From: Arenicellales bacterium
Lineage (GTDB): Bacteria; Pseudomonadota; Gammaproteobacteria; Arenicellales; JAJDZL01
Direction: 5' to 3'
Length of the DNA stretch: 64,000 nucleotides
NCBI GenBank assembly: GCA_965243645.1
Contig: CBDEVD010000006.1
Span: 9,570 to 73,569, forward strand
Positions 1 through 64,000 of this stretch are shown here, piece after piece. The translations under genes were made by a program, and so were the position numbers. The stretch's first letter is position 1. Every line of letters starts with the position of its first letter. Under the pieces are notes generated by a model. It saw only the letters and a program-made list of their open reading frames with translations. It ran no database searches and was not told where the DNA came from.

Positions 1-7913: not shown

Positions 7914-8633
7914 ATGTACGATTTGTATTATTGGACGACTCCCAATGGTCACAAAATTACGATGTTCCTGGAAGAAACTGGTGTCGAGTACCGAATTGTC
8001 CCCGTTAACATCGGTAAAGGTGAACAATTTGACGCGACGTTTCTTACGTTTTCACCGAACAACCGTATTCCTGCGTTAATCGATAAGCAACCGATTGGGG
8101 AGGATGCTCCAGTATCGTTGTTTGAATCGGGCGCGATTTTGCTTTATCTTGCCGAAAAACACAAGTGTTTTATCCCTGAGGATACTGCAAGTCGTGCCAA
8201 TGTCTTGCAATGGTTGTTTTGGCAGATGGCCAATCTCGGTCCAATGGGTGGCCAGAATCATCATTTTGTCACCTATCTTGAGGAAAAAGTCGACTATGCC
8301 ATCAATCGCTATGTCAACGAGGTTTCCAGGCCTTATGCTGTGCTGGATCATCAGCTTGATCAAAATGAATACATTTGTGGTGAGTATTCGATTGCCGATA
8401 TGGCCAGTTATCCATGGATTGTTCCGCACAAGCGTCAATTACAGCATATCGAGAAATTCCCCAACTTGAACCGTTGGTTTGAAACGATTCGTGCACGGCC
8501 TGCCACAGTTCGTGCTTACGATGTAGCCAAGCAGGTTAACCCCAATCCCCAGCAAATGTCTGAAGAGGAGAAAAAGGTACTCTTTGGACAGGATGCGAGT
8601 ACGCTGCAGCGGCTTCGCCAATCCCAATCCTAG
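7914..8633 (+). CDS. yfcG: Nu-class glutathione S-transferase / disulfide-bond reductase, YfcG-like
   Basis: 239 aa: YDLYYWTTPNGHKITMFLEETGVEYRIVPVNIGKGEQF...SPNNRIPALID...SLFESGAILLYLAEK...LQWLFWQMANLGPMGGQNHHF. It is closely colinear with E. coli YfcG as I remember it. Confidence 0.8.
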   Translation: MYDLYYWTTPNGHKITMFLEETGVEYRIVPVNIGKGEQFDATFLTFSPNNRIPALIDKQPIGEDAPVSLFESGAILLYLAEKHKCFIPEDTASRANVLQWLFWQMANLGPMGGQNHHFVTYLEEKVDYAINRYVNEVSRPYAVLDHQLDQNEYICGEYSIADMASYPWIVPHKRQLQHIEKFPNLNRWFETIRARPATVRAYDVAKQVNPNPQQMSEEEKKVLFGQDASTLQRLRQSQS

Positions 8634-8645
8634 CAAATTAAACTC

Positions 8646-9764
8646 ATGCCTGCGGGAGTCAATGCACCACTTTCGGGCATTCGAGTTATCGATTTCACGA
8701 CCTTGGCACCGGGGCCTTTTGCAACCCTGATTCTGGCCAATGCCGGCGCGGAAGTCACCAAAATTGAGCGGCCGGGAAGCGGTGATGAAATGCGCGTTTA
8801 TGGAGACGCGTTCGGAGATAACGACGTCACCTTTTCGCTACTGAATGCTGGCAAGCGCAGCGTGACTGCCGATCTCAAAAATGCCGACGATTGCGAGCGG
8901 ATTAAATCGATGATTCGAAATTGCGATGTCGTAATCGAACAGTTTAGACCTGGTGTAATGAATCGTTTGGGTTTGGGTTATGACACACTTAGTGAGATCA
9001 ATCCCGGGCTCGTGTACTGCTCAATTACCGGGTTTGGCCAATCAGGCCCAAAGGCACAAATTGCAGCTCACGATCTGAATTATGTTGCGGATTCCGGAAT
9101 GTTGACACTGGGAGAGTGTCGTGCCGGTAAGCCAGCGATACCCCCGTTGCTGGCAGCGGATTTGGCGGGTGGCGCCTACCCGGCGGTGATGAATATTTTG
9201 CTTGCCTTACAGCAGCGTAACCACACAGGTAAAGGAAGCTATCTCGACGTTTCGATGACCGATTGTTTGTTTCCGCTGATGTTCTGGTGTTTGGGTCTCG
9301 GCTGGGGCAGTGGTCAATGGCCACATTCGGGACAACAGTTACTCACCGGCGGTTCCCCGCGTTACCAGATTTACCCAACCCGGGATGATCGTTATCTTGC
9401 AGTTGCCGCACTGGAGGACCGCTTTTGGACTGTATTTTGTAACACCATCGGCTACACAGTCGAAGCCAGTCGCGAACGTGATCACCCACAGACTGTGATT
9501 GCTGAAATAGGGAATTTGATTCGAACCAAATCAGCTGACGAGTGCAGATTGCTGTTCTCGGCAAAGGATGCCTGTGCGGTTGTTGCGAATACTTTGCAGG
9601 AAGCTGTACAGGACACTCATTATCAGGCGCGTGGCGTATTTGACCAGAAAATCAAAACAGAATCAGGCGAATTGATTGATGCACTGCCGTTGCCCATTGT
9701 GCCGGCATTGCGCAGCCAGGAAGACTCACCCAAACAAGTGCCCAAATTGGGTGAGCATAATTAA
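8646..9764 (+). CDS. Family III CoA-transferase (CaiB/BaiF family; alpha-methylacyl-CoA-racemase-like subtype)
   Basis: 372 aa: LSGIRVIDFTTLAPGPFATLILANAGAEVTKIERPGSGD..., ITGFGQSGP...AHDLNYVADSGML. Confidence 0.8.
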   Translation: MPAGVNAPLSGIRVIDFTTLAPGPFATLILANAGAEVTKIERPGSGDEMRVYGDAFGDNDVTFSLLNAGKRSVTADLKNADDCERIKSMIRNCDVVIEQFRPGVMNRLGLGYDTLSEINPGLVYCSITGFGQSGPKAQIAAHDLNYVADSGMLTLGECRAGKPAIPPLLAADLAGGAYPAVMNILLALQQRNHTGKGSYLDVSMTDCLFPLMFWCLGLGWGSGQWPHSGQQLLTGGSPRYQIYPTRDDRYLAVAALEDRFWTVFCNTIGYTVEASRERDHPQTVIAEIGNLIRTKSADECRLLFSAKDACAVVANTLQEAVQDTHYQARGVFDQKIKTESGELIDALPLPIVPALRSQEDSPKQVPKLGEHN

Positions 9765-9897
9765 AATTTCGGTTGTAGAAAAGCTTTCAAATTAGCGGCA
9801 TAAAGACACGCCCGCGGTTCCTGGAACGGATGACACGATGACCGATGAAAGGGTTTAGTCAGCCCGTATAATTCTCTTTTTTTGGAACAGTGCGTAC

Positions 9898-10863
9898 ATG
9901 TCTTCATTCAGATCAATTGGTATTGTTGGAGCGGGATTGATTGGTTCCGGTTGGGCCGCTCGCTGTCTTGCGAGAAACATTGATGTGATTGCATACGATC
10001 CTTCTCCCTGTGGCGAGGATGTCATTCGATCGCATATCGATAATGCCTGGCCCGCCCTTGCAAAGCTGGGTTTTGATCGTACCCAATCAGGGAAATTCAG
10101 CTACGTTGCCAGCCTCGAACAATTGTGTGCCAATGTTGATTTCATCCAGGAAAACGCACCTGACTCACTGCAAATCAAATCCAGACTGCACCAGGAGCTT
10201 GATCGTTTGACAACTCCCGAGGTGATTATTGCGTCGAGTTCATCCGGGTTGCTGCCAACCGACATTCAACAAAACACCACACATCCGGAACGGGTAGTCA
10301 TTGGCCATCCATTCAATCCGGTTTACATCCTGCCGCTTGTTGAAATTGTCCGTGGTGCGAGAACCTCAGCCGAAACGGCACAACGGGCCGCACAGTTTTA
10401 CCAAGACATTGGGATGTACCCACTAATGGTGAAAAAAGAGGTGGATGGATACATCTCTGATCGCCTGCAGGAGGCTGTTTGGCGTGAAGCGTTGCACCTG
10501 GTAACCGATGGTGTTGCTTCAACGCAAGATATTGATGATGCGATCGTTTATGGTCCTGGTCTGCGGTGGGCGATTATGGGTGTATGTCTTACCTTTCATC
10601 TGGCGGGTGGTGAACAGGGTATGAAACATATGCTTGAACAGTTTGGACCTGCATTGCAGTTACCGTGGACCTACTTGCAAGCCCCGAAGCTTACACCGGC
10701 ACTGAAAGAGAAAATGATTGAGGGCACGAAATCTCAATCTGAAGGACAATCAGTTCAGGAGTTGGAACGGCTGCGCGACAATTGTCTGATTGAAATTCTG
10801 GATGTGCTCAGCAAGTATGGTTATTCGGCAGGTGCAACCCAATATAGAGCAACCGAACAGTAG
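9898..10863 (+). CDS. L-carnitine dehydrogenase-like 3-hydroxyacyl (CoA) dehydrogenase family protein
   Basis: 321 aa. It has the Rossmann motif IGIVGAGLIGSGWA, then GHPFNPVYILPLVEIV and GPGLRW...LAGGEQGMKHMLEQFGPALQLPWTYL. The length and C-terminal pattern match carnitine dehydrogenases as I recall them. There is no fused thioesterase domain. Confidence 0.7.
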   Translation: MSSFRSIGIVGAGLIGSGWAARCLARNIDVIAYDPSPCGEDVIRSHIDNAWPALAKLGFDRTQSGKFSYVASLEQLCANVDFIQENAPDSLQIKSRLHQELDRLTTPEVIIASSSSGLLPTDIQQNTTHPERVVIGHPFNPVYILPLVEIVRGARTSAETAQRAAQFYQDIGMYPLMVKKEVDGYISDRLQEAVWREALHLVTDGVASTQDIDDAIVYGPGLRWAIMGVCLTFHLAGGEQGMKHMLEQFGPALQLPWTYLQAPKLTPALKEKMIEGTKSQSEGQSVQELERLRDNCLIEILDVLSKYGYSAGATQYRATEQ

Positions 10864-10869
10864 CGGTTC

Positions 10870-12933
10870 TTGCAACGCGTGAACAGTCGTGCGCTAAATC
10901 GGCTACTTCGACCGCGTAGTATTGCGGTCATTGGTGGAAAGTTTGCTCAACGCGCCATTCGGCAATGTGAGTTGTTGGGATTTACCGGCGATATTTGGCC
11001 TGTTCATCCGTATCGTGACGAGATGTACTCGCGCCCTTGTTACCGCACGTTGCGCGATTTACCCGGTGTACCTGACGCAGCATTCATTGCGGTTCCCAGA
11101 GACGAAACCGTTAACGTGGTGAGCGATTTGTCATCAATGGGTGCAGGTGGTGCTGTTTGTTATGCGTCGGGTTTTGCGGAACTCGGTCGTGAGGGCACCG
11201 AGTATCAACTTCGACTAAACGAAGCAATGGGTGAGATGCCATTGATCGGTCCGAATTGTTATGGAGTCTTGAACTATTTGGATGGCGTGGCACTTTGGCC
11301 GGATGAACAGGGCGGCAAGCGCTGTAATAAAGGTGTCGCAATCATCAGTCAGAGCGGCAATATCACTGTCAGTCTGACGATGCAGCGCCGCGGCGTACCA
11401 ATCGCATTCCTGATTTCGACCGGTAATATGGCGGGCGTTAAGACGCACGACTATATTTTGGCACTGCTGGATAATCCAGCTATCACCGCGATTGGACTCT
11501 ATCTTGAAGGTATCGTTGATGCGTACGAGTTTTCCTGCGCGGCAATCGAGGCGTTAAACAAGGGTGTTCCGATTGTCGTATTGGAATCCGGTCAATCGGA
11601 AATAGGTGCCAATGTAACCCGGACACACTCGTATTCGCTGTCCTCAAACAGTCAGGTCAGCCAAGCGTTTTACCGGCGATATGGCATCATTCAGGTCAGC
11701 AGCATTCCACAAATGCTGGAAACGCTGAAGCTCGTTTCGCTGATTCCGCCGCAACCCAACCCCACGGTCGCTTCGATCAGTTGTTCAGGTGGCGAAGCAG
11801 CGTTGATGGCTGATCAGGTTGCGCGCAGTGGCTTGGAATTTGCGCAGCTTACTGACTCCCAAAGGCAGCGGTTGATGGCCGTACTCGGTGACAAGGTTTG
11901 CGTAGCCAATCCGCTCGACTACCATACCTATATTTGGGGCAATCAGGCAGCACAAACCGCGTGTTTCGCTGCAGTTTATGAAGGCTCGCAAAATATGAGC
12001 GTGAATATTATTGATTTCCCCATGGATGGGATTTGCGATCCAGTTGAATGGAGTTATGTAGTGCAAGCAATTGTCGATGCGAAGCAGCAAGCGGATGGCA
12101 GGGTGGTAGCGGTTGCAACGCTGCATGAAAATTGCCCGCTGAGGTACCAGGACATTCTGTTGAAACACAATATTCCGCCGATGTTTGGAATGCAGGAATG
12201 CGTCACGGCAATTGCCGCATCCGTTGAATTCGCCAGCAAGGCGCAGATCGCTTCGACTCTGGTGCCCTTGCTGCATACGAGGCGAGGGCAAACTGAAATC
12301 ACCACGCTGACCGAATATCAAGGCAAGAGGAAATTGCGTGAGGCAGGTTTGGCGGTTGTCGACGGCCAGGTGGCGAGCACTTTGGATGCAGCCAAAGCCA
12401 TTGCGTTCCAGCTTGGCTACCCTGTGGTAGCGAAGATTTCTTCGACACAAGTGATTCATAAATCAGAAATTGAAGGTGTTGTTCCAGGCCTTGATTCACC
12501 AGCCCATCTGACCGACGCGGCTGACCGACTATTGGGATTGTCCGATGAATTGTTAATTGAGCGTCACGTATCGGACCCGGTGGTTGAAATGTTGGTCGCC
12601 ATTCGGATTGATCCAACATTTGGTTTGGTTATGGTTGTTGGTGCAGGAGGCAAGCTGGCCAACCTGGTCGAAGATTCTTGTGTGTTACATTTTCCGATAC
12701 AGGAAGCTGAGGTAATGTCAGCTCTGAGTGAACTGAAAATCGGCAAACTACTACACGGATTTCGAAATCTGTCAGGTGACATTGATGCCGTATTGCAGTT
12801 TATTACGAAATTAGCGGAATTTGCGGTCGATGAAACCAACCAGATTGTTGAGATAGAAGTTAACCCGCTTTATGTTTATGCAAAAGGTGCAGGTGTCACG
12901 GCCATCGATGTTGTTTATCGACACTGGCAATGA
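10870..12933 (+). CDS. ADP-forming acyl-CoA synthetase (acetate--CoA ligase family; CoA-binding/succinyl-CoA-synthetase-like flavodoxin domains fused to an ATP-grasp domain)
   Basis: 687 aa with a TTG start. The N-terminus is RPRSIAVIGGK...WPVHP (CoA-binding domain). The C-terminal ATP-grasp region is ...LTEYQGKRKLREAGLAVVDGQVA...GYPVVAKISS. Confidence 0.8.
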   Translation: MQRVNSRALNRLLRPRSIAVIGGKFAQRAIRQCELLGFTGDIWPVHPYRDEMYSRPCYRTLRDLPGVPDAAFIAVPRDETVNVVSDLSSMGAGGAVCYASGFAELGREGTEYQLRLNEAMGEMPLIGPNCYGVLNYLDGVALWPDEQGGKRCNKGVAIISQSGNITVSLTMQRRGVPIAFLISTGNMAGVKTHDYILALLDNPAITAIGLYLEGIVDAYEFSCAAIEALNKGVPIVVLESGQSEIGANVTRTHSYSLSSNSQVSQAFYRRYGIIQVSSIPQMLETLKLVSLIPPQPNPTVASISCSGGEAALMADQVARSGLEFAQLTDSQRQRLMAVLGDKVCVANPLDYHTYIWGNQAAQTACFAAVYEGSQNMSVNIIDFPMDGICDPVEWSYVVQAIVDAKQQADGRVVAVATLHENCPLRYQDILLKHNIPPMFGMQECVTAIAASVEFASKAQIASTLVPLLHTRRGQTEITTLTEYQGKRKLREAGLAVVDGQVASTLDAAKAIAFQLGYPVVAKISSTQVIHKSEIEGVVPGLDSPAHLTDAADRLLGLSDELLIERHVSDPVVEMLVAIRIDPTFGLVMVVGAGGKLANLVEDSCVLHFPIQEAEVMSALSELKIGKLLHGFRNLSGDIDAVLQFITKLAEFAVDETNQIVEIEVNPLYVYAKGAGVTAIDVVYRHWQ

Positions 12934-13044
12934 ATCCAAATTCAAGAATTCTTTTTTTCCGGAATTTAGCGCGAACCGGAACCGTATGAAATCAAACCGC
13001 GCAGCCTGATAGGCTCTGAAAAATTTTTCCATAAAAAGGTAATA

Positions 13045-13836
13045 GTGATGAGTGAAGAAAATGTTTTGGTCAAGCACGACGGTGCAATTTTGGAAGTTAC
13101 GATCAACCGTCCCAAAGCAAATGCAATCGATACTGCGACGAGTCGTCAATTGGGTGAGGTATTTTGTAATTTCAGAGATGATGATGCACTCAGAGTGGCG
13201 ATTGTCACCGGCAGCGGTGATAAGTTTTTCTCGGCGGGTTGGGACCTTAAAGAAGCCGCTGCCGGGGAGGCGGAGCTTGACGGAGACTATGGCCCTGGCG
13301 GATTTGCGGGTCTGTGTGAATTACATGATTTAAATAAACCTGTAATCAGTGCGGTCAATGGTTATGCAGTTGGAGGGGGGTTCGAACTGGCACTTTCCGG
13401 AGATCTGATCGTAGCAGTTGAGCATGCCCAGTTTTTTCTACCCGAAATTAAGGTAGGCGTCGTTGCGGATGCTGCTTCGTTTCGACTGGCGCGTTGGATT
13501 CCAAGAGCAATCGCGATAGAGATGCTACTGACTGGACGGCGAATGTCTGCTCAAGAAGCGTTGCGTTGGGGATTGGTTAACCAAGTCGTCTCCAGTGACC
13601 AACTGATGGACACTGCCCGGTCACTGGCGGCTACCATAGCCGATGGTGCACCGCTTGTCGTTACTGCAGTCAAGGAAATTCTCCGTAAAGCGGAGGCTGC
13701 AAGTGTTGCGGAATGTTATCAGATGATGCACACGGGTGAGTTTGAAAACTACGAGAAAATGAAAGCATCCACTGATGCGATGGAGGGTCCGAAAGCCTTT
13801 GCAGAAAAACGCGATGCCAACTGGAAAGGACAGTAG
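13045..13836 (+). CDS. caiD: Carnitinyl-CoA dehydratase / crotonobetainyl-CoA hydratase (crotonase family, CaiD-like)
   Basis: 263 aa: ILEVTINRPKANAIDTATSRQLGEVFCNFRDDDALRVAIVTGSGDKFFSAGWDLKEAAAGE...GPGGFAGL...VNGYAVGGGFELAL...AFAEKRDANWKGQ. It is near-colinear with E. coli CaiD from memory. Confidence 0.85.
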   Translation: MMSEENVLVKHDGAILEVTINRPKANAIDTATSRQLGEVFCNFRDDDALRVAIVTGSGDKFFSAGWDLKEAAAGEAELDGDYGPGGFAGLCELHDLNKPVISAVNGYAVGGGFELALSGDLIVAVEHAQFFLPEIKVGVVADAASFRLARWIPRAIAIEMLLTGRRMSAQEALRWGLVNQVVSSDQLMDTARSLAATIADGAPLVVTAVKEILRKAEAASVAECYQMMHTGEFENYEKMKASTDAMEGPKAFAEKRDANWKGQ

Positions 13837-13929
13837 GATTCCGGCAATGAAATAAACTGCCTTCAATGGTGCTCGTTCTTGTTTGAGCACGGTAGGGATA
13901 GGTGTGAAGGACTGATTTCCTTGGACTTG

Positions 13930-14634
13930 CTATTTTTCTGCGACTGTTTCAACAAGTTGCTTATGTTTGGTGAATGGTGAGTATGTAAAAACCTCGTGAC
14001 AAACCGTATCCGGGATTTGCTTTTGTTTACTATCGCACCTCCACCAAAACGCAACAGCGGGATCGATATCTGGCACCTCATCATTCGTCAATATCAAAAA
14101 CTCGTCAGATAGATCGCCGTCCTGATGCAAAGTGTGTTCTGAATTACTATAGATTCTCAGAACTATTTCCATTATTTTCTTGACTTCGGCATCACTTTCC
14201 GTTGCTACCCAACCGTCTAAATTTATTTTGGTTATTGAATCGCTGCAAGCAGGTTCAATAATTTTTTTCCACTCATTAGTCTTAGTGGTGTTCTTCCCTA
14301 CGTGAATGATCCGTGCTTCAGGTAGAGATTGAATTGTGTCTTCAAGCTCGCTGTCCCCAAGTTCACATAAATGAGCATAACTGTCATAACGATAAGCGTA
14401 TCCTGGAACTATTTCATTTAAGTCGGGATGATTAAATAGTAGCTTGGAACCCCAGATTAAATTCTCGCCAATCCCAAATTCACTTGGAAATATCACCTCC
14501 GAAAATTGTTCAGAATTCCAATAATCAACATTTTTCTCATCATCAGTAGTTTCAGCAAAACTCAACGAGCTGCACAAGATCATTGGAAGAACAATCCAGT
14601 ACAAAAACGATGGGATACGATTAGATGAAATCAC
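13930..14634 (-). CDS. Hypothetical secreted protein (signal peptide, no recognisable domain)
   Basis: 234 aa. The N-terminus IPSFLYWIVLPMILCSSLSFAETT is signal-like. The gene lies in an AT-rich islet. Confidence 0.5.
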   Translation of the reverse strand: MISSNRIPSFLYWIVLPMILCSSLSFAETTDDEKNVDYWNSEQFSEVIFPSEFGIGENLIWGSKLLFNHPDLNEIVPGYAYRYDSYAHLCELGDSELEDTIQSLPEARIIHVGKNTTKTNEWKKIIEPACSDSITKINLDGWVATESDAEVKKIMEIVLRIYSNSEHTLHQDGDLSDEFLILTNDEVPDIDPAVAFWWRCDSKQKQIPDTVCHEVFTYSPFTKHKQLVETVAEK

Positions 14635-14659
14635 TTTTTACTATGCTCTATAGCGTTCA

Positions 14660-15127
14660 CTATCCACCGATCAAATTGCCCACACGGAGAGGCAGCATGA
14701 TTAATGTTGCGACAAATGCCGGTAAAGCGATCCCTGACAAATAAAGGCGAACAGGCCCAGTTTTCTTTGGAGTCCATGAGAGAATCCAAGCGAAGAACGC
14801 TGATAACACAATTAAAACTACAAAGGACGAAATAACAATATTTGGAGCGATACCTGTGGTTGATTCAAGTCGAAATTCAAGAACTCCCGTTGAAAAGGCA
14901 AAAGTAAAAAACCCGATGAAGTAACTTAAGGCTCCTGGGAAGGCAAACCAAAATTGGCGTTTTCTGCTCCAGTCGTTGCTTGATTTTTCAAACCTTAGTT
15001 TACGAAAATTTCGAAGTATCCTGCCAAGCTCTGTATTTATCGTTACAGGGTTCCGATTGCTATTCGAACTTTTTGTGCCGTTTGAACTATTATCATTTTC
15101 TCTGGCAATAATCGCGTCCCTGCTCAT
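14660..15127 (-). CDS. Hypothetical small membrane protein (polar Asn/Ser-rich N-terminus, 3-4 predicted TM helices)
   Basis: 155 aa. Hydrophobic segments: FWFAFPGALSYFIGFFTFAFSTGVL, IVISSFVVLIVLSAFFAWILSW, LYLSGIALPAFVATLIMLPL. It lies 25 bp upstream of the secreted-protein gene on the same strand. Confidence 0.5.
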   Translation of the reverse strand: MSRDAIIARENDNSSNGTKSSNSNRNPVTINTELGRILRNFRKLRFEKSSNDWSRKRQFWFAFPGALSYFIGFFTFAFSTGVLEFRLESTTGIAPNIVISSFVVLIVLSAFFAWILSWTPKKTGPVRLYLSGIALPAFVATLIMLPLRVGNLIGG

Positions 15128-15540
15128 ATTTCCCTCTCAAGCTTAGCAAAATTTAATCCGAAAAATTTGATTACTGCGGTTCGTGGATTCTCCATTGAAG
15201 AAAGTAATTGCATCCTCTATAGGATAGGAATTACATAGCGAATCACCGTTGTCGTGGTTTGCAGGACATCAAAATTCCAGCACAGCAAGATCTGCAACTG
15301 GTCAATCAAAATCTTCATATTACCTTTGAACCTTGATGGAGTGCGCAAATCCAATGACTACAACCAATACAGGGCAACTGTAGTCGTTGGTGATGACAAT
15401 GACATAGAGCTTAAATTGGCAAAATCGACAATTTATCACTAATATTTGATATAAAATCAACACTCTACAAATACCTAAATTCACTGAGTTAACCAATTTC
15501 CCGCAGAACCAATTCATTAGTAATCGAGTGAAGGTACAAA

Positions 15541-16452
15541 ATGAGTCAAATCCAATCGAAAGTACCAGAAAAGCCAACCACTCCCACACAAGTCAAGTTG
15601 ACTGACGTCTCTTCGTCACAATCAGAATTGACTCGACCAGTAGAAGCCTATCCTTACCAGGATAAACTCAAACGAAAGGAGTATGAAGCGCGCAAAGCTG
15701 AACTCCAAGTCGAACTGGTCAAGGCGCAAAACTGGATTAAAGATAACAGGCAAAAGGTCGTTGTTTTATTTGAGGGACGAGACGCGGCGGGCAAGGGCGG
15801 CACCATCAAACGATTTATGGAACATCTGAATCCTCGAAGCGCGCGAGTCGTGGCGTTGCCGAAACCAGGAGAAAAAGAACGCGGCCAATGGTTTTTCCAG
15901 CGATACATTGAACAGCTGCCAACACGAGGTGAAATGGTGTTATTTGATCGTTCATGGTACAACCGGGCTGGTGTAGAGCGAGTCATGGGGTTTTGTTCCC
16001 GTCTCGAATATCTTGAATTCATGCGTCAGACACCATCACTGGAACGAATGCTTGTAGACAGTGGCATTATGCTTTTTAAGTACTGGTTTTCTGTGAGTCG
16101 CAATGAACAACGACGGCGTTTTGAAGCGCGGGCAGACAGTCCGTTAAAACGCTGGAAACTCAGTCCGATTGATAAGGAATCGTTGAACTTGTGGCCCGAA
16201 TATACTGAAGCTAAGGAGACGATGTTTTTCTATACGGATACGCGTGACGCCCCCTGGACCGTGGTACGGTCAGACGATAAACGACGCGCCCGGTTGAATT
16301 GCATGCGACATTTTTTATGCAGTTTGGATTATCCGGATAAGAATACAGAGATCGTTGTTTCTCCTGAGCCGCAAATCGTCGGACTGGCGCGGGATGTTTT
16401 TGTTACTCAGCAGAACGAGCACGATCGGACAGTGTCGGGCTCACACGAGTAA
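15541..16452 (+). CDS. ppk2: Polyphosphate kinase 2 (single-domain PPK2)
   Basis: 303 aa: VVVLFEGRDAAGKGGTIKRF (Walker A), FDRSWYNRAGVERVMGF, WKLSPID. Confidence 0.9.
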   Translation: MSQIQSKVPEKPTTPTQVKLTDVSSSQSELTRPVEAYPYQDKLKRKEYEARKAELQVELVKAQNWIKDNRQKVVVLFEGRDAAGKGGTIKRFMEHLNPRSARVVALPKPGEKERGQWFFQRYIEQLPTRGEMVLFDRSWYNRAGVERVMGFCSRLEYLEFMRQTPSLERMLVDSGIMLFKYWFSVSRNEQRRRFEARADSPLKRWKLSPIDKESLNLWPEYTEAKETMFFYTDTRDAPWTVVRSDDKRRARLNCMRHFLCSLDYPDKNTEIVVSPEPQIVGLARDVFVTQQNEHDRTVSGSHE

Positions 16453-16461
16453 TTCCGGGAA

Positions 16462-17253
16462 TCAAACCATAAACAGCTGACCGAAGTTTGGATTTTGGTC
16501 GTTCACACCGGCCAGCCGCAAACAATGCCATGCCAGCGCGTGGTTACTCGAAGTAACCGGTTTCCCAACAGCTTGTTCAATTTCAAGGATTACCGGTGCG
16601 ATTCTCAGGTTCGTACACGATACAAATACCAGGTCAACGGAGTCCTGAGACCCCAGTTCAATCGCAGCTCTTTGAATTGAATCCGTTGTAATTCGTGCTG
16701 CACGATTATCGTCTTCTTCATTAAAGGAACCGAACGCAACGACATTGAACCCGCGCGCCTCAATATATTCGGAGACTTTATCGTTCACATCTTGTCGATA
16801 AGGGGTCAGTACTGCCAGATTTCTGGCTTCGAGGGCTTCAAATGCAGCAAATGCCGCGGTAATCGGTGTGGTGCATTTTGCTTCCGGATGACTTTCGTGA
16901 ATTCGTTCAAAGACCCGCTGTTCACCAATCACCATAGACGCTGATGTGCAACCATACGCGACAACATCGAGTGGCATGCCCTTTAGAATAATCTCGGCAC
17001 ACTCGGGGATGCGCTGTTCCATGTCAGCCAATGTTTCCGGGGTGATGGTTGCGGAATTGCGGATTCTGCTTTCGTAGAATGCAACGCCTTCAATATCCAG
17101 AAACATGCGAAATTCATGTTCGATTGTATGATCCGTTCCCAGCACAATGAGACCGATGGCTGCGCGCTCGGCGATGCCATCATCAACCTCAAATGGGATG
17201 TGAGTTCGAACAATCCGTTCGGTGTTCTCAATGGCCTGAACCGCTTGTTGCAT
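16462..17253 (-). CDS. Asp/Glu/hydantoin-racemase superfamily protein (maleate isomerase / arylmalonate decarboxylase / EutA-like)
   Basis: 263 aa: IGLIVLGTDHTIEHEF..., VVAYGCTSASMV..., LVFVSCTNLR. Two Cys-containing motifs sit at the expected positions. Confidence 0.7.
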   Translation of the reverse strand: MQQAVQAIENTERIVRTHIPFEVDDGIAERAAIGLIVLGTDHTIEHEFRMFLDIEGVAFYESRIRNSATITPETLADMEQRIPECAEIILKGMPLDVVAYGCTSASMVIGEQRVFERIHESHPEAKCTTPITAAFAAFEALEARNLAVLTPYRQDVNDKVSEYIEARGFNVVAFGSFNEEDDNRAARITTDSIQRAAIELGSQDSVDLVFVSCTNLRIAPVILEIEQAVGKPVTSSNHALAWHCLRLAGVNDQNPNFGQLFMV

Positions 17254-17345
17254 GGTGGCTGACCTCTTTTTAGTAGTCTAACGAATGATAGGGTTGATTT
17301 TACTCGTCGTTGCTCCATTCTACCGCGAGTGTCGGAAATTAACAA

Positions 17346-18593
17346 TCAAGTCACCTGAAATCCACGCACGTCAATTTCCGGCTCAACACCGGAAATCAAG
17401 TCTGCGGCTATTTTTGCTGACCCACATGCCATGGTCCAACCCATATGCCCTTGGCCTGAATTGACAAACAGGTTATTGAACCGCGTAAATCCAATGTATG
17501 GCGTACCCTGCGGTGTCATGGGTCGGAGGCAGGTTCGGTAGGTGGGTTGGTCGTAATTGGCAGCATTTGGTAAAAGGCTCTTGAGTGCCCCGACCATTGG
17601 TAAGAAGTCCTTGGGTCTATGGCTAAGGTCATAGCCGGCAAATTCTGCTGTTGCGGTCGCTCTGAATTGTTTGCCGATCGGCGCGAAGGCTACCAGGCTG
17701 TCTTCATCGACTGTCCCAATTGTCGGGGGTGCATCATCGGCGCGAACCGGTAGAGTTAACGAGTAACCCTTGACTGGATAAATGGGTAAATCCAATCCGG
17801 CTGATTTCAATAACAGTGGCGTGTGGGCACCCAAGGATACCACGAACAAGTCTGCTTCGATGTTGCCATTGGAACTCGTTACGCATTCAATTTGATCCCC
17901 TGCGGAAATCAATGAGATGATGCGAGTATTGAATTGGAAGTTGACATTTTTCGTGAGACAAACTTCGGCGAGTGCCCTGGCAAATTTTTGAGCATTACCT
18001 GTTTCATCAGTCGGACAATAAATGGCGCCTGCTATTTCGGTGCGCTGACTGCGGTAGGCAGGTTCCAACTCAACGACCTCATCCGTAGTCAAAATTTCAG
18101 TCTGCTGACCGCGATCCGATAGCAGTTTGGAATGTGAAACGCCTTTGCGAAAGGCATCAGAGTTGCGAAATAAATAAATCAACCCGCGTTGAATTCGATC
18201 ATATTCGATCGAATTTTCTGCAACTACAGTGGCGAGACGCTGTTGAGAATATTGACAAAGCGCATGCTTGCGCACTGTATTTCGCTCAGCATCTTTTGCA
18301 TTGCATTCCTTGAGAAATAGTGCGGTCCATTTCCAAAACTGTCGATCGACTCGTAGCCGGATCCGAAAGGCCTGATCATTTCGATATAAAGATCGCATCA
18401 AAATACCAGGCACTTTGGGTGAAGCCCACGCGAACGCGTGGCCTGGTGCGATCATTGAAGCGTTAACGGCACTTGCTTCGGTTGCAGCTTCAGCGCTTGT
18501 GTCAACGACTGTTATTTGATGTTGCCCGCTACGTGCGAGTTCGTAGGCCGTTGTGATACCGATAATGCCGGCACCAAGAACGACGATTCGCAT
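17346..18593 (-). CDS. FAD-dependent D-amino-acid dehydrogenase-like oxidoreductase (DadA/DAO family)
   Basis: 415 aa. MRIVVLGAGIIGITTAYELA is the FAD dinucleotide fold, and the C-terminus NSGQGHMGWTMACGSA is typical of DadA-like enzymes. Confidence 0.8.
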   Translation of the reverse strand: MRIVVLGAGIIGITTAYELARSGQHQITVVDTSAEAATEASAVNASMIAPGHAFAWASPKVPGILMRSLYRNDQAFRIRLRVDRQFWKWTALFLKECNAKDAERNTVRKHALCQYSQQRLATVVAENSIEYDRIQRGLIYLFRNSDAFRKGVSHSKLLSDRGQQTEILTTDEVVELEPAYRSQRTEIAGAIYCPTDETGNAQKFARALAEVCLTKNVNFQFNTRIISLISAGDQIECVTSSNGNIEADLFVVSLGAHTPLLLKSAGLDLPIYPVKGYSLTLPVRADDAPPTIGTVDEDSLVAFAPIGKQFRATATAEFAGYDLSHRPKDFLPMVGALKSLLPNAANYDQPTYRTCLRPMTPQGTPYIGFTRFNNLFVNSGQGHMGWTMACGSAKIAADLISGVEPEIDVRGFQVT

Positions 18594-18640
18594 GACGAAT
18601 ACGTGAAGAATATAGCGTCAGACGATCTGCGGCTCCACCG

Positions 18641-18991
18641 TCAGTCGAGTGCAGCAATAACGCCAATTTCTACATTGAATTGCGGTGCAGCAAGTTTAGA
18701 TTCAACACAGGCACGGGCTGGTTGATGGCCCGAACTGACCCAGGCATCCCACACACCGTTCATTTCGTCAAAATCGCTGATGCTTGAAAGCCAGATCGTC
18801 GCAGACAGTAGTTTTGATTTGTCAGTTCCAGCTTTTCCCAATAATTCATCAATCCGGGCCAGTATGTCTTTGGTTTGTGCTGTGGCGCTTTCACCTGGAG
18901 CGCCAAGGGCAACCTGACCAGCTAAGTAGACTGTGTTATCGTGGATAACGATTTGACTCATTCTTTCATTGGTGTCGATTCGTTGAATCAT
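18641..18991 (-). CDS. RidA/YjgF family reactive-enamine/imine deaminase
   Basis: 116 aa: ...NTVYLAGQVA...ARACVE...VEIGVIA. The length and motifs fit the RidA family. Confidence 0.8.
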   Translation of the reverse strand: MIQRIDTNERMSQIVIHDNTVYLAGQVALGAPGESATAQTKDILARIDELLGKAGTDKSKLLSATIWLSSISDFDEMNGVWDAWVSSGHQPARACVESKLAAPQFNVEIGVIAALD

Positions 18992-19605
18992 TGATTTGCT
19001 CTCCGTTAAATGTTTGTGAAAGTCTTGAGTGAATGGCTCTTCTCCAATTGGAATGGGTCGAGCGCATTATGAAAACAAGATACTGCGTTACTACGTTTTC
19101 AAAATATTATTTCATTTGATTGAGTTCAAGATGCTATTGGATGTTTTCTGAATTCTGATTGTATTCAAACTCAACGTGAACTGACGTCGAAATAAACCAA
19201 GACGTAAATATTGTCTGTTACCAAAAACAGTCAAAAAGCATTTGTTCCTACTTGAATTCCGTCGCGTTGTGTGGTTTGCTATCTCTATGGTACTAAGTTC
19301 GGCTCACTCATTGTGCTCTGAGATCGCGTAATTTATGGGTTTGGAAACTCCCTCAATTCTTGCGTTTCCTGTACGTGGGATTGTCGTGCGTTGCCGAACG
19401 TTGCTGAACTGATGAAACGAGCCATGCAAATGGGGTTGGTGGTTCGCAAGTTCAAAGTTTACCTGAGATGCAACGAGCCGAAGAAAAAGCCTGTCAACTA
19501 CATGACAAATAGATTAGAAGACAAGCGAAGCAGATATCCCACTGAAATCGCTGTCTCATTCAGATAGTACCGACGACCGCGAATCAATACTGATAGGTCA
19601 TCCCA

Positions 19606-19633
19606 TCAGGTAGCTTGGCGCAATTCCTGAATC
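19606..19633 (-). pseudogene. Displaced original 3' end (last 9 codons plus stop) of the rpn-family gene, left behind by the IS insertion
   Basis: Reading the rpn frame across the 9-bp duplication gives ...QIQE|LRQAT*. The stop TGA is the complement of 19606-19608. Confidence 0.6.
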
Positions 19634-19748
19634 GGGTGTGCGTCAGAATTTTGGCAGCAACTCAATTAGCGTATGAAATCTATATATTTTTACCTTATAT
19701 CTGGTAGTATATAATACTGTCATAGTGCCACTATAATACCCATTACCC

Positions 19749-20126
19749 ATGGACACCATCAAACTACTGAAAGCCAAACGCGAAGCCCTGCTGGCTCAAA
19801 TCAGCAAAATAACAGACTTCCGACCCGGTAATTTACTCAAAGTTTACCGCCAATGCGGCAATCCCAACTGCCACTGCGCCCGCCCCGACGACCCCGGCCA
19901 CCCCGGTTGGCAACTGTCGCGCAAAGTCAAACAGAAAACCATCACCCGTCGCATCCCCCATAATGCGGTAGAACTCACCGGTCAACAAGTCGACGAATAC
20001 CAACGGTTCCGGGAACTGGTGCACGAGTTGACCGAAGTCAGTGAATCGCTGTGTGATTTAAAGCTGCAATCGAAGCGTAAAAAAAAACACGACACCAAAC
20101 CCGTTCAAACAAACCTTCGCAGCTGA
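19749..20126 (+). CDS. IS transposase N-terminal ORF (small Zn-ribbon/DUF6788-like part)
   Basis: 125 aa: ...YRQCGNPNCHCARPDDPGHPGWQLSRKV. It ends shortly after an A9 run. The downstream ORF continues in the +1 frame. Confidence 0.7.
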   Translation: MDTIKLLKAKREALLAQISKITDFRPGNLLKVYRQCGNPNCHCARPDDPGHPGWQLSRKVKQKTITRRIPHNAVELTGQQVDEYQRFRELVHELTEVSESLCDLKLQSKRKKKHDTKPVQTNLRS

Positions 20127-20142
20127 AGTTGAACAGGAGATT

Positions 20143-21438
20143 GTGGCGCTGCTCAGTGGTCAGGATTTTTCCCGGTGCGTTGACTTCGATGCGGTTGAAT
20201 GTGCCATCAAAGCCAAGACGATGGCATTTGCTGCATCGGTACTTGAGGTGTTTTTGAACGCCGACACCTCGGATCACCAGACCAATCAACAGCGCTGTCA
20301 ATGTGGTGCAATGGCGCACTACAGCGGCACTCGAAGCCGACGGCTCACCACGGTTGTCGGTTTGATTGAATATCAACGGGCGTATTACCACTGTCGCGCT
20401 TGCAACAGTGGGTTTTTCCCTAAAGACCAGGCCATGGGGCTGGATTCAAGTGCGCTATCACCTGGGGTGGTTCGCATGATCGGTCAAAGTGCGGCCCGGG
20501 AAAGTTTTGCGCAATCGCAGGTTCTATTGCACGAGTTGGCTGGCGTCACAGTCAGCACCAAGCAGGTGGAACGCACTGCAGAGCGCTTGGGTGAACAGCT
20601 AAGTGATCATGAACGCCACGATACTGAACTTGAATCCCCAGCGGCAACGACCATGTACCTGGGTGTTGATGGGACCGGGGTACCGATGATCAGTTCAGCA
20701 ACCGCAGGTATCAAAGGCAAACAGGCCGACGGCAGTGCCAAGACCCGGGAGATGAAGGTCGCGGCTGCTTGGTGGTGTGACCAGTATGATGAACACGGTC
20801 ATGCGCGTACTGCAAAAACCTCGGTGACCTACACCGCTGCGATTGAAACTGCGCACACTGCTGATGTGGACAAACAGTTGGCGCCGTTTGTGCAACGGGT
20901 GGAGCGAGAGGCCTTAAGAAGGGGGTTTTATGATGCCGACACTCAGGTTGTACTCGGTGACGGGGCGCGCTGGATTTGGCAGTGTTTTTCAGAATTGTTT
21001 CCCGATGCCATTCAGATACTCGATGTTTATCATGCCAAAGAAAAAGTTTGGGAGCTGTCGAAACTCATCTATGGCAAAGACACTGATACGGGTAAGCAGT
21101 GGGCTGAAACGACCGTTGAGATTCTCAGGGCTGGTGAGATTGAACAACTCATTGCGCGCCTGAGATCGTTTTCAACCAAGCATGCCGACGTTGGTGTGGC
21201 CATTGGTTATTTTGACCGCAACCGCGAGCGGATGCGTTATGCTGGGTTTCGCGCCCAGGGGCTTAGTGTATCAAGTGCAGTGGTCGAGGCGGGTTGTAAA
21301 AATGTCATTGGGACTCGGTTAAAGCGCGGTGGGATGCATTGGAGTGAAGCGGGAGCCAACAAAATTGCGGCACTGCGCGCCAGCGTCATCAGTAATCGAT
21401 TTGACGATTATTGGTACACGAGAGCCGACAATTCGTAA
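20143..21438 (+). CDS. ISKra4-family (UPF0236-like) DDE transposase catalytic ORF
   Basis: 431 aa: ...YQRAYYHCRACNSGFFPKDQAMGLD..., LGVDGTGVPM, ...VLGDGARWIW...ILDVYHAKEKV. Its frame is open upstream to 20062. Confidence 0.75.
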   Translation: MALLSGQDFSRCVDFDAVECAIKAKTMAFAASVLEVFLNADTSDHQTNQQRCQCGAMAHYSGTRSRRLTTVVGLIEYQRAYYHCRACNSGFFPKDQAMGLDSSALSPGVVRMIGQSAARESFAQSQVLLHELAGVTVSTKQVERTAERLGEQLSDHERHDTELESPAATTMYLGVDGTGVPMISSATAGIKGKQADGSAKTREMKVAAAWWCDQYDEHGHARTAKTSVTYTAAIETAHTADVDKQLAPFVQRVEREALRRGFYDADTQVVLGDGARWIWQCFSELFPDAIQILDVYHAKEKVWELSKLIYGKDTDTGKQWAETTVEILRAGEIEQLIARLRSFSTKHADVGVAIGYFDRNRERMRYAGFRAQGLSVSSAVVEAGCKNVIGTRLKRGGMHWSEAGANKIAALRASVISNRFDDYWYTRADNS

Positions 21439-22423
21439 AATTGCCAATAATTTGACGCACACCCTCCTGAATCTGCTCATGAGTCAATCCGGTATAGTCC
21501 TGAATATCATTTGTCGATAAGCCTTTTGCAATCATCTGCAAGGCAACGAACTCAATCCCTTGCACCTTACCTTGCTCGATCCCGTGTTTGATCCCCCGGT
21601 CCATTCCACGTTCGATCCCTTGTTCAATGCCTTGTGCCACTCCCTGTTCAATCCCTTGTGTAATCCCTTGCTCAAACCCTCTCTCCATAGACCTGCGGTC
21701 CATCTCTGCCAGTCTTGCTTTCATTTCATCCATGGTTGTCACCTCCGTGCTAAACACTCTTTTGCTAAACTCCTGCGCCAGTTCAGCATATAAACTCTGA
21801 TTCGATTGATAAATCCTGGAGTTGATGATTCGCTCGTAAACTTCCAACATCATACCATAGTCGCGCGCATGTCGAATTAACATCAAATCGCCTGCCGGTC
21901 CCTCCAGCAGCACCGCTTTGGCTTCTACTAATCGCGTTTCATCGAGTAGCAGATACTGAAACGATGGCCGCAATTCTGTTAAATCCTCCCCCATCAGTTC
22001 ATCAACCCTTTGGGGTACAGTCCAAGGGGCTTCACCGGTATAAATGACCAGCGGTACAACTGCTGGCAACTGATACGATGGTTGACGCGGTTTCGCCTCA
22101 CGGTACAACGAGGCATAAATGAGTGCCGCGTACGTCAGCATCCTAAGTGGCATGGCCGGGTCCGGTGTGGATTGATATTCAATCTCAACGATCACATACA
22201 ACTGACCTTCACGGTGATGGTAGTCAATCTCCCATAATTGGTCGGCATGCCGTTTGGCTAAATTGTCGCTGATCAATTCAGTTGGCAGCTTGCGCAGCGT
22301 AGAAAAGTCCAGTGCACCTCTTAGATTTTCCGGCAGCGGTGCATGGTCAAGATAAGATCGCACCATCTCCGGTAGTGCGACGAGCCGCTTCATGGCGGCG
22401 TCTTCCTGTCGTTGGTCGGGCAT
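21389..22423 (-). CDS. Rpn-family recombination-promoting nuclease / putative transposase (PD-(D/E)XK, YhgA-like); native coding sequence ends at 21464/21466 and the last 24 codons are IS-derived
   Basis: 344 aa: ...ADQLWEIDYHHREGQLYVIVEIEYQSTPDPAMPLRMLTYAALIY... is the PD-(D/E)XK core. It has the family-typical C-terminal GIEQG repeats. Residues after ...LTHEQIQE are read from the IS right inverted repeat. Confidence 0.75.
   Translation of the reverse strand: MPDQRQEDAAMKRLVALPEMVRSYLDHAPLPENLRGALDFSTLRKLPTELISDNLAKRHADQLWEIDYHHREGQLYVIVEIEYQSTPDPAMPLRMLTYAALIYASLYREAKPRQPSYQLPAVVPLVIYTGEAPWTVPQRVDELMGEDLTELRPSFQYLLLDETRLVEAKAVLLEGPAGDLMLIRHARDYGMMLEVYERIINSRIYQSNQSLYAELAQEFSKRVFSTEVTTMDEMKARLAEMDRRSMERGFEQGITQGIEQGVAQGIEQGIERGMDRGIKHGIEQGKVQGIEFVALQMIAKGLSTNDIQDYTGLTHEQIQEGVRQIIGNFTNCRLSCTNNRQIDY
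21551..21685 (-). repeat. In-frame 12-bp (4-aa) tandem repeat array inside the rpn gene
   Basis: About 11 units: RGFE QGIT QGIE QGVA QGIE QGIE RGMD RGIK HGIE QGKV QGIE. This array also generates the spurious plus-strand ORFs at 21560..21800. Confidence 0.8.
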
Positions 22424-22636
22424 TCCCTTGCTCCTTTCGATTGTGATGAATGATTGCTTGCCGTATCCGCATCAGAACGCAAAATGAATACAGCCACAAT
22501 TAAGACTGGGCTTTTGTTCCGCGCGGTGGTGGGTTCAAATCAATAACGTTATTATCTCTCCTGTCAGCGAGCATTACCTCTTCAATGACAACTTTTTTAT
22601 TTTTACATTAGTATTCTTACGGAAGAGCCGAATAAA

Positions 22637-23521
22637 TTATTGGTTTTCTAATGGATGGATAGGATCGATCCACCGGTCTCTAAAAAGTCGCCGTAACATT
22701 TGGAAATATCCTTTGTAGTAGAAATTGCCGTTGGCGTTCAGAATCTCGGCGCGACGTTGCTGGTAGACACTACTAACATCTTGCCACGGCAAGGCTGGAT
22801 TTTCGTGGTGTACCCAATGGAAATTGTTATTGAGATACAGCAAGCGACTGACAAATGAACCTTCCACAATAATTGATCTTTGTTTAGCGTCGTTTGACCA
22901 TCGATGTTCTGTATAGGACCGAAGTAGTGTCAAAGAAATTCCAGGATAAACAAAACATAGCAGGTATTTCCAAAGCGGCATTGCAGTCACAAAATGGACG
23001 AACAATGCAATCGCAGAACAAGCGGTGATATGAACCAACCACACACCAGCCGCGCTTTTGTCTCCGGCAAGAATTTTGGACGCTTCGCTTATCCAAAGAC
23101 GGTGCAGTGCTACGAAAGGTCCAATAAGCAATCGACCGAGCAGCGTGAAATTAAAACGATAAATTGATTGACTTAGCGTATTCAGACTGTCCCAGTGCGC
23201 TCTTGAAAGATAAACGGATTCCGGGTCTGATTCAACATCAGTTAGCGTTTCGACTTTGTGGTGAACAATATGTGAGTCGCGATAAGTTTGATAGGGGTAA
23301 AAAAACGCGAGCGGCGGGTACACCAATAGCGTATTAAGCCAGTGCCAACGAGTTGGATATCCGTGCACCGCGATGTGCTGTAGACTGCCATGCAGGCAAA
23401 CCAAGTATCCTCCCATGATGAACAGCAGTAGGGTTGGCATCGAGTTACCATAGATTACGATGACAAACCAGGTTAGATATATTCCAAAAGTTATTGTCAA
23501 ATCGACGAATAATCTATTCAT
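22637..23521 (-). CDS. Membrane fatty-acid desaturase family protein
   Basis: 294 aa with three His boxes: HIAVH, HIVHH, HWVHH. It has several TM segments. Confidence 0.75.
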   Translation of the reverse strand: MNRLFVDLTITFGIYLTWFVIVIYGNSMPTLLLFIMGGYLVCLHGSLQHIAVHGYPTRWHWLNTLLVYPPLAFFYPYQTYRDSHIVHHKVETLTDVESDPESVYLSRAHWDSLNTLSQSIYRFNFTLLGRLLIGPFVALHRLWISEASKILAGDKSAAGVWLVHITACSAIALFVHFVTAMPLWKYLLCFVYPGISLTLLRSYTEHRWSNDAKQRSIIVEGSFVSRLLYLNNNFHWVHHENPALPWQDVSSVYQQRRAEILNANGNFYYKGYFQMLRRLFRDRWIDPIHPLENQ

Positions 23522-24103
23522 GATTGATCTTTAATAATGCCGAATTACAGAAAATATTGAATAGGCAGTTATTTGATGTGTGATGTGCGCCAGCACGTAA
23601 TCAATGAAAACATAGAACCTAAGTTGTTTTACTCAGGCTGAGTTCCGATATTTGAAAAGTATAGACGAATCAGACTTAATCGAAAGGATCTAGAATCCCT
23701 CCAAGAGAATTTCCGGATACAAGGATACTGGGAAATGGAGCAAGGGGAGCGACAATCTGTGGTTCAAATGAGTAAGCTGCCTTTGGGGCGGGCCGCAATC
23801 AATTGGTGTGCAGGTATGCCGCGGCTTGAAGGGTTCGGCAGGTCTTAAGCACGGCATCTCGCCGGTAAATTCCGAGTTAATCCGATACTCAGTGCAATAG
23901 GCGCAGTAAACTCACACTGATTCGGTGGCGTAAAGGGTCAAATCGAGCGTTCAAAGCCAGGTGGTTGACGTTATTCGAGGCGTATGTCGATTTTCAGACC
24001 GATATTTTCCGATTAAGGGATTGCTTTAAGGTTTTTTCTATAAAATGCAAGTAGCGTTGTGAACCAGTCCATACATTGACTATTTCCGTGGAGGACAATA
24101 AAA

Positions 24104-24601
24104 ATGAAAATTAATTTGAAAAACAATGTTTTGAAAACAGGAAACTTGTTGCTTCTCGGCCTTTCAGTGTTGGTGCTTGCAAATCCCGTTATGGCAAACG
24201 ATTGTAGTTTTGAAGTTACACAAGATCCTGTATCAGTCGACGAAGGGAAACGTGCTAAATTCGAAATCTCGATTAAGTGCGACGTAAGTAAATGGTCATG
24301 GAAGACATTTCGTTATGCTTACCGCACAGTAGATGATACCGCAGAGAGTTCGGATGACTATTCCGGTAAAACTGGGAACCACACCTTTAATAACCCACAA
24401 CGCGGCACCACTTATGTTAAGACCACTCGTGTAACAACCAAAGCTGACAATGTTTGCGAAAGTATCGAGACATTCGATATGGACTATGATCTGCAGGGTA
24501 AGACAAAGGCAGGATGGACGGATTGGACTTCAGGTGCCGGTGGATTGCCTGGAAGTTTCAAGATTAGTGCTAATATCGCAGATCAAACCTCAGGGTGTTA
24601 G
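24104..24601 (+). CDS. Small secreted protein with a Calx-beta-like domain
   Basis: 165 aa. The signal peptide is LLLLGLSVLVLANPVMA|ND. The pattern VDEGKRAKFEISI...YRTVDDTAESSDDYSGKTGNHTF...ESIETFDMDYDL resembles the Calx-beta consensus (V-EG...F-V-L...DGTA-AG-DY...G-L-F). Confidence 0.55.
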   Translation: MKINLKNNVLKTGNLLLLGLSVLVLANPVMANDCSFEVTQDPVSVDEGKRAKFEISIKCDVSKWSWKTFRYAYRTVDDTAESSDDYSGKTGNHTFNNPQRGTTYVKTTRVTTKADNVCESIETFDMDYDLQGKTKAGWTDWTSGAGGLPGSFKISANIADQTSGC

Positions 24602-25114
24602 TCGTGCAGCCACTAACTTAGGCGAGTCTCTTACCACCAAGAGGCGGTAAAAATACAGTCATCATCTTGACGAGCAGGACTTGCTCGCGTTACTCTAAAC
24701 CACAGTAGGTCTTCACTGTCGCAAGGAGACCGAGATCACATCAGTCTGCCTTTGTCTGCACACCGTGAAAAGCTGTTCGCAGGAGAATTTACCCGGACAG
24801 AATTAACCGCGACGTAAAGAAGCGGTAAATTCAGTTGTAACCCTCTGGCCGCGACACACCGTGCATCGGCAAGCAGCAGGCAAATCCTCGAATTTGTCCT
24901 TAATAGTAGTCGATATTTCGCGAATGTCGCTCTGAATGGGCTAGTATCGGCACAGTTCCGCATACAGACCTCCCGGACAAGGCAACCCGATCCCGCGGGT
25001 GGGGACATCGGCGACAAGCAGTCGGAGCTGAGATGCTAAGATTGACAGTAGCAAATCTTGCTATGTTTCCAAACAATAATGCTTTGTAGATTGCTGGGAA
25101 TCAAGTCTTGGAAT

Positions 25115-26457
25115 CACTAGTGTCCCAACGTTTAATCGAATAAAGTCAATTGTTTAGGGAAATCGCAACTGTGCTGTTTGTACTGCGATTCCGCAAATAG
25201 TTGTATTAATGGCTTTTTTTCGAATAGGACTGATCGAAATATTTGTAGCAAATTGTACATACTCGCCTCGACATGAAACCGTTTTTTGATGATTGCAACC
25301 AGCACATAAACCGATACGGCAATCCAAATCTGGGTTTTGACCGCATTGTCGCTGTGTCCATAGAACGCTTTAATCCGTAAATGTTGCTTGAGCCACTTGA
25401 AGAACAGCTCCACCTGCCATCTTTGCTGGTATAAATCGGCAATGGTTTGTGCCGGTAATATTTTGTTGTTAGTGAGGAACACCAAGGTTTTTTTTCTGGC
25501 CCGATCGACATACTTGATGCGCCGCAATCGACTGGGGTAGCGTTTCGCGGTTTGCGTACCAGTGAGCACGATGGTTTGATCGCAAATCAATCCGTCGGTG
25601 CGATCGACTTTGTGAGTGTAAAGCCGGTGCCACTGGGTGTTGGATTTACTGCGTACCACAAAATAGCTGCCCTGACATTCCATCTGGTAGAGTCGCTCGA
25701 AATCCAGATAGGCGCGGTCCATCACGCAGATATCACCAGGCTGGAACACTAACTGATCGAGGATATTGACATCATGTAATTTGGCTTCGGTGATTTCAAT
25801 AAACGATGGAATATTGCCTTGCAGATTCAATAAAGTATGAATCTTTATGCCGGCTTTGTGGGTGCGAAATGCGGCCCAAGGAAACAGTGATAGACACAGG
25901 TCTACGGTTGAGGAATCCAAGGCGTAAACGGTCTCGTCGAGCTGGAGTTGAAAATCATCTTTGCTGTAAAGAGGCTGGGCGATGCAAATTAAGCGCTGTG
26001 CGAAATCAGCATACAGTTGCCAGCTACGCACCTGGTTGGCATTGGCTAAGGTGTTGCGGGCAACACCGGCGGGCAGTCCCAGATGGTACAATTTGTCAGT
26101 GTGTGCGCGTAGGCAAATTTCAATTTCTCGTAAACTTTCCAGTTGCAGTAGTTGGGCAATCGCGAGGCAGCGAAATTGGTGCGAACAGCGAAATGATTTC
26201 ACTTTGTGATGGGCATCGTAACGAACGACGCAACGATCAAAAGTGTGCCAAGGTAATTCATTCATAAGTTGGGTAAATACAAATTGGCCTTCAAACATAA
26301 TCTATGGGCTCCTGATTGATTTTTTTGACTGTGGCGGGGTGTGTGGGACGAAAATGAGTCGTCTAGATTCAAGTCTCCAACACCCCAATACAGTGTTTTA
26401 GTTTATTTTTATCAACAGGATAGAAAGATTTTGTTCCTCAACGTTGGGACACTAGTG
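25115..26457 (-). mobile_element. IS4-family insertion sequence, 1343 bp, with 9-bp target-site duplication
   Basis: Perfect 18-bp terminal IRs CACTAGTGTCCCAACGTT (25115-25132) / AACGTTGGGACACTAGTG (26440-26457). Direct repeats TCTTGGAAT lie at 25106-25114 and 26458-26466. Confidence 0.85.
25132..26298 (-). CDS. IS4 family DDE transposase (with DUF4372-like N-terminus)
   Basis: 388 aa: ...VYALDSSTVDL..., ICVMDRAYLDFERLY..., LYQQRWQVELFFKWLKQHLRIKAFYG (the Y-2-R-3-E-6-K region). Confidence 0.9.
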   Translation of the reverse strand: MFEGQFVFTQLMNELPWHTFDRCVVRYDAHHKVKSFRCSHQFRCLAIAQLLQLESLREIEICLRAHTDKLYHLGLPAGVARNTLANANQVRSWQLYADFAQRLICIAQPLYSKDDFQLQLDETVYALDSSTVDLCLSLFPWAAFRTHKAGIKIHTLLNLQGNIPSFIEITEAKLHDVNILDQLVFQPGDICVMDRAYLDFERLYQMECQGSYFVVRSKSNTQWHRLYTHKVDRTDGLICDQTIVLTGTQTAKRYPSRLRRIKYVDRARKKTLVFLTNNKILPAQTIADLYQQRWQVELFFKWLKQHLRIKAFYGHSDNAVKTQIWIAVSVYVLVAIIKKRFHVEASMYNLLQIFRSVLFEKKPLIQLFAESQYKQHSCDFPKQLTLFD

Positions 26458-26760
26458 TCTTGGAATTTAATTGGCAACATAGACTGAGACAAAGCACAAA
26501 TACCTTGGAACTACAGGGCGTGATCAAATTTGGTCGGAAGTGATAGGACAGGTCATATATTTTTGTACAAAAATCACAAGAAAATATCGTTATCATTGTT
26601 GCTAATTTCGTAAATAATCGAATCAGGAAGGAGCGTTTTTGTCCGATCTATTTAACGATACTGATATAGAACACGTCATGACTTAGAGGACGGATTGCCG
26701 AATCGACTTGCGTCATGAAACGCTCAAGTAAAAATCTCACTACACGTAGGAAAAAAATCA

Positions 26761-27603
26761 ATGAACACACAGAAAAAAGTTGAAACTACTTCGAAGCCCA
26801 CCGCTCGTAAAAGAGTTAAGAAGTCGATTTACGAGAAAGAACTGTTTCGAATGCAGCTTGAACTCGTCAAGATGCAAGAATGGGTAAAAGATCAAGGGCT
26901 GAAAGTCGTGGTGATTTTTGAAGGCCGCGACGCTGCAGGCAAGGGCGGAGTAATCAAGCGAATAACGCAACATTTAAATTCACGGATTTGTCGGGTTGCA
27001 GCGTTACCTGCTCCTACAGAACGGGAAAAAACCCAATGGTATTTTCAACGTTATTGTGCCCATCTCCCAGCTGCTGGGGAAATCGTACTGTTTGATCGAA
27101 GTTGGTACAACCGCGCGGGTGTAGAGCGTGTTATGAATTTCTGTACCGATGAAGAGTACAGTGAATTTATGCGAACCTGTCCGGAATTCGAGCGCATGTT
27201 GGTACGCTCGGGAATCATATTGATTAAGTATTGGTTTTCCGTCTCCGATGATGAACAGGAAAAGCGATTTCAAAGCCGCCTGCTTGAACCGCACAAGCGC
27301 TGGAAACTTTCGCCGATGGACCTTGAATCTCGGACGCGCTGGTTGGAATATTCGAAAGCCAAGGATCAAATGTTTGCCCATACCGACATCAAACAAGCGC
27401 CGTGGTATGTTGTCAATGCGGACGATAAGCGCCTTGCGAGACTCAACTGTATTTGCCACTTCTTGAGTATGATTCCTTATGAAGATCTAACTCCAAAACC
27501 CATCAAACTGCCCGAGCGAAAAGAAGGTGTGGGCTACGTTCGTCCACCGATGTCGGACCAGACATTTGTTCCACCAGTCTACCCCAGAGCGGAAGATGCC
27601 TGA
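26761..27603 (+). CDS. ppk2: Polyphosphate kinase 2 (second paralogue)
   Basis: 280 aa: VVVIFEGRDAAGKGGVIKRI, FDRSWYNRAGVERVMNF, WKLSPMD. It is colinear with the 15541..16452 product. Confidence 0.9.
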   Translation: MNTQKKVETTSKPTARKRVKKSIYEKELFRMQLELVKMQEWVKDQGLKVVVIFEGRDAAGKGGVIKRITQHLNSRICRVAALPAPTEREKTQWYFQRYCAHLPAAGEIVLFDRSWYNRAGVERVMNFCTDEEYSEFMRTCPEFERMLVRSGIILIKYWFSVSDDEQEKRFQSRLLEPHKRWKLSPMDLESRTRWLEYSKAKDQMFAHTDIKQAPWYVVNADDKRLARLNCICHFLSMIPYEDLTPKPIKLPERKEGVGYVRPPMSDQTFVPPVYPRAEDA

Positions 27604-28006
27604 GGTTAAGTCAGTCTCTGATAGAGTGCAACGTGTAAGGGGAGGCGCTGGCAATTTGCCGGACTAAAGGGAAAGGGTACCACTCGCACGACTTTATGCG
27701 TCGTAGAGTTAACGCGCAAGAAAAATCTTCCCAATTGACAATGCTGGCCTCGTGGTTGACTTGGCCAGTATTGACACACCAAGTGGTTCGGTGTTTTGCT
27801 TCAGGATAGCAGTGGATCAAATAACAAGTTTGATTGCCGCTGCAAATTCGTTACGGTTATGTCAAAAACCCGTTGTGATCTTCGTGAAATCTGCACGACG
27901 CAATCGTTGAGCGATACGACTTAAGGCCCGCTAAACGCAGCGTGGCAGCCTATGACTCAGCTAGCAGTCAGGTTATTCCATTTCTCTGCAGTAAATCCCT
28001 TGCTGT

Positions 28007-29107
28007 TTATTCTTTTGTCGAATCCAGCCATTCGTTGAACCACCGATTGCGCAGGGTTTCGGTTCCTAGATACCACTGAATGTCGGCGCGGATTCGGCGA
28101 TTGCTTGCAGACTCAGATTGAGATTGATTTTCCTGTACCGCTACGTTGGTACTGGCATTAAGTCCGATTCGTTCAAGTGCAGATTCCCGTGTTGGACCGT
28201 AAGGCAGCGTATTGGAGAAAGTCGCCATGGATTCGGTACGGGTCGCAAATCCGATGAACTTTGCTGCAAGATCTGGCCGCGCTGCCTGCCGGTGAATTGT
28301 CCAAACACCCATTTCAAGAAACTGCCCATCTTGAATCATCGTAATCGGTATGTTGTTGGTCGCACGTGCATCGAAGAATCGGCCATTGAATCCAGACGCC
28401 ATCACGACTTTCCCATCGCGTAACAACTCAACCGGTTCGTGTCCCTCGTGCCACCACACAATGTGATCTTTTATCTTGTTCAGTCGATGGCTTACCAGCC
28501 GAAAACCTCGCTCGGTACTTAACAAATCATAAATTTGTCTGACCGGTACGTTGTAAGACAACATGGCCCATTCCATGATTGCCTTTGGATTGCGCTGGAT
28601 GGCTCGCTTTCCGGGAAACCGGTCGATGTCAAAAAAGTCAGCAACTGAATTGGGTTTCTCAGTAGGGAAGGCACGCTCATCGTAAGCCAGTACTGTAGCA
28701 TAACTCAAATGTGCAATACCACATTTTAAAAAAGAACCACTAAAGAAATCGTTAAGTGGTTGGGTACCATCGGGTGCCGGCTGCAGTAAAGAGCGATCAA
28801 ATTCGGTGATCAGTCGATTCTTGCATGCCACGTGTGCATCCGATTCGGTCATATCAACGACATCCCAGCGCGCCCTGGCCGGGTTATCGAGCAGACGCAG
28901 GGTGTCGGTACCGCCGTTATACGGCCGTAGTTTAATTTGCACCTGGTGAGCTTGTTCAAATGGTCGAAAATAAGCTTTCATTTGGGCAGTTTCGTAAGCA
29001 CCACCCCAAGTTGAAATCGTCAGTTCATCGTCTTGTGCCTTGGCGATTGGATTTGCCAACAGCAGCACGGCAATGATCGCATAGTTAAATCGGTTCATTT
29101 TCTTCAT
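28007..29107 (-). CDS. Periplasmic solute-binding protein, PotD/PotF-like (ABC family 1), with no adjacent permease/ATPase genes
   Basis: I moved the start to the internal Met (MKKMNRFNYAIIAVLLLANPIAKAQ, a signal peptide). The track's longer 418-aa ORF extends over the ClC gene 3' end. The body is ...LTISTWGGAYETAQ.... Confidence 0.7.
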   Translation of the reverse strand: MKKMNRFNYAIIAVLLLANPIAKAQDDELTISTWGGAYETAQMKAYFRPFEQAHQVQIKLRPYNGGTDTLRLLDNPARARWDVVDMTESDAHVACKNRLITEFDRSLLQPAPDGTQPLNDFFSGSFLKCGIAHLSYATVLAYDERAFPTEKPNSVADFFDIDRFPGKRAIQRNPKAIMEWAMLSYNVPVRQIYDLLSTERGFRLVSHRLNKIKDHIVWWHEGHEPVELLRDGKVVMASGFNGRFFDARATNNIPITMIQDGQFLEMGVWTIHRQAARPDLAAKFIGFATRTESMATFSNTLPYGPTRESALERIGLNASTNVAVQENQSQSESASNRRIRADIQWYLGTETLRNRWFNEWLDSTKE

Positions 29108-30830
29108 GCCTGATACGATCGGTAACCTTGCGATATTCGTTAATGACATCACTTTCGTAAACAACACCTTGTAACTCCTGGGTATTCGATGAAACGATGG
29201 GTGCGATTTCATACTTGGATTTTCGAAACGCTTCCAGTGCTTCGCCGATGTTGGTGTTTTCACTGAATCGTATGGTATTACGATTCATGACTTCTTCAAG
29301 TAGTGTTGTTGGTGCATGACCGGTGCAATCACCAACATGAATAATGCCAATGACGCGGTGATTTTCATCGATTACGATGCCGGCAGTTCGACCAATGTGG
29401 GCAAGTTGAAAGGCAACTTTTGCAACTTTGTCACCTGGACTGAAGCGGGGGTATTCCGTGCGCATAATATGGGTGACACTGTCATAACCAATCAGTGCGT
29501 TGACTCTGCCCAGAACGAGATCAAATCCACGCGCGGCCAATTGCACATCAAATAGCGATCGACCAAAAATTCTCGATGCAAGCAAGTTGGAAAATACCAC
29601 TGCGACCATCGCCGCGGTGGTTAGGTCATAGTTTCGGGTTAATTCAAAAACAATGAGAATCATCGCCAGCGGCGCACCAATGACGGGTGAAGTTGCCGCC
29701 ATCATCCCACAAATGGCGTATGGCACAACTCCGGAGTGACTCACAAACTGCAGCTGGTCGAGCACGGTTCCGAATAACGCACCAAACAGGATGCCGATTA
29801 ACAGGATTGGGCTGAACACACCGCCCGCAAATCCAAATCCCAGGCACACAATGGTCACAAAGACTTTGGCGATGATGATCAGTGCCAATTCATTGATTTC
29901 GAAAGCACCATCAATTGTCGCGAATCGCAAGGTTTCCTGGCCGATCCCGAGGACATCTGGAATTTGCAGTGCAACCAATCCCAGCACCAGTCCGGCAACC
30001 ATGGGTCGCAGCGCCGCCGGGACCGGACTTTGATTGACTAGCTTTTGGCAATAAAGGACTCCTTTAGAAAAGCCGACCCCAACAAAAGCACCAAGAATAC
30101 CAATCAATGCGAAAAATACAAACTCATAGCCGTGTTGTACCCCTTCAAATATGACCAGAAATAGCGGTGGACGATCAAAAACAACATTGGCAAAAATGAA
30201 TCCCATGGCAGCCGCCACCGTTGTCGGTGCAAATGCTTTGACCGCATAGTGTCGCAGTATGACTTCATGGGCAAAAACCATACCTGCAATTGGTGCGTTA
30301 AACGAAACTGAGATCGCCGCTGCGACCCCGCTCGCGATACAAATTGCCTGCAAGTTTGGTATTTTCAACTTCAGGAAATTGGCGATAGAACCGACGATTG
30401 TGCCAAGATAAACCAGCGGGCCATATTGTCCCACTGATGCGCCGCAACCCAGGGAGATCATCGCCGCCAGGGTTGACATGGCACCGCTGCCTATGGGTTG
30501 AGGCGTGCCGCGAGTCTGGACAACCAGTATCGTATCAGGGGGGCCTAGAGGCCGTCGTACGCTGACAAAATAACGCAGGATAAAGCCAACAATTAATCCG
30601 CCAACGGTCGGTACACCGACGGTGAGCAGTGCAAGAATCAGTGGCCGCGTCGTGAACTGAATTCTTTCATGCGGGGAGATGATGAATTCAGTATTCAGCC
30701 AGGCGATGCCTTCTAAAAAACCGATTGCCAGGATCGAGACAACAATTCCGATCGCACTGCCCAATCCTGCGAGCAGCAAAATTGTCGTGACAACACCGTA
30801 GTGCGCAGGATTGGAATTACCTTCATCCAC
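29085..30830 (-). CDS. ClC-family chloride/proton channel with C-terminal CBS domain pair
   Basis: 581 aa and multi-TM: ...GRRPLGPPD..., GASVGQYGPLVYLG (the GxxGxxGP selectivity-type motif), GVFSPILLIG. The C-terminal ~130 aa are soluble and CBS-like. Confidence 0.8.
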   Translation of the reverse strand: MDEGNSNPAHYGVVTTILLLAGLGSAIGIVVSILAIGFLEGIAWLNTEFIISPHERIQFTTRPLILALLTVGVPTVGGLIVGFILRYFVSVRRPLGPPDTILVVQTRGTPQPIGSGAMSTLAAMISLGCGASVGQYGPLVYLGTIVGSIANFLKLKIPNLQAICIASGVAAAISVSFNAPIAGMVFAHEVILRHYAVKAFAPTTVAAAMGFIFANVVFDRPPLFLVIFEGVQHGYEFVFFALIGILGAFVGVGFSKGVLYCQKLVNQSPVPAALRPMVAGLVLGLVALQIPDVLGIGQETLRFATIDGAFEINELALIIIAKVFVTIVCLGFGFAGGVFSPILLIGILFGALFGTVLDQLQFVSHSGVVPYAICGMMAATSPVIGAPLAMILIVFELTRNYDLTTAAMVAVVFSNLLASRIFGRSLFDVQLAARGFDLVLGRVNALIGYDSVTHIMRTEYPRFSPGDKVAKVAFQLAHIGRTAGIVIDENHRVIGIIHVGDCTGHAPTTLLEEVMNRNTIRFSENTNIGEALEAFRKSKYEIAPIVSSNTQELQGVVYESDVINEYRKVTDRIRHEENEPI

Positions 30831-30870
30831 AAGGACAGTTCATTGGCTGATTTGAAGTGATTTGATTTTG

Positions 30871-31233
30871 TTACAGAATCTCCAGCACTTGCTCCGGAGG
30901 TCGGCCGATGACAGCCTTGTTTCCTGAGACTACGATGGGTCGTTGAATAAGAACCGGATGTTCAATCATTTTAGCCATCAAATCGTCGTCACTCAGATCG
31001 ATTGAGTCCAGCTGTTCGTCTTTGTATGGCTTCTCATTGGTGCGCATCAACTCACGAGGACCCAATCCAAGCAGATTAAGAATTTCTCTTAACGCGTAAA
31101 TTGAAGGCGGTGTTTTCAAGTACTCGACGACCTCAGTGTCGCAATCGGATCTGCTATTCAGAATCATCAGCGTTTGGCGGGATTTAGAACAACGTGGATT
31201 GTGATAGATCGTTACAGGGGTTTTTCCAGACAT
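30871..31233 (-). CDS. arsC: Arsenate reductase (glutaredoxin-coupled ArsC family)
   Basis: 120 aa: VTIYHNPRCSKSRQTL...HPVLIQRPIVV. It is colinear with R773/E. coli ArsC. Confidence 0.8.
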   Translation of the reverse strand: MSGKTPVTIYHNPRCSKSRQTLMILNSRSDCDTEVVEYLKTPPSIYALREILNLLGLGPRELMRTNEKPYKDEQLDSIDLSDDDLMAKMIEHPVLIQRPIVVSGNKAVIGRPPEQVLEIL

Positions 31234-31377
31234 CTTTCTTTAAAGTGAGTGATGATAAGTATTACGAAAATTTAATCTGTTCATATTGCACTGAGAAATG
31301 TTCATTAACAAAGATAAAATTGTAAAAATCAAGCCCAGTTTCGACAGTTGCCCTGTCACTACCCCATTAAACCATAT

Positions 31378-33039
31378 ATGAGCATACAACCGCTATACTC
31401 CCATACCCGTCACGGTGGTAAAGTACTCGCTGATCAGTTGGCGATTCAGCAATGTAAAGCCGTATTTTGTGTCGCCGGTGAGTCATTTTTACCTGCCCTT
31501 GACGGGTTATACGATCATCCGTCCATAAAGACCATTACCTGTCGACATGAGGGTGGGGCTGCGATCATGGCTGAAGCATATGGAAAGATGACCGGCCGAC
31601 CAGTGGTCTGCTTCGTGACTCGTGGTCCCGGTGCAACCAATGCATCCGTAGGCGTGCACATTGCACATCAGGATTCAACGCCAATGATTTTGATGATTGG
31701 ACAGGTGCAGCGGGATTTTCTGGATCGCGAAGCTTTTCAGGAGGTGGACTTTTGCACCATGTTTCGGCCCTTGACGAAGTGGGTTGCGCAGGTCGAAGAT
31801 GTTAAGCGTATTCCAGAATATGTCAGTCGTGCCTGGCGGACTGCCATGTTCGGTCGTCCCGGTCCGGTTGCTTTGATCTTTCCTGAAGATGTGTTGTTCG
31901 AGGCTGCTGAAGTTGCTGATTTGCCACCGGTTGCTGTATCTGAGGCGGCGGTACCCGCAAACACTGCTGATTTGGTTCGTGAATTTTTTCGCGGCTCGAA
32001 GCGTCCCCTGGTTGTTGTCGGTGGCAGTGGATGGAGTGAACAGCTCCGGGTAAAGTTGGCGTTATTGTCCGAGCGCAATCATCTGCCAGTGGTTGCTGAA
32101 TTTCGTTGTCAGGATTACATCGACAATCTCCATGAAAATTATCTCGGTGATCTTGGTATCAGCACGGGCCCAGGACTGGCAGCTGCCATGCGCGAAAGTG
32201 ATCGCATTCTGTGTATTGGTGCGCGTCTTGGGGAATTGCCTACTCAAAAATACACCCTGGTGGAAGCGCCTCAGCCACAAGCAAAATTTTTTCATGTCCA
32301 TCCCGATATCGCTGAGCTGGGTCGTGTTTACCATCCAGATGTGGCGGTCAATGCAACTTCATCAGCATTTCTGACCAGTTTGGAAGATTTGCAACTCGAA
32401 AACACGGCTGCCTGGATCAACTGGACTCAACGCGGGCGCGCGGCTTATATGAAACACTCGACATGGAGTGATGAGGATCCTGCTTTTTCCAATGAACAGG
32501 TGATCAGTTGGCTGCAGAATCGATTGCCGCCTGAGACTATTGTCGTCAGTGGATCAGGCATCAATACCGGTGTGTTGCATCGACTTCATCGATATGGTGC
32601 TGTCTATCGAACGCAACTGGCACCGATTGCAGGTTCCATGGGCTACGGGGTCCCGGCGGCAATCAGTGCCAAATTGTGTGCTCCCGAGCGCAAAGTTGTT
32701 TGTATTTGCGGTGATGGGTGTTTTATGATGACCGCACAAGAGCTTGCAACCGCAGCGATGTTGGATCTCGAAATTTTGGTAATTGTTATCAACAATGGTG
32801 TACTGGGGACGATTCGCAAGCACCAGGAAAAACAATTTCCCCAACGTGTCATTGCAACCGAATTGCTGAATCCGGATTTTTCCAGATTTGCCGAAAGTTT
32901 TGGTGCATTTGGACGAAGTGTGCAATCCATCGCGGAATTTGCGGATGCGTTTGAGGCATCACAAGCCCATCGTGGAATTTCTCTCATTGATGTGCAGGTC
33001 GACCAGGAAAAATACATTCAGTCCCTAATGCCAAAGTGA
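31378..33039 (+). CDS. Thiamine-diphosphate-dependent enzyme (acetolactate-synthase-like / 2-oxoacid decarboxylase family)
   Basis: The track ORF starts at TTG 31348; I prefer ATG 31378 (MSIQPLYSH...). Motifs: ...VTRGPGATNASVGVHIAHQDSTPMILMIGQV... and the TPP motif GDGCFMMTAQELATA...NNG. Confidence 0.8.
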   Translation: MSIQPLYSHTRHGGKVLADQLAIQQCKAVFCVAGESFLPALDGLYDHPSIKTITCRHEGGAAIMAEAYGKMTGRPVVCFVTRGPGATNASVGVHIAHQDSTPMILMIGQVQRDFLDREAFQEVDFCTMFRPLTKWVAQVEDVKRIPEYVSRAWRTAMFGRPGPVALIFPEDVLFEAAEVADLPPVAVSEAAVPANTADLVREFFRGSKRPLVVVGGSGWSEQLRVKLALLSERNHLPVVAEFRCQDYIDNLHENYLGDLGISTGPGLAAAMRESDRILCIGARLGELPTQKYTLVEAPQPQAKFFHVHPDIAELGRVYHPDVAVNATSSAFLTSLEDLQLENTAAWINWTQRGRAAYMKHSTWSDEDPAFSNEQVISWLQNRLPPETIVVSGSGINTGVLHRLHRYGAVYRTQLAPIAGSMGYGVPAAISAKLCAPERKVVCICGDGCFMMTAQELATAAMLDLEILVIVINNGVLGTIRKHQEKQFPQRVIATELLNPDFSRFAESFGAFGRSVQSIAEFADAFEASQAHRGISLIDVQVDQEKYIQSLMPK

Positions 33040-33073
33040 CTCTAAAGGTTGACCAGCAATCTGCGAACAGCAA

Positions 33074-33841
33074 ATGAATTCGATTTTCGCTTTAAACGGA
33101 AAAACTGCACTGGTGACAGGCGCATCGAGTGGTATTGGCTCGCATTTCGTACAGACGCTCGCACAAGCCGGAGCGAGTGTCATATTGGCGGCCCGGCGGA
33201 CGGATCGCTTGCGCGCCCGTGCCAAGTCAATCACAACGCGGGACAACCACATCAGTTGGGTGCAACTGGATGTTACCGATGCGACGAGCATTGAGGCGGC
33301 ATTCGCGAAATCGGTTGCCGAGCATGGTCAGATTGACATTGTGGTGAACAATGCCGGCATTGGGTTTCAAGGCCAGGCACTTGATATATCAGAGCGCGCC
33401 TGGGATGCGGTCATTGACACCAATTTGAACGGTGCTTGGCTGGTGGCTCAGCAGGCGGGTCGGTGCATGTCAACCAACCCGAGTGGCGGGTCGATTATCA
33501 ATATTGCCTCGATTCTCGGGCGGCGCGTGATGGGTGGAGTCGCGCCCTATGCGGTTGCCAAGGCCGCGCTTGAACACCTGACCCGGTTGCTTGCCTATGA
33601 GTGGGCGCGTCATTCGATTCGTGTTAACGCGATTGCACCCGGATATATCCTTACCGACATGAACCGGGATTATCTTGAATCACCACTGGGCGACAAAGCC
33701 AGGGCAAAAATACCCCAGAAACGATTTGGTCAACCCGCAGATTTGGATGGTCCTCTGTTGTTATTGGCTTCAGATGCATCATCCTATATGACGGGTAGCA
33801 CTATTGTCGCGGATGGTGGCCACTTACAATCTTCGATGTAA
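33074..33841 (+). CDS. Short-chain dehydrogenase/reductase (SDR)
   Basis: 255 aa: GKTALVTGASSGIG (cofactor motif), NNAG, YAVAKAA (catalytic YxxxK). Confidence 0.85.
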   Translation: MNSIFALNGKTALVTGASSGIGSHFVQTLAQAGASVILAARRTDRLRARAKSITTRDNHISWVQLDVTDATSIEAAFAKSVAEHGQIDIVVNNAGIGFQGQALDISERAWDAVIDTNLNGAWLVAQQAGRCMSTNPSGGSIINIASILGRRVMGGVAPYAVAKAALEHLTRLLAYEWARHSIRVNAIAPGYILTDMNRDYLESPLGDKARAKIPQKRFGQPADLDGPLLLLASDASSYMTGSTIVADGGHLQSSM

Positions 33842-33855
33842 AACAAGGAAACACA

Positions 33856-35058
33856 ATGGATTTCACGCTTGACCCCGAAGTGCAGGATTTGCAACGACGC
33901 ATTCGCGAATTTGTCAACACACACATCATTCCAGTCGAATCGTATGCGGATGCCTACGACGCAGGCGAAAATATTACAGATCAGTATTTCTTGCCACTTC
34001 GGGAAAAGGCTCGTTCGCAAGGCTTATGGTGCCTGCAAATGCCAAAAGAGTTGGGCGGCGGCGGCCTCAATACAGTCGGAATGGCTGCTTGTTACGAAGA
34101 GATGGGGCGCTCAATATTCGGTCCTGTTGTGTTCAACAGTGCTGCACCGGACGATGGCAACATGATTGTACTGGAACGAGTTGGCACCCCCGCGCAAAAG
34201 GAGCGCTGGCTGCAACCCATCATTGATGGAAAAGTACGCTCCGCGCTGGCGATGACTGAGCCTGCACCGGGTTCGGGATCCGACCCGCTTGGCATGATGC
34301 TTACCAAGGCTGAAAAATCCCATGACAAGTGGATTGTCCACGGACACAAATGGTTCATTACCGGCGCTGGTGTTGCACAGCATTTTATCTTACTGGCTCG
34401 GACATCTGATGATCCGCGCAAAGGCCTAACGGCATTTATGTTTGATCGCGATGACCCAGGCTGGGAACTCGTGCGCCGTGTGCCGATTATGGGTCCCGAG
34501 GAACACGGCGGTCATTGTGAACTGAAATTCAATGGTCTGGAGATTCCCGATGAAAATCGACTGCTCGAAGTCGGTGATGGTATGAAAGTTGTGCAAATGC
34601 GGCTGGGAACAGCCCGCTTGACCCATTGCATGCGCTGGTTGGGCCTATGTCGGCGCTGCCTGGAAATTGCCAGTGAATACGCCCGCGACCGACAGGCGTT
34701 TGGTAAAAAATTGACTGAGCACGAAGGTGTGCAGTGGATGCTGGGTGAAGCTGCGAGTCAAGTTCACTTGGGACGCTTGCTCACCATGCACGCAGCATGG
34801 AAACTCGCCCAGGGTGATTTTGCTCGCAAAGAAGTCTCAATTGCCAAGGTTATGGTCGCGGACACCTTGCACCATGTTGTTGATACTGCCATTCAAATGT
34901 TGGGGGCCAAGGGTTATTCAAAGGACACAATTCTGGAGTGGATTTACCGATATCAGCGCCAGGGTAGACTGGTCGATGGTGCCTCGGAAGTTCATAAAAT
35001 GGTGTTATCGAGGTTCTACATGAATGAAGGTGACGAGTTTTTCAAGTGGGGTGCTTGA
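33856..35058 (+). CDS. Acyl-CoA dehydrogenase family protein
   Basis: 400 aa: ...ALAMTEPAPGSGSDP..., KWFITGAG..., the C-terminal helical domain, and ...DGASEVHKMVLSR. Confidence 0.85.
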   Translation: MDFTLDPEVQDLQRRIREFVNTHIIPVESYADAYDAGENITDQYFLPLREKARSQGLWCLQMPKELGGGGLNTVGMAACYEEMGRSIFGPVVFNSAAPDDGNMIVLERVGTPAQKERWLQPIIDGKVRSALAMTEPAPGSGSDPLGMMLTKAEKSHDKWIVHGHKWFITGAGVAQHFILLARTSDDPRKGLTAFMFDRDDPGWELVRRVPIMGPEEHGGHCELKFNGLEIPDENRLLEVGDGMKVVQMRLGTARLTHCMRWLGLCRRCLEIASEYARDRQAFGKKLTEHEGVQWMLGEAASQVHLGRLLTMHAAWKLAQGDFARKEVSIAKVMVADTLHHVVDTAIQMLGAKGYSKDTILEWIYRYQRQGRLVDGASEVHKMVLSRFYMNEGDEFFKWGA

Positions 35059-35090
35059 GCACTGAATTCCCGGATTGAGGATTTCAACCA

Positions 35091-38000
35091 ATGTTGGCTA
35101 ACGTAGCACTTGACGATAAATACACGCAGGACACCGGCCGCGTCTTTATGACCGGCATTCAGGCTTTGGTCCGGCTGCCGCTGTTGCAATCGCAGCGTGA
35201 CAGAGTCGCTGGATTGAATACCGCGGCCTATATTACGGGTTACCGGGGTTCGCCACTGGGCGCCCTCGACATGCAGTACTGGCAGGCCGAAACCTATCTG
35301 AAACCACACAATATTCACTTTCAGCCCGCGATCAACGAGGACCTGGCTGCCACTGCCTTGTGGGGCACGCAACAGGCAGAAATTGATGGGTACGGCAAGT
35401 TTGATGGTGTGTTTGGCATTTGGTATGGGAAGGGACCGGGTGTCGATCGTTCCGGTGATGCATTTCGTCATGCCAATCTCGCGGGTACCTCAAGATATGG
35501 CGGTGTGTTGGCTGCCATGGGCGATGATCACGCATGTGAGTCTTCAACCACCGCCCATCAGAGTGAGTTTGCGTTGGTCGATGCGATGATGCCGATTCTC
35601 AATCCTGCCGGGGTCCAGGATATTTTGAACTTTGGTTTGTCAGGCTGGGCTTTATCACGCTATTCGGGTTGCTGGGTTGGACTCAAGTGCGTACACGACA
35701 CCGTTGAAGCGACTGCCTCGGTCGAATTGAGTGCCGCAACGGATACGTTTGTCATTCCCGAGGATTTCCTGCTGCCTTCTGGAGGATTAAATATTCGCTG
35801 GCCTGATACGCCATTGCAACAGGAGCAACGCTTGCATGAACAAAAGCTGCCAGCGGTGCATGCATTTTGGCGCGAGAACAGTCTGGACCGGCTGATCTAT
35901 GATCCACCCACTGCACGCGTTGGTATTGTGACAACAGGTAAGTCCTATTCTGACGTGATGCGCGCCTTAACGGAACTTGGCATCAACCGGGACATGGCGT
36001 ATCGACTGGGAATCCGTCTCTACAAGATTGCGATGAGTTGGCCGCTGGAGCAAACCGGGCTCGAACGATTTGCCACGAATCTTCAAAAAATCATTGTGAT
36101 TGAGGAAAAACGAGGCCTCATTGAAGATCAGATCAAGACATTGCTCTATGGTCGTTCAAGCGCACCAGTCGTGGTGGGCAAGCGCAACGAAAACGGAGAA
36201 ATTCTGCTGACTTCAACAGCCAGATTGAGTGCGATTGAGATCGCAACAGCGATCGGTGAGCAGACCTTAATGCTGATTGATTCCGAGCAACTGGCTGCAC
36301 GTGTCAGCCGGGTCAAGTCCCTGCTCGAAAAAGACACTGAACTCGCACCACTGCAGCGGATGCCGTATTTTTGTGCCGGCTGTCCCCATAATACGTCGAC
36401 TAAGGTACCCGAAGGCAGTGTTGCACTTGCGGGAATCGGCTGCCACTACATGGCGCAATGGATGGATCGTTCCACTCAGCGGTTTACGCAAATGGGTGGC
36501 GAAGGAGCCAGCTGGATTGGCGAGAGCTTGTTCAGTAAGCGTACTCACGTCTTTCAAAACATTGGCGACGGTACTTATTTGCATTCCGGATTGCTGGCCG
36601 TTCGCGCCGCGGTTGCGGCGAATACAACCATGACCTTTAAGTTGCTGTACAACGACGCAGTGGCCATGACCGGAGGCCAACCTTTTGACGGACCATTGAC
36701 CGTCTCGCAGGTAGCGCATCAGCTATTGGCGGAAGGAGTTGGCAAGGTTTCGGTAGTTACCGATGATGTGGCTGGTTGTCGCGCGAGGAACAAACTGCCT
36801 GATGGTGTCGAGATTGTTGATCGCCATGCACTTGATGCGGTACAAAGACAGCTGCGGGAGCACTCTGGTGTGACTGCGATTATTTATGACCAGACATGCG
36901 CAGCAGAGAAACGCCGGCGCAGAAAACGCGGCGAATATCCGGACCCACCCAAACGTGCGTTTATTAACACCGCGGTGTGTGAGGGTTGTGGGGACTGTGG
37001 CCTGCAGTCAAATTGTGTCGCGATATTGCCACATGAGACCGAACTTGGTCGCAAGCGGCGAATCGATCAGTCCGCGTGCAATAAAGACTATACCTGTATT
37101 GACGGTTTCTGTCCGAGTTTCGTTACAGTCAAAGGTGGAGCGGTAAGAAAATCGATCAGCGTCACTCGTGATTCCGGGTTCGATCCATCGGTGTTACCTG
37201 CTCCGCAAGTTGCACAAATCGAGCAGGAATACTGCATCGTGGTGACCGGCGTTGGCGGAACCGGCGTGATCACAGTCAGTGCAATATTGGGAATGGCTGC
37301 GCATCTTGACAGGCTCGGCTGTTCAGTTCTTGACATGACCGGGCTGGCGCAAAAAGGCGGCTCGGTGTTAAGCAACCTTGTCATCGCACAGCAACCCGAT
37401 GAGATTTCTTCCATGCATGTTGCCTATGGCGCAGCTGATTTGATCATTGGTTGTGACCTGGTTGTCTCTGCTTCGGAAAAGGTGTTGCTTACCGCTAGTC
37501 CAGAGCGAACCAAGGCCGTCGTCAATAATTATGAAATGATGTCCGGAGATTTTACCCGGATCAGTAATCTTAGGTTTCCGCGCACCGAACTTGAAGGCAT
37601 GATTGGACGCTCGACTGTAGATGGGCACGCAACTTTCGTCAATTCCAATCATTATGCTGATCAGTTGTTTGGAGACACCATTGCAGCCAACCTGTTTATG
37701 GTTGGCATCGCGTTACAGAAAGGTTACTTGCCAATGTCCGTAGAAGCGATTGAACGGGCGATAGAACTGAACGGCCGGTCTGTGGAAATGAATCGTCTGG
37801 CGTTGCATCGCGGCCGGCAATTTGTCGAGGATTCCGTTGCACTCGAGCGGGAAATCGGTGTCAAGGTTGAGGTTGCGGGCAGAACCGAGCAGCAGAAACT
37901 GCAGACAGTGGATGAGATCGTTAATCACCGGTCGGACTTGTTGACCAGTTATCAGAATGAGGCCTATGCGCGGCGTTATCAAACTTTTGTTGACGGTGCC

Positions 38001-38561
38001 CGCCTGGCTGAGGAGTCTCAGGCACCCGGGATGACTGGATATGCTTCCAGTGTTGCAACCTATTATTACAAGCTATTGGCCTACAAGGATGAGTACGAGG
38101 TTGCACGACTTTTCAGCGATCACGCGTTCAAGGCGGAACTGGATGCACAGTTTGAAGGTGATTATCGACTCCAGTTTCACTTTGCTGCACCCTTGCTCGC
38201 CAAAAAGGATAATGTTACGGGGATGCCGCAAAAACGTACCTTTGGGTCTTGGGCGCTTAGGTGGATGGGGTTGTTGGCGCGCTTGAAGGTTTTACGCGGC
38301 ACCGCGCTCGATCCTTTTAACTACTCCAAAGACCGAAAATTGGAACGATCTTTGATTCATCAGTACGAATCAATCATCAAGGAAATGAATACAAACCTCT
38401 CAGGCGACAATCACCGATTGGCGGTAGAACTTGCGAGTTTCCCGGAATCCATTCGCGGGTATGGTCATGTTAAGCGGCAGCACGTCAATGAGACACAATT
38501 GAGAGTTGAGCAGCTGTTGACGGCAATTCGGCAATCCGAATCAACACCTCAAGCTGCGTAG
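35091..38561 (+). CDS. Indolepyruvate/2-oxoacid:ferredoxin oxidoreductase family protein, fused alpha-beta form
   Basis: 1156 aa. The N-terminus is LDDKYTQDTGRVFMTGIQALVRLP. It contains the Cys cluster CAGCPHN, the TPP region GIGCHYM...GDGTYLHSG, and CEGCGDCGLQSNC. Confidence 0.85.
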   Translation: MLANVALDDKYTQDTGRVFMTGIQALVRLPLLQSQRDRVAGLNTAAYITGYRGSPLGALDMQYWQAETYLKPHNIHFQPAINEDLAATALWGTQQAEIDGYGKFDGVFGIWYGKGPGVDRSGDAFRHANLAGTSRYGGVLAAMGDDHACESSTTAHQSEFALVDAMMPILNPAGVQDILNFGLSGWALSRYSGCWVGLKCVHDTVEATASVELSAATDTFVIPEDFLLPSGGLNIRWPDTPLQQEQRLHEQKLPAVHAFWRENSLDRLIYDPPTARVGIVTTGKSYSDVMRALTELGINRDMAYRLGIRLYKIAMSWPLEQTGLERFATNLQKIIVIEEKRGLIEDQIKTLLYGRSSAPVVVGKRNENGEILLTSTARLSAIEIATAIGEQTLMLIDSEQLAARVSRVKSLLEKDTELAPLQRMPYFCAGCPHNTSTKVPEGSVALAGIGCHYMAQWMDRSTQRFTQMGGEGASWIGESLFSKRTHVFQNIGDGTYLHSGLLAVRAAVAANTTMTFKLLYNDAVAMTGGQPFDGPLTVSQVAHQLLAEGVGKVSVVTDDVAGCRARNKLPDGVEIVDRHALDAVQRQLREHSGVTAIIYDQTCAAEKRRRRKRGEYPDPPKRAFINTAVCEGCGDCGLQSNCVAILPHETELGRKRRIDQSACNKDYTCIDGFCPSFVTVKGGAVRKSISVTRDSGFDPSVLPAPQVAQIEQEYCIVVTGVGGTGVITVSAILGMAAHLDRLGCSVLDMTGLAQKGGSVLSNLVIAQQPDEISSMHVAYGAADLIIGCDLVVSASEKVLLTASPERTKAVVNNYEMMSGDFTRISNLRFPRTELEGMIGRSTVDGHATFVNSNHYADQLFGDTIAANLFMVGIALQKGYLPMSVEAIERAIELNGRSVEMNRLALHRGRQFVEDSVALEREIGVKVEVAGRTEQQKLQTVDEIVNHRSDLLTSYQNEAYARRYQTFVDGARLAEESQAPGMTGYASSVATYYYKLLAYKDEYEVARLFSDHAFKAELDAQFEGDYRLQFHFAAPLLAKKDNVTGMPQKRTFGSWALRWMGLLARLKVLRGTALDPFNYSKDRKLERSLIHQYESIIKEMNTNLSGDNHRLAVELASFPESIRGYGHVKRQHVNETQLRVEQLLTAIRQSESTPQAA

Positions 38562-38573
38562 AATCAGGTTGCA

Positions 38574-39758
38574 GTGACACAGATGTCTACCGATAAATTT
38601 TTATGGTCAGACCCATTTTTGCTCAATGAGCAAATCGATGAGTCTGAAAGAATTGTGCAGCAAACCGTGCGTCGTTTTGCTGAAGACAGTCTCATGCCGC
38701 GTATTATTGAGGCCAATCGCAACGAAGTCTTTGACCCGGAAATTGCAACTGAGATGGGTGAGCTTGGCCTGTTGGGATCAACTATTGACGGCTATGGTTG
38801 TGCCGGGTTGAGTTATGTCAGCTACGGGCTGATCGCGCGAGAAATCGAACGAGTCGATAGCGGTTATCGATCTTTCATGAGTGTGCAATCATCATTGGTG
38901 ATGTATCCCATCTTCCGATTTGGTACGGATGCGCAGCGTGAGAAGTATTTGCCGCAGTTAGCAAGTGGTCAGTTGATCGGTTGTTTTGGACTGACGGAGC
39001 CGAACCATGGGTCGGATCCTGGCGGGATGACGACTCGCGCGCGTAAAGTGGATGCCGGCTATCGTCTGAATGGTGAGAAAACCTGGATATCTAATGCACC
39101 TTTGGCTGATCTGTTTCTGGTTTGGGCTAAGGACGATGACGACGTCATTCGGGGTTTTCTCCTGGAGCGCGGGATGGCTGGTCTCGCGTCGCCTAAGCTT
39201 GAAGGCAAGTTTTCCTTACGAGCTTCAGCAACCGGCAGCATCATCATGAACGATGTGTTCGTGCCTGATGACATGTTGTTGCCGCACGCGTCCGGATTGA
39301 AGGGACCGTTTGCGTGTTTGACGATGGCTCGCTATGGCATTAGCTGGGGTGCAATGGGTGCGGCTGAGTTTTGCTGGCATGCCGCGCTTGACTACGCGAT
39401 GAATCGCATTCAATTTGGACAACCCATCGCCGCAACACAACTGGTACAAAAGAAGCTTGCAGACATGCAAACTGAAATCGCACTGGGTTTGCAGGGCTCG
39501 CTGAGAGTCGGACGCATGATGGATTCCGGTCAAACGCCGCATGAATTGGTCAGCCTAATGAAACGCAACAATGCGGGTAAAGCCTTGGAAATTGCCCGCT
39601 TGGCGCGTGACATTCATGGTGGTAATGGTGTCAGTGACGAATTTCACGTGATTCGCCATTGCATGAATCTGGAAGCTGTCAACACTTATGAAGGCACACA
39701 CGATATACACGCACTGATTCTTGGTCGATCACAAACGGGAATTGCTGCGTTCAATTGA
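38574..39758 (+). CDS. gcdH: Glutaryl-CoA dehydrogenase
   Basis: 394 aa (GTG 38574; alternative ATG at 38583): [21 protein letters not shown]..., [17 protein letters not shown], ...[17 protein letters not shown]. Confidence 0.8.
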
Positions 39759-39773
39759 AGAGAAGGTAGAAAA

Positions 39774-41234
39774 ATGATCAAAATACATTTGAACGATCAG
39801 TCGTTATTTCGTCAACAGTGTTACATCAATGGCCAATGGGTGGATTCTGAAAGCGGTGCAATTTTTGAAGTAACCAATCCGGCGAACGGTGCGGTAATTG
39901 GTACGGTGCCAAAGTTGGGGGCTGCTGAGACAAACAATGCAATTGACGCAGCGGAAGTTGCCTTTCAGAGTTGGCGCAAGAGCACTGCAAAACAGCGATC
40001 GCTGTGCCTGAAAAAACTGGCAGAATTAATGCTGGCGAACGCAGATGATCTCGCAAAATTGATGACCATGGAGCAGGGTAAACCGCTGGCGGAATCGCGC
40101 GCAGAAGTCGGCTATGCGGCTTCGTTTTTTGAGTGGTTTGCCGAAGAGGGCAAACGAATCTATGGTGATGTGATTCCTCACCAGCTGCCGGACCGGCGTA
40201 TCGTGGTCATCAAGGAACCGATTGGTGTGTGCGCAGCTGTGACGCCGTGGAATTTTCCGGCAGCAATGATTACTCGCAAGGCAGGACCGGCACTTGCAGC
40301 AGGGTGTACGATTGTCATCAAACCAGCCAGCAGTACACCGTATTCAGCGCTTGCACTTTGTGAATTGGCTGAGCGAGCCGGAATACCGGCCGGGGTAATC
40401 AATGTTGTAACCGGCTCATCTTCCGAAATCGGTGGGGCATTGACTGCCAGTGATAAGGTCCGGAAGCTTTCATTTACAGGCTCGACAGCCATCGGTAAGA
40501 TTTTGATGAAACAGTGTGCAGACACCGTCAAGAAAGTATCCCTTGAATTGGGCGGCAACGCACCGTTCATCGTATTTGATGATGCTGATATTGATGCCGC
40601 GGTTACTGGTGCAATTCAATCAAAGTATCGAAATGCCGGGCAGACTTGCGTATGCGCGAATCGAATTCTGGTACAGGACTCTGTATATGATGAGTTTGCC
40701 GAAAAATTTGCTGCTGCAGTCACCCAGATGAAAGTTGGTGATGGACTCGAAAATGGCACAGAAATTGGACCGTTGATTGATGTTGCTGCGGTAGAGAAGG
40801 TTGAAGCCCACATCGAAGACGCGGTTGCAAAGGGAGCCCAAGTCGCAGTCGGGGGTTCGCGACATACACTTGGTGGTACTTTCTTTGAACCAACGGTCAT
40901 TAAGCACGTCGAAGTCAACATGGATGTTGCCAATGAAGAGACCTTTGGTCCACTTGCACCACTGTTTCAATTCGGCAGTGAAGCAGAGGCAGTCGAGATG
41001 GCGAATGCCACTGAATTTGGATTGGCTGCGTACTTCTACAGTCGCGATATCGGCCGGGTTTGGCGCATGTCGGAGGCACTTGAATATGGAATCGTCGGGG
41101 TCAATACCGGAATTATCTCAACGGAAGTCGCACCATTTGGCGGCATGAAGGAATCCGGTGTCGGGCGTGAGGGCTCGAAGTACGGCATCGATGATTATGT
41201 CGAGATCAAGTACCTGTGTATGGCAGGTCTTTAA
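39774..41234 (+). CDS. NAD(P)-dependent succinate-/glutarate-semialdehyde dehydrogenase (GabD/DavD-like ALDH)
   Basis: 486 aa: ...VTPWNFPAAMITRK..., LELGGNAPFIVF, ...GQTCVCANR (catalytic Cys), EETFGP. Confidence 0.85.
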   Translation: MIKIHLNDQSLFRQQCYINGQWVDSESGAIFEVTNPANGAVIGTVPKLGAAETNNAIDAAEVAFQSWRKSTAKQRSLCLKKLAELMLANADDLAKLMTMEQGKPLAESRAEVGYAASFFEWFAEEGKRIYGDVIPHQLPDRRIVVIKEPIGVCAAVTPWNFPAAMITRKAGPALAAGCTIVIKPASSTPYSALALCELAERAGIPAGVINVVTGSSSEIGGALTASDKVRKLSFTGSTAIGKILMKQCADTVKKVSLELGGNAPFIVFDDADIDAAVTGAIQSKYRNAGQTCVCANRILVQDSVYDEFAEKFAAAVTQMKVGDGLENGTEIGPLIDVAAVEKVEAHIEDAVAKGAQVAVGGSRHTLGGTFFEPTVIKHVEVNMDVANEETFGPLAPLFQFGSEAEAVEMANATEFGLAAYFYSRDIGRVWRMSEALEYGIVGVNTGIISTEVAPFGGMKESGVGREGSKYGIDDYVEIKYLCMAGL

Positions 41235-41267
41235 AGTTTATGGCTCATTGAATCGGGTGGAGCAATC

Positions 41268-41873
41268 GTGATGGAGACATTGCCTGCCTTTGGTGAACAA
41301 CGTGATCCATTTCGGCTCTTCTCCGAGTGGTTTGATGCAGCTCGCGCGAACGAATTCATCGAACCTGCGGCAATGACTGTGTGTACGGTTGGATCAAATG
41401 GCAGGCCATCAGCGCGGCAAGTGCTGCTGAAGTCACATGGGCCGGAAGGTTTTGTGTTCTATACCAACTACAGCAGCCGCAAGGCGCAGGAACTGAGTGC
41501 CAATCCCTATGCAAGTGCGGTGTTATGGTGGGATCGACTACATCGTCAGGTCAGAATTGAAGGACGTGTTGAAATCGCAGCAGCCACAGTTTCTGATGAG
41601 TATTTCGCAACACGTCCAAGAGGCAGTCAAATTGGTGCCTGGGCATCTCCCCAAAGCCAGGTGTTGGACAGTTTTGCTGCGCTCAACGAAAAATTCAATG
41701 AAGTCGAAACAAATTTTGTCGGCAAACCGGTTACACGTCCGGATTATTGGGGTGGATACATCATCATTCCTGATTGTATTGAGTTTTGGCAAGGTCGCCG
41801 CGACCGGCTGCACGAGCGGTTAAGATTTTCCATTGATGGAACGGGTTGGCAAACCGCAATTCTGGCACCGTGA
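41268..41873 (+). CDS. pdxH: Pyridoxamine 5'-phosphate oxidase
   Basis: 201 aa: ...[30 protein letters not shown]..., [13 protein letters not shown]..., [17 protein letters not shown]. Confidence 0.85.
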
Positions 41874-41886
41874 GTCGCGCATCGAC

Positions 41887-41908
41887 TGCTTGATTTGCCA
41901 TTCAAGCA
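41887..41908 (+). terminator. Possible operon-end hairpin
   Basis: TGCTTGA (41887-41893) pairs with TCAAGCA (41902-41908) around an 8-nt loop, followed by a T-rich stretch (GTTGTTCGTTTATTC). The stem is weak and the U-tract imperfect. Confidence 0.25.
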
Positions 41909-42013
41909 AGCGTTGTTCGTTTATTCAATTCGGGCTGTGTGTCATCAGTTGCTGTGCGATTGACGCAGTCGGGCAGTCTGCTTGACATTCAGTCATCAGA
42001 GTAATTCCAAGCT

Positions 42014-44428
42014 ATGAAAACCCAAGCAAGAGTTGTCATTATTGGTGGTGGCATTGGTGGTGTATCAACACTGTATCACCTGACGCGTGAAGGTTGGACT
42101 GATGTCGTTCTGGTCGAACGCGATGAATTGACGTCCGGCTCTACCTGGCATGCTGCAGCTCAGGTGACTCAGTTTGGTTCAAACCAAACAATGGTTGCTT
42201 TGAAGCGTCATTCAATCGATTTGTATCGGGCATTGGCCGCGGACGCTGAATATCCCATTAACTATCACATCACCGGTGGCATGCGATTGGCCTACACACC
42301 GTCGCAAGTCGATACTTACCGCCACTATATCGGTATGGCAGCGGGTGTCGGTGTGGAGATGGAATTCATTGATGCCGCTGAAGTAGGGCGCAGACACCCC
42401 ATGATGCAGACAGCGGGACTGCTGGGAGCCTGGTGGGACCCGCTGGATGGTGACATTGACCCTGCACAATTGGTGTTTTCGCTGGCTCGGCAGGCACGCC
42501 GTGCTGGTGCAGAAATCTATCGGTTCAATCCGGTCGAAGCAATAACGCAGAAACGGGATGGTCAGTATGTTGTGCATACCCAGGATGGTGACATAATTTG
42601 CGAGATGGTAGTCAATGCTTCAGGCTATCGGGTCAACGAAGTCGGTGCAATGCTTGGTGTCTTCCATCCCGTGATATCAATGGAGCACATGTATTTTTTG
42701 ACCGAACCGATTGACGAGATTGCTGCGCTTGACTTTCGTGTCCCCATCATTCGAGATCCAGGCGACAATTTTTACAGTCGGCAGGAAAAAACGGGGTTAC
42801 TGGTTGGTGTTTATGAGTATGCATGCCGTCCTTTCGGATTGGAAGGCATTGATCCGGGGTTTTCTCGCTCTTTATGTCCCTCAGATCTTGATCGTTGCCT
42901 GGACAATATGGAACGTATTTTTGAGCGCTTGCCTTGTCTTACTAAGACCGGTATACATACGGTCGTCAATGGTCCGATCACATACAGCGCAGATGGTGCG
43001 CCGCTGGTTGGTGCCATTCCGGGCATGACCAACGCATTTGCCTGTCTCGGATTACGTGCGGGCATCGGTGAAGGCGGCGGGCTTGGTAAGGTGCTGGCTG
43101 AGATTATGGTCTACGGGGAAAGTGAATGGGATGCCTGGTATCTTGATCCGCGGCGATTAACGGGGTGGATCAATGTTGACAGAACTTGTCAGAAGGCCGT
43201 CGAGGAGTATCGGCAAGAATTCGATTACCACCTCCCGCATGAGTATCGCAGTGCGGCCCGCGAAGCTCGTACGACTCCACTGTATGAACAACTGGACCGC
43301 CAGCTTGCCCATTGGGGTGTCGTTAATGGCTGGGAGCGAGTTCTTTTTTTCAAACCAGCGGAAAATTTTGAGGATCAGCACTCCTATCGCTTTACACCAA
43401 CACATGAAGTAATCGCTAGGGAAGTGGCAGGTATTACTAAGAGTGTGGGCTTGATGGAGGTTTCAGGATTCAATCGCTATGAGATTAGCGGCCCTGGCGC
43501 GGGCCAATTTCTGGATCGTATGACCTGCAGTGCGATTCCGCAAAAAGATGGCCAGATTAAGTTGTGTTATTTTTTAACACAGAAAGGTCATTTGCTTACC
43601 GAAGCGACCATTGCTCGTTTGGCAGAAGATCACTACTGGTACGGATCGGCAGCCGCTGCAGAGTGGCATGACCGGGACTGGTTGTTAAAATGGATGCCCG
43701 AATCAGTTGATTTGAATGAGCAAACAACAACGTATACGTCTTTGGTGATTGCTGGTCCGCAGTCAAGAGCGCTGTTACAGTCGATTTGTGACCACGACAT
43801 TTGGTCAAATAAAGCTTTTGCACCGATGCAAGTTAAAAGAGTGGATATGCAACACTTGCCAGTACTGGCCATGAGAGTCAGCTACTCGGGTGAGTTGGCT
43901 TATGAACTACACGTTAAAAACGAGCACCTTGTGGCGCTCCATCAATTGATCATGACAGCAGGACGCACATTCAACCTGGTCCAGTTTGGCTTGTATGCGA
44001 GTGAGTCGATGCGACTTGAAAAGGGATATCTGCACTGGAAAGCCGATTTGATTGATGAATTCAATCCTTTCGAAGCGGGACTGGATCGGTTTGTACAGAT
44101 TAACTCAAAAGATTTCATTGGTCGAAGTGCGCTTGTAGAGCAAATGAGTTCCGAAACACGGTCTCGTCTTGTTGTGATGACTGTCGATTGTGATCATGCG
44201 TCGGCTCATAGCGGTAGTCCAGTCTTTTACGAAGGTTGTCAAGTGGGCTCGGTTACGTCAGGTGGATATGGTTTCAGGGTAGAGAGAAACATTGCGTATG
44301 CTTATGTCAACGTAGCAGTAGCGACGCGCGACAATGGTTTCGAAATAGGAATACTGGGTGAGTGTTATTCTGCCAAGGTGAGCGCATCATGTCTGTATGA
44401 ACCAAGTCATTCACGACTGAAAGCCTAA
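42014..44428 (+). CDS. Dimethylglycine/sarcosine dehydrogenase family protein (FAD oxidoreductase fused to a GcvT-like folate-binding aminomethyltransferase domain)
   Basis: 804 aa: VVIIGGGIGGVSTLYHL, GSTWHAAA (the covalent-FAD His context). The C-terminal ~380 aa are GcvT-like (...MRVSYSGELAYELH...). Confidence 0.8.
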   Translation: MKTQARVVIIGGGIGGVSTLYHLTREGWTDVVLVERDELTSGSTWHAAAQVTQFGSNQTMVALKRHSIDLYRALAADAEYPINYHITGGMRLAYTPSQVDTYRHYIGMAAGVGVEMEFIDAAEVGRRHPMMQTAGLLGAWWDPLDGDIDPAQLVFSLARQARRAGAEIYRFNPVEAITQKRDGQYVVHTQDGDIICEMVVNASGYRVNEVGAMLGVFHPVISMEHMYFLTEPIDEIAALDFRVPIIRDPGDNFYSRQEKTGLLVGVYEYACRPFGLEGIDPGFSRSLCPSDLDRCLDNMERIFERLPCLTKTGIHTVVNGPITYSADGAPLVGAIPGMTNAFACLGLRAGIGEGGGLGKVLAEIMVYGESEWDAWYLDPRRLTGWINVDRTCQKAVEEYRQEFDYHLPHEYRSAAREARTTPLYEQLDRQLAHWGVVNGWERVLFFKPAENFEDQHSYRFTPTHEVIAREVAGITKSVGLMEVSGFNRYEISGPGAGQFLDRMTCSAIPQKDGQIKLCYFLTQKGHLLTEATIARLAEDHYWYGSAAAAEWHDRDWLLKWMPESVDLNEQTTTYTSLVIAGPQSRALLQSICDHDIWSNKAFAPMQVKRVDMQHLPVLAMRVSYSGELAYELHVKNEHLVALHQLIMTAGRTFNLVQFGLYASESMRLEKGYLHWKADLIDEFNPFEAGLDRFVQINSKDFIGRSALVEQMSSETRSRLVVMTVDCDHASAHSGSPVFYEGCQVGSVTSGGYGFRVERNIAYAYVNVAVATRDNGFEIGILGECYSAKVSASCLYEPSHSRLKA

Positions 44429-44509
44429 CCCGGAAAACCCATGACTAGACAGCGTATCACATCAACGCTTTGATTTGGCTGATTTTTACACCGTAATGTC
44501 TTTTCCCCT

Positions 44510-44834
44510 TTTGATCGCGGATGATTCGCCTCAGATGCCGGCGGGACACTGCTGTCGGAAGTGGAACGCAAAGTCAACTTATTTGAACGAGTGATTTACT
44601 GATTACCGTAATCAAGATAAGATCTAACTCACGGTCGAACAGTTGCTGTACCAACGAATCTATGGTATTGCACTGGATTATGAGGATTTCAACGATTACG
44701 ACTGGCAGCGTTTTGACTGTTTGCTGGCGCTTATGTGTGGTATAGCCGATATCCGTGGTGGCGACCGCAAGCACCGCCGCGACTGTGATGTGCTCTTCCC
44801 CGAAAGGTTTAAGTGCCGGATGCACTCTGTATAA
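44510..44834 (+). pseudogene. IS1380-family transposase remnant (N-terminal ~100 codons, with in-frame stops and frame breaks)
   Basis: Manual translation gives FDRG*FASDAGGTLLSEVERKVNLFERVIY* and then QLLYQRIYGIALDYEDFNDYDWQRFDCLLALMCG. These resemble the IS1380 N-terminal consensus (FDGGxLTSDAGLLLLREVDRRLGL...QRVYGLALGYEDLNDHD). No catalytic part follows. Confidence 0.6.
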
Positions 44835-44843
44835 TCACGCATT

Positions 44844-46403
44844 ATGCGATCATTCAATACCGCCGGTCCCGTAATACCGGAAGATGACTATCACATTCCG
44901 CCACTTGAGCGCATCGATCGCCATGAAGTATTTGCATTAATTGAAAAGAAGAGATACTTCATTTTGCACGCTCCGCGCCAGACCGGCAAAACATCGGTGC
45001 TGCGCGCACTGATGGACGAGTTGAACGAAACGGGCCGCTATCGCGTCGCGTATGCCAACATCGAAGGGGCGCAAGCGGCACGGGAAGACACCTACGTTGC
45101 AATGCAGGCGATTCTGGGTGTTATATCCGCATCGGCACGAGACCACTTGCATGATCTTTTTGTACAAGAGTGCTTTGCCGGTATTCTTGACACTTACGGC
45201 CCGCACCATGCTTTGCGTGAAGTGTTGAGCCGCTGGTCGGCGTCGGATTCTCGGCCGCTGGTGGTGATGATCGATGAGATTGATGCGCTAATCGGCGACA
45301 CGCTGATTTCGGTGCTGCGCCAGTTGCGTTCTGGTTATACAGAGCGGCCAAAGCATTTTCCCCAATCCGTGATTCTGTGCGGTATCCGCGATGTGCGCGA
45401 CTACCGCATTCATTCGAGCGCCGACAAGACGGTGATCACTGGCGGCAGTGCGTTCAACATCAAGGCGGAGTCTCTGCGTCTGAGTGATTTCAGTGAAGCC
45501 GAGACGCGTGCGCTTTTGTTGCAGCATACGCAAGACACAGGCCAAAGTTGGAGCGAGGCGGCACTGGCTGAGGTGTGGCGTTCAACCTCTGGGCAGCCAT
45601 GGCTGGTTAATGCGCTGGCGAGCGAGGCCCTCAAGAAGGTCAGGAACCTTGCTGTGACCATCGAACACAACGATGTCATCGATGCCAGGGAGGAGTTGAT
45701 CTTAAGGCGTGACACACACTTGGATCAGTTGGCGGACAAGTTGCGCGAGGCGCGCGTCAAGCGGGTTATTGAACCGTTGGTTACCGGCGACAGACCATTG
45801 GAGAACTTTCTTCCGGATGATATGCAGTATGTTCGTGACCTGGGGCTGATTGCCAGGGACAAGCCAGTTCGCATTGCCAATGCGATCTACCGTGAGGTGA
45901 TACCGCGCGAGTTGATTACATCCAATGACGAGGCGCTGCCGTATCAGACTGCGTGGTTCGTGGAGGACGGACAGCTAATGATGGACCAATTGATGGAATC
46001 GTTTCAGACCTTTTTCCGCGAGCACTCGGAGCACTGGGTGAAGCGATTCGACTACCTTGAGGCAGGCCCTCAGCTGCTGTTGCAGGCGTTCTTGCAGCGC
46101 GTGATCAACGCCGGCGGTCGGATTGAACGTGAGTATGGGCTGGGCCGGATGCGCACGGATCTGCTGGTTGAATGGGGGGAGCACCGGCAAAGGGAGGTGA
46201 TTGAGTGCAAGCTGCGTCGCAACGGCATGCAGCGCACAATTGACGAAGGATTGAAGCAGATTGATGCGTATATGGAGCGCTGCGGGACTGACTGCGGGCA
46301 TCTGGTGATATTCGACCGTTCGGAGGAGCGGTCCTGGGATGAGAAGGTGTTCAGGTGCGAAGCGTCCGTAGGCACACGCCAGGTGACTGTCTGGGGTATG
46401 TGA
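44844..46403 (+). CDS. ATP-binding protein: N-terminal AAA/P-loop NTPase fused to a C-terminal PD-(D/E)XK-like nuclease domain
   Basis: 519 aa: FNTAGPVIPEDDYHIPPLERI...YFILHAPRQTGKTSVL (Walker A), VVMIDEIDAL (Walker B). The C-terminus is GRIEREYGLGRMRTDLLVEW...REVIECKL (a D...E-x-K pattern). The gene is visibly more GC-rich than its neighbours. Confidence 0.7.
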   Translation: MRSFNTAGPVIPEDDYHIPPLERIDRHEVFALIEKKRYFILHAPRQTGKTSVLRALMDELNETGRYRVAYANIEGAQAAREDTYVAMQAILGVISASARDHLHDLFVQECFAGILDTYGPHHALREVLSRWSASDSRPLVVMIDEIDALIGDTLISVLRQLRSGYTERPKHFPQSVILCGIRDVRDYRIHSSADKTVITGGSAFNIKAESLRLSDFSEAETRALLLQHTQDTGQSWSEAALAEVWRSTSGQPWLVNALASEALKKVRNLAVTIEHNDVIDAREELILRRDTHLDQLADKLREARVKRVIEPLVTGDRPLENFLPDDMQYVRDLGLIARDKPVRIANAIYREVIPRELITSNDEALPYQTAWFVEDGQLMMDQLMESFQTFFREHSEHWVKRFDYLEAGPQLLLQAFLQRVINAGGRIEREYGLGRMRTDLLVEWGEHRQREVIECKLRRNGMQRTIDEGLKQIDAYMERCGTDCGHLVIFDRSEERSWDEKVFRCEASVGTRQVTVWGM

Positions 46404-47048
46404 AACACGCTTGCATGGCGGGTGGTTCACAGCGAGTATGAGTGGCACAGGTGTTTCATTTCACACCTTTAACACGGATTACTCAATTGCTGTCTTACTG
46501 AATTTCCTTTCATCTGGAATTTGTGCGTTTGCCAAAGCGTCAATCCAAAGTAATCAGCGCTTTGCGATGCAACCGAATACGGTGAGAACGTAATTCTTGG
46601 GTATGGATGGAACCGTAGTATTAGTCCAAATGTCAGAGATTCGGAATAGGCCATTCAGGTAGTATGAGATGCGCTGTCGCATTGAGGCTTGGTTCAGCGT
46701 GTTTGATCGGAATTGACACAGCGTGCTAACAACTATTTCCAGCGTCAGTGAACACCAGTTTAATCGGGACGATGACTTGCAATCGCCTTGGTTTTCGATG
46801 CGATTACCGCCTACCACATCAATGACCACACACTATGGTGCGTAAAAATTCCGAGGTGCTTGCCAACAGTGTGTAGCGGTTGATTAGATCGAATGTCTGA
46901 ATGCCTTGAATACTTCTGTAGCCGTGCATAACAGCAGGGCATTCGAAACTCTGGCAAACCTCAGAGTAAAGAGAGCAAGCAAAATTGTCTATATAATCGC
47001 AGCAACTAGACTTAGCAATTGCAAAAATTTGATTTAAAGAGAAATTTA

Positions 47049-48173
47049 ATGGAGGGTGGAACCTTGCGACACTTTAACGGAAAAAACCTTGTATTGGGGA
47101 CAGTGTTTTTCGCGTTCTCAGTATTTACTGGAAGTGCATATTCTGAAGGGACCTTGAACGTCTATAACTGGGCGGAATATATTGGTGAAGAAACGATTGC
47201 CAATTTTGAGAAAGAATTCAACATCGACGTTACCTACGATAACTACGATTCTGTCGAAACGGTTGACGCCAAATTACTGGCTGGCAATAGTGGTTATGAT
47301 GTTGTGTCTCATTCTGGAACACAAATTGCCAAATTAATTCCGACCGGTGTAATTACTCAATTAGACCTTTCGAAACTTCCCAACATGAAGCACATGAGTG
47401 CGGAAGTTATGGCCCAAGTTGCCTCGAATTGGGACCCGAACAATGATCATATTGTTCCTTATATGTGGGGAACTCATGGCGTCACCTACAACGAAGAGTT
47501 CATTCGAAGCATTTACCCGGATGCACCAATCGGTTCAATGGACCTCATTTTTGATCCTGTCCATATGGAGAAGATCGCCGAATGTGGTGTGTCATTTCTG
47601 GACTCACCAACCGATGTGATACCGATGGCGCTTGCACATTTGGGATTGGATCCAAGTTCGAAAAATGCAAAGGACTATCGGGCTGCTGAAGAAATGTTGC
47701 TCAAAATCCGACCTTACATTAAAACTTTTGATAACTACGCTTACCAACGTATGGTTCAAAAGGAGTTCTGTTTGGCCGTTACCTGGGGTCCGGATGGATT
47801 GCTTGCTATTTCAACTGCCGAAGAGGCTGGTGCGGATGTTACACTTGATTTCTTTTTACCACCCGGTGAAGGCAAAGCCAATCTTTGGGTTGATGGCTGG
47901 GTCATCCCGTCTGATGCTGCCAACGTAGAAAACGCTTATCTGTTTTTGAACTACATGATGCGTCCTGAAGTTGCTGCTGGGGATAGTAATTACACCTGGT
48001 ACGCAACAGCAAACGCCGATGCGATTCCATTAATCGATCCGGCTGTAACCGGCAATGAAGCGAGTTTTCCCTCACCGGAATCGGTTGCTAACATGTACAC
48101 GCTGGCAGTCATTCCCCCGAAAGTACAACGCGCCCGCACGCGCACCTGGACAAATTTCAAATCAGGTAACTGA
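47049..48173 (+). CDS. Polyamine (putrescine/spermidine-type) ABC transporter periplasmic binding protein, PotF/PotD-like
   Basis: The track ORF begins at TTG 47019; I prefer ATG 47049 (MEGGTLRHFNGKNLVLGTVFFAFSVFTGSAYSEG, a signal peptide). The body is LNVYNWAEYIGEETI.... Confidence 0.8.
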   Translation: MEGGTLRHFNGKNLVLGTVFFAFSVFTGSAYSEGTLNVYNWAEYIGEETIANFEKEFNIDVTYDNYDSVETVDAKLLAGNSGYDVVSHSGTQIAKLIPTGVITQLDLSKLPNMKHMSAEVMAQVASNWDPNNDHIVPYMWGTHGVTYNEEFIRSIYPDAPIGSMDLIFDPVHMEKIAECGVSFLDSPTDVIPMALAHLGLDPSSKNAKDYRAAEEMLLKIRPYIKTFDNYAYQRMVQKEFCLAVTWGPDGLLAISTAEEAGADVTLDFFLPPGEGKANLWVDGWVIPSDAANVENAYLFLNYMMRPEVAAGDSNYTWYATANADAIPLIDPAVTGNEASFPSPESVANMYTLAVIPPKVQRARTRTWTNFKSGN

Positions 48174-48254
48174 TTGAACTTTGTCAAATCATGAAGTGGG
48201 GTAGCGGTAGGGTAGACTTACTTTGGATCCAGTAGGATAAAGGAGGGAACTGCA

Positions 48255-49415
48255 TTGAACACGCAAGTCGAATCAAATGAACTATTTGCGGATCAGCCGT
48301 GGCTCGACCCCGAAGCAAAGCCATTTGTTCAAATTCGGGGAATAACCAAGACTTTTGGATCATTTACCGCAGTATCCGGCGTCGATTTAGACATCTACGA
48401 AGGGGAACTATTTTCTCTACTGGGTGGTTCCGGATGTGGAAAATCGACACTATTGCGGATGCTTGCCGGGTTTGACCCACCCACTTCTGGCAATATTTTC
48501 ATAGATGGCGTTGATATGGCGGGAGTGCCGCCATATCAACGACCCGTTAATATGATGTTTCAGTCCTATGCTTTGTTTCCACATATGACCGTTGAGCAAA
48601 ACATCGGTTATGGACTCAAACAGGATCGTATTGCAAAAAATGAAATAGCGGACCGTGTCGAAAAAATACTGTCGATCGTTCAATTAACTCAATTTTCCAA
48701 GCGCAAACCTCACCAGTTGTCCGGTGGACAGCGCCAACGAGTTGCGCTGGCGCGGGCCTTGGTGAAGAATCCCAAAGTGCTGCTGCTGGATGAACCCTTA
48801 GGTGCCCTTGACAAGCGGCTGCGCGAACAGACGCAGTTTGAATTGATGAATATTCAAGATCAGCTCGGTATCACTTTTATCGTGGTTACTCATGATCAGG
48901 AAGAAGCGATGACACTTTCGACCAGAATTGCAGTGATGGATCAGGGACGCTTTTCCCAGATTGGCACACCAACCGATATCTATGAATATCCAGAAACGCG
49001 CTTTGTCGCGAATTTCATTGGTAGTGCCAATATGTTCGAAGGACGCGTCGTTGAAAACGGAGCCGATTATGTGATCGTGAAAAGCGTTCGCTCTGAAATT
49101 TCCTTTTACATCGATCACAGTGCGGCTGTTCGTGAAAATACTGCTGTATGGGTAGCGCTCCGACCGGAGAAAATTCTGGTCTCTGCGACGGCACCGCAAA
49201 CTGCGTCTGAACACAACGCGGTTGAAGGTGTCGTTGATGACATCGGGTATCTTGGTAATTTTTCGATCTACAAAATCAGGTTGCCAAACGATCGAATCAT
49301 TGAAATTACTCATCCCAATCAGTCTCGTCCCAAGCACGGGAGTCATCTCGCGAAGTGGGAAGAAAAAGTTTATTTAAGTTGGGAAGCACACAGTCCGGTG
49401 CTTCTGACCAAGTAA
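48255..49415 (+). CDS. Polyamine ABC transporter ATPase, PotA/PotG-like
   Basis: 386 aa. The TTG start lies 7 nt after AGGAGG. Motifs: LLGGSGCGKSTLLR (Walker A), LSGGQRQRVALARAL, LLLDEP. Confidence 0.9.
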   Translation: MNTQVESNELFADQPWLDPEAKPFVQIRGITKTFGSFTAVSGVDLDIYEGELFSLLGGSGCGKSTLLRMLAGFDPPTSGNIFIDGVDMAGVPPYQRPVNMMFQSYALFPHMTVEQNIGYGLKQDRIAKNEIADRVEKILSIVQLTQFSKRKPHQLSGGQRQRVALARALVKNPKVLLLDEPLGALDKRLREQTQFELMNIQDQLGITFIVVTHDQEEAMTLSTRIAVMDQGRFSQIGTPTDIYEYPETRFVANFIGSANMFEGRVVENGADYVIVKSVRSEISFYIDHSAAVRENTAVWVALRPEKILVSATAPQTASEHNAVEGVVDDIGYLGNFSIYKIRLPNDRIIEITHPNQSRPKHGSHLAKWEEKVYLSWEAHSPVLLTK

Positions 49416-49466
49416 TTCACCTGATCGGGTTGCAGATCAGTCGTTCATTGAGAGGAGAAAGCAGGT

Positions 49467-50381
49467 TTGAAGAGTTGGTTTAGAAGCTGGTCTCAATCTT
49501 CAACTGCATGGCAAACCGTCGTTGTTGCGATTCCTTTTGTGTGGTTGCTGATTTTCTTTTTGATTCCGTTTTTCATTGTCCTCAAGATCAGCTTGGCAGA
49601 ATATATCCTGGCCAGTCCGCCTTTTTCGACCCTGTTTGCTGTGGCGGATACCGGTGCGCTCTATATGACGCTGATTTTCGATAATTTTGCCTATCTTTGG
49701 GAAGACAGTCTTTATCTGGACACTTATCTGAATTCGCTGAAAATCTCAGTTACTTCAACGATCTTTTGTTTGTTGGTTGGTTATCCAATCGCTTACGGTA
49801 TCGCACGTTCAACACCGACCGCAAAGAAAATCCTGTTGTTGATGGTGATTTTGCCATTTTGGACTTCATTTTTACTGCGAGTCTATGCTTGGATCGGGCT
49901 GCTGGCAGATCAGGGAACAATCAACAACTTTCTCATTTGGATTGGCATCATTGATCAGCCGATCAAGATGCTTTATACCGATTTTGCTGTGTACGTCGGA
50001 ATCGTCTACACCTATCTTCCATTTATGATCCTGCCTTTGTTCGCGAGCATTGAAAAACTGGATATGACATTGCATGAAGCAGCGGCAGATTTAGGCGCGC
50101 GACCGTTTACCATATTTCGTTCCATTACGATTCCCATGACCATGCCAGGTATTATCGCGGGGTCATTGCTGGTTTTCATTCCAGCGACCGGTGAGTTTGT
50201 CATTCCTGACTTGCTTGGCGGCGGTAATGTATTGATGATTGGTAAAGTTTTGTACAGTGAATTCAATTCAAACCAGGACTGGCCAATTGCCTCGGCTGTG
50301 GCAGTCGTACTGTTGATCCTGTTGGTTGTACCAATGATGATTTATCAAAAGTACCAGGCCAAAGAGTCAAGCGGGCAGTGA
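49467..50381 (+). CDS. Polyamine ABC transporter permease, PotB/PotH-like
   Basis: 304 aa and multi-TM, with the EAA loop ...LHEAAADLGARPFTIFRSITIP. Confidence 0.85.
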   Translation: MKSWFRSWSQSSTAWQTVVVAIPFVWLLIFFLIPFFIVLKISLAEYILASPPFSTLFAVADTGALYMTLIFDNFAYLWEDSLYLDTYLNSLKISVTSTIFCLLVGYPIAYGIARSTPTAKKILLLMVILPFWTSFLLRVYAWIGLLADQGTINNFLIWIGIIDQPIKMLYTDFAVYVGIVYTYLPFMILPLFASIEKLDMTLHEAAADLGARPFTIFRSITIPMTMPGIIAGSLLVFIPATGEFVIPDLLGGGNVLMIGKVLYSEFNSNQDWPIASAVAVVLLILLVVPMMIYQKYQAKESSGQ

Positions 50382-50391
50382 GGCGATCGTT

Positions 50392-51261
50392 GTGAGCTGG
50401 AAACGCGCACCATTCATGTTTTCCCTGCTGTGCCTGGGATTTGCATTCTTATACATTCCAATCTTTCTCCTGATCTTCTATTCATTCAATTACTCAAAGG
50501 TTGTACCGGTTTGGGGCGGATTCTCGGTTCGCTGGTATGTTGAGTTGTTTCAGAGTGAAGAGATTTGGCGGTCAGTGATTCTCAGTCTGGAAATCGCCAT
50601 CATGAATGCGACATTTGCAACCTTACTCGGCGCACTTGCAGGCATTGCGATGGCAAGGATCAGAAAATTTCGCGGGCGTACATTATTTTCAGGAATGATC
50701 TCTGCGCCGTTAGTCATGCCGGAGGTGATTACCGGGCTATCGTTGTTATTGTTGTTTATTACGATGGCTGAAATGATTGGCTGGCCACCGCGCGGGATTA
50801 CAACAATTACGATCGCGCACGTCACTTTTTCATTGGCCTATGTTGCAGTGATTGTGCAATCCAGACTGGTTGGCGTTGATGAATCCCTGGAAGAAGCAGC
50901 CCAGGACCTTGGCGCTAGGCCCTTTCGGGTATTAATTGACATCACTGTCCCGCTGCTGGCACCTGCCTTGGTTGCTGGCTGGTTGCTGGCGTTTACACTG
51001 TCGCTCGACGACCTCGTTATTGCAAGTTTTGTATCGGGACCTGGTGCAAACACCCTGCCAATGCTGATTTACTCGCGAGTCAAACTCGGTCTTAAGCCCG
51101 ATGTCAATGCGCTGGCCACAATCATTATCGTGATCGTAACCATTGGGGTCTGTATTGCAGGCTGGATATTGTCGCGCCAGGAGCGACAACGAACCTTGGA
51201 TATGCAGTTGGCAGAGTCCGAAAAATACGACTTCGGTGAGGAGCAAAAACAGGTCAGCTAA
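50392..51261 (+). CDS. Polyamine ABC transporter permease, PotC/PotI-like
   Basis: 289 aa and multi-TM, with the EAA loop ...LEEAAQDLGARPFRVLIDITVP. Confidence 0.85.
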   Translation: MSWKRAPFMFSLLCLGFAFLYIPIFLLIFYSFNYSKVVPVWGGFSVRWYVELFQSEEIWRSVILSLEIAIMNATFATLLGALAGIAMARIRKFRGRTLFSGMISAPLVMPEVITGLSLLLLFITMAEMIGWPPRGITTITIAHVTFSLAYVAVIVQSRLVGVDESLEEAAQDLGARPFRVLIDITVPLLAPALVAGWLLAFTLSLDDLVIASFVSGPGANTLPMLIYSRVKLGLKPDVNALATIIIVIVTIGVCIAGWILSRQERQRTLDMQLAESEKYDFGEEQKQVS

Positions 51262-53068
51262 TCACCATATCGTCATTGACTTCAGCGATTGTGCCGTGCG
51301 GTGGTATATTTTTCAGTTTCGCCACCGGCAATCGAGCTTGAATCGCGTGATGGTAGGCTCGAATCCCGGTTTCCGCAGTTGCAGACAGTGTCCACTGTGG
51401 GTAGACTGAAGAATTCATACCTTGCTGCATGGATTCCATATAAAAATAATCTTCACTCATTGTTTGGATATTGATGCGACGGTTCAGGTACCGCAACGCT
51501 TCAATGCCTTTACGGCTGTCTGGCAGTGCATAGCACTTGCCAATTACTTTTGTACGAGTCAAGCTGACCGGTATGGTCATGTAAACTTCCATCATTTCCG
51601 GATAAAGCGCTAAGACAAGATTTGGAAAAACACCGATGTACTGCCACAAGTCTTGGCGTTCTTGGGAAAGGTGATCGAACCTTGGCATCAGATTTCTGTA
51701 GTTCTTTACGCTCCACAGATTGCCGACCCGCTCATTAAAAACCCCCTTGGAAACCGGTATGTCGCTGACAAACAAATCAGTGTATGAGCGTCCATATAGT
51801 TGCTGTAGCGCCGGATGTCCGATGGGCACGTGATAACCTTCATTGTCGATATCGTGGTAAATTTTCCAGTTGACCGGTAAGCTGTCTGTCTCATTGACTA
51901 CATACTGTGGCGGTTCCTGGTAGGGTTGTAGTTCTTGCAGGCGATACTCCTTTATTTCGTCTTCGATTGGCTGGAGTTGTGAGTCTATCGTTGGACCGCC
52001 ACCAACAAAGCGAATGAAGATAAAACCATGCCAGATTTCACATTCAATCAGTTTAAGCGAATGTCGTTTCGGATTGATGTCAGGAAATCCCTCTTTACCA
52101 GGTATGAACTGAAGATTGCCGTCAAAATCATAGCGCCAGCCATGAAATGGACAGGTCAGCGATTGGCGACAGTGACCTTGTCCGACCAAAATAGTTGAGC
52201 CACGATGTCGACAAATATTGTGAAAAGCATTAATTTCGCCTGCTTTATTCCTTACGACCAGGGCACGTTCTCCAAAACCTTCAAATGTGAGGTAGTCACC
52301 GGCTTTAGCGATCTCACTGACATGTCCAACCAGCATCCAGTTTGGTTTAAAGAGATGTTCAATTTCCAGGTCGAAGAACTCTTGGTTCTGGTAAGTCCAA
52401 AACGGCAGCAAATCAGACAGCTGATCGGAATCATAGCGTACTGGTTGTTGGGATTTAGATTTTGTTGCACCCAATCCAATACTGGCGAGATAGTGCTCAC
52501 ATTGTTCAATGGCAGCCAATGGGTCAAGTTTCGTATTCGACATCAACGCATGCTGCCAGATGCTATCAGTCAGGCCTTGCAGGGTGAGTGCCAAAACTTG
52601 TGAATTAGTCGTGGATTTTCCAGTCAGCTTTAACCATTCTTTAATTCCGTTCTGAACCAGTTCGGTTTCGAACTTTTCGACTTTTGTTAGTAAGGTTCGA
52701 TATTCCTTATTGGCGTGATACTCGCTGCGAAACGCATACCAGGCGGCAATCTTATTTTTGACGTAAATTCGTTTGTCAAAACAGCTGTGTATGTAGCCAT
52801 GAATCTTTTGCTCCGCGGTATCTGCATGCTTTAACCACTGATTCAACACCTGCACATACTCATCCAACAGATGATTGAGTGTGTCAAGTAACAGATTCTT
52901 TTTTGACTTGAAGTAGAAATTAACAATCCCCGCCGACATGTCGCTTCTTGATGCAACTTTGGCTAAAGTGACATTCGATATACCATCCTGATAGATCGAT
53001 TCAATGGTTGCTGAGATCAACTCTTGGCGGCGGACTTTGTGATTAAATTCTTGTGCAGATGGATTCAT
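51254..53068 (-). CDS. Fusion protein: N-terminal TetR/AcrR-family HTH regulator domain (aa 1 to ~200) plus a complete Rieske non-haem-iron oxygenase alpha subunit (aa ~220 to 604)
   Basis: Single uninterrupted 604-aa ORF. The TetR HTH is ISNVTLAKVASRSDMSAGIVNFYFKSKKNLL. The Rieske motif is C286-R-H288-x17-C306-P-F-H309 (NICRHRG...LTCPFHGW). The mononuclear iron motif is DNEGYHVPIGHP. Confidence 0.8.
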   Translation of the reverse strand: MNPSAQEFNHKVRRQELISATIESIYQDGISNVTLAKVASRSDMSAGIVNFYFKSKKNLLLDTLNHLLDEYVQVLNQWLKHADTAEQKIHGYIHSCFDKRIYVKNKIAAWYAFRSEYHANKEYRTLLTKVEKFETELVQNGIKEWLKLTGKSTTNSQVLALTLQGLTDSIWQHALMSNTKLDPLAAIEQCEHYLASIGLGATKSKSQQPVRYDSDQLSDLLPFWTYQNQEFFDLEIEHLFKPNWMLVGHVSEIAKAGDYLTFEGFGERALVVRNKAGEINAFHNICRHRGSTILVGQGHCRQSLTCPFHGWRYDFDGNLQFIPGKEGFPDINPKRHSLKLIECEIWHGFIFIRFVGGGPTIDSQLQPIEDEIKEYRLQELQPYQEPPQYVVNETDSLPVNWKIYHDIDNEGYHVPIGHPALQQLYGRSYTDLFVSDIPVSKGVFNERVGNLWSVKNYRNLMPRFDHLSQERQDLWQYIGVFPNLVLALYPEMMEVYMTIPVSLTRTKVIGKCYALPDSRKGIEALRYLNRRINIQTMSEDYFYMESMQQGMNSSVYPQWTLSATAETGIRAYHHAIQARLPVAKLKNIPPHGTIAEVNDDMVIS

Positions 53069-53405
53069 AAAAATATGTTGAATTTTTATTAAATGGGATT
53101 GAATTATTATATAGACAAGTAAGTCATCGGGTCTTTGGATTGCATATCAATATGATTCGAATGAGTTTTAAATAAACTTTTATTAACAATAATATGGAGT
53201 TAATATGGGTTAACTTTACTGATGTCTTCTGACGAGTGGAACAACTATATGCGGTCGGTCATCGTAAGGTGTGTTTCAACTCGCTTGGGAGGCGTTGAGA
53301 CAGGCTGAAATTGAGCGATCATTTTTCTGGCAATAGACAAATCCGCCCGGCTGCATTACGAGTCAAATCAGGTGAGATTCAATAGAGGGTGAAAAAAGGG
53401 TGGTT

Positions 53406-54674
53406 TCAGATCAAGTGGTCCTCCAGCGGAAAATCAGACAGGACAATCGGTCCGTTTGCAGTTATCCATACGGGTTGTTCGAGCTTAACGCCTTCATGTC
53501 CGTCTTTTTCGCCAACATAGCTTTCAATACAGACAACCATGTTCTCTTCTAATACGCCATCGTATGCGCCATATTGTTCATCTTCTTGGTACCATAGGAA
53601 GGGATATTCAACACCGAGACCGCACCCATGGCCAACGTCGGCATATCGATTTGCAAGATATTTTTCCGGCAATTGGTATGATTTAGCAGAGTATTCAAGA
53701 AAAGACAGACCAGGTGTTAGTAACTCGATATTGGTTTCCAGTTGCGCCAGGGACGTTGCATATAGATGTCGTTGCTCATCTGTTGCTTTGGCATCTCCGA
53801 TGATCCAACTTCGAGAAATATCGTTGTAAAATCCCATTGGGCCGACCAAATCGGTGTCAAAGGAAAGGAAGTCTCCATTTTCAATCACTCGGTTACTGGT
53901 TTCGTGAAACCATGGATTGGTGCGTGGACCGGATGTCATCAAGCGTGTTTCGGGATATTCGCCTCCAAGTCGAATACTCTGCGCGAGTAGTATCGACAGA
54001 GCTTGCTGTTCTGTCATTCCAGGCTGTACTTTTTCTCGTAAATCATGCATCGCGGCTTCGCAAGACGCAAGTGACAGTCGCAAAGCTCGAATTTCTTCGA
54101 CTGACTTGATCGATCGGGCATGTTCCATGACCTTTTTCGCATCGGTTGGTACCAGTCCACAGTCAATCAGCGCCAGCGCGGTATCCACATCCAGTCGATC
54201 GACAGCCACGTTGCGGTTATCACCCCCGTATGTCCTGACAAGGTCATCGATTTCCTGCGCCCACTTGCTGACAATTTCCGCGGTACGGTAGCCCGTTACA
54301 AAATAATCTGTTGACCAGGCAGCTCGCACGCTGTCAATGGTTTCTAGCCCCTTGAGTAGATGTATGCCAGTCGGCAATTCGAACATAATCGACGGACCGG
54401 ATGTGAGTATCAGTGCATAGCGACAGAAATTGTGCATGGTCCAGACCTGCATGTTCCGCGAACCATTTGCATAGCGAATATTGATGGGATCGAATAACAG
54501 GATCGCCGCCAAGTCATGGCGCGCCGCATGTGATCGCACTGAATTCAAACGGTACTGACGAATGGCCGCTTCGTCAATTGGTTGATTGTTATTCAGAGGG
54601 TCAATCAAGATATTACCGGTCAGGTAGACCGCTGCAGATAAACTGTTCGCATCAAAATTCGCGCCCGATGACAA
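53406..54674 (-). CDS. M24-family metallohydrolase fold protein (creatinase / ectoine-hydrolase DoeA / DddP / Xaa-Pro peptidase-like)
   Basis: 422 aa with a creatinase-like N-domain. Pita-bread metal ligands appear at the expected positions: FDTD, YNDISR, VGHGCGLGVEYP, VCIESY, KLEQ. Confidence 0.7.
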   Translation of the reverse strand: MSSGANFDANSLSAAVYLTGNILIDPLNNNQPIDEAAIRQYRLNSVRSHAARHDLAAILLFDPINIRYANGSRNMQVWTMHNFCRYALILTSGPSIMFELPTGIHLLKGLETIDSVRAAWSTDYFVTGYRTAEIVSKWAQEIDDLVRTYGGDNRNVAVDRLDVDTALALIDCGLVPTDAKKVMEHARSIKSVEEIRALRLSLASCEAAMHDLREKVQPGMTEQQALSILLAQSIRLGGEYPETRLMTSGPRTNPWFHETSNRVIENGDFLSFDTDLVGPMGFYNDISRSWIIGDAKATDEQRHLYATSLAQLETNIELLTPGLSFLEYSAKSYQLPEKYLANRYADVGHGCGLGVEYPFLWYQEDEQYGAYDGVLEENMVVCIESYVGEKDGHEGVKLEQPVWITANGPIVLSDFPLEDHLI

Positions 54675-54823
54675 CGCGTTGGGACAGATTGCTCAGTCCA
54701 ACCTGTCGCCAACATCGGACGACGGCAGGGCCAATATCGCCCTGCGTCACGTCATGCTTTCGAAAAATTAACCGATACCAAGTATTGAGCTGCCAACAAG
54801 AATCTATCTGATTGTCCGAATGA

Positions 54824-56227
54824 TTAACTCGACGCGGCAGCACTGACAGCGGCCGGCCTGATTTCATCGTGGACCGCATCCAGTGATTGACTCAATGCAT
54901 CAAAAAGGTCGTGAACCTGTTGTTCGGTAATAATCAATGGTGGACAGATTCCGACTGAATCGCCCGATGGCAGGGCGCGTAAGATCAAACCATTGGTCAG
55001 GCATTTTTGATATACCTGGATTGCGATTTTAAGATCCGTATCAAAGGGTGTTTTGGTGTCTTTATTTGCGACCAGTTCAATGGCACCAATTAAACCGGCA
55101 CCGCGGGCCTCACCCACCAATGGATGTGATCCAAGTTCTTGCAAACGACTTTGGAACGGTTGCATGACATTACGAACATGGTCCAGAATGTTGCGCTCTG
55201 CATAAATATCCAGTGTTTCGAGTGCCACTGCGGCACCGACCGGGTGACCGGTGTAGGTAAATCCAGTGCCAAAAACGCCATGGCGATTACTGGCTTCGGC
55301 GATGACCTGAAAAATCTCTTCGGAAATCATGGTCGCGCCAATTGGAATATAGGCCGAGGACAGTTGTTTGGCGCAGGTAACCATGTCCGGTGCCACAATG
55401 CCGAACGTATCGCATCCCCACTGGTTTCCGGTACGGCCAAATCCATTGATGACTTCGTCGGCAATCAATAGAATGTCATACTGTTTGAGTACTTTTTGTA
55501 TTTTTTCAAAATATGTTTTCGGCGGCGGAATCACACCACCGGCACCCATTAAGGGCTCCGCGATCAACGCGGCAATGGTTTCAGGCCCCTCGGCCACAAT
55601 CAGTTGCTCCAATTCATCTGCGCGGCGAGAAGCAAATTCTTCTTCGGACTCACCTTCCTCACCAAAGCGATAGTAATGCGGTGCGCCGGTTTGTTTGAAC
55701 CGGTCAAGTGGCGCATCAAACGCTTCTTGGATCACCGGAATTGCTGTCAAACTTGTACAGGCAATGGTAACACCGTGGTAGCCTCTGTGGCGGGAAATGA
55801 TTTTCTTCTTCTCTGGACGTCCCAGCGCGTTGTTGTAATACCAGGCAATTTTGATTGCTGAATCGACCGCTTCTGATCCCGAAGTTACAAAGTATGCCTT
55901 CGACATCGAATCCGGTGCGATGCCGATCAGTCGATCAGCAAGTTCGGCAACAACCGGTGCAGTGCGCCCGGCAAAACTGTGGTTGTAAGGTAGAGTTTCC
56001 AACTGGCGCTTGGCTGCTTCAACCAGACGCGGTTCACTAAAGCCAAGCGAGACACACCACAGTCCTGCGAGACCCTCAATAAATTTGTCGTTGTTTTCAT
56101 CCCAAATATAGATGCCCTCACCGCGTACATAGGTTTTCGGGCCGGTTTGTTGATGAACAATGTGGTTGGTGAATGGATGTAAATTCGACTTGATATCTTT
56201 TTCTGCTATAGATGAGAGTTGCATCAC
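54824..56227 (-). CDS. Class III (omega) aminotransferase, PLP-dependent
   Basis: 467 aa: ...SGSEAVDSAIK..., LIADEVINGFGRTG..., and VTCAKQLSSAYIPIGA (the PLP-Lys context). Confidence 0.85.
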   Translation of the reverse strand: MMQLSSIAEKDIKSNLHPFTNHIVHQQTGPKTYVRGEGIYIWDENNDKFIEGLAGLWCVSLGFSEPRLVEAAKRQLETLPYNHSFAGRTAPVVAELADRLIGIAPDSMSKAYFVTSGSEAVDSAIKIAWYYNNALGRPEKKKIISRHRGYHGVTIACTSLTAIPVIQEAFDAPLDRFKQTGAPHYYRFGEEGESEEEFASRRADELEQLIVAEGPETIAALIAEPLMGAGGVIPPPKTYFEKIQKVLKQYDILLIADEVINGFGRTGNQWGCDTFGIVAPDMVTCAKQLSSAYIPIGATMISEEIFQVIAEASNRHGVFGTGFTYTGHPVGAAVALETLDIYAERNILDHVRNVMQPFQSRLQELGSHPLVGEARGAGLIGAIELVANKDTKTPFDTDLKIAIQVYQKCLTNGLILRALPSGDSVGICPPLIITEQQVHDLFDALSQSLDAVHDEIRPAAVSAAASS

Positions 56228-56272
56228 GGAAACCTCAAATTAAGGGTAAACAAGGGTAGGTCGCCCAAGTGC

Positions 56273-57808
56273 TTAAACCAGTGCGTCTGGAAACGAGTCC
56301 TTACGCATTGTAATGAAATCGTTCAATGCAGCGTCGATAGATTGATCAAATTCCGGAAGTTGATAGTTTTCAAGCATTTTCTTCCAAATTGCGTTGGCTC
56401 GTTGGGTTGCATCAAGCGCTCCGTCGGCTTCCCACTGCTCAAAACTGTTATTATCCGCAGTCGTTGAACGGAAAAACGCGGTTTCAAAATTTTCTTGTGT
56501 ATGTGCACAACCGAGAAAATGGTTGCCGGGTCCGACTTCGCGCAAAGCGCTTAATGCCTGGCCATTTTCGGACGTGTCGATTCCATTGAGAAAAGTTTGC
56601 ATAATGCCTGCCTGGTCTGCATCGAGAATAAACTTTTCGTATCCCATCACCAAGCCGCCTTCAAGCCAGCCGGCTGTATGCAACATGAAATTGACGCCGG
56701 CTAACATGGCGGTTTGCAGCGTGTTGGCCGATTCATAGGCAGCTTGAGCATCCGAAATTTTGGCGGCGCAAAGTCCGCCACCGCTGCGAAACGGAACGCC
56801 CAGTCTGCGTGCCAGCTCTGCGCAGATATAGAGGACTAAGGAGGGTTCCGGGGTTCCGAACGTCGGTGCGCCTGACTGCATGGAAATTGAACTGCTGAAG
56901 GTGCCGAAAATGACGGGTGCACCGGCACGTACCAATTGTGCGAATGCCATACCGGCCATTGCCTCGGCCAGAATCTGGGTGCAGGTGCCGATTATTGTTA
57001 CCGGCGACATTGCACCAGACAGAATAAACGGTGAAACTACGGTGCCCTGACCATGCTTGGCGTAAACTTTGAGCGCGGCGAGCATGGTATCGTCAAACGT
57101 CATTGGCGAGTTGACGTTGATGAGTGAAATAACACAGGCATTTGCATCCACAAAATCATCACCGAAGACGATCTTGGCCATATCCACAGTATCCTGCGCA
57201 CGCGCACCGCTGGTAACTGACCCCATGAATGGTTTGTCGGAATACTTAAGGTGGGAGTACACCATATCCAAGTGTCGTTTATTCACTGGAAGATCAACAG
57301 GTTCACAAACCGTGCCACCGGAGTGGTGTAACGCGGGGGACATGTATGTCAGCTTGACAAAATTACGAAAATCTTCGATGGTGGCATAGCGTCGACCCTC
57401 GTCCAGGCTGCGAACAAAGGGCGGACCATAAGCTGGTGCGAACACGGCGGTATCTTTGGAAATGTGTACATTCTTTGCCGGATTCCTGGCGTACTGGATA
57501 AACTCTGCAGGCGCATTGGATTGGATGATTTGACGCAGCATACCGGGTTCAAAGCGGACGCGCTCGCCGTCCAGTGATGCACCTGCCTGGCGCCAGATAT
57601 CCAGTGCTTCTGGGTCGTCGCGAAATTCAATGCCGATTTCCGCCAGCACCTGGTCTGCATTATTTTCGATCAGTGCGAGTGTTTGTTCCGGTGCGACACT
57701 GTAGACAGGCACTCGCCGTTTGACGTAGGGTGGTGCGGCTGTTGAGATCTTTGATCGTTCGGCCTGGCGCGCAGATCGACCGCCGGATCGAGTTCGTCTT
57801 GCATTCAT
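56273..57808 (-). CDS. MttB-superfamily methyltransferase, non-pyrrolysine type (quaternary-amine methyltransferase-like)
   Basis: 511 aa, colinear with the trimethylamine methyltransferase family (...LALIENNADQVLAEIGIEF..., ...NVNSPMTFD..., ...LHTAGWLEGGL...). There is no in-frame TAG. Confidence 0.75.
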   Translation of the reverse strand: MNARRTRSGGRSARQAERSKISTAAPPYVKRRVPVYSVAPEQTLALIENNADQVLAEIGIEFRDDPEALDIWRQAGASLDGERVRFEPGMLRQIIQSNAPAEFIQYARNPAKNVHISKDTAVFAPAYGPPFVRSLDEGRRYATIEDFRNFVKLTYMSPALHHSGGTVCEPVDLPVNKRHLDMVYSHLKYSDKPFMGSVTSGARAQDTVDMAKIVFGDDFVDANACVISLINVNSPMTFDDTMLAALKVYAKHGQGTVVSPFILSGAMSPVTIIGTCTQILAEAMAGMAFAQLVRAGAPVIFGTFSSSISMQSGAPTFGTPEPSLVLYICAELARRLGVPFRSGGGLCAAKISDAQAAYESANTLQTAMLAGVNFMLHTAGWLEGGLVMGYEKFILDADQAGIMQTFLNGIDTSENGQALSALREVGPGNHFLGCAHTQENFETAFFRSTTADNNSFEQWEADGALDATQRANAIWKKMLENYQLPEFDQSIDAALNDFITMRKDSFPDALV

Positions 57809-57838
57809 GAGTTAAGTCCTTGGCAAATTCTGCACGGT

Positions 57839-59656
57839 CTATTGGGGTCTGGGAAATCGGTTTGAACGTCGATAGGGATAGACATCTTCCAGAATCCCCG
57901 CACGAATGAGTCGTTGTTTTTCCTGCCAGAATTCCGGAGTCATGAGATCGCCATGCAGTTGCGCAAAGTGGTTTTTGATTAGCGGGTGAACAAGGAAGTA
58001 CTTTTCAAATTCTTCTGGAAAAACATCGTCTTCACCAACAGAAAACCACGGCTCGGTTGCCATGTCATCAAATGGGTCGGAGGACTGCGGAAACTTCCTG
58101 ATTTTACATTCATCGAGATAGCGAATTTCATCGTAGTCGTAAAACACCACGCGGCGGTTGCGTGTCACACCAAAATTCTTAAGCAGCATATCGCCAGGAA
58201 AAATATTGGCAGCTGCCATCTCTTTGATCGCGTCGCCATAGCCGCGCGCGAAGTACTTGGTTTCCTCTTCGGTTTCAAAATTTTGCAAGTACAAATTAAG
58301 TGGGATCATTCGATGTTCAATATAGACATGCTTCATGACCAGCACATCATCTTCGATGATGACAGAGTGCGAGCAGTTGGTTTGCAGGTTGGCCAGCAAA
58401 TCTTTATCGAAACGGTGAAGCGGCAAGGCGACTTCGGAGTACTCGAGCGTATCGGCCAGTCTTCCAACTCGATCGTGTTGCTTGACCAAGTGATATTTTT
58501 CGATGACTGTCGATCGCGACAGTTTCTTTGGCGGTTCAAACGAGTCTTTGATCAGCTTGAAGACATAGTTATAGGATGGCAGGGTGAAGACCATCATTAC
58601 CATACCGCGTGTCCCTGGCGCTTCGATGAACTGGTCGGTTGAATGTGACAGGTGATGTAAGAAGTCGCGATAGAATTCAGTTTTACCTTGCTTGTGAAAA
58701 CCGATCGCTGAGTACAGGTCTGCCTTGCTCTTGGCCGGCAGTATTCCCATTAAAAAATTCACAGTTGCCGAAGGCACTTGCGTATCAACCATGAAATACG
58801 CTCTTGAAAAGCCAAATATGGCATCCAGGTCCGCAGGGTCCAGCAGCAAGGCATCGACATACAGTCCACCATTGTCATTATTGAGGATAGGAACGATGAA
58901 TGGCGTTACCTGATAATCATTGATGACGCGCCCAATCAGGTAAGCTGCCTTGTTTCTGAAAAACAGCGATGACAGTACATCGATTTGAAAATTCAGTGAG
59001 ACTGAGCGTTTATTGCGCGGAATGACTTTGCCCAGATGGATGAGCATTTGCCTGACATCATGGCTTAGATTTTCGAAATCGATTTTGAAGTTCAGGTCCT
59101 TCAGAATGTCATGAATCGAGTTGCGAAAACCGCGGGTGGCCGGATAATAGGAGCGGTAAACTGGATTGTCTGCTTGAATGTATTCGGTAGAAACCGACGA
59201 TCTTACAAAGATATGATTGTTTTTAAAATAGCGGCGGTGAAAGAGCTTGCAAAAAACAGAGTTATAAAAGCTTTCTGCGAGCTCGGGTTGCTGGTGGTCT
59301 AAAAGTAGACGAATGTAGCGAGTTTTAACGTCTTCCCAAAGTGGCTTGTCCAGTTCCGAAATTTTCAGTTGGGCCCGTAATATGTCGACTGTTTCCTGAA
59401 CACGCTTATCGTAGAAGTGGATGCGCTGTCTGGCTGATTCACGTGCTTCATGCCATTTTGCCTGTTCAAATCTTTCTTGTGCACCCGCGGTGATTTCTTG
59501 AAATAAGGTGATATGGTTTTCAAAACCATCCAAAATAGTGCGGGCTATTTTCTGTGCGCGCTTTGGTTTGCTGCGCGTGAGGTTGGTCTGCCAAGCACTT
59601 TTTTTAGAGCTTGATGCTTGGTCAAAATAAATTGCTCTTGCCGATTTAGCCATCAC
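57839..59656 (-). CDS. aceK: Isocitrate dehydrogenase kinase/phosphatase
   Basis: 605 aa. It is colinear with E. coli AceK from memory: ...IARTILDGFENHITLFQEITAGAQERFEQAKWHE..., FRNKAAYLIGR, GMVMMVFTLPSYNYVFKLIKD, ANIFPGDMLLKNFGVTR, VFYDYDE. Confidence 0.9.
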   Translation of the reverse strand: MMAKSARAIYFDQASSSKKSAWQTNLTRSKPKRAQKIARTILDGFENHITLFQEITAGAQERFEQAKWHEARESARQRIHFYDKRVQETVDILRAQLKISELDKPLWEDVKTRYIRLLLDHQQPELAESFYNSVFCKLFHRRYFKNNHIFVRSSVSTEYIQADNPVYRSYYPATRGFRNSIHDILKDLNFKIDFENLSHDVRQMLIHLGKVIPRNKRSVSLNFQIDVLSSLFFRNKAAYLIGRVINDYQVTPFIVPILNNDNGGLYVDALLLDPADLDAIFGFSRAYFMVDTQVPSATVNFLMGILPAKSKADLYSAIGFHKQGKTEFYRDFLHHLSHSTDQFIEAPGTRGMVMMVFTLPSYNYVFKLIKDSFEPPKKLSRSTVIEKYHLVKQHDRVGRLADTLEYSEVALPLHRFDKDLLANLQTNCSHSVIIEDDVLVMKHVYIEHRMIPLNLYLQNFETEEETKYFARGYGDAIKEMAAANIFPGDMLLKNFGVTRNRRVVFYDYDEIRYLDECKIRKFPQSSDPFDDMATEPWFSVGEDDVFPEEFEKYFLVHPLIKNHFAQLHGDLMTPEFWQEKQRLIRAGILEDVYPYRRSNRFPRPQ

Positions 59657-60079
59657 GGAATTGGGACTGTGTATGGGAGATGAAGTCGGAGTCAGTTACT
59701 TTTGATTGCTCGACAAGTAAATCGAGTATCCCAAGGATTAATGCATGACTGAATCTAGTCCGATGTTTCAGTACAGTCGTTGCCATTGGTTTGCATTTCA
59801 AATTACCGCGACTATAAATAATCGGGACTGTCCAGTCTTTCCATATTTTACAACCGGCAGTCAGTGTTGAGTTGAGTTCGACCGGGTTGAGCCTGTCTTT
59901 GTTAAATCCTTTACGTTATTGGTAAGGCACCAATAGTCAGACTTTCTATATCGATGGTTTAAGCATGAAGCAACGCTGTTTTGCGTACAACCACACAACA
60001 ATATGGTGCAGGTTGAAATATACTCATCGCGCAGAATTTGATATCGAGAATTACTTTGAACCGATCATAAGAGGTTGAA

Positions 60080-62515
60080 ATGGATAAACACGCACGAGTC
60101 GTGGTCATCGGTGGTGGTGTCGTCGGAGTCGGGACACTCTATCACCTGGCAAAAAAAGGTTGGAGCGATGTTGTGCTTTGTGAGCGTACAGAACTCACCG
60201 CAGGGTCTACTTGGCATGCGGCAGGATTACTGCCTTTATTCAATATGAGTTATGCGGTAGGGCAGCTCCATAAGTACTCCGTTGATCTGTATAAATCTCT
60301 TGAAGCCGAAACCGGTCAGGATGTTGGTTTCCACGTAACAGGTAACCTCAGACTGGCCTGCACCCGGGATCGAATGGATGAGTACCGAAAATACTGCGGG
60401 ACCGCGAACACCATTGGCGTGCCCTTTGAACTGATCACCCCGGCAGAAGTCAAGGACCTTTGGCCACTGATCAATCCCGCTGGCCTGGTGGGTGCCCTTT
60501 ATCATCCGGACGATGGTCACATCGCACCGGTTGATGTAACCAACGCCATGGCGAAAGGAGCCCGAGATCGAGGTGCAACGATTTATCAGCACACTGAGGT
60601 GACTGGTTTGACCCGGACTGCAGGCGGGGAATGGAAGGTTTCGACGACAAAAGGGGACATTATTTGCGAACATGTAGTGTGCGCAACTGGAAATTATTCG
60701 CAGGATATCAGTCGCTTACTGGGAATTACGATTCCTTCGATTCCAGTACAGCATCAGTACATTGTTACAGACGTTGTGGCGGAACTCAAGGAATACCGAG
60801 ACGGAGGCGGTAAGGAACTCGCGGTACTGCGTGAATCTGATGCATCTTACTATCTGCGTGAAGAACGGATGGGCTATATCCTGGGACCGTACGAAAAAGG
60901 CGCTCCCGCGGTCTTTGCAGATGGTGTTCCAACAACTTTCGAGAAAGATCTCTTTCCAGGTGATCTCGACCGGTTAATGCCCCATGTGGAGGCTGCCATC
61001 AATCGGGTGCCATCGTTTGAATCAGCAGGGATCAAGGACATCGTAAACGGACCGATCGCGTATACGCCGGACGGCAGTCCCTTGATTGGGCCGGCTTGGG
61101 ATTTGCCAAATGTTTGGCTCAACGAGGGCCACAGTTTTGGGGTGACCGCATCCGGTGGTGCGGGTTGGCAATTGGCCGAATGGATTGTAGAAGGTGAACC
61201 TTCGATCGATCTGCTTGCCGTTGACCCACGTCGCTATGGTGATTATGCGCGTGGACCCTACCTGGTGAATAAAAATGAAGAGGCCTATGAGAACGTATTC
61301 ACCGTTCACTATCCGGATGAAGAACGCTCGGCCGGTCGACCTGCCAAGACCAGTCCCATTCACGATCGACTGGACAGTTTGGGAGCTGTTTGGGGCCAAC
61401 GTTACGGCTGGGAGCGACCCAACTGGTTTGCACCGCAAGGTGTCGACGCGGTCGATGATTGGAGTTTTCGCAGGTCGCGCTATTTCGAGCATGTGGGTAG
61501 CGAGCATAACAACATGCGCACGAATGTTGGAATCATTGACATTACGAGTTTCTCAAAATTTCGAGTAGCAGGACCGGGTGCGGCTACCTATCTCGACTCA
61601 CTGGTTGCACGCAGGTTACCAAAAACCGTGGGGCGGGTTCAGTTGTGTCACGTATTGACCCGAAATGGCGGTGTGAGAAGTGAGTTTACCGTCACACGCA
61701 ATGCTGATGACTCATTCTATCTTGTCAGTTCCGGTGCGGCAGAACGCTTCGATATGAGCTTTCTACAGAATCATCTGCCAGCGGATCAGTCTGTTCAGTT
61801 GGAGAACCTGACCACCAGCCATGCAACATTGGTTGTTGCCGGACCAAATTCAAGACAGGTTTTGCAGAAACTTACCCGTACAGACCTGTCAAACGATAAT
61901 TTTCCGTGGCTGACTGCACAGGATATTTTTGTCGGTCTTGCCCCGGTTCGTGCAATGCGGGTTAATTTTGTCGGTGAATTGGGTTGGGAATTGCATCACC
62001 CCATTGAGTACCAACGCCATATATTCGAACAATTAATGGATGCTGGAGCTGCGTTCAATATTGGACAATGCGGCATGCGCGCCATGGATTCGCTGAGAAT
62101 CGAGAAATCCTATCGCATGTGGGGACAAGATCTAACTCGTGAGTACACGATTTTGGAAGCAGGCCTCGGAATTTTTGTGCACATGGACAAAGGTGAATTC
62201 ACCGGTCGATCAGCGCTTCAAACGCAGCTTGCCAACGGTGTCCCACAGGAATTCGTAACGGTTGCAGTGGATGGAAACAAAGATGCGGACCCACTGGGTA
62301 ATGAACCGTTATGGGATGGCGATGCGATGATCGGTCGGGCTACTGCCGGAGCACACGGGCATTACATCAATATGACTCTGGCTCTGGGTTACGTGAAAGC
62401 CGGCTACGGCAAGCCTGGTACAAAATTCGAAATTGAAATTTTAGGTGAACGATATAATTGCACCGTTGTCGATAATTCACCTCACGATCCAGATAACGCC
62501 AGGCTCAAGTCGTAG
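60080..62515 (+). CDS. Dimethylglycine/sarcosine dehydrogenase family protein (second paralogue; FAD oxidoreductase plus GcvT-like domain)
   Basis: 811 aa: VVVIGGGVVGVGTLYHL, GSTWHAAGL (covalent-FAD His motif). The C-terminus is GcvT-like (...MRVNFVGELGWELH...). Confidence 0.85.
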   Translation: MDKHARVVVIGGGVVGVGTLYHLAKKGWSDVVLCERTELTAGSTWHAAGLLPLFNMSYAVGQLHKYSVDLYKSLEAETGQDVGFHVTGNLRLACTRDRMDEYRKYCGTANTIGVPFELITPAEVKDLWPLINPAGLVGALYHPDDGHIAPVDVTNAMAKGARDRGATIYQHTEVTGLTRTAGGEWKVSTTKGDIICEHVVCATGNYSQDISRLLGITIPSIPVQHQYIVTDVVAELKEYRDGGGKELAVLRESDASYYLREERMGYILGPYEKGAPAVFADGVPTTFEKDLFPGDLDRLMPHVEAAINRVPSFESAGIKDIVNGPIAYTPDGSPLIGPAWDLPNVWLNEGHSFGVTASGGAGWQLAEWIVEGEPSIDLLAVDPRRYGDYARGPYLVNKNEEAYENVFTVHYPDEERSAGRPAKTSPIHDRLDSLGAVWGQRYGWERPNWFAPQGVDAVDDWSFRRSRYFEHVGSEHNNMRTNVGIIDITSFSKFRVAGPGAATYLDSLVARRLPKTVGRVQLCHVLTRNGGVRSEFTVTRNADDSFYLVSSGAAERFDMSFLQNHLPADQSVQLENLTTSHATLVVAGPNSRQVLQKLTRTDLSNDNFPWLTAQDIFVGLAPVRAMRVNFVGELGWELHHPIEYQRHIFEQLMDAGAAFNIGQCGMRAMDSLRIEKSYRMWGQDLTREYTILEAGLGIFVHMDKGEFTGRSALQTQLANGVPQEFVTVAVDGNKDADPLGNEPLWDGDAMIGRATAGAHGHYINMTLALGYVKAGYGKPGTKFEIEILGERYNCTVVDNSPHDPDNARLKS

Positions 62516-62554
62516 CCAAAACACACAACCAACTCTTTAAAACCGGGGAGCGGT

Positions 62555-63304
62555 ATGAAAGTAATTGTTCCTGTTAAGCGCGTCATTGACGCGAATATTA
62601 AAGTCAGAGTCAAGACAGACCATTCGGGTGTTGAACTGAATAATGTAAAAATGGCTATGAATCCGTTCTGTGAAATCGCAGTCGAAGAATCCATTCGTAT
62701 GAAGGAGTCGGGCGCAGCAGAGGAAATTATCGTTGTCGCGGCGGGTCCCCAGCAGAGCCAGGAAACGATTCGTACAGCACTGGCGATGGGAGCTGATCGC
62801 GGCATTCTGATCGAAACCGACGTGCCCCTTGAACCCCTGGCTATTGCAAAACTGTTAAAAGCAGTCGTTGATCGGGAACAACCCGGTCTGGTCTTAATGG
62901 GTAAGCAAGCAGTCGACAACGACAACAATCAGACCGGGCAAATGTTGTCTGCAGTACTGAACTGGTCATTGGGTACTTTCGTTTCCAAAATTGAGATTCA
63001 AGAAGACCGCTTTGAAGTCGTTCGCGAGGTTGACGGTGGCTTGGAGACAGTTTCATTGTCCAAGCCAAGTGTGATCACAGTAGATTTGCGTTTGAATGAG
63101 CCCCGTTATGCGTCCTTACCCAACATTATGAAGGCACGGCGTAAACCCATTGAAACGCTAACACCCGATGAACTCGGTATCGATGTGACACCAAGAGTTG
63201 AGATACTCAAGGTGAATGAGCCGCCGTCTCGGCAAGCCGGGATTCGTGTATCAAATGCGGACGAATTAATTGAAAAACTTAGAGATGAAGCGAAGGTACT
63301 GTAG
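62555..63304 (+). CDS. etfB: Electron transfer flavoprotein beta subunit
   Basis: 249 aa: [19 protein letters not shown]...[10 protein letters not shown]...[20 protein letters not shown]. Confidence 0.9.
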
Positions 63305-63306
63305 CA

Positions 63307-64000
63307 ATGAGTGTATTAATTCTGGTCGAACACGACAATACGGAAATCAAGGCTGCCACACTGAATACAGTAACTGCAGCAAGACAGATCAGTGCCGACT
63401 TGCACGCCCTGGTCATTGGAACGAACTGCGATGGTGTTGCCAGTGCTGCAGCCCAAATTGATGGTGTCGCCAAGGTCATTAAATGCGATGCCGAAGTTTA
63501 TCAGTTCGGGTTGGTTGAAAATGTTGCTCCGGTCGTTGCAAGCATCGCGTCTGATTACACTCACGTATTCGCGCCCGCGTCGACGTTCGGTAAAAACCTG
63601 ATGCCGCGAGTTGCTGCAATGCTGGACGTTCAGCAGGTGTCAGACATCAGCGAAATCGTCAGTGAGGATACGTTCGTGCGCCCGATCTACGCTGGCAATG
63701 CATTGGCAACGGTCCGCTCTGCCGATACTGTCAAACTCATTACGGTACGAACAACCGCATTTGATGCGGCAAGCGAACAGGGTGGAACCGGTGAAGTCGA
63801 AGAGCTGACGGCGACGGCCGAGTCGGGACTTTCCAGTTTCGTGCGCCATGATTTAACCCGCAGCGAGCGGCCTGAACTGACTACGGCAAGTATTGTGATT
63901 TCTGGTGGACGCGGGATGCAAAGTGGCGAAAACTTCAATATGCTGGAACGGGTTGCCGACAAATTAGGTGCTGCAGTGGGCGCTTCCAGAGCAGCAGTAG
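63307..64000 (+). CDS. etfA: Electron transfer flavoprotein alpha subunit, N-terminal ~231 codons (runs off the window end)
   Basis: Not in the track (no stop). Manual translation from ATG 63307 gives MSVLILVEHDNTEIKAATLNTVTAARQISADLHALVIG...VISGGRGMQSGENFNMLERVADKLGAAVGASRAAV. Confidence 0.85.
   Translation, partial: MSVLILVEHDNTEIKAATLNTVTAARQISADLHALVIGTNCDGVASAAAQIDGVAKVIKCDAEVYQFGLVENVAPVVASIASDYTHVFAPASTFGKNLMPRVAAMLDVQQVSDISEIVSEDTFVRPIYAGNALATVRSADTVKLITVRTTAFDAASEQGGTGEVEELTATAESGLSSFVRHDLTRSERPELTTASIVISGGRGMQSGENFNMLERVADKLGAAVGASRAAV

Follow-up and report, generated by a model that had tools for sequence, protein, structure and literature searches.

Proteins in which an enzyme and a transcription factor are fused are rare, and they are informative about how metabolism can be linked directly to gene expression. 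PutA and other trigger enzymes (e.g., BirA and NadR) are examples, and the DNA-binding fold of PutA is a ribbon-helix-helix. We know of no studied case of a TetR-family repressor fused to an oxygenase, and no characterized TetR-Rieske fusion is found in the searchable literature, in the PDB or as a dedicated NCBIfam model. TetR proteins are dimers, while Rieske alpha subunits are trimers. On the regulatory side, the closest described protein is BetI, the choline-responsive repressor of the bet genes, whose single specific target is the E. coli betI-betT spacer (PMC5934670). On the catalytic side, the closest are CntA (carnitine monooxygenase) and Stc2 (stachydrine demethylase), which belong with GbcA to the Group V quaternary-ammonium Rieske monooxygenases and in which a Cys-x-x-Cys pair flanks the first iron-binding His (C206/C209 in CntA, C202/C205 in Stc2); this pair is crucial in CntA, where Tyr203 holds the substrate (PMC10952381).

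In the window (the whole 64,000-nucleotide stretch of DNA analyzed here, from an Arenicellales bacterium), one reading frame, from ATG to stop, encodes a protein of 604 amino acids along which Pfam recognizes four domains: TetR_N, a BetI-type TetR C-domain, a Rieske [2Fe-2S] domain and Ring_hydroxyl_A (Table 1). The first-pass annotation of this DNA had proposed a TetR regulator and a Rieske oxygenase in one polypeptide, with a full TetR/BetI-like repressor at its N-terminus, and the reading frame and Pfam domains bear this out: the TetR_N match contains the helix-turn-helix (HTH) string that it quoted and the BetI-type C-domain comes after it. The positions it gave for the iron-cluster and iron-site residues (C286/H288/C306/H309 in a C-x-H-x17-C-x2-H motif, and D408-x-E410-G-Y-H413-x4-H418) are correct and are invariant in 51 aligned members of the family. 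Its view that the oxygenase is not degenerate also holds, as far as sequence can tell, and both modules look functional. It had further suggested a structure prediction, and the AlphaFold model comprises two folded modules with disorder only in the linker between them, at residues 203-213 (mean pLDDT 89.7); the pTM of 0.65 would fit two modules that fold independently.

Table 1. Features of the fusion locus, in window coordinates.
Feature	Position	Strand	Basis and remarks
Fusion gene (BetI-type TetR repressor + Rieske oxygenase alpha subunit, 604 aa)	51254..53068	-	ORF, domains, conserved family
TetR_N HTH DNA-binding domain, residues 17-61	52886..53020	-	PF00440, 33.8 bits vs cutoff 24
BetI-type TetR C-terminal ligand-binding/dimerization domain, residues 89-197	52478..52804	-	PF13977 (TetR_C_6)
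Inter-module linker, Ser/Lys/Gln-rich, residues about 201-220	52409..52468	-	16% mean family identity; pLDDT <50 at 203-213
Rieske [2Fe-2S] domain, residues 243-326, ligands C286, H288, C306, H309	52091..52342	-	PF00355, 70.9 bits
Catalytic non-haem iron domain (Ring_hydroxyl_A), residues 397-580	51329..51880	-	PF00848, 102.7 bits
Candidate operator, three ATTNAAT units between -10 and start codon	53077..53104	-	putative function, from sequence
-10-like hexamer TATAAT of the fusion gene promoter	53106..53111	-	within conserved TATATAAT; kept in L101, L102 and L013
PotF/G/H/I-like ABC transporter, convergent	47064..51261	+	Pfam + NCBIfam
PotF-like binding protein, TTG start	47064-48173	+	PotF-like model 314 bits, below cutoff
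Transporter ATPase	48255-49415	+	potA subfamily 417 bits vs cutoff 355.6
Transporter permeases	49467-50381 and 50392-51261	+	Pfam
M24 (creatinase/DddP-like) protein, between aminotransferase and fusion gene	53406..54674	-	PF00557; DddP model 318 vs cutoff 600
Class-III (omega-) aminotransferase, conserved upstream partner	54824..56227	-	PF00202; NF004767 664.7 bits vs cutoff 517
Clade-specific upstream string: non-Pyl MttB-family methyltransferase (56273-57808), AceK (57839-59656)	56273..59656	-	conserved only in clade-A loci

We searched 5.8 billion proteins for relatives of the fusion and considered the 120 best clusters. Full-length proteins of about 600 amino acids make up 116 of these 120, nearly all annotated with TetR, Rieske and Ring_hydroxyl_A, and several are encoded on multi-megabase contigs. 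Among the same best 120, the architecture is common to more than 110 sequence clusters, from 100% down to 40% identity. In a separate set clustered at 50% identity, there are about 16 full-length representatives (lowest identity 31%), and a second, more divergent set of 530-590 amino acids has the same four domains. Members of the family come from Arenicellales and Acidiferrobacterales, and from metagenomes of marine and other origin. Because the architecture recurs at full length in so many of the best clusters, several of them on multi-megabase contigs, the fusion is neither an artefact nor a chance event. That a sequencing, assembly or frameshift error joined two ordinary adjacent genes in this genome has nothing in its favor beyond the a priori possibility, and we regard its probability as negligible: more than 100 sequence clusters, drawn from separate assemblies and from bacteria of several orders, have the same unbroken frame, and the true disruptions of the gene that we found (an insertion sequence, IS, at locus L099 and a deletion at L098) differ in kind. 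The fusion is real, conserved in many marine bacteria and uncharacterized. The first-pass annotation knew of no characterized example, and none turned up in the sources searched, but the gene is not a singular oddity, since it belongs to a conserved family with many entries in public databases, where it sits under generic names (the JGI naming covers both halves). Across 115 members, mean identity is 55% in the HTH region (residues 12-62), 55% in the Rieske domain and 51% in the catalytic domain, compared with 30% in the TetR C-domain and 16% in the linker, and on these alignments purifying selection acts on both modules.

The HTH region is conserved equally with the Rieske domain and is the best-conserved stretch of the TetR module; G29, S45, L59 and L60 are invariant across the family, and T34, G47, I48, F51, Y52, F53 and K56 are kept in at least 90% of members. 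The strength of the Pfam TetR_N match varies, and in some members it is weak. For TetR_C_6, the window protein scores 23.8 bits, slightly below the cutoff of 27 that most relatives pass; AlphaFold predicts this C-domain to be all-helical (pLDDT >88), within a set of nine high-confidence helices spanning residues 3-196. By sequence and model, the module has the two structural parts of a TetR-family regulator, a TetR_N HTH followed by an all-helical C-terminal domain. Right after the linker, W224 and Y226 are invariant and L221 and T225 are at least 90% conserved. Among NCBIfam regulators, the best matches of the N-terminal 200 residues are BetI models. The protein further resembles BetI in its BetI-type C-domain and its position in an amine-catabolic locus, and it would autoregulate as BetI does. 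There are clear differences, however. The fusion scores far under the BetI equivalog cutoffs (107.1 vs 201.3 bits for TIGR03384, 101.8 vs 118 for NF001978), its repressor is covalently bound to an enzyme, betA, betB and betT are absent from the fusion locus, both in the window and at related loci, and the locus gives no indication of choline as inducer.

CntA, Stc2 and 3N0Q are the solved relatives that best match the oxygenase module in both sequence and fold. CntA and Stc2 are its best sequence matches (E about 1e-28 to 1e-30), and the predicted fold matches CntA with a TM score of 0.83, within a range of 0.75-0.84 for CntA and Stc2 (target-normalized). As in these enzymes, the oxygenase is of the alpha-only type, with no beta-subunit gene nearby, its iron site combines H-x4-H with an Asp, and the bridging residue is a Glu (E410, equivalent to CntA E205) rather than the Asp of aromatic dioxygenases. 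E410, H413 and H418 align with CntA E205/H208/H213 and with the ED motif of Stc2, and E410 and the 2-His-1-Asp iron ligands H413, H418 and D540 are invariant, as are the Rieske ligands, in the 51 aligned members. The identity in structural alignments is only about 21-23%, however, and the differences include the active site. The E-C-Y-H-C of CntA is replaced by an invariant E-G-Y-H-V in the fusion family, so that the Cys-x-x-Cys pair of the quaternary-ammonium group is absent at G411/V414. Two invariant aspartates, D406 and D408, adjoin the iron site, and D408 occupies the position of CntA Tyr203. The protein also fails the GbcA model NF058607 (135.3 bits vs a cutoff of 670). It differs from CntA and Stc2, in addition, in carrying an N-terminal repressor and in lacking an adjacent CntB- or GbcB-type reductase. 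The first-pass annotation had seen no reductase partner in the window; indeed, no reductase or ferredoxin-type protein is present among its ORFs of at least 150 amino acids, and no reductase gene lies within 10 kb at any related locus examined.

The neighbors named by the first-pass annotation (a Pot-type ABC transporter, MttB and two DAO-FAO_M-GCV_T dehydrogenases) are present, and the 8-bp convergent overlap of the fusion gene with the last permease gene is real. Wherever a fused locus has a long enough flank, the transporter nearly always lies convergent to the fusion gene (L082 is the exception), and the omega-aminotransferase occurs at 12 fused and 17 unfused related loci. The M24 gene is lineage-specific and was found only in the window, L101 and L102. 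Over fused and unfused members together, the commonest neighbors are the PotF/PotG-like transporter, the omega-aminotransferase and flavin amine oxidases, whereas MttB and the dimethylglycine (DMG)/sarcosine dehydrogenases are limited to one clade. A betaine or carnitine substrate had been suggested on the basis of the surrounding genes, and we do not favor it: MttB and the dehydrogenases are confined to that clade and the family-wide partners differ, the Cys-x-x-Cys pair is missing, an Asp takes the place of CntA Tyr203 and the GbcA model is failed. The missing Cys pair and Tyr, together with a gene context of PotF-type transporter, omega-aminotransferase and amine oxidases, make a polyamine-like amine a more likely substrate than a betaine. 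The family marks an uncharacterized branch of CntA/Stc2-like Rieske oxygenases, one that many marine bacteria share and that is linked to PotF-type transport, transamination and amine oxidation. It therefore probably supplies a step so far missing from our picture of how polyamine-like or N-alkylated amines are turned over in the ocean.

Upstream of the fusion gene, a consensus promoter scan called no full -35/-10 pair, and when the four closest relatives are compared, TATATAAT-nn-ATTCAAT is the sole island of conservation in their upstream DNA. The candidate operator consists of ATTCAAT (53104-53098), ATTTAAT (53094-53088) and ATTCAAC (53083-53077), with spacings of 10 and 11 bp; units 2 and 3 match ATTSAAT-N4-ATTSAAT with two mismatches. 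In the lineage of the window, conservation extends to only one clean half-site, beside the -10; the best full site there carries two mismatches and lies in AT-rich DNA. In L001, a perfect ATTGAATGATAATTCAAT takes up precisely the whole spacer between TTGACA and TATCAT, sites with one mismatch occur in L015 and L082/L019, and sites with two mismatches occur in L014 and L016/L018 as well as in the window. Between -200 and +10, a palindrome with at most two mismatches is present in 6 of 13 non-redundant lineages (shuffled mean 0.19, with none of 2000 shuffles reaching 6), and the 2.7 kb of DNA that precede fusion genes contain eight matches, compared with two in 20 kb of other intergenic DNA; as the pattern was taken from the sequences on which it was tested, these enrichment statistics are optimistic. 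The E. coli betI-betT spacer contains ATTGATTGGACGTTCAAT (ATTGATT-GGAC-GTTCAAT), which resembles the candidate operator ATTGAAT-N4-ATTCAAT in its half-sites and has the same 7-4-7 geometry. Because this BetI-box-like palindrome overlaps the gene's own promoter in several lineages, autoregulation is suggested. Neither the ABC transporter nor the AceK-MttB-aminotransferase string has a convincing site upstream; the predicted regulon would thus be the fusion gene alone, and it is less evident what the cell gains from a dedicated repressor.

Natural variants show that the TetR and oxygenase modules are separable. L012 and L098 carry unfused oxygenase genes without the TetR part, of which L098 retains a remnant, and in L099 the fusion gene is split by the IS at about residue 186-188, just before the linker. 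All three have the same syntenic context as the fused genes and are nested within the fused clade in the tree, which argues that the oxygenase works as an independent enzyme. Unfused relatives have a separate BetI-type TetR gene at the locus that scores 130-185 bits against the TetR profile of the family, and this match points to the TetR module as the cognate regulator of the oxygenase.

We therefore favor, with slightly better than even confidence, a bifunctional protein that is both a self-regulating, BetI-like repressor and a competent Rieske monooxygenase for a protonated amine. Most likely, the TetR module (residues 1-200) would bind the BetI-box-like palindrome over the core promoter of its own gene or, in the other type of context, in the short regulatory interval between it and a divergent amine-oxidase gene, and a small amine ligand in the TetR pocket would release the repressor from the DNA. 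Beyond a linker of about 20 residues, predicted to be disordered, residues 221-604 would form a catalytically competent alpha3-type monooxygenase related to CntA and Stc2, with the same Glu bridge. This module would most likely hydroxylate the carbon adjoining the nitrogen, leading to N-dealkylation or C-N cleavage, with electrons supplied by a reductase encoded elsewhere. A protonated amine, either polyamine-like or an N-alkylated omega-amino compound, would enter the cell through the PotF-type transporter encoded alongside and serve as substrate, and the products may pass to the neighboring omega-aminotransferase or amine oxidase and, in this genome, also to a succinate-semialdehyde dehydrogenase. 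As repressor and enzyme are made 1:1, the polypeptide that senses the inducer would also destroy it, which amounts to a negative feedback loop within one protein. The TetR module and its operator could also be used as a ready-made biosensor when the ligand has been identified.

The comparison with PutA raises a different possibility, in which substrate occupancy, turnover or the Rieske/iron redox state of the oxygenase controls DNA binding by the TetR module; transcription would then report flux or the supply of oxygen and electrons, beyond ligand binding in the TetR pocket. We consider this unlikely. The protein does resemble PutA in that a DNA-binding repressor and a catabolic enzyme of the pathway it would control share one polypeptide that is likely autoregulated. 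That the covalent fusion has been kept between very distant members (31-100% identity) suggests a role beyond co-expression, the residues that follow the linker (W224, Y226, L221 and T225) are highly conserved, and a dimer joined to a trimer must build a larger complex, where the two modules could come into contact. The fusion differs from PutA, however, in its TetR HTH, in its enzyme chemistry and in the ligand-binding domain that its regulator module has of its own. The completeness of this domain and the disordered, poorly conserved linker speak weakly against tight coupling, and unfused relatives are served by a separate TetR of the same type. As the TetR module has its own ligand domain and nested relatives keep the oxygenase without a TetR part fused to it, coupling of catalysis to DNA binding is possible but not needed. 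A more elaborate version starts from the symmetry mismatch faced by any fusion of a dimeric TetR with a trimeric Rieske alpha subunit, a structural puzzle in itself: three TetR dimers could tie two alpha3 trimers into a D3 hexamer, or an open lattice could form, with binding to the multi-unit operator set jointly by the amine and by the redox state or turnover of the oxygenase. Such a protein would integrate substrate, oxygen and electron supply into the transcription of its own gene, and we rate it as rather improbable.

The self-regulating repressor and enzyme that we prefer must also be weighed against readings in which one module has lost its original role. The TetR module could have been co-opted as a ligand-capturing, allosteric or oligomerizing appendage (for example, to clamp two trimers into a hexamer), without acting as a transcription factor. 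The dispensability of the regulator part in L012 and L098, the lack of an operator at the other promoters of the locus and the weak TetR_N matches would fit this idea, but the HTH is far better conserved than the C-domain (55% vs 30% identity) and retains its classic signature residues, and the BetI-box-like palindrome lies on the promoter in several independent lineages; we find it quite improbable. Conversely, the Rieske module could have lost catalysis and turned the protein into a redox-, oxygen- or iron-sensing TetR regulator. Iron-sulfur domains do act in sensing in other regulators, and a reductase partner is not encoded nearby at any locus. This is nevertheless very improbable in our view, as the bridging Glu is invariant along with every ligand of the Rieske cluster and the 2-His-1-Asp site, the closest TetR-less relatives occupy the same catabolic context, and both the DxDNEGYH active-site motif and the set of transporter, aminotransferase and amine-oxidase partners recur in a wider unfused subfamily. 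These unfused oxygenases, which are uncharacterized and metagenomic, are also like the fusion in the type of their TetR and differ from it in that regulator and oxygenase are two genes; they are the components before fusion or after fission. Fused, IS-split, TetR-less and separate-regulator states thus coexist in one family, as a natural experiment.

The joining of a BetI-like TetR repressor and a Rieske oxygenase alpha subunit in one polypeptide, which the first-pass annotation had proposed, is genuine and not an artefact, as the same architecture is found across a whole family of full-length proteins. Of 5.8 billion proteins searched, 2886 came up as relatives; 116 of the best 120 clusters were full-length (about 600 aa, 100% to 40% identity), and nearly all the full-length proteins among these best 120 carried TetR, Rieske and Ring_hydroxyl_A annotation. 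Among 1.84 billion representatives at 50% identity, scanned exhaustively with HMMER, about 16 were full-length fusions, the least similar at 31% identity; the scan also yielded another set, more divergent and 530-590 aa long, that has all four domains of the window protein. Several fused family members lie on contigs of 1.4-4.4 Mb, and the chance that the fusion is an artefact is, in our estimate, negligible. Named sources are Arenicellales, Acidiferrobacterales, "marine bacterium B5-7" and unclassified Gammaproteobacteria/Proteobacteria MAGs; the nearest named relatives of the window protein are Arenicellales MAGs (50-56% identity), and assembled metagenomes, some marine-labelled, also yield fused loci. 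The family is widespread and the observation is solid; its biology is what we infer below.

Features of the window and of the regions upstream of related fusion genes (L handles are related loci; domain positions are residues of the fusion protein; mismatches are to ATTGAAT-N4-ATTCAAT)
Feature	Position	Strand	Remark
Fusion gene	51254-53068	-	604 aa, ATG to stop
TetR_N	residues 17-61		Pfam 33.8 bits
TetR_C_6, BetI-type	residues 89-197		Pfam 23.8 bits, marginally below cutoff
Rieske	residues 243-326		Pfam 70.9 bits
Ring_hydroxyl_A	residues 397-580		Pfam 102.7 bits
M24 protein, DddP-like	53406-54674	-	DMSP lyase model 318 bits, cutoff 600
Aminotransferase	54824-56227	-	
MttB	56273-57808	-	
AceK (isocitrate dehydrogenase kinase/phosphatase)	57839-59656	-	head of tightly spaced same-strand AceK-MttB-aminotransferase string
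Acyl-CoA dehydrogenase, SSADH, PNP-oxidase-like trio	38574-41873	+	about 10 kb from fusion gene
Variable island	44844-46403	+	AAA ATPase
Transposase genes (IS110, UPF0236, Transposase_31, DDE_Tnp_1)	1861-2955, 20143-21438, 21389-22423, 25132-26298		
PPK2 genes	15541-16452, 26761-27603		
Palindrome, L001			ATTGAATGATAATTCAAT; 0 mismatches; exactly fills 17-bp spacer between TTGACA and TATCAT
Palindrome, L015			ATTGAATGTCTATTCATT; 1 mismatch; just upstream of TATAAT, region common to amine oxidase gene
Palindrome, L082/L019			ATTGAATAAACGTTCAAT; 1 mismatch; upstream of fusion gene
Palindrome, L014, L016/L018			2 mismatches; upstream of fusion gene
Palindrome, window	53094-53077		ATTTAATAAAAATTCAAC; 2 mismatches; between -10 element and start codon

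Databases name family members "transcriptional regulator BetI", "Rieske 2Fe-2S domain-containing protein" or "SRPBCC family protein", and the JGI annotation names both halves. The top NCBIfam models for the window protein, GbcA (glycine-betaine monooxygenase, 135 bits vs a cutoff of 670) and BetI (107 vs 201), rank first yet score below their cutoffs, so the protein is related to both and an equivalog of neither. In agreement with the initial supposition that no TetR-Rieske fusion has been characterised, neither papers nor solved structures nor curated models for this architecture were found in a literature covered incompletely, and searches on Rieske proteins with TetR, BetI, fusions, trigger enzymes, domain architecture or polyamines brought up no account of the oxygenase subfamily. 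What is uncharacterised is the pairing of TetR with Rieske, and the oxygenase subfamily; the components and the general idea of enzyme-regulator fusions are already known. Members of the divergent set with BetI-type TetR, Rieske and Ring_hydroxyl_A are encoded at L091 (6714-8378, minus strand), with an unfused main-family oxygenase next to it, and include the related proteins P0197, P0202, P0226, P0266 and P0161. Other long candidates were set aside: loci L050 (1225 aa) and L055 (574 aa) show only Rieske and Ring_hydroxyl_A and are therefore probably over-extended ORFs, and protein P0143 (1342 aa), in which ABC exporter domains are fused on, resembles a run-on from gene calling.

The two modules also occur apart. 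Locus L012 is syntenic (AceK, MttB, aminotransferase, Rieske gene, convergent ABC transporter) and its oxygenase, of 400 aa, is 72% identical, with no TetR-like sequence anywhere across its 21 kb. In L098, a 394-aa oxygenase directly follows the aminotransferase, and the translated DNA upstream of its start retains a remnant of residues 181-220, indicating that the TetR part was deleted, while in L099 a DDE transposase is inserted at about residue 186-188, with a TetR ORF on one side and a Rieske ORF on the other. In a neighbour-joining tree of the oxygenase module, built without support values, these three nest within the main fused clade and are therefore read as secondary losses, and the distant fused proteins L021-L023 and L065 branch apart; the tree thus supports a single main clade of fusions, within which losses are nested. 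Among unfused relatives at greater distance, a separate BetI-type TetR gene is often present at the locus, scoring 130-185 bits with the TetR profile of the family; it lies directly 3' of the oxygenase gene in one case and is divergent from it in another. Together with the separated modules, this makes regulator and oxygenase an old functional pair that has been both joined and parted. In L023, the fused gene (791-2662) is immediately followed by an unfused oxygenase paralogue (2701-3903), and a 542-aa ORF in L051 (5353-6981, minus strand) joins a SAM-dependent methyltransferase domain to a BetI-type TetR module, being either another enzyme-TetR fusion or a run-on ORF.

A four-gene ABC transporter is convergent to the fusion gene in nearly all fused loci with enough flank (the exception is L082), and the 8-bp overlap of the window's fusion gene with the last permease gene, described previously, was borne out. 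In the window's transporter, the ATPase scores above the cutoff of the polyamine potA subfamily model (417 bits vs 355.6), and the binding protein resembles PotF (314 bits, below cutoff); the gene for the latter most likely starts at TTG 47064, behind GGAGGG at 47051-47056, giving 369 aa as in relatives, and the start of the listed ORF 47019-48173 (plus strand) is probably too early. Two context types were recognised. In type A (window, L001-L006, L013, L014, L101, L102), AceK, a non-Pyl MttB methyltransferase and an omega-aminotransferase (NF004767, 664.7 vs 517) lie upstream on the strand of the fusion gene, with DMG/sarcosine-dehydrogenase-like genes close by; the window also has an SSADH within about 10 kb (TIGR01780, 733 vs 646). 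In type B (L015, L016, L018, L082), a divergent flavin amine oxidase gene lies about 80-110 bp from the fusion gene, with or without an aminotransferase. By neighbour clustering over 99 loci, transporter components, the aminotransferase and two flavin amine oxidase families are the commonest partners of unfused relatives too, and MttB, AceK and DMGDH-like genes are limited to one clade. As noted in the initial reading, the window shows no reductase partner: no FNR-, GbcB- or ferredoxin-type gene was found there, nor in any related locus.

Several smaller features accompany this neighbourhood. The AceK-MttB-aminotransferase string is kept in all clade-A relatives (L001-L006, L012-L014, L099, L101, L102), AceK being an unexpected partner in an amine or methylamine cluster. 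The M24 gene separates aminotransferase and fusion gene in the window, L101 and L102 alone, the last two being the nearest relatives, and is thus not unique to the window. The acyl-CoA dehydrogenase/SSADH/PNP-oxidase-like trio directly abuts the transporter in L098 (15405-18736), which suggests that it belongs to the same pathway.

Among solved structures, CntA and Stc2, both quaternary-ammonium Rieske monooxygenases, and 3N0Q, which is uncharacterised, come nearest in sequence and fold. The Glu bridge is common to CntA, Stc2 and the TetR-Rieske family, but the Cys pair around the first iron histidine of the two enzymes (E-C-Y-H-C), which is important for CntA activity (PMC10952381), is replaced by an invariant E-G-Y-H-V. 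Furthermore, where Tyr203 of CntA holds carnitine, the family has an invariant Asp408, and Asp406, a further difference from CntA and Stc2, is invariant as well. The acidic pocket residues, together with the PotF-type transporter, the transaminase and the amine oxidases, point to a protonated amine, possibly a polyamine or an N-alkylated omega-amino compound, rather than the betaine-type substrate of the first-pass annotation, which we do not favour. By analogy with CntA and Stc2, we favour hydroxylation next to nitrogen, which would lead to N-dealkylation or C-N cleavage.

The palindrome ATTGAAT-N4-ATTCAAT, a candidate operator, recurs upstream of fusion genes. Its half-sites lie 11 bp apart from centre to centre, a distance fitting for a TetR dimer. 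The window has one further unit, ATTCAAT (53104-53098), immediately next to the -10 element; its three units begin at intervals of 10 and 11 bp. The sole conserved island in the upstream DNA of the four closest relatives is TATATAAT-nn-ATTCAAT. Sites with at most two mismatches within -200..+10 occur in 6 of 13 non-redundant lineages, against a mean of 0.19 in locally shuffled controls (0 of 2000 reach six), and number 8 in 2.7 kb upstream of fusion genes vs 2 in 20 kb of other intergenic DNA from the same loci, statistics that are optimistic because the pattern was derived from the same data. The betI-betT spacer of E. coli, the single specific genomic target of BetI (PMC5934670), contains ATTGATT-GGAC-GTTCAAT, whose geometry is the same and whose half-sites are nearly identical, and the footprinted box of Ruegeria BetI1 is ATTGACG/CGTCAAT (PMC12442346). 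Nothing convincing was found at the ABC transporter promoter or upstream of the AceK-MttB-aminotransferase string. Matches with 2-3 mismatches that recur within genes, at +708 of the fusion gene and in those for the binding protein and the permeases, reflect conserved coding sequence rather than sites. An exact 13-mer, TTGTCTATATAAT, is present in the promoters of the binding-protein gene (46985-46997, plus strand) and the fusion gene (53106-53118, minus strand); since alignment with relatives identifies its common core, TATATAAT, as the conserved -10 element of both, we do not call it an operator, even with five identical bases beyond that core. L101 has near-identical flanks at both promoters.

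We consider, with moderate confidence, that the fusion protein is most likely an enzyme-repressor regulating its own synthesis. The BetI-like module would repress the promoter of the fusion gene and, in context B, the divergent amine oxidase gene too; an amine ligand in the TetR pocket would relieve this repression, and the tethered oxygenase would consume the inducing amine or its precursor, so that the levels of inducer, repressor and enzyme would be locked together. The main rival, true allosteric coupling of catalytic or redox state to DNA binding, seems unlikely to us. AlphaFold2 with the family alignment (mean pLDDT 89.7, pTM 0.65) gives pLDDT below 50 only at residues 1-5 and 203-213, and the protein as modelled is two well-folded modules on a flexible tether; mean identity to the window protein over 115 members is 16% in the linker and 30% in the TetR C-domain. 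The same comparison gives 55% for both the HTH region and the Rieske domain and 51% for the catalytic domain, and by this measure both modules are under selection. With the HTH so conserved and the palindrome recurring, we find a TetR module co-opted to a role other than DNA binding rather improbable. That the Rieske part is a non-catalytic sensor domain is more doubtful again: the Rieske and iron motifs first read in the ORF are present at the residues then assigned, and in 51 diverse members C286/H288/C306/H309, the bridging E410, the iron ligands H413/H418/D540 and the whole stretch N400-W-K ... D406-x-D408-N-E-G-Y-H-V-P415 are invariant. TetR modules dimerise and Rieske alpha subunits trimerise, so the fusion must either assemble as a hexamer, in which three TetR dimers would hold two trimers together, have modules without a partner, or polymerise; this mismatch of symmetry applies to the enzyme-repressor reading and to all its rivals.

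The island that separates the 804-aa DMGDH-like gene from the ABC transporter varies in content, and its equivalent slot holds a helicase with DUF559 in L012, IS1595/HEPN in L013, and in L014 TerB/BrxC defence-type genes along with a transposase. The window further carries the transposase genes and the two PPK2 genes entered in the table.
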